The notes under the pieces: generated by a model
The model's database searches: none
What the model was told of the DNA's origin: nothing
Seen by the model: the letters and a program-made list of their open reading frames with translations, nothing else
Assembly: GCA_030606485.1 (NCBI GenBank)
Contig: JAUWGH010000005.1
Coordinates: 210,001 to 242,000 of the forward strand
Length of the DNA stretch: 32,000 nucleotides
Reading direction: 5' to 3'
Source of the DNA: Promethearchaeota archaeon
GTDB lineage: Archaea; Asgardarchaeota; Lokiarchaeia; Sigyniarchaeales; SOKP01
Program-made: the position numbers and the translations under genes
Part shown: in pieces, positions 1-32,000 of the stretch
Position numbering within the stretch: the first letter of the stretch is position 1
Layout of the letters: each line of letters starts with the position of its first letter

Positions 1-1
1 C

Positions 2-955
2 AACTCAAAATATATGATAGATCGGACAAGAAGGATTATTTCTCATCTTTATGGACTGTTATATCGAATAAATTTTTATTATTCGAAAAAAATACTCCCA
101 ATTTTTTGCTTTGATGGTTGTGTACATCCCTATAAACGATTGATTACCAAAGATAAATTACATGACTTCCAATACATTAAACAAAAATACAAAGAAGCAA
201 TAGAAAATCATAATTACCAACTTGCTCAACAAATCGCTACTGGAAAAGAATTTTTGTGGATTAATACAATTCAAGAATCAAAAAAGATGTTGTCATATTT
301 AGGAATTCCTTACGTGGAATCTCCTGCATCAGCGGAGTCACAATGTGCTTGTTTAGTCAAGGATAAAGTGGTAGATTTTACAATTAGTCAGGATTTTGAT
401 TGTTTAGTCTTCGGCAGCTTGGGACAAGTTAGAAATTTATCAAAATCGAGAGTAAGGAAAATAAATAATAGTTGGCAATATACAAAAGTAAAACCATCCA
501 TCATTAAATTAAAAGAGAATTTAAAAAAATGGGGCATTGATATATTTCAATTAGTCGATATCGCAATGCTTATTGGAACAGATTATAATAAAGGAATTAT
601 GGGAATAGGCCCCAAATTAGCGTTAAGGTTTATTAAAAAATTTGGCCATGTGGAATCAGTTATCAAAAATTGTGCGTCTAAATTTGATTTCTCAAAGTTA
701 AATGAAAAAAAAATCGCGGAGATTAGAAAAATATTTCTATTTCCCGAAGTAATTAGCAAATATTCTAATTTTAACTGGAATTATCCCCAAATAAAGAAAA
801 TTATGGAATTTTTGTGTGAGGATCATACATTAAATTCAAAAAGAATTAAAAATAATATAATTAAATTTACTAATAATTACGAAAAATGCATATCTTTTTT
901 TAAAAACAAGAAATTAATAACTTTAAAGCAGAGAAAACTATTTTCTTTTATCTAA
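2..955 (+). CDS. fen: Flap endonuclease-1 (FEN1/XPG family) homolog, 5' truncated by the window edge
   Basis: Frame is open from base 2. Motifs SHLYGLLYR, FDG, SQDFDCLVFG and the H3TH motif LIGTDYNKGIMGIGPK are present, plus a C-terminal PIP-box-like QRKLFSFI. Several canonical residues are changed (see findings). Confidence 0.88.
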   Translation, partial: NSKYMIDRTRRIISHLYGLLYRINFYYSKKILPIFCFDGCVHPYKRLITKDKLHDFQYIKQKYKEAIENHNYQLAQQIATGKEFLWINTIQESKKMLSYLGIPYVESPASAESQCACLVKDKVVDFTISQDFDCLVFGSLGQVRNLSKSRVRKINNSWQYTKVKPSIIKLKENLKKWGIDIFQLVDIAMLIGTDYNKGIMGIGPKLALRFIKKFGHVESVIKNCASKFDFSKLNEKKIAEIRKIFLFPEVISKYSNFNWNYPQIKKIMEFLCEDHTLNSKRIKNNIIKFTNNYEKCISFFKNKKLITLKQRKLFSFI

Positions 956-1204
956 TATATATATATTAAATTCATGTAATTCTAATATCAATAAAATTGA
1001 TTAACATTTTGAATAAAAAATTTATTGTGAATGAGTAACTTAAATGGGGTTTATTAATCCTTTAAAATAAAATAAAATTAAAAAATAATTGAATATTTGG
1101 ATTATTAATCGTGAATGACAATATCTATACTTTAAAATTTTAATATCTATAAAATTAAATACATAAATTATTAATTTCAATTTAAGGAAAATAAAAATTT
1201 TTGA

Positions 1205-1759
1205 CAAAACCAAGGTGTAACCAAAATTCGAGATGCAGTTTTTAAGATTTTTATTTGTGGGGAGGGTGGGGTAGGAAAGACTGCATTGACTTATCGTTAT
1301 GTAACAGGTATTTTTAAAAGTGATTCATTAATGACAATAGGTCTTGATTTTCACTTAAAAAATATTAATTTTAATGGGAAAAAGATTTCTTTACAAATCT
1401 GGGATTTTGCAGGAGAGTCAAGATTCAGATTTCTTTTACCCGGTTATATAATTGGGGCTTCTGGAGGCATTTTTATGTATGATATAACAAGATATTCTAG
1501 TTTTACAAATTTAGATCAATGGCTTAAAGTAATAAGTCAAGGTTTAAAAGATGATTATAACAAAATTCCAATCTTGATGGTCGGAGGGAAGGCAGATCTT
1601 TCTCCAAAAAGAACTGTAAATAAAGAAGAAGCTATAGAGATGGCAAAATCTCGTGATTTTATTGGATACACTGAATGTTCTTCTAAATCTGGCGAAAATG
1701 TTGAATCAGTCTTCATTGCTTTAGCTCGTGTAATGATGGAAAATGCAAATTTGCTTTAG
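1205..1759 (+). CDS. Rab-like small GTPase (Ras superfamily); true start unclear
   Basis: The frame is open from 1205 and contains G1 GEGGVGKT (1259-1282), upstream of the TTG called at 1286. G2 TIGLDF, G3 WDFAG, G4 GKAD and G5 CSSK follow. Confidence 0.9.
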   Translation, partial: QNQGVTKIRDAVFKIFICGEGGVGKTALTYRYVTGIFKSDSLMTIGLDFHLKNINFNGKKISLQIWDFAGESRFRFLLPGYIIGASGGIFMYDITRYSSFTNLDQWLKVISQGLKDDYNKIPILMVGGKADLSPKRTVNKEEAIEMAKSRDFIGYTECSSKSGENVESVFIALARVMMENANLL

Positions 1760-1788
1760 TTAAAAAATTATATACTCAAAAGGAAAGT

Positions 1789-2325
1789 CTAAACAATTAT
1801 TTGGTAATATTTAACATCATTAGTTTTTAAATTTTGATCAATTTTTTTGTCTTTTAAAGCCAATTTTGTAAATTGTCTAATTTCTGAACTCTTAAAACCC
1901 TTATTTATAAAAAATAAATTAAAAATAGTTTGTGGAATAGTAGAGAAATTGCATTTTAATTTTTTCAGCTCAAATATAAATTTATTATATGAATTTTTAT
2001 CATTTTCTTTATTCTTTTTTCTGAATTGCTGGAATTTGGATCTAGATTTATTAGATCCTGGTATGGTAAAACCAGATGTTAAAGATGCTAAATCAACATT
2101 TTTAAATCCATTTTTTATAGTAAATCCATCTTGTTTTTTTCTTACTAACAAATTTGCTTCTTTCAAATTATTAACAATTTCTCCAGTGATTTCTGAAATT
2201 TTGTGATTTTTTCCACAACGTGGGCATTTTTTTCCTTTTTGATTCACTCTACCGTAAGTATATTGACAGCATTTCTTACAAGGAAATACAATATACTTTC
2301 TTATTTGGGTCTTTTTTTCAATCAT
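1789..2325 (-). CDS. DUF1922-like Zn-ribbon protein with C-terminal extension
   Basis: YIVFPCKKC...KKCPRCG...EANLLVRKKQ resembles the DUF1922 pattern. The TTG start lies 2 bp after the Hef stop. Confidence 0.6.
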   Translation of the reverse strand: MIEKKTQIRKYIVFPCKKCCQYTYGRVNQKGKKCPRCGKNHKISEITGEIVNNLKEANLLVRKKQDGFTIKNGFKNVDLASLTSGFTIPGSNKSRSKFQQFRKKNKENDKNSYNKFIFELKKLKCNFSTIPQTIFNLFFINKGFKSSEIRQFTKLALKDKKIDQNLKTNDVKYYQIIV

Positions 2326-2327
2326 TT

Positions 2328-4358
2328 CTAAATTCTCTTTTTGAAAAATCCTCTCAATAATAGAAATAATTCATCTTTATTATCAATGGGAATAATTTGA
2401 ATTTCATATTTTTGAGAAATTTTTAATAAGTTTCTTTTGACATACTTCTTCTCATTTTTAAAAATCTCGGTAAAATCAAGAAATTGGGCTATAATTATAA
2501 TGATTTTAAAATTTTTCTTAAATTTTTCAATAAAATCTTTGAACTGATTACTTGCATTTTGTTGTATTAACTTTCTAGGTTTAAAAATGTGAATACCTAT
2601 TTGATTCTGAATTTGAACATGATATTCATTAGAAGATACCTGAAATTTAATACCGGAGGCGGAGAAAAATTGTCGAATTCCAAAAAATAAAGGAATATTT
2701 TTACTTAAATTTACAATAGGAGAAAGATAATTATCTAAATTATCATTTTGCGATATTGTTATATGTTTATTTTTATTTTTTTGTTTAATAATTTCATGGA
2801 TTTTTTTCGGGTTTTTTAATAATTCATGCATTTTTTTAAGTCTATTTAAAGAAATATGTAAATATATCTCTTCTGAAGTTCCTCTACAATAAAGGATAAA
2901 TACTTTACCTTCACGAATTCTAGCTGTTCGCCCTTTACGCTGTATAAGTCTAATTTCTGAAGCAACAACATCATAAAATATAACAAGATCACATTCTGCA
3001 ATATCAAGCCCCTCTTCTGCGACATTTGTAGAAATTAAAACATTATATTTTCCTTCTTTAAAATCATTAAGTATTTCTATCTGCTTTTTCTGAGAAAGTC
3101 CTTTATCTTGACTTGATTTAGTTGCTTGTCCCACAAATCTTTTTGGTCTTATTAAACTATTTTTTTTTAATTTAGAAGTGATAGTTGCTACTGAATCTCT
3201 TAGTTTTGAAAATATTAAAATTCTTGTATCAGGATTTACCTTCAGCTCCTTTAGGATTATTTGTTTACAAATATTAAATTTTGGATGGATTAATAGTAGT
3301 TCATCTAATTCATTATATTGCCGAAGTTCATTGAAGATTTTATTGATTTCATAATTATTCGCTAAACTTATTAACGCTTTAGAGGCATTTTTTTTTGAAG
3401 ATTGATTTTTCATAGATTTTAAATAAGATAATAATGAATCAAGTCCTTGACTTTCAACTAAGCTTAACATATGAAACAGCCTAAGTATTTGTGCATTAAC
3501 TGATAATGCTTTATAAGCACCTGTTTTACTTCCATCTCCATTAATTATTTGCAAAAGATCACTATTTAATTTTATTAAATCTTTCTTATAGATATTTTCC
3601 AATTGTTCTTTATTAGAATCGATAAATCCAAGAGAATTTAGATAATTTAATCTTTCTTGAATCATATTTTTGAAAGCAGAAAGAAAAATTCTCATTAAAT
3701 CTGTCATATCAACACCAACTTTCCAAATTTTCATTGGTTTGATATATTCTTTGACATCTTTATCATCTCTTGTTCTAAGGAAAATATTTGAATCGGGAAT
3801 ATGCAAATTCTTGCAAAGAACTGAGATTTTTTCTTTGTTTGACCCTGGAGAGGCAGTAAGACCAAGTATAAGACCATCATTATTATGTTCAATATATTCA
3901 TCAGCAATTTGACAATAAGCGTAGTCTCCTTGAGCTCTATGGGCTTCATCGAATATAACTAAACAAACATTCATTAAAGAATATCTATTATTTATGATGT
4001 CATTCCTTAATGTTTGAGGAGTATAAAATAAGACCTGGTTATCAATAAATTCATAGGTTCTTTTATTTGGTTCAATCTGTCCAGTCAAAATACTGAATTT
4101 TTCACCGGGAATATTTAAGAATTTCAAAAAATTTTCATGATGTTGGTTAATCAAAGGACGTGTTGGTGCTAAAACTACCACTTTGCTATTTGGTGGAGAA
4201 TTCTCAAGAGTATGAGCTGCAATAATTATAGCTATTATCGTTTTCCCTAATCCAGTTGGAATCACAACTAAGGAATTATTACCAAAACATTTCTTAGCAA
4301 TATTTACTTGATACTCTCTATGGTCAATTTTCTCGTTATTAAGAAAATTAAACTTCAA
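2328..4358 (-). CDS. hef: Hef/FANCM/Mph1-family SF2 helicase with a degenerate C-terminal ERCC4-like domain
   Basis: Motifs IPTGLGKT, LAPTRPL, DEAHRA, LGLTASPG, RFVGQ, STNVAEEGLDI and QRKGRTAR are diagnostic of this family. Confidence 0.93.
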   Translation of the reverse strand: MKFNFLNNEKIDHREYQVNIAKKCFGNNSLVVIPTGLGKTIIAIIIAAHTLENSPPNSKVVVLAPTRPLINQHHENFLKFLNIPGEKFSILTGQIEPNKRTYEFIDNQVLFYTPQTLRNDIINNRYSLMNVCLVIFDEAHRAQGDYAYCQIADEYIEHNNDGLILGLTASPGSNKEKISVLCKNLHIPDSNIFLRTRDDKDVKEYIKPMKIWKVGVDMTDLMRIFLSAFKNMIQERLNYLNSLGFIDSNKEQLENIYKKDLIKLNSDLLQIINGDGSKTGAYKALSVNAQILRLFHMLSLVESQGLDSLLSYLKSMKNQSSKKNASKALISLANNYEINKIFNELRQYNELDELLLIHPKFNICKQIILKELKVNPDTRILIFSKLRDSVATITSKLKKNSLIRPKRFVGQATKSSQDKGLSQKKQIEILNDFKEGKYNVLISTNVAEEGLDIAECDLVIFYDVVASEIRLIQRKGRTARIREGKVFILYCRGTSEEIYLHISLNRLKKMHELLKNPKKIHEIIKQKNKNKHITISQNDNLDNYLSPIVNLSKNIPLFFGIRQFFSASGIKFQVSSNEYHVQIQNQIGIHIFKPRKLIQQNASNQFKDFIEKFKKNFKIIIIIAQFLDFTEIFKNEKKYVKRNLLKISQKYEIQIIPIDNKDELFLLLRGFFKKRI

Positions 4359-4413
4359 TAGATTATTCCCTTCATTTTTTAAGGTCTTTGAATTGCTAAT
4401 TTTACCTCACTCT

Positions 4414-4788
4414 TTACAAACTCAATTTATTATAAATCTTTTCTACTCTAGGAGCGATTTTTGAAAGCAATTGATTATATTTTTTAATTTTATCTTTTTG
4501 TGCTTCAACGCTTTTAATAACTCTTTTAATCTCTGTTTCAGTATATAATTCAATTAAATCTTTAATATCTTCTACTGAACTAACTCCATGCTCAATTATC
4601 AATTTCTTTAAGTCCTTTTGTTCAATTTGCCCGTTAGTTAATTTTAAAATGGTCTCTTTTAATATTGCTAAATATTGAGTGTCAAAAATAATATCTCTTA
4701 TGGATTCTAAGATGAAATCTAAAGTATTTAATTTAGTTTTTGTTTTATCTGGTGATATATTTTCAACATTTCTTATTGTTTCTTCCAT
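4414..4788 (-). CDS. Hypothetical helical/coiled-coil protein upstream of hef
   Basis: 124-aa ATG ORF with amphipathic helical character, co-oriented with hef and 55 bp upstream of it. Confidence 0.6.
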   Translation of the reverse strand: MEETIRNVENISPDKTKTKLNTLDFILESIRDIIFDTQYLAILKETILKLTNGQIEQKDLKKLIIEHGVSSVEDIKDLIELYTETEIKRVIKSVEAQKDKIKKYNQLLSKIAPRVEKIYNKLSL

Positions 4789-4822
4789 AATAAAATATCT
4801 CTCTGCAAAAATTCAAGGAGTT

Positions 4823-4930
4823 TTAATTTGAATTTATATAAAATGATATAACATTTTTGATGAAATGAAAAATATATCCAATTCCCAAAGATGCAATTAT
4901 TATTAATATTATCGAAGTTATTTGTGCCAT
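4823..4930 (-). CDS. Putative 35-aa single-TM small protein (not in the ORF track)
   Basis: Manual translation gives MAQITSIILIIIASLGIGYIFHFIKNVISFYINSN*. A purine-rich AGGAAG precedes the ATG, and it is co-oriented with the downstream genes. Confidence 0.35.
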   Translation of the reverse strand: MAQITSIILIIIASLGIGYIFHFIKNVISFYINSN

Positions 4931-5057
4931 ACTTCCTGTTCAAAATAAAAATATTTAAAGAAAAAATTTATCAAAGAGCGTCAACACATATGCTTTTTAT
5001 TTATATATCTTCGCTCTATAATTTTGCAAATAATAAAATAAATTAAATAATTTAATT

Positions 5058-5318
5058 TTGAGAATAGATATGAAGAAAACCAAAAAAAGTCAAATAAAAC
5101 GAATAAAAAATTTGTTAGAAATTGTAAACTTATACCTTAATAAAAACCAAATCATCGAATCAAACTGGTTATTAGATAAATTGGAAGATTTTGTTAGTAA
5201 ACATGAAATTTTTGAATTAAAATTAGATATTTCATTGTTTCGGGCTATGATTAAATCAAAACAGTACGAAAATAAAGTATTAGAATCTCAGAAATTATTT
5301 GGTGCAGGAATTACTTGA
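5058..5318 (+). CDS. Hypothetical helical protein (likely start ATG 5070)
   Basis: 86-aa ORF filling an otherwise empty gap; no recognisable motif. Confidence 0.4.
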   Translation: MRIDMKKTKKSQIKRIKNLLEIVNLYLNKNQIIESNWLLDKLEDFVSKHEIFELKLDISLFRAMIKSKQYENKVLESQKLFGAGIT

Positions 5319-5357
5319 ACAAATTGCGTTGAAATAATAAACTCTTTTTTTATATTA

Positions 5358-5750
5358 TTATCTGCATTTCTTAACCGAGTTAGAATATTTTAAAAGAGTT
5401 TCAGAAAATTTTAGCATATATCTACCAGGATCTAGAAATTTAAAATGCCACATTTTTTGGAACATTAATTGGGCTGATCTTTGAGCAATTTGATTATCCC
5501 ATGGCAACCCTAGATTTATACAATGTTCCTTTTGAATACTGAAGCAGCCTTCTACTACTCTTTTTAAGGTTTCCCAAAATTCTTCTGCACGATCTTCTTC
5601 TTCTATATAATGAGCATAATACCTTTTAAAAATTTGGTATTCAAACTCATCCCATTTTGGTTGCTTCCACTTAAATATATTGATGAAATTTTCATCCAAA
5701 AATAAGTTTATGGAAATAAATTTTCTGTTTGCTTTCGATTTTGCTTCCAT
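5358..5750 (-). pseudogene. nrdJ: N-terminal fragment of a monomeric class II (B12-dependent) ribonucleoside-triphosphate reductase
   Basis: EEFWETLKRVVEGCFSIQKEHC..LGLPWDNQIAQRSAQLMFQKMWHFKFLDPGR matches the RTPR N-terminus. The ORF ends 20 codons after PGR, without the catalytic core. Confidence 0.8.
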
Positions 5751-5805
5751 TTTTATAAAATTATTTTGTAATTTTGGGATTAAGTTATCGTCAGTTTAGA
5801 AAGAA

Positions 5806-5820
5806 ACTATTTAAATAAAA
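5806..5820 (-). promoter_or_regulatory. TATA-box-like element TTTTATTTAAATAGT upstream of the nrdJ fragment
   Basis: Contains TTTAAATA (archaeal TTTAWATA consensus). The identical 15-mer occurs at 13358-13372. Confidence 0.35.
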
Positions 5821-6013
5821 AAAGACTCCCGGCTTAATGATTTATTATTTACAATATATTTTGATAGATCCTCCATTTTAACTCGGTTATTAACCAGAAA
5901 ATAAAATGAATTTATATTAAAAATAGAAATTAAAAAAAAGGGAAGTTATTTAAATTATGTTGATTCAAATCTATATTCTTTATCATTGTGGATATAAGAT
6001 ATCTCGAAGTAAA

Positions 6014-7285
6014 TTATTGTGTTAAATATAGAAAACGTTCTAAGTAATAAACCCATACTTGACCAATGTTCGTACTTAAAACGAAATCATTAGCATGTCC
6101 TGCGAATGGGAATATTAAAAGACAGCATTGAACCCCTTTCGACTCCATCTCTGATTCTAAAGTTTCAACCCCTGTGATCGATACTTGACCATCACTAGTT
6201 CCTTGAAAGAAAAGTGCAGGTGGGTCTTGGGGGTCAGCAAGCTTTGTAAGGTCGTAAGCATCGTACATCTCGGGATTTGTAGTTTTATTTTCTTTTAAGA
6301 ATATTTCTGGAGCTGCTGAAGGAGAATATAGAGGAATTATCCCCTTCACATTCAAGTTAGGACTAAACGTACCATTATGATATTCTTCATTACATCCTAA
6401 TCCCATTACACCTGCAAGATGTGCTCCAGCTGATCGACCCATAAAATAAACGGAATCCAAATTTGCCCCATATGTCATAGAAAAGTTAGTCTCAAGTAGA
6501 TTCGTGAAGATACCTATATGTCGAATCTGATCTTCTATAGTGAAATTACCCATCACATGCTCGGGTGTATCGGGAGCCTGAGCATAATAATGGAAACCCT
6601 CGATCAATCCGTACTCAATGTCAAATACAACATAACCTTGACTTGCCAAATATTTACTAGTTGAAATCATATTCCAAGTACCTTTTCCCCCAGAAACCCA
6701 AGCACCTGGGTGTAGATTGATAATGACACTCCCATTACCAGGCAATTGTGAGGATGATTGAGCAGACATATATACATCAAAGAACAGTGTGATATTTTCA
6801 CCTTCATAAAATAGAACATCTTTTTCTACATGAATTGGTTTTTCGGGAATTGTTAGAATATGCGCAGGCAGAATATAAGGTGTCTGGAGGAAATGTTGTT
6901 TAACATCTTCAGGGATGGTACTTTCCCAATTAGGCCCAAAAACCTCATCGAATTCAGCATTGGCGTGCAATATTGTGAAGGGGGTGGCTAGTAAGGAAAT
7001 AGAATTCAATCCAGCAATTGTAAAACCAATAATAGCGAGAGCATAATATTGTTTTGGATGACGAATTCTTTTGGAAGAAAAGAGTTTCAACAATAAAATT
7101 GTGGCTGAAACACAAAGACCAACCATCAAAGTCGCACTTTGCGCGACAAATTCCTCTAGTAATATCATAACACCCCGTAATTGCCTACCTCCGACAAATA
7201 GTAAATATATCCACAAGCAACCCCAAACTAAGATTGTGATGCAAAAAATTACCAATAACAGCTTGAAAATCTTGAGTTTATTCAA
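6014..7285 (-). CDS. Membrane-anchored alpha/beta hydrolase (HSL-like esterase/lipase)
   Basis: Three N-terminal hydrophobic segments, oxyanion-loop-like HPGAW, nucleophile elbow GRSAG, Asp in GTSDG and His in GHAND. A GGAGG lies upstream of the TTG start, and the gene overlaps the upstream gene by 8 bp. Confidence 0.85.
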   Translation of the reverse strand: MNKLKIFKLLLVIFCITILVWGCLWIYLLFVGGRQLRGVMILLEEFVAQSATLMVGLCVSATILLLKLFSSKRIRHPKQYYALAIIGFTIAGLNSISLLATPFTILHANAEFDEVFGPNWESTIPEDVKQHFLQTPYILPAHILTIPEKPIHVEKDVLFYEGENITLFFDVYMSAQSSSQLPGNGSVIINLHPGAWVSGGKGTWNMISTSKYLASQGYVVFDIEYGLIEGFHYYAQAPDTPEHVMGNFTIEDQIRHIGIFTNLLETNFSMTYGANLDSVYFMGRSAGAHLAGVMGLGCNEEYHNGTFSPNLNVKGIIPLYSPSAAPEIFLKENKTTNPEMYDAYDLTKLADPQDPPALFFQGTSDGQVSITGVETLESEMESKGVQCCLLIFPFAGHANDFVLSTNIGQVWVYYLERFLYLTQ

Positions 7286-7712
7286 AGTTCCATGCCTCCG
7301 GAATATCTAATTTTTTTATATTCAAATAAGCCAAGATGCTACCAAAAAGAAAAAAGCCAAAAAAGCTAATAAATATCAATGGATATTGAACTAAAGGCGA
7401 TGTCCAATCTGCATTCAAAAGAAAGAGTCCACCTACCATGCAAAACACCCCAAATATCTGGAAACAAACAAAACCATAACCAAGTCGATTAAGAATTTTT
7501 CCAGTTGCATTGTTTTTTGCGAGTTTGAAATCATCTAATAAAATTAAACCGATGTCAAGAAACCATGAGATGACTAAGATAATACTAAATAAAAATCCAA
7601 ATATTAAATCAGGTCCAATCACGAAATAGAGAATTCCCATCACAATAGAAGTAAGATTTAATCCAAGCGTAATTAAGAAATAATAATTCATCTGATTTTT
7701 TTTAATTCTCAT
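7278..7712 (-). CDS. 4-TM membrane protein coupled to the esterase
   Basis: Four hydrophobic helices, a GTGAG SD-like element before the ATG, and a stop overlapping the esterase start. Confidence 0.75.
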   Translation of the reverse strand: MRIKKNQMNYYFLITLGLNLTSIVMGILYFVIGPDLIFGFLFSIILVISWFLDIGLILLDDFKLAKNNATGKILNRLGYGFVCFQIFGVFCMVGGLFLLNADWTSPLVQYPLIFISFFGFFLFGSILAYLNIKKLDIPEAWNFE

Positions 7713-7991
7713 TACTTCTCACTTTAATAATTTTTTTTTTAGATTTTTTAAAATGAAATTTTCTTTTCGATTATTACTCTCTTTTTGTATTTAAAATAAT
7801 ATGCTTAATGATTTTATTTCAATTTTTTAAAATGTAATTAGATCATCACATAACTGAAACTCCTGCTAAAATAATTAATAATTTATAATAGCAATTTATA
7901 AATAATCAAAAATAGAAGGAAAAAATGGTATATAGTTTTGAAAACTATACCTTTATTGAATCCAAATAAAATAAAAAAGGTGGTAAAAAAA

Positions 7992-8306
7992 ATGATATTT
8001 ATTTCATATTGGGAGTTAAATCCAGATTTTGATCCATCAGAATTATCTGAAATTGCGCAAACAATCCTTAGCAAGAAACTCTATCCAGTTGAAGGCACAA
8101 AGACAATTGCTTGGTATATCAGCACCTCTGATTTTTGGGGCATATCAATAACAGAAGCGGATACCGAAGAACAAATGGCACAAGGCACATCAGTATGGAG
8201 AATCGCCAAACCGGGTGTTTTTAAATTCATAAAAACTACGCCTGCTATGGAATTGACTAAAATGCTTCCAATTATTATGAAACTTGGTAAAAAATTAAAA
8301 GGATAA
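7992..8306 (+). CDS. Small DUF3303/ferredoxin-like-fold hypothetical protein (ORF track start 7938; ATG 7992 preferred)
   Basis: Pattern MIFISYW...G.KTIAWY.....WGISITEADTEEQM....W resembles DUF3303/GYD-like proteins. Confidence 0.55.
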   Translation: MIFISYWELNPDFDPSELSEIAQTILSKKLYPVEGTKTIAWYISTSDFWGISITEADTEEQMAQGTSVWRIAKPGVFKFIKTTPAMELTKMLPIIMKLGKKLKG

Positions 8307-8340
8307 GAAAAATCTTAAAAATAAAAATTCAATTAATCTC

Positions 8341-8350
8341 TTTTTTTTTT
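8341..8350 (+). terminator. Oligo-T terminator candidate
   Basis: T10 run 35 bp after the stop at 8306, typical of archaeal termination signals. Confidence 0.45.
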
Positions 8351-8400
8351 AACTCTGTAGCCGTAATTGACGTTTAGGAGTAGTAGTAAAAATAGATCAT

Positions 8401-8827
8401 CTAATCCATGCCCCCTATCAAAATTTTTTGTGTAAAATCATAAAGCATTTCATAACGATTTTTTGCAGTATTTTCTAACTCTCCACTTTTAATTTCAATA
8501 ATATTAATCTTTTTGAGAATATCTGAATTTAGGAAAATAATAAAAAATGTCTTGGAAAAATATTAACACAAAAGAGATAATTATCAAACTCGGGAATAAG
8601 AATGAGGCTACCAATACCCCACACTACAATAATATAACAATAAAGTAAATATTATAAATATACCAATGATAAAACCACTTTTTTAAAAAAATAAAAAATT
8701 TATTCACATCTTTGAAGACAGGACGTTCATTCCAAATGTTAATGTCAGTAATGGCTCCAAATCTATTTAAATCTTCTTTCTCCGAAGGTTTTAGGTCTTT
8801 TATGATATATTTTGGTGATTTGCTCAT
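8401..8827 (-). pseudogene. Interrupted small membrane protein gene at the end of the cluster
   Basis: The ATG overlaps the upstream TGA (ATGA). The ORF stops at TAG (8624), but hydrophobic coding-like sequence continues in-frame (CGVLVASFLFPSLIIISFVLIFF) and in a shifted frame (ILKKINIIEIKSGELENTAKNRYEMLYDF, to 8401). Confidence 0.45.
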
Positions 8828-9702
8828 TTTTTTCCTCTAATAAAAAATTTAATAAAGATATAAAAGCAAATAAAACTAATTAAACCGGTAAATGTTGCGC
8901 TAGGATATAATGATACAGCCAGTATAGGCACCAGGATAATCTCCATAAATATAAAACTCAAAAATATCGCTGAAATAATACCAAAAGATAATATAAGATA
9001 TCCTGGCATCCATAATGTGTAGATTTTATATTCTAAATTATCAGATAAGGTTCCAATGATCTCTATTTGGTGAGATTTTTTCTTTAAAGTCTCTATATTT
9101 TTTTGGATAGAATCTAAGGTTGCTAATTTTCTGAAACTTTTATCAAAAGCTAGTTTACCTTTCTCATAATCTCTCTTAATTTTATCAATATCATTTTGAA
9201 TACGATTGGAGATCATTTCTTGTAATGCATCTTCCATGTTAGTATTATCATAATTCTTATTTTTTTTTCCAAAGACTAAATTGTACCCCTTTAGTGTTTG
9301 AAAATTAGCGTATTTACTTGTCTTATAACTTTCAATACCTTGAAAAACATTAGGAACCCTAATTCCTTTAAGTTCATAATATTCTTCAACTAATTCTTTT
9401 ATATCATACTGATCTAGTTTTAGGTTTTCAGAAGAATTACTAACTTTATCATATAAAGTATGAAAATTAATTAATTTCTGAATATGTTCTCCAAATAAAA
9501 CAATATTAATATTATTTAAGAGGAATTGATCGATTATTATCATATAATCATAAATTTTTTCGTTGAATTTAGGAGTTCTAATATTTAATTTTATACCGAT
9601 TTTTATGATCGCATTATAAATCAAATCTAAATAGATTTTAAATAGGTCATTGTAATTTTGATTCTCGATTAATATTTTAGTAGCTTCTAATAATTTTGAC
9701 AC
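8824..9702 (-). CDS. Hypothetical protein: soluble helical/coiled-coil N-domain plus 2 C-terminal TM helices
   Basis: GTG start directly abuts the upstream TAG (9703) with GGAGAGTGA just before it. Two hydrophobic segments lie at the C-terminus. Confidence 0.75.
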   Translation of the reverse strand: MSKLLEATKILIENQNYNDLFKIYLDLIYNAIIKIGIKLNIRTPKFNEKIYDYMIIIDQFLLNNINIVLFGEHIQKLINFHTLYDKVSNSSENLKLDQYDIKELVEEYYELKGIRVPNVFQGIESYKTSKYANFQTLKGYNLVFGKKNKNYDNTNMEDALQEMISNRIQNDIDKIKRDYEKGKLAFDKSFRKLATLDSIQKNIETLKKKSHQIEIIGTLSDNLEYKIYTLWMPGYLILSFGIISAIFLSFIFMEIILVPILAVSLYPSATFTGLISFICFYIFIKFFIRGKK

Positions 9703-10458
9703 CTATGATTCACTCTCCAAGCGTATATTATCCAGATTAAATTTTTCTTTTTGTAGTTTTCCGTTAGAAGATCGATTGAATGTCGTATCTTTCTTTATCC
9801 TCTCTTTCATTATTATTTTATCAAAATCTATTTTTTTAGTACTTTCTTCAATTACTTTATCAATTTCAACCTTATTCTCCTTTAATTTGAATTTTCGAGG
9901 GATCTGTAAAACTATAGCAGAAAAAGGAAACATAAAAATAAAAGAAATTATATGTAAGATACATCCAGGACCAAGCCAATAATAATATAAAGTTTCAGAA
10001 TTTTCAGAAATAATATAAAGTTTTAAAAATGGAAAATAGAAATTAGCCTGAAATAAATTAAATAAAAATAATGCTAATATGATAAGGTTAAATCCAAGAT
10101 TTGCGGGAAATATATAATTTAAAGTCTTTACCTTATTATAAAAATCTTTCTTGCTGAAGAAAAGCGGATGCTCGAGTGAAATATAAAAAAATGAAATTGC
10201 TGAAAAAACAAAAATAAACACATAAAGCGAAAGGACTACCACATCAATCTCAACTATCCCAGGACAACCCTTAGAATTATTTGTAAGGCAATTCCATCCT
10301 ATGACTATGTTATATCCCCAAATTGTAGTTTCATTGATGATATAAGCGTAATAATACCACTCAGAGAAAAAAGATGCAATAACTAACACTATCCCTATAA
10401 TATACAAAATTTTAAAGCATCTTACAATCTTCTCACTATTCTCAATCATTTTAATCAT
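9703..10458 (-). CDS. 4-TM membrane protein with a claudin/PMP22-like first loop and charged cytoplasmic tail
   Basis: Four hydrophobic helices and W34...G54-W55-x-C57-x7-C65 in the first loop. YYYWLGPG precedes TM4. The start overlaps the upstream gene by 8 bp. Confidence 0.72.
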   Translation of the reverse strand: MIKMIENSEKIVRCFKILYIIGIVLVIASFFSEWYYYAYIINETTIWGYNIVIGWNCLTNNSKGCPGIVEIDVVVLSLYVFIFVFSAISFFYISLEHPLFFSKKDFYNKVKTLNYIFPANLGFNLIILALFLFNLFQANFYFPFLKLYIISENSETLYYYWLGPGCILHIISFIFMFPFSAIVLQIPRKFKLKENKVEIDKVIEESTKKIDFDKIIMKERIKKDTTFNRSSNGKLQKEKFNLDNIRLESES

Positions 10459-12841
10459 CCTTTAAGAAATCTTTAAATATATTTTCTGGTGGGGCTCCTC
10501 CCGTATAGCCGATGCTTCTTTCAAATACAGTATTCTCTTCAAATTTTTGAACATTTTCTTCATGAAAATTATTAATTTCTTTATAGTCTTCAGTCAATTT
10601 AGTATTCTTCTGAATTATTTCGATAATATTATATACTATATTTACAATTTGAGTAAAAGAAATCTGATTTATGTGCCCCTTCAGTTCCCGAATTTTCTCT
10701 ATTCTTTTTATTGCTTCTATAGACTTATTTTCAAATAGGATATTACATTCAGCGCATATTATATCTAGTAGGGAAGAGATATTATGGATCTCATCGGCTG
10801 ATTTATTCAAACGATGTCCTATAAAATCTCTTATTTTCAACACAAGAATTGATCGAAGAATACAATATGCTTTGTAGAAACTATGTTTTTGCTTAAAATA
10901 ATTAAAAAACTGCTTTAGTTTGTTTAAATTCTCATTTGTTATGGCGATATTTACTAAGTTTGTTTCAAATAATTCAACAAATTCCGAAAAAGTGTGAGGA
11001 TTTTCAATCTTTTTTAATAAATCATTGGGAATTGGACGCTTATTATATATTTCATATAGGAATTGCTCTCTTTCATGAGGATTAATTTGATTTAAGGCTA
11101 TAGATAAATTTTGCCTATCAAAATCCGGATGATCGAACCCGAATGGGCTATTGTAGTTCTGAATAATCTCATATTGGTTTTTTTTATATATGTATATGAA
11201 GATACCTGTTAGAAGTATTATTCCCATTATAAACGGAATTAGCAAAACTTGAAAAACACTGACAAAAATTTTATCATTTACAAACAATGAAATTAAGTCA
11301 GAAACCCCAAACACTCCTAATAAAATGCTTATTAACCTTAAAGCATTGCTTAATTTTATCTTATTATCAATAAATAAGTTAATTGGCTGCTTCTTGATAC
11401 AAATTTTTTCAATGGAACTTCTTTTCTGTTCCAAGTAACTTAGTAAGTCAGTTAAATCGTTGATATTAACAATATATAAATCAGAAGATTGTTGAAATGC
11501 ATATGGAATATTCCTCTCCAAAAAACCAATTTTATTTTGGGATATGATAATTGGCTGAATTATAAAATTGTATTGCATACGCCCTCTATAATAAAAATAA
11601 CCTTTACTTGATATTCGAGTTTTTTCTAAGGAAATATCATCATTAATATAAGAAATGAAATTTTTAACGATTGGTCCCTCATCTTCGAGATCATTTGATA
11701 AAATCTGAACAACATCATTTAAATCTTCTTTTATTGACTTTACAAGATTTTTACGCTCAATCGGAGATAAATTTGTATTATTGCTATTATAATCAATCTT
11801 TTTTTCTGAGATAAGTAATAAACCATATAGTTTAGCAAGTTTTAGTGGCAAAATATGGCATATATCTAAAAATTCATTAATATGCTGTGTTTTAATTGCT
11901 AAAAAATCAATCTTATTATATAATTCTTGAAAATCAATATTATCATTAGGAAAAATTTGGTAATTATTAGCAATTAACGTTTTTCTTAACTGTGCTAATA
12001 ACATTTTGACCGATTTTTTATCTAAAATTTCACTCTCCATGCTATTTTCTTCAATTTCAGGTGTATCTGAAATCACCATAATTTGATCTAACCCATTTAT
12101 TTTGTTAGGTTTATCGAGTGAATCTATGCTATCCTCCTCCACTTCATTATCCTCTAATAATATTATTTCTGATTGAGCTAATTCAACTTGATCCATTACC
12201 TTAGATTCAACCTCAGTTATGGGATTCATTTCTCCTTCAGTATCATGATTCTGTAAAGGAATTTGATCATTTGTACCAAAATTGATTTCCTCAAATTCTG
12301 CATTAATCTCTTTAAATTCATCTGAATATGGCTTTTGCTCAGTTTTACTTGATTTTTTGTTCAAAGAGATTGATAAATTCTCATTTAATATCTTTTTAGT
12401 TAATTTACTAATTTTCTCTTTTACTTCATTTATTTCATTTATGTCTATGCCTTTATTTCCTAATTTATATAAAAAATTCATTGAATCTCTTATTTTCTTA
12501 TAAAGATTTACTGATTTCTTAAAATCCTTTCTCTTCTCCTCATTTTTTGCCTCTTCTAACAATTTCTTAATTCGTTTCTCATGATAATTTGTTTTAATCA
12601 TTAATTGATGTTCAGCGAATTTTTTTACCTCAGAATCTAATGATTTCTCTGGCAATATTTCTTTTTTCTCGTTTAAATTATTGATTGCCATCTCAATATG
12701 AACAATAGCCGACTCAAGACTTTCTAGAGTTCCTTCTTTCTCCAATTTCTCTGCTTCATTATAATGATATTTATAATCTGCTCTGTCTATAGTTTCTAAT
12801 GTCGTATCACTTTGATATAAGTAATTGTCCATAATATCCAA
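10451..12841 (-). CDS. Large hypothetical 2-TM protein (N-terminal TPR/MIT-like helices, acidic linker, alpha/beta domain, TM hairpin, C-terminal helical domain)
   Basis: 796-aa ORF (ATG alternative at 12832) with a TM pair around residues 500-555 and an E/D-rich linker. Confidence 0.8.
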   Translation of the reverse strand: MDIMDNYLYQSDTTLETIDRADYKYHYNEAEKLEKEGTLESLESAIVHIEMAINNLNEKKEILPEKSLDSEVKKFAEHQLMIKTNYHEKRIKKLLEEAKNEEKRKDFKKSVNLYKKIRDSMNFLYKLGNKGIDINEINEVKEKISKLTKKILNENLSISLNKKSSKTEQKPYSDEFKEINAEFEEINFGTNDQIPLQNHDTEGEMNPITEVESKVMDQVELAQSEIILLEDNEVEEDSIDSLDKPNKINGLDQIMVISDTPEIEENSMESEILDKKSVKMLLAQLRKTLIANNYQIFPNDNIDFQELYNKIDFLAIKTQHINEFLDICHILPLKLAKLYGLLLISEKKIDYNSNNTNLSPIERKNLVKSIKEDLNDVVQILSNDLEDEGPIVKNFISYINDDISLEKTRISSKGYFYYRGRMQYNFIIQPIIISQNKIGFLERNIPYAFQQSSDLYIVNINDLTDLLSYLEQKRSSIEKICIKKQPINLFIDNKIKLSNALRLISILLGVFGVSDLISLFVNDKIFVSVFQVLLIPFIMGIILLTGIFIYIYKKNQYEIIQNYNSPFGFDHPDFDRQNLSIALNQINPHEREQFLYEIYNKRPIPNDLLKKIENPHTFSEFVELFETNLVNIAITNENLNKLKQFFNYFKQKHSFYKAYCILRSILVLKIRDFIGHRLNKSADEIHNISSLLDIICAECNILFENKSIEAIKRIEKIRELKGHINQISFTQIVNIVYNIIEIIQKNTKLTEDYKEINNFHEENVQKFEENTVFERSIGYTGGAPPENIFKDFLKDD

Positions 12842-12857
12842 TAGATGTTCAAATAAG

Positions 12858-12872
12858 TATATTTAAATAAAA
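12858..12872 (-). promoter_or_regulatory. TATA-box-like element upstream of the 796-aa gene
   Basis: TTTTATTTAAATATA on the minus strand, 26-40 bp upstream of ATG 12832. Confidence 0.45.
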
Positions 12873-12909
12873 AAAAACGCCAAAGTTTTTTTTATATTGG
12901 TGAAAACAC

Positions 12910-13335
12910 TTAAATAGAAGAAGACTTAACTTTTTGATTCAAATTCCTTATGAAAATTTTATTTGGTGTATAAAAATCTCTTTGAAATTCGATTTCATAA
13001 GGCTCAATATCTCTAATATGTATTTTTTCTCGTAGATCACGATATGAAACAAACCCTTCTAAAGTATCAAAAATATAATCTATTCCAGGAATTAACCTGA
13101 AATAAACTGAGATATTCGTTTTTGGATTCAAATTTGGAATTCTATGAATTTGTTTTGGCTCTAATTTCATATCTATGGGAATTTTGTGTAAGAAAAATTT
13201 GAGATTATAAATATTAAATTCTGAGTTATTCTCTAATTTAATCCCAAAATATAAAATACTATGATCCCGTTCTGTTTTCCATATTCCCGAGCATGAAATT
13301 TTTATGTCATCTGGATCAAATAACTCTGATTCCAT
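12910..13335 (-). CDS. Small beta-rich protein, Ig-like/adaptin-appendage-like sandwich
   Basis: Alternating beta pattern LYFGIKLENNSEFNIYNLKFFL...IPNLNPKTNISVYFRLIP...LEGFVSYRD, typical of CARDB/appendage-type Ig folds. Confidence 0.6.
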   Translation of the reverse strand: MESELFDPDDIKISCSGIWKTERDHSILYFGIKLENNSEFNIYNLKFFLHKIPIDMKLEPKQIHRIPNLNPKTNISVYFRLIPGIDYIFDTLEGFVSYRDLREKIHIRDIEPYEIEFQRDFYTPNKIFIRNLNQKVKSSSI

Positions 13336-13357
13336 ATTAGTAGAAGTATAAAATCAA

Positions 13358-13372
13358 ACTATTTAAATAAAA
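13358..13372 (-). promoter_or_regulatory. TATA-box-like element upstream of the 141-aa gene
   Basis: TTTTATTTAAATAGT located 23-37 bp upstream of ATG 13335. Confidence 0.45.
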
Positions 13373-13520
13373 GAAGTGAGAAAAAAAAGTATTAAATGGT
13401 TTTAATTGTAATATTTGTAATTAATTTATGATTTTTTCTTTATAAATTGCAATTTTAGCAATATTTAACTGATTTAAAAAAGGTTCAATCCAGATTAATT
13501 AAAGAACCTCTTAAGAAAAA

Positions 13521-16052
13521 ATGACAACCACTAATTTTGAAAAATCACCGGAGGAAATAATCTCAGAACTTAATCAATATATAGATGATGAAAGAATAGT
13601 TAGAATCTTATTAAAAAATAACATTTATAATTTACGAGATATCCAAAAAGAAGCTATTATTAAGGGACTCTATTTTAATAAATCTTTTTTAGTTGTTGCA
13701 CCTTCCGGTAGCGGAAAAACATTGATTGGCGAACTATGTATTGTTAATAATATTTTCAAAAACTATGGAAAGGCAGTTTATTTAGTTCCCTTTAAGGCAT
13801 TGGCTTCAGAAAAATTTCTTTATTTCAGAAGAAATTATGGAAAATACGGAATAAAAACAGAATTATCAATCGGGGATATTGTCATTGACGACAAGGAACT
13901 TCAGAAAGCCGATATAATTATAACTACATATGAGAAGATGGATTCGATATTAAGAAATTATAAAGAAGAAAAATGGATTAATGAAATTACTACAATTATT
14001 ATAGATGAAATACATTGTGTTGGAGAGAGAGAGAGAGGTCCGAGGTTAGAATCATTAATTGTTAGATTGAATGAATTTTTGATTAATCCTCAAATTATTG
14101 CTTTATCTGCCACAGTAGCAAATCCTGAATTTTTTTGCAACTGGCTATCGTCACTTGGGCAAGAATTTATCTTAATAATTTCTAATGAAAGACCGGTTCC
14201 ATTAAAATATAATATTAAAGTGTCACAAAATAAAGATTCAACCATTAAACACTATGTAAATGAAATTTTAAAGAAAAAAGGCCAAATAATAATATTCGTA
14301 AATAAAAGAAAGGAAGCGCAAAAGCTTGCTCTATACCTGAAAAATTTTATAAAGAAAAAGTTAGATCCTCAAGAACTATCAATTTGTAAAAGACTATCCC
14401 GGCAATTAGAAAACATCAAGGGAGGAATTACCGAATTAAAGAGCTACATAAAAGGAGGTGTGGTTTTCCATCATGCAGGGCTTCTCTCAAAAGAGCGACA
14501 AATAATCGAAGAATATTTCAATAAGAGAATTTTAAAAGTAATTTGTTCCACAACAACTCTCTCGGCAGGAATAAACACACCAGCTCGCATGGTAATTATT
14601 AAAGACTTTAAAAGGTATCAAACAAGTGTAGATAATATTACTGATTTTTCTAAATTTTATGAAGATTTTAGCAATGGATTTACTTATTTTGAGCCTTTTT
14701 CAAGAAATCAAATTTTCCAGATGTTAGGTCGAGCAGGCCGACCTGGTTTAGATCTTAAAGGTTACGGAATAATACTTGTAAAAAATATTGAAGAAAAAAT
14801 ATGGGTGGAGGATCACTATTTTCAAATTGGAGAGGATGGGAAGCGATTGGTTCCTATATATAATCCCATTCAATCAGCCATAAATTCAACTGAAACTTTA
14901 AGAGAACAAGTATTATTAAGGGTTTTTGAGCAAGAATCCATTTCATTTAATGAACTAAAAAACTTTTTTGAAAAAACATATTACTGGAATTGCATAAAGG
15001 ATAAAATAATTCCCATAGATCAATTCCTACGAATTAAAGAGATAACACCAGAAAATATATTGAAATTGCATTCAAATCCAGAGATATTAGAAAAAATCAA
15101 AAATTCCAACTTTCAGACAAAAATTACAAATATTTCAAAGGATTCAATAGATGGAATTGTCAAAACTGATTTTGGAGTCTTTCATGTAAGATTTAATATA
15201 GATAATGGAATTACCTGTAGTTGCAATTTTAATAATAGAGTTGGAGAAGATCTACTAGGACAAAATTCTTGTAGCTTTATTTTTTGCAATCACGTAAGTA
15301 GTTTTCTTTTATCTTTGGTTTCTCATACCGATGTAAGAATAACAAAATATGTAAATGATATAATTCCCAAAAGCGTGAGGGGAGAATATATTTTAGATTA
15401 TTTAATTGAGAAAGGTCTTTTATTAAAAGAAAGAAATAGATTAATTTGCTCGAATTTTGGAAAATTAATAATTAAATTATATCTATATCCTTCAAGCGGT
15501 GTAAAAATTAGAAAAATGTTAGAAAATGGTGAGATCAATAATTTTAAAAGTTTAATTAAGTGTTCTTTTGTTGTTTTAAAATCTGAATCGAGAATTAGAG
15601 ATATGAAGTTGATGAAACCACTCATTTGGTGGGCAGATGAAGAACCTTTACACAATATTTTAGATGAATTTAAAATTTATGCTGGGGACTTATTTTCGAT
15701 TAAAGAAAACATTATCAGAATTATCAAATTTATTGGAATAATTGCATCATTTATCGACGACGATAAGACGGCAAACTTATGCGAAACGCTATCTATACGG
15801 CTAACTCATGGAATTCGTGAAGAATTATTTGATTTAGTTTTAAGGTTGAGGAATGTAGGAAGAGTCAGGGGTCGCATTTTGTATAATGCTGGATATCATA
15901 TAGCATCAAAAATTCTTTCTGAAAACCCTCATATGTTGCAGCATAAAACAGGTATAAACTTGACAATCTGTAAATCAATAATACAATCAACAAAATCAAG
16001 AAAAACTAAAAGTAAAATAAAACAATTTGAGGGGTTTAATGCATTAGCATGA
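13521..16052 (+). CDS. hel308: Hel308/Ski2-like SF2 helicase with inserted SWIM zinc finger
   Basis: Motifs APSGSGKT, DEIH, LSAT, FHHAGL, TTTLSAGINTPAR and QMLGRAGRPG; C-terminal HhH-like VGRVRGRILYNAG; insert C566-x-C568-x20-C589-x-H591. Confidence 0.9.
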   Translation: MTTTNFEKSPEEIISELNQYIDDERIVRILLKNNIYNLRDIQKEAIIKGLYFNKSFLVVAPSGSGKTLIGELCIVNNIFKNYGKAVYLVPFKALASEKFLYFRRNYGKYGIKTELSIGDIVIDDKELQKADIIITTYEKMDSILRNYKEEKWINEITTIIIDEIHCVGERERGPRLESLIVRLNEFLINPQIIALSATVANPEFFCNWLSSLGQEFILIISNERPVPLKYNIKVSQNKDSTIKHYVNEILKKKGQIIIFVNKRKEAQKLALYLKNFIKKKLDPQELSICKRLSRQLENIKGGITELKSYIKGGVVFHHAGLLSKERQIIEEYFNKRILKVICSTTTLSAGINTPARMVIIKDFKRYQTSVDNITDFSKFYEDFSNGFTYFEPFSRNQIFQMLGRAGRPGLDLKGYGIILVKNIEEKIWVEDHYFQIGEDGKRLVPIYNPIQSAINSTETLREQVLLRVFEQESISFNELKNFFEKTYYWNCIKDKIIPIDQFLRIKEITPENILKLHSNPEILEKIKNSNFQTKITNISKDSIDGIVKTDFGVFHVRFNIDNGITCSCNFNNRVGEDLLGQNSCSFIFCNHVSSFLLSLVSHTDVRITKYVNDIIPKSVRGEYILDYLIEKGLLLKERNRLICSNFGKLIIKLYLYPSSGVKIRKMLENGEINNFKSLIKCSFVVLKSESRIRDMKLMKPLIWWADEEPLHNILDEFKIYAGDLFSIKENIIRIIKFIGIIASFIDDDKTANLCETLSIRLTHGIREELFDLVLRLRNVGRVRGRILYNAGYHIASKILSENPHMLQHKTGINLTICKSIIQSTKSRKTKSKIKQFEGFNALA

Positions 16053-16195
16053 TATAAAAGGAAAAATCATCAGATTTTTTAAATTCAATAAAAAAAAATT
16101 GGAATTAATAATGAGTTACAGAAAAATTAATTAATAGAAAATAACAAAATTAAATTAACCATATTGGATAAAAAAATTCTTGAGTTCATTTACAG

Positions 16196-16939
16196 ATGAA
16201 TTCTAAATTAGAAAACATGTTGTTGGAAGCGGAATTCAGATATAGTGAGAATAACATCGAAGAAGCATACAAACTTCTGAAAAACATATTTGAAATTGAT
16301 AGTGATTACAGTACTGCTTATGGTTTTATGGCAAAGGTTCTCTATAAGTTAAAAAAATTTGAAGAAAGTGAAGATTTTCTCAATAAAGCAATACTGAACG
16401 ATCCTGAAGATTTTGAATCACTATACATTTTAGGAAAAATAAAATATAGGCAGGAAAAATATAATGCAGCAAAAGAATTTTTCATTGCTTCTAAAAAAAT
16501 TAATCAATTTTTTGACGAAAATTATTTTTATTTGGGATTGACCGAAGAAATTGCAGGGAACAAAATAGAAGCACAAAAACTATTCATTGAAAGCTTTAAA
16601 ATAAGTAATGGGGCTAATTTTAAAGCATTACAGAAAATTAAAAATAAGAAAGATAGTTTAAAGATTATCGAAAAAACAATGTTTAATAATGAAGGACTTG
16701 TTCCTGATAAAGTTTGGATTAATTTAGGTTACATTTTAACTGATGATGTCGATTTTTTTAGTAAGTTTTTAAATTGGATAAGTAATACTCCTCTTTCTGA
16801 TATTTCGCGCAACCTTATATTTCAAAATTTTAATTTAAATGAAAATGATTACGATGAATTTTTGGATCTTTTTCTTCAATATTATGATTTTTCTGATGAA
16901 ATTACCCCAAAATTAAATAAATTATTAAATTTAGAATAA
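16196..16939 (+). CDS. TPR-repeat protein
   Basis: About four 34-aa TPR-like units (AYGFMAKVLYKLKKFEES, SLYILGKIKYRQEKYNAA, NYFYLGLTEEIAGNKIEA). Confidence 0.85.
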   Translation: MNSKLENMLLEAEFRYSENNIEEAYKLLKNIFEIDSDYSTAYGFMAKVLYKLKKFEESEDFLNKAILNDPEDFESLYILGKIKYRQEKYNAAKEFFIASKKINQFFDENYFYLGLTEEIAGNKIEAQKLFIESFKISNGANFKALQKIKNKKDSLKIIEKTMFNNEGLVPDKVWINLGYILTDDVDFFSKFLNWISNTPLSDISRNLIFQNFNLNENDYDEFLDLFLQYYDFSDEITPKLNKLLNLE

Positions 16940-17140
16940 ATTTTTATAAAGCATATCAAATAACGCTTCCTAATAGATAGAAGCTAATATTTTTAGATAA
17001 AAATTAATTTTTAGTTTTTTATACATAAATAATTTTTTAATAATTTAAGAACTTTTAACACAATAAACTTATTAATTTTTAAAAATAATTGCAGTATCTT
17101 TTAATATTTTTATCAGAGACGTCTTTTAAACAATTTAATG

Positions 17141-17220
17141 GATCTTAGATTATTGATGAAGAATACTAGATCTTAGATTGTTCCTTAAGAATTCAATTTT
17201 ATTCCATTTTATTCCATTTA
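17141..17220. repeat. Short direct repeats upstream of the TFIIB-like gene
   Basis: GATCTTAGATT at 17141-17151 and 17169-17179, then three 10-bp units ATTCAATTTT/ATTCCATTTT/ATTCCATTTA at 17191-17220. Confidence 0.5.
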
Positions 17221-17321
17221 AAATATAATAGAATTGATTTTCAGATGGTAATCGTAATCTTTAAAATTAAAACTGCTACTCTATCATATTCAGTAATAAT
17301 TAAATTTCGGATCTATAAAGA

Positions 17322-18578
17322 ATGATTTTTAATAAAAACCTTCAAATATTTGATTTACCAGAAAAAACAATTGATTTTTTCTGTGACGGCTGTAGATCAG
17401 ACGAGATTATCGAGTCTGATGGTGGTTATGTTTGTAAAAATTGTGGATTAACATTAGATTTACCGATCTTTCAATATAACTCTCCCTATAATCAAGATTC
17501 AATTCAAGTTTATTCTAATGAACTTAAGAAAACAACAAAATTGGGGACTAATTTAGAAAGGAGAGCAAATTCACGCTCTGTTGAGTTAGAGCGAATGTCT
17601 AAGATGCAAAGGATTTCTAATGAATATAGCAATTTAGTACTTCAAATAGCTGATTCAGAATTTAATCGTATCATAACTGCCCTTCATCTTCCTAATTCGT
17701 TAAAAATTGATTGTCTCTTCGTTTTTAAGAATATTTGGAAAAATTTAAAAAAAGGAACTAAAGGAAGATCTGCCGAGAAGTTAGTCCCCGTTATTCTCTT
17801 TATGGTTTCAAAAGTAAAAGCAATCAATTTCGATTTTATAAAATTTAAAAACATTTTAAACGTAAGTAAAAGCGATTTTAAAGCGATTTTAATGGAAGCA
17901 TCTCGCTATTATCCAGCTTACGCTAAGAGAGATAGAAAACAATTGATCCTTAAAAAAATATATGAAATTTGTTTATCCTTTAATTTTAACAATGATTTCA
18001 CAAAAATTGCAAATATTATACTACTGAGATTTTGGCCATTTATCAAAAATACAAAAGATGATGTGATTGCAGGTGTGGTGACCACCTTAACAATGATTGC
18101 TAAAGACATTAATTCCGTTTCGATCTCAAGTATTTGTGATAAGATTGGAATTAAAATGAGCACAATTAATTACCAAGTTAAAAATCATATTTTCAGTAAA
18201 AAGAAAATTTCAGGATTTAGAAGTTTAGTAAATTCATCAAATTTGATAAAAGAAGTAATCGAAGGTGTTGTGTTTGATACACAAATAGTTTTACCTGAAA
18301 TTAATCAAGATCTCTCAGTTGGGAAAGAAATTGATGAATCTGATAAAAGTGAAATTGTTATTATAGATCTAAAAAATGAAAACGAACATCATTTTAATGT
18401 AAGTTTGAATGATTTTCGAGAGATAATACCTCATAATTTACATTCTGGATCACTTCAATTTACCATAAATACTTATCCACTTAATCTTTTAGAGAACTAT
18501 ACAAATATAATAAATAGGAGCGATTTTCAAATTTTAAAATTAAATAAAAGGCATCCGAAAAAGGGCCCTCCTATATAA
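17322..18578 (+). CDS. Divergent TFIIB/TFB-like protein (Zn ribbon plus cyclin-like repeats plus C-terminal extension)
   Basis: C21xxC24...C38xxC41 ribbon (CDGCRSDEIIESDGGYVCKNCG), then RIITALHLPNSLK...KGTKGRSAEKLVPVILF, resembling TFB cyclin repeat 1. Confidence 0.7.
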   Translation: MIFNKNLQIFDLPEKTIDFFCDGCRSDEIIESDGGYVCKNCGLTLDLPIFQYNSPYNQDSIQVYSNELKKTTKLGTNLERRANSRSVELERMSKMQRISNEYSNLVLQIADSEFNRIITALHLPNSLKIDCLFVFKNIWKNLKKGTKGRSAEKLVPVILFMVSKVKAINFDFIKFKNILNVSKSDFKAILMEASRYYPAYAKRDRKQLILKKIYEICLSFNFNNDFTKIANIILLRFWPFIKNTKDDVIAGVVTTLTMIAKDINSVSISSICDKIGIKMSTINYQVKNHIFSKKKISGFRSLVNSSNLIKEVIEGVVFDTQIVLPEINQDLSVGKEIDESDKSEIVIIDLKNENEHHFNVSLNDFREIIPHNLHSGSLQFTINTYPLNLLENYTNIINRSDFQILKLNKRHPKKGPPI

Positions 18579-18660
18579 GTTTTAATTACTTCCTTTTTTT
18601 CTCTCCTTTTAATAAATTTTTTTTAAAGTTCCTCCACGCTCTAAAAAACGTGTGAAAGGT

Positions 18661-19857
18661 TTAAAATAAACTGATAATCAAATAAACGATTAATAATAAA
18701 CCAAAACAGATAAATACGGGAAATGCCACATATTTGAAAGCTTTTTTATAGTCAGTTTTGAAGTATTGAATGCTATATGCAAGGCATGGATGAAGTGGGG
18801 TCATTAAATAGCCTAAAAATGTAGCAAAATATAGAAATACAAAATCAAGTAGGGGCATAATTGTTAAAATGTTTTGGATTAAATAAATCGGAATTAAAAT
18901 AGAAATTGGTAATAGAACGCGCCCTAAAGCAAATCCAAGGAAAAATCCGATGCAAATTAATAATATAAACGGTAGTTCTAATGCTCCAATATCTTCAGGC
19001 ACCCCTGATTTTATAAATATCTCTAAAAATAAGAACATTGCAAAAATTAAAAGTGGAAATCGCCAAATTTTCATTTTTTTGGCAATACTTCTTATAGATG
19101 AGAATGGCATTTCTGCAAATTTTAAAGCAACCCAAATACTCAGACATAATCCAATAAGTAGAAAAATCTCTGGAATGGAAAGATTTAGAAATGTTCTACC
19201 AAAAAAATCAATAATTGGGGCTATTACAATAGGAATAAGATTAATGAAAACTCTTTTCAGATCGCGAGTATTTATCTCTTCCGTTTTTTCAACTTGCTGG
19301 AGTAATGTGAAATATCCAATAATTATCATAACGATGAATGGAATAATCATAGCTACAATGATAATATACAATGAAATTCCAGATAAAACACTAGCTACAA
19401 GTAAAGTTGATGATAAAGGATATATTAAAATTAATGCATGCCGATACCATACATTGATACCAACCTTACGATTAGCATTAAGATTTGGATCTATTTGATC
19501 TACTATTGGGGCGGACATTAAGGCACCACCTGCTACTGGTAGCAGCCCAAAAAGCCCAGGGGAAACCATTAAGGCTGTTTTCTTAGAAACATTCATTTTT
19601 TGAACCAATTCAAGCATTAAGCCTGACTCTTCCATTATCCCACCAAGAATAGGAATGAGAGTTACACAAAGTGCTAATAGGATAATTGAAGGATCTATAA
19701 AAACTGTAATAATTGAGTTTAGTATATCTACTTGAGTTAATAATCCAAATAATAGTGCCCCAATAAATAAAACGATGCCTAACTCTTTTTTAGAAAAAAT
19801 AATAATTAATGCAATTATCAGAAGAAAGCTTAGCCAAGGTGGTATCGGTGGTATCAC
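18661..19857 (-). CDS. DUF401-family / IT-superfamily multi-pass transporter-like protein
   Basis: About 11-12 TM segments; motifs LGGIMEESG, GLLPVAGGALMSAP, WYRH and LMTPLHPCL. Confidence 0.75.
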   Translation of the reverse strand: MIPPIPPWLSFLLIIALIIIFSKKELGIVLFIGALLFGLLTQVDILNSIITVFIDPSIILLALCVTLIPILGGIMEESGLMLELVQKMNVSKKTALMVSPGLFGLLPVAGGALMSAPIVDQIDPNLNANRKVGINVWYRHALILIYPLSSTLLVASVLSGISLYIIIVAMIIPFIVMIIIGYFTLLQQVEKTEEINTRDLKRVFINLIPIVIAPIIDFFGRTFLNLSIPEIFLLIGLCLSIWVALKFAEMPFSSIRSIAKKMKIWRFPLLIFAMFLFLEIFIKSGVPEDIGALELPFILLICIGFFLGFALGRVLLPISILIPIYLIQNILTIMPLLDFVFLYFATFLGYLMTPLHPCLAYSIQYFKTDYKKAFKYVAFPVFICFGLLLIVYLIISLF

Positions 19858-20018
19858 AATAAAAAAAATATTTATTCACTTAAAAATCGTTTCAAATATA
19901 TAATTTATTTTGTTTGAATAAAAAACAAGACAATTTCGTAAAAGAAATAACATAATTTATAAATAATTATGATTAAAATATTTATAATCGAAATCTTTTT
20001 TAAGAGGTTTGTTAAATA

Positions 20019-20531
20019 ATGAGTGCTGGAAAATTTTTTTGTATATTGGCTGGAATTTTAACGATAGTTGCAACATACGTTCTATCTTTATTTTCATTTG
20101 AATTTTTTTTTGTAACCGTGTATGTATGGGGAATAAGTTCAATTAAAAAAATCCCAGAGATGTTTACGAATCCAGATGCATATGCCACTTTATTAAGTTT
20201 ACCGACTTATGCAATTTATATTTTTGCAGTCGTTATTATTTTTTTCTTGATTTCAGGGATCTTTCAGTTAATTGGTGTAAAAAGTCGCGTATTAGTGATT
20301 CTAGGCTCAATCTTACCAATTTTAATAGGTATATATATTTTATTATTTGGTTTTGGGGTTCTTCCTACGGAATTGAATGCATATTCATTTGTGTTTTGGG
20401 ATAGCGAGCCATTAATAGAAGGAATAATTCCGCTTAAAATATTAGAACTCAACACAGTGGATATTGGGACATACGTATTAATTGGAGGAGGCTTTTTAGG
20501 TCTTATTGGAGGTTTTGCAGGCAGAGATTAA
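20019..20531 (+). CDS. 4-TM hypothetical membrane protein
   Basis: Four hydrophobic helices; followed by a T-rich tract at about 20543-20552. Confidence 0.75.
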   Translation: MSAGKFFCILAGILTIVATYVLSLFSFEFFFVTVYVWGISSIKKIPEMFTNPDAYATLLSLPTYAIYIFAVVIIFFLISGIFQLIGVKSRVLVILGSILPILIGIYILLFGFGVLPTELNAYSFVFWDSEPLIEGIIPLKILELNTVDIGTYVLIGGGFLGLIGGFAGRD

Positions 20532-20701
20532 TAACATTTAATTTTTTTTTTATTATATTATTTTTTCTCGATATTTCTTTAATTAAGACTTCCAATAATT
20601 AAAAAAAAAAGGAAAATGATTATATTATAATTTAGATCACTCTATATCTCTAAAAAACATGAAATATTAATGATTTAAGGAATATTATTGAGTTTTTAAG
20701 C

Positions 20702-21121
20702 TTATTTAATTTTTGAAAATGATTTCTTATATTCTTCTGGATTTCCACCAGCTTCAATATAATCAACATATACTTTTAAACTCTTTAAAAATAAATCTGC
20801 TGCTATTTCCATAACACTTCTTTGGTCCTCCAATTCAAATTCGCACCAAAGCGTGACTTCAACACCTTCATCCACGGGTTTAAAAATATATCCCATTGAA
20901 GTCATTGGGCTTCCCTCTTGTGTCGATGTCAATCTCTCATTTGGAATATTTTCTATTTCAGTATTGTAAATGTCTCCAACATTTGTTTTAAAGAAGAATT
21001 TTCCTGGTTCAATTTCAGTAGCTTCATTTACAACAATATTCCATCTAGATAAAGTTGAATAGTCCTTCATTATATCATAAACTTTATTCACAGCCGCTTT
21101 AATTATTAGTTTTTTATCCAT
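20702..21121 (-). CDS. SRPBCC/START-fold (polyketide cyclase-like) protein; ATG 21121 preferred over 21139
   Basis: IIKAAVNKVYDIMKDYSTLSRWN N-terminal pattern and a C-terminal helix (FLKSLKVYVD) typical of the helix-grip fold. Confidence 0.8.
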   Translation of the reverse strand: MDKKLIIKAAVNKVYDIMKDYSTLSRWNIVVNEATEIEPGKFFFKTNVGDIYNTEIENIPNERLTSTQEGSPMTSMGYIFKPVDEGVEVTLWCEFELEDQRSVMEIAADLFLKSLKVYVDYIEAGGNPEEYKKSFSKIK

Positions 21122-21275
21122 TCTTGGCAAAAAAAACAACTCTTTTAGATTTTTTTCAAGTTTGCTTTTATATGATTTATTTATTTAAAGTTATATATAA
21201 AAATTTTCATGAATTTCTTTCTAATTTGGAAATTATGTTAATTTTTCTTTATATATTTATATTTGTAGTCTTTTT

Positions 21276-24200
21276 TTGATTAAATTGACTAAACTTAAAC
21301 ACAAAATATTGGTTGGAAGTCTAATAATATTCATTTTTGGGATGGCTGGATTTATTTCTATATTATCATCTAATAAAACAGTATCGACTGATTTTTCCCA
21401 AGTAAATATGAAACGTATAAACTCATCAGCATCAGGTCTAAATCAATCCGAAATAAATGATTTATTAGATGGAAGATTAGCAAAATATAATCTGTATGGT
21501 CATTTTGAGGAATATTATGTCCCCTCCATAAGAGATACTTATTTTGCTTTATATATTTTGGATGCAATCGGAAAATTAAATCAAACTGACAAGGTTGCTA
21601 TTTCCAATTACATTATGAATCATTACAATGCAATAAATAATGAGTTTCAAGATGATTATTCACTTAGATTCTTTGATCTCGATAATTCCGAAGCATATTA
21701 CCAAAATTCCCCCCTATTAACCTACTGCTATGCAGTTCTTTCATTAATACTATTAGATCAATTAGATTCTTTAGTCCCAGCAGATATTATGAATTATATC
21801 TGGAATTGTTTCGATTCAAATTCAGGCGGGTTCTTTGGTTTTCCCACTCCTGATAAATCACCTCAGAACATTACAACTGCCGAAAATACTTTTTTCGCCG
21901 TAATCGTTTTAAATGAATTAAGTATTGACTGGGACCTCTATGTTATTCAAAAAACTCAAATTATATCTTTCTTAAATTTACTTCAAATTCAAAGTCCTTA
22001 TAACCCATTTACTCATGGAGGTTTTAATAACGATTTAGAAGATACTGTAGATACCGTTTTAAGATATGATCCAAACTTAAGATCTGCTTTTTTTACAATA
22101 AATACACTAAATTCATTGAATATGTTAAGCGCAATAAATATTGATAATTTCTTGCAATATATTGGAGGATTATATAATTCAGATTCAGGATGTTTCTATT
22201 ATAATTATTTTTTTAGAAATGGGTCCCAAATCAGCTATAATATTTTTTCTACAGGTTTAGGGATGGAACTTGCCGACCTGGTCGGTTATAATTATGATGA
22301 TATACTTTCATTGAATTTTTTATTAAACATAAGAATGAGCGGTGGAGGCTGGGAAAATACACAATATTTAGGGAATTATGAATTAATAGATACGTATGAG
22401 GTTATTCGATATTTCAAAAGAAATAATAAACTTTCCTATATAGATAATTTAACAAAAGAAGAGATTTATCATTTCATTTTACGATTTCACCAATTCAATG
22501 GGTTTTCATCTTTATCGAAAGACCACACTTCGTTGAAAGTTATTAGTAATACGATTAAATCTTTTAAATTAAATAATAGAATTTGGGATTTAAATCCATA
22601 CATTCAAGATTTATATGATGTTATAGAATCGGCTCATAAATACTATGAGTTTGGAGATCTAGGTGAAGGTACTTGGTACGGACCAGTTGCTACAAACTTA
22701 TCCAGTGTCAATTACAGAACGGCTCCATTGGAATATAAAGGAACCAGGAGCCATAATTATTCCCAAAATATAGGATTTTTACATTCCGCTGAGCAAATTT
22801 TTTACGCTCTTTCTGCTTTAGATGACATCTTTAAGCTAGACGACTTTTCTTCAGCAAATAACCTTACTGAATTACTTGAACATCTAGTAGATTGCCAGTT
22901 TTTAGAAACAGGATATGAAAGATATGGAGGGTTTATTCCAGATTATCAATTTACAATATACCCTCCAGAAAACTATGAAAATTATATTTATCTGCGATAT
23001 GCTTACTTTACCATCAGAAGTATAGAGATTCTCGATACATTCTTAGATGATGGGGATATTACTGATAATGGGATTAATACAACCGCCTTAGTTTCATTTA
23101 TTTCTAAGCAAATAAGAGAGACCGAACAATATTTATATTATGAGCCTTATTATTCCAGTGAAATTGGAGATAATATCGAAAATGCTTATTTTATGGTATA
23201 TATCTTAAAAACTCTTGATTTATATTCCTTAGAAACTGATAAAATTATGAATTATATAATTAATAATATTGATTATTCTAATTTTCGAGATATATATAAT
23301 CTTTTTAAATTATCAAAACTATTGAATTATTCTGTTAAATATAACTTAGATGCAGTTCGAACATTGATTAGGGACTTATATATTAATGAAGATCAAGAAT
23401 TTCTTGAATCTTATAACTCGGAAACATTTGATACCGATGTTCTATATTGGATTTGCGATATTGCTGCAAATGATGAAATTAGATTAAATTATAATATTGA
23501 AGATCCTATTGGGTTGGGTAATTATTTTTCAATTAATGCTATTATTTGTAATTTAATTTTGGATGATTTTGGTTCCACAGCAAATTTAAAATTCGAAAGC
23601 GAAGATTTGGGGGTCTTCGAATTAGAGCATCAAGAGGGTATTTTCTCTAAGGAGATCTATTTACCCCTCAATCCTATGTTTATTTCAGGAATAGTTGGAT
23701 ACTTGAATGTATATATAGGTTTAGAAAAGGTCCTCGAAGTTCCTGTCTCTTTAGAGACCTATATTGATATAATTACTAAACATTCCTACCATAATCTCTC
23801 TTCAGATGCTATAAAAGTTCAATTTAACTATACAATCAAAACTTCGTTTGGGTCTGAAATACTTGAGAATTCCACCATGTATGTTAATATATTTCTCAAT
23901 GATTCATTAAAAGAATCAGGAAATTCTCAATATTATTTTATCGATAACACAGCATATCATGAATTTTTATATAATTTCAGTGATGGGGGTGTATATACTT
24001 TAGAATTCTATATACGTCATCCATATCTCAATCCTGCGATATATTCACCTACTATAGGAAAGAAAGAATTAACTCTACTAATTAATCATTTAAATGTGAG
24101 CGTAATTGACGATACAGACGATAATGAAGACAATGACAATGAAGACCCTAATCTTCCAGATTCGCCAGATGACTCGTCTAATTTTAATCTTCTAATTAAT

Positions 24201-24365
24201 AATATACCTACTATATCAGGTATTTTTGGATTTGCAATTGTTTTAACTGTATCATCAACTATGATAAAGAGAAAGCATAAAAAAGATGAAATAATTGAAA
24301 AAAAAAATAAAATGAAGATAAAAAAAAACAATAAATCAGAAGATAATAAAGATCTGAAATTATAA
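21276..24365 (+). CDS. Large exported, C-terminally anchored protein with prenyltransferase/squalene-oxidase (alpha/alpha barrel) repeats and Ig-like stalk
   Basis: N-terminal hydrophobic signal; repeated GGF/GGW plus TY.A...L..L units; beta-rich region; acidic linker DDTDDNEDNDNEDP; TM helix followed by KRKHKK. Confidence 0.8.
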   Translation: MIKLTKLKHKILVGSLIIFIFGMAGFISILSSNKTVSTDFSQVNMKRINSSASGLNQSEINDLLDGRLAKYNLYGHFEEYYVPSIRDTYFALYILDAIGKLNQTDKVAISNYIMNHYNAINNEFQDDYSLRFFDLDNSEAYYQNSPLLTYCYAVLSLILLDQLDSLVPADIMNYIWNCFDSNSGGFFGFPTPDKSPQNITTAENTFFAVIVLNELSIDWDLYVIQKTQIISFLNLLQIQSPYNPFTHGGFNNDLEDTVDTVLRYDPNLRSAFFTINTLNSLNMLSAINIDNFLQYIGGLYNSDSGCFYYNYFFRNGSQISYNIFSTGLGMELADLVGYNYDDILSLNFLLNIRMSGGGWENTQYLGNYELIDTYEVIRYFKRNNKLSYIDNLTKEEIYHFILRFHQFNGFSSLSKDHTSLKVISNTIKSFKLNNRIWDLNPYIQDLYDVIESAHKYYEFGDLGEGTWYGPVATNLSSVNYRTAPLEYKGTRSHNYSQNIGFLHSAEQIFYALSALDDIFKLDDFSSANNLTELLEHLVDCQFLETGYERYGGFIPDYQFTIYPPENYENYIYLRYAYFTIRSIEILDTFLDDGDITDNGINTTALVSFISKQIRETEQYLYYEPYYSSEIGDNIENAYFMVYILKTLDLYSLETDKIMNYIINNIDYSNFRDIYNLFKLSKLLNYSVKYNLDAVRTLIRDLYINEDQEFLESYNSETFDTDVLYWICDIAANDEIRLNYNIEDPIGLGNYFSINAIICNLILDDFGSTANLKFESEDLGVFELEHQEGIFSKEIYLPLNPMFISGIVGYLNVYIGLEKVLEVPVSLETYIDIITKHSYHNLSSDAIKVQFNYTIKTSFGSEILENSTMYVNIFLNDSLKESGNSQYYFIDNTAYHEFLYNFSDGGVYTLEFYIRHPYLNPAIYSPTIGKKELTLLINHLNVSVIDDTDDNEDNDNEDPNLPDSPDDSSNFNLLINNIPTISGIFGFAIVLTVSSTMIKRKHKKDEIIEKKNKMKIKKNNKSEDNKDLKL

Positions 24366-24392
24366 CAATTTTTTTCATCTGGATTATCTATC

Positions 24393-24950
24393 ATGTCAGA
24401 GTTTTGTTTTAAAAATTGGTATAAGTTTATGGATTTTATACAGGAAAATCTCCTAAATAAGGAAGTAAAATCTTTTAATCTTAATGCTTTATCTAAAAAA
24501 CTAGATTTTACAAAAAATGAATTAATCTTTTTATTTACAATTTTTATTTACGCCTGTGATTACAGCAATAAATATCTTAACAAGATTAATATTAAAATTT
24601 TAAAAGATACAATATATTTTACTTATTCTGAAAACCACATCAAAAAAATTTCATTAAGTATCAAAGATTACAAAGATCTCAGTGATATTATCTACCTTTT
24701 TAAAAATATCCAAAAAGGAAAGGGCTTCGAAATTAATTCAAATTCTAATATTCCTGTAATTATGAAAATCCAAGGATTATATCGACAATATCCCTTTATG
24801 TTTAAGAAATTAAATGGTTACATTTTCCCTTCAGAAATTGGATATAAATTAGGAATTGCAGCACTATCCTTCAAAAGAATAAATCAAATTCCCAAAACAT
24901 TAGATGTATTAAATTATAAATTTAAAATAAAAAAAAAGGAATTTAATTAA
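24393..24950 (+). CDS. Hypothetical protein, possibly winged-helix
   Basis: 185-aa ATG ORF; FKKLNGYIFPSEIGYKLG resembles a wHTH wing. It overlaps the convergent gene by 8 bp. Confidence 0.6.
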   Translation: MSEFCFKNWYKFMDFIQENLLNKEVKSFNLNALSKKLDFTKNELIFLFTIFIYACDYSNKYLNKINIKILKDTIYFTYSENHIKKISLSIKDYKDLSDIIYLFKNIQKGKGFEINSNSNIPVIMKIQGLYRQYPFMFKKLNGYIFPSEIGYKLGIAALSFKRINQIPKTLDVLNYKFKIKKKEFN

Positions 24951-26109
24951 TTTTTATCGATATTCGACGTTTCCGTATTTTTGTTTCTATTAAATACCAT
25001 AAAACACCAAGAGGGATGCAAATCACCCAATTAATAGGTAAGTAAGTAAAACATACAATATAGTTAAAAGGGTTAATCCCAATAATTGATGCACAATAAT
25101 GGTCGCCCCAAATGGCAACAACAACCCCGAAATATAAGATTTGTGCTAATAAGATATGATATGTCGCCTTCCCAATCACAGCAATTGCTTTTGCGAATTT
25201 ACCCTCCGCTCTTTCAGGTAATAATCTCATTCCAATCAGAAATAAGAAAGCTGAGTAAGGAAATATAAATAAATTGTAATCCCCCCTAATAAAGTCAAAT
25301 CGAAAATCGAAAAACATATATATTATAAGATAAATGACACTAAGTGGAAATAAAATCCACATAAATAAATTCCTCTTCTCTGTGATACCGTATCCCATAG
25401 AAAACCACAAACCTAACCCAATAGCAGAAAGATATATAAAAACACTACAAATTATAAAAAGAAAGCTATAATATATTTCCCACGAAGGAAATGGAGGTGG
25501 ACCAAAACAAAAAAAGATAAACAACTGAGCGGCAATTTCAATGACAAAACATGAAATTAGGGTTAATACACTCCAAATTGGTTTGCTTGAAAAACCTTTA
25601 TATAGTAATGGCATGATTAAAATAGATTGGAAAATTATTGGAATAAACCAATTGCCCGGACCCCAAAATGGAAGAATTCCCATAATCAAATTAACTACTC
25701 CAAAATGAGGTAATAATTGAGTTTCAATCATCGCATTAAAATCAAAACTATAAAGAATCAAACCAACAACAGTTGATATTATGTATAGTATTAGAAAAGG
25801 AACTATGTAACGTAGGATTTTATTTTTAAAGTAACTCTTCGAATATAACTCCCTCAATGGGACATCTCCCTTCTGTTTAAATGAATTCCCCATATTGAAA
25901 CCCATAATCACTAAAAAAACCGGAATAGAAATTCTTTCCCAAAGCGCAACCCCCATATCACCTTTTATCGTCCATGGTATTGTATGGTCGAATATAACTA
26001 AAAATATCATTAACGCTTTCATTGCATCTACTTGAAAATAATGAGTCTTGCTCTGTCCCAAATCTTCTGGCTCACTTTTAATTAAATTAACTTCATTCAT
26101 ATTTTTCAT
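24943..26109 (-). CDS. Acyltransferase family 3 (OafA/NodX-like) membrane O-acyltransferase
   Basis: FQVDAMKALMIFLVIFDH, VPVF-like IPVFLVIMG, GNWFI and IGKATYHILLAQ; about 10 TM helices. Confidence 0.85.
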   Translation of the reverse strand: MKNMNEVNLIKSEPEDLGQSKTHYFQVDAMKALMIFLVIFDHTIPWTIKGDMGVALWERISIPVFLVIMGFNMGNSFKQKGDVPLRELYSKSYFKNKILRYIVPFLILYIISTVVGLILYSFDFNAMIETQLLPHFGVVNLIMGILPFWGPGNWFIPIIFQSILIMPLLYKGFSSKPIWSVLTLISCFVIEIAAQLFIFFCFGPPPFPSWEIYYSFLFIICSVFIYLSAIGLGLWFSMGYGITEKRNLFMWILFPLSVIYLIIYMFFDFRFDFIRGDYNLFIFPYSAFLFLIGMRLLPERAEGKFAKAIAVIGKATYHILLAQILYFGVVVAIWGDHYCASIIGINPFNYIVCFTYLPINWVICIPLGVLWYLIETKIRKRRISIKIN

Positions 26110-26254
26110 TAAGATTTTAAAAACACTTATTTCTTATCAAAATTAATTAGATTGTAAATTCTTTAGACCTATATAAGTTTTTTCCCAATAGAATTTTGAA
26201 GTTAATTCTTTCCTTTTGCCTCTAATAACTTGTAAATGTTAAATCTTGTAATTA

Positions 26255-26583
26255 ATGCTTCCCCAAACCTTAGAAATTAAAAAAAACCCTGATTTAATTT
26301 CAATGCCTGTTTTAATAATAGCAGCCGCTTTATCTACCCTTGGTATTCTTATACCTTTAATTTTATGATGAGAAAAATTAGCTTCATTGGATAAAATCTT
26401 AAATGCAATTTGTAAAGAGGTAACAAGGTACTTTTTTTATGGTTAGCTTACTTCAGTAAAAATTCTTAAAGCAAAAACATCAATCTCAATGGATATGGAT
26501 ATTTTTACCACTATTGCAACCGAAAAATCTCTCGAAATAAATATAGGGAAAGTAGATATCATTCAGATTAGATATATTAATTA
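26255..26583 (+). pseudogene. Possible degraded gene remnant
   Basis: A short ORF at 26255-26368 ends in a TM-like stretch (NPDLISMPVLIIAAALSTLGILIPLIL). Coding-like segments follow across stops and frames. Confidence 0.22.
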
Positions 26584-27429
26584 AACCTGTTCTGATTGCA
26601 TGAACTTTTCTAAATCGTTGACGAATTCCTGTGGCTTCTCCCAGTGAAGGCCATGCCCGGTTTCCCGGTATAAATTGAAAATCGAATTGGGAATTCGGCT
26701 TGCAATGGTTTCCTGTTCTTCCAGCGTAAAGAAATCATCGTGATCTCCCCAAACAATCAGTGTAGGCACACTAATTTGACGTAATTGATCGCTGTGGTCT
26801 ATTTTACTCAACCCGGCCAGCACCTCCTTCCACACACGTGCAGGAACTTTCATGCTTTCCGAGACAACTGTCTCCAGAAATTCATTGGGCACGGGGTTAT
26901 GGAGAGTGCTCGACTGAAATTCGTACACAAATTTTCTATCAATGGGGTCTTCTACCGTATCAACAATCTCCCGAAACTGCATGATTCCCTCGTTATTTGC
27001 TGCGGAGGGGGCAGACCCTATGAGAACAAGCCTCGTAACACGATCAGCGTAGTCAATAGCCACTCTCTGTGCAATAAAACTCCCCATCGAATGTCCAACA
27101 ATGGTAGCCTTTTCAATTCCGAGCTTGTTCATGAAGGCTTCGACATCAGCAGCAAAATCGTTGACGCCATAGTGATCCGGTTTTTCCGAGTCACCATGAC
27201 CACGCTGAGTCAGGGAATAGGCGTGATACTCGGTAGATAGTAAGGATAATACAACATTAAACGAATACCAAGAATCGGTGTATCCATGCAAGAAGATTAT
27301 GACTTCACCATCCGTTTTTCCTCTTTCCGCATAGTGCAACCTCACACCCGTTTCTAATTGCACCTCGCTGAATCTGATTTCATCTGGGGGAACAGAACTC
27401 GTTACATCTTTCATAGATTTCTTATACAT
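26581..27429 (-). CDS. Alpha/beta hydrolase (Abhydrolase_1; non-heme chloroperoxidase/esterase-like)
   Basis: FLHGYTDS, QRGHGDS, GHSMG nucleophile, WGDHD acid and GHGLHWE His; visibly GC-richer than its flanks. Confidence 0.92.
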   Translation of the reverse strand: MYKKSMKDVTSSVPPDEIRFSEVQLETGVRLHYAERGKTDGEVIIFLHGYTDSWYSFNVVLSLLSTEYHAYSLTQRGHGDSEKPDHYGVNDFAADVEAFMNKLGIEKATIVGHSMGSFIAQRVAIDYADRVTRLVLIGSAPSAANNEGIMQFREIVDTVEDPIDRKFVYEFQSSTLHNPVPNEFLETVVSESMKVPARVWKEVLAGLSKIDHSDQLRQISVPTLIVWGDHDDFFTLEEQETIASRIPNSIFNLYRETGHGLHWEKPQEFVNDLEKFMQSEQV

Positions 27430-27637
27430 TATTTTTTAATTTTTAATTCATAATGAAATAAAATTATTTAAAAACATTCCTATTTGTTTTTGCCAATAAA
27501 TTCATTAAAATTCAATGCTTTTTATCTCATATCACATTAATTTTTTTGTTGAAATCCAAATTAAAAAAGAGCAAAAAATATTAATTTAACCAAAAATTTT
27601 AAAACTTTAAAAAATAAGGAAAATTATTAATTAAATC

Positions 27638-27645
27638 TTTATAAG
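27638..27645 (+). promoter_or_regulatory. TATA-like TTTATAAG, with GTGAG SD-like element at 27671-27675, upstream of EF-1alpha
   Basis: Positioned about 40 bp and about 6-10 bp upstream of ATG 27681 respectively. Confidence 0.35.
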
Positions 27646-27680
27646 TTCAATATTTAATAAATATCTAAAAGTGAGAATAA

Positions 27681-28985
27681 ATGCCTAAGGAATTACCGCA
27701 TTTAAATTTGATTATAATCGGTCATGTCGACCATGGCAAATCAACCATGATGGGACACATGCTAATACTCGCAGGAGCTATCTCAGACCGCGAAGCAAGG
27801 GAACTTGAAAAACTTGCGAAAGAACTCGACCGTGAATCCTGGAAATTCGCCTATGTACTTGATAGACTAAAAGAAGAGCGAGAACGTGGACTTACAATAG
27901 ACCTTGCGTTCAGAAGATTCAATACAAATAACTTTTACTTCACTATAATTGATGCACCAGGACATGCGGATTTTGTTAAAAATATGATAACCGGCGCCTC
28001 TCAAGCAGACGCAGCAGTTCTCGTAGTTTCCGGTAAAAAAGGAGAATTCGAAACTGGAATTGCAGCTAATGGTCAAACCACTGAACACGCATATCTTGCC
28101 CAAACTTTGGGAATTAAACAATTGGTTGTCGCAGTTAATAAAGCGGACGACGCAACATATAACTATTCTGAAGATCGGTTCAATGAAGTAAAAGATGGAG
28201 TCTCTAATCTCTTAAAAAGAATTGGCTTTAACATTAAAGATATTGAATTTGTACCAGTTAGTGGAATTATAGGTGATAATATCATTGAAAAAAGTGATAA
28301 AACTCCTTGGTATGATGGGCCAACACTTTTCGATGCAATGGACAAATTTAAAATCCCTGAAAAACCATTGGATAAGCCATTGAGGTTGCCGATACAGGAT
28401 GCGTATAAAATAAAGGGCACAGGCGTTGTACCCGTTGGCAGAGTTGAGACGGGTGTAATGAAGGTTGGAGAAGAAATTCTTATAATGCCCACAGGCTTCA
28501 AAGGGGAGGTTCGGAGCATCGAAATGCATCATGAAGGCTATGATAAGGCGGAACCAGGTGATAATATTGGATTCAGCATTCGAGGTATAACTATGGATGA
28601 TGTCCATCGTGGAGATGTCTTAGGTCATCCAAATGATCCTCCTACAGTTATTGCCAAAACAGGTAAATTTATGGGACAAATGATGGTTATATGGCACCCT
28701 ACAGCAATAGCACAAGGTTATACACCGGTAGTTCATGCTCATACTTCACAGACAGCTTGCAAGTTTATTAATCTGGTTAAAAAAATTGACCAAAAGACAG
28801 GTGCTGTCATTGAAGATAACCCAAAATTTATAAAACGAAACGAGGTTGCATTTATTGAGATGCAACCTTTAAAGAGACTCTGTGTTGAGAAATACTCAGA
28901 GATCCCAGAGTTAGGTAGATTCGCCGTACGTGATATGGGAAGAACTGTAGCAGTTGGGATCATAAAAGAAATTACGCCAGAGTAA
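27681..28985 (+). CDS. tuf: Translation elongation factor EF-1alpha (aEF1A)
   Basis: GHVDHGKST, EERERGLTID, IIDAPGHADFVKNMITGASQAD, NKAD, PLRLPIQD, VPVGRVETG and GRFAVRDMGRTVAVG. Confidence 0.96.
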   Translation: MPKELPHLNLIIIGHVDHGKSTMMGHMLILAGAISDREARELEKLAKELDRESWKFAYVLDRLKEERERGLTIDLAFRRFNTNNFYFTIIDAPGHADFVKNMITGASQADAAVLVVSGKKGEFETGIAANGQTTEHAYLAQTLGIKQLVVAVNKADDATYNYSEDRFNEVKDGVSNLLKRIGFNIKDIEFVPVSGIIGDNIIEKSDKTPWYDGPTLFDAMDKFKIPEKPLDKPLRLPIQDAYKIKGTGVVPVGRVETGVMKVGEEILIMPTGFKGEVRSIEMHHEGYDKAEPGDNIGFSIRGITMDDVHRGDVLGHPNDPPTVIAKTGKFMGQMMVIWHPTAIAQGYTPVVHAHTSQTACKFINLVKKIDQKTGAVIEDNPKFIKRNEVAFIEMQPLKRLCVEKYSEIPELGRFAVRDMGRTVAVGIIKEITPE

Positions 28986-28990
28986 AAATT

Positions 28991-29085
28991 TATTTTTTTT
29001 TAAATATATTTTATTCCTTTATATTTTTTGTAATTTAATTTTTCTATATTTTTTTATTTTCTTTTTAATTTGTTTTTTCTTCTTT
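28991..29085 (+). terminator. T-rich terminator region after EF-1alpha
   Basis: Multiple oligo-T tracts immediately after the stop codon. Confidence 0.5.
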
Positions 29086-29207
29086 TATGTATCAAAGAAA
29101 GTAATTTTTCAATTATAAAATAAATAAATGTTAATTGAAAAAAGGAAAAGAAAAAAAAATCAATAAATATAGATAGAAGATATAGGAATTAAAAATGAAA
29201 ATAGAAA

Positions 29208-29453
29208 ATGATAAGTATGGTGGATAAACAAAAAATTTATAAAAATTTAAGGTATTTTAGCATAATTCCGCTGATCCTAGGAGTTGGTTCGATAATATAT
29301 GGAATAATTCTTGTTGATAGACCTGGGGATACAAGTCTCATTTTTAGTAATATATTATCTGGAATAATTCTAACTGTTTTGGGTCTAATTTGTCTTTTTC
29401 TTGAACCTATTGAAAATAAAATCATGGGTTTTCGGCAGGATAACCAACTTTAA
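29208..29453 (+). CDS. Small 2-TM membrane protein
   Basis: Two hydrophobic helices in an 81-aa ORF. Confidence 0.6.
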   Translation: MISMVDKQKIYKNLRYFSIIPLILGVGSIIYGIILVDRPGDTSLIFSNILSGIILTVLGLICLFLEPIENKIMGFRQDNQL

Positions 29454-29584
29454 TACGCAATTTAAAAGAAGAGTCAGATAAATCCTAAAATTTTATGAAA
29501 ATTTAGAGTAAATTAATTTAAAATTTTTAATTGATATTTACATAATGAAAATTTTATAAAAAAAAAACTTTTTTTAAGAATTTA

Positions 29585-30795
29585 TCAATTGCTTCTTTGC
29601 TTAATTCGATTTGTTTTTATTTTTCTTTTTAAAATGGCAAGCGATATAAAAGCAGAAATGAGAAGAATCAAGATATTATATCCGCTAATTTCTAGACCAG
29701 AGATATCAACTATAACTGTATCGGATATTCCATATTGATTTTGATCGTCATAATATTCAATAGTGTATTTAAAAGAGCCTGAAACGGTTCGGTTAATTGG
29801 GATATTAAGAGTAATATTATTGGTCCATGATGTCCAATTTTTCCACATATAATTATTGCCGCTAGTATCATTAGCTAACACGCGATATAGACCTCCTGCA
29901 CAATCATCATATAGTGTCCAATTTATTGTTTCTGAACCTGTTTTAGTAGTTGTAATATCTGCTGGATGAGATGATGTTGGAAGTTCATTTTTTATACGTT
30001 GTGCATATATATCCCAATGAGAAAGAGACCTCCAATCTGCCCACGTGATGATTGCACCTCCTGCTCCATCACTACAAACCTGAGGTTCTTTTTGGGTAGC
30101 AGCCTTTGTACATATAGCACTTCCGTCAAGTGTCCATTGAATACTTCCAGCTGAATTAACTCGCTGTGCATAAATGTCATTAGAAGTCCCTCTTTGATCT
30201 TGCCATGTGATAATAGCTCCATTAGATCCGTCGGTTATAATTTGAGGATAATTTTGATCGTCGATAGCTCCACATATTTCTATTCCGTCAAGTGTCCATT
30301 GAATACTTCCAGCTGAATTAACTCGCTGTGCGTAAATATCCATATCTACTGTTCCTCTATCATCTTCCCACACAATGATAGCTCCCCCAGCATCGTCACT
30401 ACAAATTTGAGGAGAATATTGAAAATCGCTTTCCGCGCATATAGCCCTACCATTGGAAGTCCATTGTACATCTCCATTAGAATTAATTCGCTGAGCGTAA
30501 ATATCATAAGTAGCTCCTCTTGAATCTGCCCACACAATAATTGCACCGCCTGCCCCATCACTGCAAATTTGAGGAATAACTTGATGATCGTCTGAAGTAC
30601 ATATGGGCTTACTCTCAGTTCCCCAAGCAATTCCCCAAGATAAATTAGGCAAATTTTTTATAGAACTCGTTGAAGTTATGTTATTATTACTCGCTGATGA
30701 CCAAAAAATTAATAGAGACGTATTTATCATAAATAAAAGTGTTGTAATTATGAATAAATGTATTAATAATGAACCTTTAAAATTTTTTTTCTCAT
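29585..30795 (-). CDS. Cell-surface repeat protein with Loki-CTERM-like anchor; signal-peptide start at 30795 is out of frame with the 29585-30730 ORF
   Basis: Four ~54-aa repeats PQ.CSDG.GGAII.W.D.RG...DIYAQR.NS.G..QW, an Ig-like domain, and C-terminal ISGYNILILLISAFISLAILKRKIK. Confidence 0.8.
30121..30331. repeat. Intragenic 49-bp exact direct repeat, 162-bp period
   Basis: TTCCGTCAAGTGTCCATTGAATACTTCCAGCTGAATTAACTCGCTGTGC at 30121-30169 and 30283-30331. Confidence 0.9.
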
Positions 30796-31030
30796 GATTT
30801 TACCCATCTTCAACTCTATTTTTAAAAAATATTATTAGAAGTGTATAATATTTCATTTTTCCTATATTTATACATTTTCGTTGATAGAATTTACTAAGAA
30901 AAATAGAAGTGCTTTCGGGGAAATTTTTACAAATATTTCAAGAAATTTAACATTTTTTAACTACTTTTTTTCATTTCTCTTTTTTTTTTGTAGTTAATTA
31001 TTTCGAGGTATTTTTAATTTTTTTACTGTT

Positions 31031-31822
31031 TTATTTCTGTTTAAGATAACCGGGAGCAAACATTTTTTTACAGATTTCGGGGAGGTCCCTCTCATCATAT
31101 TTTATTGTGATGTATCGCAAGATGTGATTGATAGTGAGGATTCTAAGAAGATCTTTCCCGTAATTCTCGAGCATACCGGATTTAACCCCCAAAATAAGGG
31201 GTATTAATTCATGGTTTTCGGTATATTTTATCCTAATTGTTATTCCAGGAAAGATTTCTTTATTTAACTCCCAGAAGTCTTTATATTTAATGAAGGTCCC
31301 ACCAATAAATTCTGCTATATTCGGAATATCTTCATTAATTATAAAATAGAACGAGGGGCTTCTTTCATCAATGGCATTTTTTAACATTTCAGATTGTTTT
31401 TCTTTACCGGATTTAAATGGTTCTTTATTTATAATTATTCTTTCGGCGTAATTCATCATAATATCTATAAAATTTGCGAGGTCTTCCCCGGGAATCCACC
31501 TTATACGCTCACCTGAAAAGAAAAATTTTAATTGATCCGTTTCATTTGACCCAAACTCATCTCCATAATAAAAATAGATTGTGTGAATTTTAACATCAGG
31601 AAAAAAAGTTTTAGTTATTGTCCAATCTTCATTCAACCCTGTGTTTTCAAGTGTGCCCCCGATAATATTTTTTGTCACATTTTTAAGTTGTTCTTCAGTG
31701 AGTGTTCTGAAGGTATTAGCTTTTCTCCTCCCAATTTCCTTTAATTCTTTTTTATGGGGGCTACTGATAGAAGTTACTCCATCTATTTCATTAATTGAAT
31801 AAAGCTCTTTATGTTTCTCCAT
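31031..31822 (-). CDS. DUF3786-like protein with internally duplicated domain
   Basis: FFPDVKIHTIYFYYGDEFG...FFFSGERIRWIPGEDLANF resembles DUF3786. The second half repeats IGG...W...K..FP.I.I. Confidence 0.6.
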   Translation of the reverse strand: MEKHKELYSINEIDGVTSISSPHKKELKEIGRRKANTFRTLTEEQLKNVTKNIIGGTLENTGLNEDWTITKTFFPDVKIHTIYFYYGDEFGSNETDQLKFFFSGERIRWIPGEDLANFIDIMMNYAERIIINKEPFKSGKEKQSEMLKNAIDERSPSFYFIINEDIPNIAEFIGGTFIKYKDFWELNKEIFPGITIRIKYTENHELIPLILGVKSGMLENYGKDLLRILTINHILRYITIKYDERDLPEICKKMFAPGYLKQK

Positions 31823-31913
31823 ATTTTCAGACCTATAAATTATAGATATAAAAGATACTATTAAAACATAAAATTATATCTTCATGAATTTTTCTGAATT
31901 TATTACAATAAAT

Positions 31914-31928
31914 AAAAAAAAAAAAAAA
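31914..31928 (-). terminator. T15 tract on the minus strand, terminator candidate for a gene entering from the right edge
   Basis: A15 run on the + strand, about 40 bp past the putative stop at 31967. Confidence 0.4.
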
Positions 31929-31966
31929 GAAAAATAAATTTAATATTATTAAGCTTTACTACATTC

Positions 31967-31999
31967 TTAATTCTTGTATCCACAGGCTTCGCGAATAAT
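31967..31999 (-). CDS. 3' end of a gene truncated by the window edge (...IIREACGYKN*)
   Basis: GC-richer open frame from the edge to TAA, followed by a T-tract. Confidence 0.3.
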   Translation of the reverse strand: MIREACGYKN

Positions 32000-32000
32000 T

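Follow-up and report, generated by a model that had tools for sequence, protein, structure and literature searches.

The window analysed here comprises 32,000 nucleotides of a Promethearchaeota genome. On its minus strand lie four intact, co-oriented open reading frames, g1 to g4, followed by the remains of a fifth gene (Table 1). From g1 to the fifth start codon, neighbouring genes are joined by a 68-bp gap, an 8-bp overlap, a 0-bp abutment and a 4-bp ATGA overlap. Purine-rich words resembling Shine-Dalgarno motifs stand before g3, g4 and the fifth start. Judged by hydropathy, g2 has a transmembrane (TM) hairpin, g3 four TM helices and g4 two near its C-terminus, and a Pfam scan assigns none of the five candidate genes to a family at cut-off. 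An earlier note on this DNA had listed the same four junctions, SD-like motifs, the divergence of the unit from the Hel308/TPR genes and the lack of a recognised enzyme or transporter family, and all of these hold. Its count of five coupled genes was wrong at both ends, as g1 is a genus-only insert and "gene 5" is a pseudogene; the intact membrane products number three (g2, g3 and g4), not four.

Table 1. Genes and sequence features discussed in the text (window positions; PWM, score of the promoter-like element)
Feature	Position	Strand	Remarks
FEN1/XPG-type nuclease, second copy (FEN1')	14..955	+	XPG_I; begins left of window; other copy on contig C6
Hef/FANCM-type helicase, second copy (Hef')	2328..4358	-	Pfam; other copies on C6 and C8
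124-aa helical protein	4414..4788	-	appears to resemble the small gene 3' of the VirB4-like gene (same single-linkage BLAST cluster, alike by eye)
Element heading 124-aa/Hef/DUF1922 unit	4950..4968	-	PWM 21.9, rank 3/3,070
VirB4-like pseudogene remnant	8401..8827	-	first ~100 codons fused to last 40 codons of a ~1,285-aa 4-TM gene
Deletion junction	8516..8523	-	8-bp direct repeat; in genome G040 each end of the deleted part carries it
+2 insertion	8617..8628	-	just past premature TAG; polymorphic, absent from contigs of runs X7 and X8
+1 frameshift in A run	8675..8686	-	shared by spanning contigs of X7 and X8 (no indel vs window)
g4	8824..9702	-	292 aa; N-terminal helical cytoplasmic domain, C-terminal 2-TM hairpin
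g3	9703..10458	-	251-aa tetraspan with cytoplasmic helical tail
g2	10451..12841	-	796 aa from TTG; first ATG at 12832
Element before g2	12858..12876	-	PWM 14.7, rank 16/3,070
g1	12910..13335	-	141 aa; adjoins operon in 2/39 other loci, both same genus
Element before Hel308'	13430..13448	+	PWM 19.9, rank 7/3,070
Hel308-type helicase, second copy (Hel308')	13521..16052	+	DEAD/Helicase_C/Helicase_dom4_arc; divergent from operon
Divergent TFB-like protein	17322..18578	+	Zn-ribbon, weak TFIIB repeat
~1,000-aa alpha-alpha-toroid membrane protein with promoter-like element (21239-21257)	21239..24365	+	Prenyltrans toroid

The conserved operon and its broken fifth gene

Synteny comparison places g3 and g4 side by side in 38 of 39 other loci, and the operon order is maintained in 35 of the 39. 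This bears out the suggestion that the genes belong to a co-conserved, undescribed membrane system. The true operon, family-wide, is g2, g3, g4 and a large (~1,285-aa) VirB4-like gene. Our literature search, which covered mainly papers outside subscription by title and opening of the abstract, found no account of such a system; the supplements of structure-based Asgard surveys may list the proteins.

g1 is a genus-specific insert outside the conserved operon and probably forms an Ig-like/adaptin-ear-like beta domain. In other genera its homologues are a domain within open frames of 351-803 aa; none of these longer proteins was in the protein database, and a later genome search found them. One of three long g1-type proteins scanned gave a weak match to PTHB1_GAE (E 0.015, below cut-off). 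g2 has a promoter-like element of its own in the 68-bp gap, so that g1 stands uncoupled from the genes behind it.

The fifth gene is a remnant of the VirB4-like gene. The earlier note had read it as an intact "small TM" gene ending at 8401, but the stretch measures 427 nt, which is not a multiple of three, and its open frame stops at 8624 after 67 aa without a TM helix by hydropathy. BLASTN against the intact gene in G040 and G129 gives 89% identity at the 5' end and 95-97% across the 3' end and downstream DNA; about 3,431-3,434 bp (~3.43 kb) are missing. An assembly artefact at the deletion junction was ruled out, as contigs of three of four sequencing runs bridge it (this DNA may itself derive from X8, and X12 has no coverage there). 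Programmed frameshifting or readthrough yielding a 142-codon gene was likewise discarded, given plain insertions and a 3.4-kb deletion relative to sister genomes.

An intact VirB4-like paralogue lies on contig C10 of the same genome. It keeps 97 of 110 conserved columns, is sister to the operon copies of the genus and recurs in genome G177 as the same C10-type copy (95% identity). The C10 cassette is intact and contains precisely the pair of genes broken in the island around the operon, each with a promoter element; the island's M50-like gene appears truncated too (C5:195345-195590). Between G000 and G177, both without an operon VirB4-like copy, dN/dS of g3 and g4 is ~0.3. This natural knockout and relocation suggests that the pseudo-ATPase is retained and able to act in trans.

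Alternatively, g2-g4 could be a dying relic on its way out of this genome, with the C10 gene serving another function. Decay of the operon VirB4-like copy is still polymorphic, and the truncated M50-like gene, the loss of the helix-hairpin-helix (HhH) from the window's g2, the weaker variant of the element before g2 and the ongoing decay in G201 (see below) would all fit. We nevertheless find this very doubtful: g2, g3, g4, Hel308', Hef', FEN1' and RadA' are intact in the window's genome, dN/dS is 0.2-0.3, and both the complete C10 cassette with its elements and the C10-type copy in G177 count against it.

Predicted folds of the membrane proteins

By sequence the large protein yields little: Pfam DUF87 in 2 of 28 proteins at E~1e-3, and no match in NCBIfam or among PDB sequences. 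Structural comparison is more telling. Residues 89-957 of a sister-genome model align with TrwK 14-803 (Z 27.1, rmsd 13.1, 580 aligned), and the model also matches VirB4 (4ag5; Z 23.6, rmsd 3.8) and HerA (Z 23.5); Foldseek gives E 9e-17 for TrwK vs 7e-11 for HerA. The model contains both the VirB4 N-terminal domain and the FtsK-HerA core, so that the large protein is predicted to have the full-length VirB4/TrwK fold. Two internal repeats, each of two TM helices and an alpha/beta unit, align with each other (hhalign 99.3%), and a winged helix and a helical domain are found at the C-terminus. Walker A (GxxxxGK[ST]) is present in none of 63 full-length representatives, and Walker B (hhhhDE) is also gone from the family alignments; judged by its motifs, the large subunit is an ATP-dead VirB4 relative. 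This centrepiece of the system, deleted at the window locus, had been overlooked in the earlier reading.

In 28 other loci, a small gene that the 124-aa gene appears to resemble stands 3' of the VirB4-like gene, and some of the downstream small genes carry an NYN ribonuclease domain. Together with HerA defence complexes among the lower fold matches, these domains invite an analogy with HerA-partner systems and an anti-viral complex, defence being among the roles the earlier note had entertained. We regard it as extremely unlikely, as none of eight proteins matches a PADLOC defence model at E<=0.001, g3 occurs once per genome and keeps its place in 47 of 68 family genomes, the ATP motifs are gone and the surrounding genes are those of recombination.

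The AF2 model of g3 (pLDDT 79.7) has claudin-9 as its best Foldseek match (E 2.9e-4). VIA comparison returns TARP gamma7 (Z 11.9, rmsd 3.2, 165 aligned), LetA (Z 10.6) and claudin-15 (Z 10.2); the highest Z lies under the caution line of ~13 for helical bundles, though the best 12 of 12 rows are all members or relatives of the fold and the strands are modelled. We conclude that g3 is modelled in the claudin/TARP/LetA fold, a four-TM bundle with an extracellular beta-sheet, in agreement with the "claudin-like tetraspan" proposed earlier. The claudin family proper carries a W-GLW-C-C signature. GLW is found in 0 of 47 g3 sequences, and two loop cysteines in 2 of 47. No Asgard claudin-fold protein turned up in the same literature search of titles and abstract openings; the supplements of structure-based Asgard surveys may list one.

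g2 is composed of a cytoplasmic N-terminal part, a conserved alpha/beta domain (~278-478), a 2-TM hairpin (~495-553) and a conserved acidic C-terminal tail, whose motif a regular expression recovers in 29 of 36 sequences. HHH_5 is found in 28 of 32 members of the g2 alignment. The window's g2 has none, and in its genus a helical region stands where the orthologues have the HhH. For the central domain, neither PDB nor Atlas holds a significant structural match; it may resemble a PD-(D/E)xK nuclease fold, with D312 conserved in 30/32, K334 in 25/32 and P replacing D/E. g4 matches nothing in Pfam or among PDB sequences. dN/dS is 0.21-0.22 for g2 and 0.22-0.31 for g4. A HEPN-like kinship between the g4 N-terminal domain, the g2 C-terminus and the C-terminal domain of the large protein was considered and found unsupported (hhalign <3%).

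No CedA/VirB6- or ComEC-like channel is recognised by a Pfam scan of the neighbours, in which a 5-6 TM protein is M50-protease-like. With its motor dead family-wide and no channel among the neighbours scanned, the system could be a membrane tether or junction that transports nothing. The dead ring and g2 would then anchor chromosomes or recombination intermediates, a role that would suit the HhH of the g2 orthologues and the C-terminal winged helix; or g3, by virtue of its claudin/TARP fold, would seal the contacts between cells that pair or fuse, and whole chromosomes would be recombined by the island enzymes. The island, joint-loss and promoter evidence presented below fits equally. We still consider a tether unlikely, because both VirB4 N-terminal subdomains, the region with which VirB4 docks on the T4SS membrane complex, are retained, the co-regulated small hairpins suit a conduit and the claudin GLW signature is missing from all 47 sequences.

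A recombination-gene island with a shared promoter-like element

The operon lies in an island that contains second-copy RadA, Hel308, Hef, FEN1, XPF-like and TFB genes. Hel308' is present in 28 of 39 operon loci, and a separate Hel308-like gene sits on C10. Orthologues of the TFB-like gene occupy the same island in nine fetched flanks; the canonical TFBs are encoded on C2 and C6. Distant Asgard VirB4-like homologues are found among RadA, RadB-like, Hel308-type, XPD-type and FEN1-type genes, in some families directly against RadA or Hel308. In the RadA tree, 12 island RadAs split from 14 housekeeping RadAs in 99% of bootstrap trees, with a branch support of only 66/63. Gene context points to DNA handling. 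Of the scaffold that the earlier note envisaged, the undescribed membrane system stands, while pure membrane shaping is disfavoured.

Island genes tend to vanish together with the operon. Of the 38 family genomes with a completeness of at least 95%, 22 have g3, the VirB4-like gene, Hel308' and RadA' together, and five have none of the four. In G201, both the VirB4-like gene and Hel308' are shortened and RadA' has no match; G019 and G168 retain g3-g4 and, elsewhere, a complete VirB4-like gene, and have no Hel308' or RadA' matches. In the neighbouring family, the single-contig genome G210 gave no match to the system. Such joint loss may also stem from linkage within a single island, from incomplete assemblies or from kinship.

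A further tie is a promoter-like element, a T tract fused to a TATA box, whose PWM was learned from other genera and used to rank 3,070 ORFs. Besides the elements in Table 1, that of the toroid gene ranks 27th and precedes 10 of 10 toroid orthologues, and that of the C10 VirB4-like copy ranks 11th. Outside the genus, the element stands ahead of 30 of 32 g2 orthologues. Ahead of g3 it occurs at 14 of the 15 loci where g2 and g3 stand 43 bp or more apart, and at none of the 20 where the interval is 21 bp or shorter. Seven of the top 30 ORFs fall in the 32-ORF island, a number reached in 0 of 2,000 permutations; control matrices place one (TATA-only), none (T-tract-only) or at most three (shuffled) island ORFs in the top 30. 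Of the top 30 matches, 21 lie outside both the island and the C10 cassette. Scores of at least 12 are reached by only 5/28 Hel308', 2/5 FEN1' and 0/10 TFB' orthologues, and at distant Asgard loci the element precedes 0 of 233 ORFs.

The element is also present at the genes of a conserved ~72-aa 2-TM hairpin family, which has no significant pilin match in PDB or Pfam, and at the M50-like protease, toroid and acetyltransferase-like genes. VirB4 is primarily a pilus-assembly ATPase. Its relative here could belong to a platform that assembles filaments or exports proteins, serving adhesion or protrusions; this gene set would fit such a role, the DNA-repair genes sharing no more than a regulon such as a stress or stationary-phase programme. 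This seems quite improbable to us, as pseudo-VirB4 genes are packed against RadA and Hel308 in distant Asgard families that do not have the element, and g2 orthologues carry HhH.

A candidate DNA exchange machine and its relatives

Based on the folds, synteny, island, joint loss and promoter-like element, we propose a DNA uptake or exchange system. Here, g2-g3-g4 would form the membrane part of a machine domesticated from type IV secretion, by which DNA would be taken up or exchanged between cells and passed on to homologous recombination, a proposal we hold to be about equally likely right or wrong. With two TM hairpins of its own as anchors, the VirB4-fold protein may be a passive ring or a platform for assembly. 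The outward beta-sheet of g3 could mediate cell contact, or g3 could be an auxiliary subunit. g2 may hold DNA at the inner face through the HhH found in most orthologues, and the small co-regulated 2-TM hairpins could form the pilin or conduit. The ATP-driven step would be supplied in trans by Hel308' and Hef', and strands would be integrated by RadA', FEN1' and the XPF-like nuclease. The operon VirB4-like copy of this genome may have decayed after a genus-level duplication, with the C10 copy supplying the protein in trans.

Some features run counter to an uptake machine: the operon lacks an ATP motor, no channel was identified among the neighbours scanned, the hairpin family has no significant pilin match, the window's g2 has no HhH, most Hel308' orthologues score low for the element, and G019 and G168 keep the membrane genes without Hel308' or RadA' matches. 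A shared fold shows no function.

A bolder version of the uptake proposal, which we think rather doubtful, is an Asgard "mating" module of ancient origin and with its own regulation. The DNA of partner cells would be imported and recombined by a VirB4 ring without ATP motifs, a protein of claudin fold for contact and hairpins resembling pilins, placed under a non-canonical T-tract/TATA switch with dedicated RadA, Hel308, Hef/FANCM, FEN1 and XPF. DNA exchange in Asgard archaea bears on the origin of sex, and the proposed system is a candidate machine for such exchange. The analysis also yields a candidate regulon, marked by the promoter-like element, and a possible reason for an extra Asgard RadA.

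Among known systems, g3 shares with the claudin/TARP/MP20 superfamily and bacterial LetA the four TM helices and a beta-sheet that loops 1 and 2 form on the outer side (Z 10-12, with 150-170 residues compared), but at 8-15% identity, without GLW and with the loop cysteine pair in only 2/47. It is a single domain, whereas LetA is a pseudodimer with zinc ribbons (PMC13017536). That work extends the fold to prokaryotes through bacterial LetA, and its main text contains the word "archaea" 0 times; a claudin/TARP-fold protein is now located in an archaeal operon. The VirB4-like protein resembles VirB4/TrwK (R388; 8rtb, 7o41, 7o43; T. pseudethanolicus 4ag5) over its full-length fold, with both N-terminal subdomains and the FtsK-HerA core. 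It differs in the family-wide lack of Walker A/B, the TM hairpins before each N-terminal subdomain, the added C-terminal winged helix and helical domain and its chromosomal gene. Unlike in T4SS, no VirB6/8/10, relaxase or coupling protein was seen in the operon loci. A distinct extra RadA has been described in several Asgard groups (PMC12722695); the parts of that study available to us give no gene context for this second clade.

A further parallel is Ced/Ted of Thermoproteota (CedA, CedA1/2, CedB, CedD, CedE), a domesticated T4SS that imports DNA for repair (PMC9905601; PMC11868833), in which CedB and CedD each correspond to a separate part of the VirB4 NTD (PMC11868833). In both systems, a VirB4 relative with TM helices has been domesticated on the chromosome, N-terminal subdomains are split and there is a link to recombination genes. 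CedB and CedD are described as ATPases, whereas the ATPase motifs are lost here, and the Asgard system adds a claudin-fold protein and an HhH membrane protein, with no proven pilin. The Sulfolobus damage regulon (PMC6061795) likewise combines a dedicated promoter element with a TFB paralogue. The Asgard element joins a T tract to TATA and differs from the published consensus AATAGTTTCRG; TTTC is common to both.

Operon composition and the pseudogene remnant

The window holds four intact open reading frames, g1 to g4 (Table), and both these and all four junctions match the description in an earlier note made from the sequence alone, which had proposed a membrane system of five coupled genes. 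What the note took for a fifth gene is a remnant of 427 nt, in which the reading frame ends at 8624, after 67 codons. The note had recognised no enzyme or transporter family; no Pfam family reaches its cut-off for any of the five. Relatives that carry a name are Lokiarchaeota/Promethearchaeota, so a Loki-type Asgard archaeon is the probable source of the window (genome G000, 3.75 Mb in 13 contigs).

Of the 68 genomes of the family, 47 have a single g3, as do 51 of the 301 genomes of the phylum, counting G000 itself. We fetched 39 of the 50 g3 loci outside this genome. Here, g4 follows g3 in 38 loci and g2 precedes it in 35. In 35 loci g4 is followed by a gene of ~1,230-1,320 aa with four TM segments, a count that includes one 154-aa fragment, two genes cut by contig ends and one split into two ORFs. 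Behind this large gene lies a small helical gene in 28 loci, at times in a longer form (Table). In contrast to g2-g3-g4, which are co-conserved, g1 stands beside the operon in two of the 39 loci, both of the same genus. In other genera its counterpart is a domain inside open frames of 351-803 aa, and three such proteins scanned gave one weak GAE/Ig-like match. g1 is a passenger and not an operon member. Overall, what the earlier note observed is confirmed in part, and what it concluded is supported in part.

When compared with the intact large gene of two sister genomes (G040 and G129), the remnant matches that gene's 5' end at 89% and its 3' end at 95-97%. An 8-bp word flanks the missing part, approximately 3,430 bp, on either side, and two insertions (+1 and +2) lie upstream of the deletion. 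Contigs from four sequencing runs of four studies were compared across the deletion. In runs X7 and X8 a single contig covers all of 8000-9400, and X6 spans the junction; X12 leaves the site uncovered, and X8 is possibly the source of the window's DNA. The +2 insertion is absent from X7 and X8, neither of which has an indel at the +1 site. The deletion is thus a real lesion, and the decay is still polymorphic. Another genome, G177, carries a separate, larger deletion and a mutated start in its operon copy of the large gene.

Folds and the intact copy of the large gene

The large gene encodes a pseudo-ATPase of VirB4 fold (pseudo-VirB4). The best match of the model (G040 protein, residues 20-1106, pLDDT 78.7) is R388 TrwK (Foldseek E 9e-17). 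Model residues 89-957 align with TrwK chain residues 14-803 at a VIA Z of 27.1 and an overall rmsd of 13.1; the rmsd to the 4ag5 ATPase core is 3.8. The N-terminal half consists of two repeats, each 2TM plus alpha/beta (hhalign 99.3%). The Walker A position reads NGT/SGG..R, and DE is missing from Walker B. Of the best 150 profile matches, 63 are full-length, and none of these contains GxxxxGK[ST].

The g3 model (pLDDT 79.7) combines four TM helices with a sheet that faces outward, and its best structural matches are claudins, TARPs, MP20 and LetA. The label "claudin-like" in the earlier note therefore describes the fold but not family membership (GLW in 0/47). A prokaryotic claudin fold is known from LetA (PMC13017536). 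An HhH is present in g2 of 28 of 32 alignment members and was not found in g2 of the window's genus. The centre of g2 gave no significant match in PDB or Atlas, and g4 none in Pfam or among PDB sequences. With such folds, a tether or junction without transport may also be considered, which we regard as rather unlikely.

Contig C10 of the window's genome codes for a 1,293-aa homologue of the large gene. It shares 52% identity with the genus operon copies, groups as their sister with support 100 (FastTree) and, of the 110 columns with a conservation of ≥90%, retains 97. Its G177 counterpart is 95% identical and cut by a contig end. Head to head with the C10 copy lies an M50-protease-like gene, whose island copy appears truncated. 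The C10 copy would complement the broken operon copy in trans. Between the window's genome and G177, dN/dS of g3 and g4 is ~0.3, and values for g2-g4 are generally 0.2-0.3 (controls: Hel308 0.09, esterase 0.14-0.26). That the system is a relic in this genome is very unlikely.

Synonymous divergence from G129 is uneven along the window (0.07-0.08 for the esterase and g1, 0.29-0.48 for g2-g4 and Hel308'), a mosaic that is suggestive of recombination across the island.

Genomic island and promoter element

The pseudo-ATPase profile matches 88 of 301 Asgard genomes, and 54 of 68 within the family. Outside it, one-repeat or split forms, likewise without Walker A, occur in records named Helarchaeota, Freyarchaeota/Jordarchaeia and Baldrarchaeota. 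At 17 fetched distant loci, many homologues adjoin RadA, RadB-like, Hel308-type, XPD-type or FEN1-type genes. A ~890-1,020-aa M28-peptidase/nicastrin-like membrane protein lies near pseudo-VirB4 in distant loci L081, L083, L085 and L094.

In the window's genome, the operon lies inside an island (contig C5, ~198-236 kb) with RadA', two TFB-like genes, an ERCC4/XPF-like gene, FEN1', Hef', Hel308' and a toroid membrane protein; primes mark second copies. The ERCC4/XPF-like gene is distinct from Hef', which is helicase-only. Further RadA, FEN1, Hef and Hel308 copies lie on other contigs; besides RadA', the genome has three RadA-like genes elsewhere. Island RadAs retain a Walker A, the type of which is specific to them. 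Of the bootstrap trees, 99% separate them from housekeeping RadAs by one change, at a branch support of 66/63 and with 7 rows assigned to neither group. A second Asgard RadA clade has been reported, and the accessible text gives no gene context (PMC12722695).

RadA' occurs in 45 and Hel308' in 49 of the 68 family genomes. Among 38 genomes at least 95% complete, g3, pseudo-ATPase, Hel308' and RadA' are all present in 22 and all absent in 5, a comparison that scores G180 and G201 fragments as absent and is weakened by kinship, linkage and assembly gaps; G019 and G168 are exceptions. In G201, which has no match for RadA', pseudo-VirB4 and Hel308' are both shortened and g2-g4 are still present (Table). 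Given this gene set, a defence system is extremely unlikely.

The promoter-like element is a T run, then C, then TTTA(A/T)A(T/A)A. Its T tract occupies the usual place of the purine-rich BRE. Outside the window's genus, 30 of 32 g2 orthologues have the element upstream. A second element precedes g3 in 14 of 15 loci with a g2-g3 gap of at least 43 bp, and in 0 of 20 with a gap of ≤21 bp (four gaps were unmeasurable). A matrix built without the window's genome was scored on its 3,070 ORFs, and the island provides 7 of the top 30 matches, equalled in 0 of 2,000 permutations. Control matrices gave one island match (TATA alone) or none (T tract alone, A tract), and none of 40 shuffled matrices gave more than 3. 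In other genomes, scores of at least 12 were reached by toroid (10/10), protease-like (8/11) and RadA' (4/6) genes, by only 5/28 Hel308' and 2/5 FEN1', and by 0/5 housekeeping RadA, 0/10 TFB' and 0/233 ORFs of distant lineages. As a guess, the island TFB-like proteins could be readers of the element.

The element also precedes a conserved ~72-aa 2-TM hairpin family, in the window's genome at one of two copies (score 21.3). The small hairpins on C10 and C2 are pilin candidates. A filament or export platform is distinctly unlikely.

Features of the operon, its island and related loci (bare positions, window; C, contig; L, fetched locus; rank, element rank of 3,070 ORFs)
Feature	Position	Strand	Rank	Remark
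g1	12910-13335	-
g2	10451-12841	-	16
g3	9703-10458	-
g4	8824-9702	-
Remnant	8827-8401	-
Esterase	6014-7285
RadA'	G000:C5:198709-199887 (L100:8709-9887)	-	13	10 kb left of window; intact, unusual Walker A; carries element
ERCC4/XPF-like	G000:C5:206524-207200 (L100 ~16524-17200)	-		ERK-type nuclease motif
TFB-like pair, divergent	17322-18578; G000:C5:200135-200833			Zn ribbons and C-terminal extension in one of them; the other is core only
Hef unit			3
Acetyltransferase-like island gene			5
Hel308'			7
181-aa gene			21
Toroid gene			27
EF-1alpha/Hbs1-like GTPase	27681-28985			near island edge; ordinary by Pfam
C10 pseudo-ATPase	G000:C10:108289-112170		11
C10 protease-like gene			6
Hairpin genes	G000:C10:76053-78592			three (85, 93, 82 aa) plus 500-aa gene; strong elements at 76406 and 78954
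Second hairpin copy	G000 C2:385553-385810
Duplicated block	G000:C3:55900-57800; C10:79200-81100			91-aa gene and 342-aa TPR gene; several elements
Extended small gene	L045 (2376-3302)			NYN ribonuclease domain
Extended small gene	L040:2317-3207			unassigned helical domain; after pseudo-VirB4
Distinct pseudo-VirB4 subfamily	L098:6979-12500; L099:7089-12955			G168, G008; behind CDC48-N-domain and TPR genes; one G168 copy with internal stop
Shortened pseudo-VirB4 and Hel308'	L056 (G201:C17:123000-140000)

Proposed function and known systems

We propose, with an even chance of being right, that operon and island form a Ced-like, T4SS-derived machine for DNA uptake or exchange. Beyond folds, context and promoter, we infer that the VirB4-fold ring would be passive, that an island helicase would supply the motor in trans, and that the product would be handed to RadA'. 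We found no account of this system in the literature, although subscription papers or supplements may contain one. The operon machine may resemble Ced and Ted in how it works (PMC9905601, PMC11868833), but in contrast to them it lacks a catalytic ATPase. Pfam recognised no CedA/VirB6-like channel among the neighbours scanned, and the hairpin family gave no significant pilin match in PDB or Pfam. Type 4 filament systems are described as not widespread in Asgard archaea (PMC13705601). The regulation of the machine may run parallel to that by the Sulfolobus damage element (PMC6061795). On this reading, the machine would be a domesticated type IV system, of a variant not described before.
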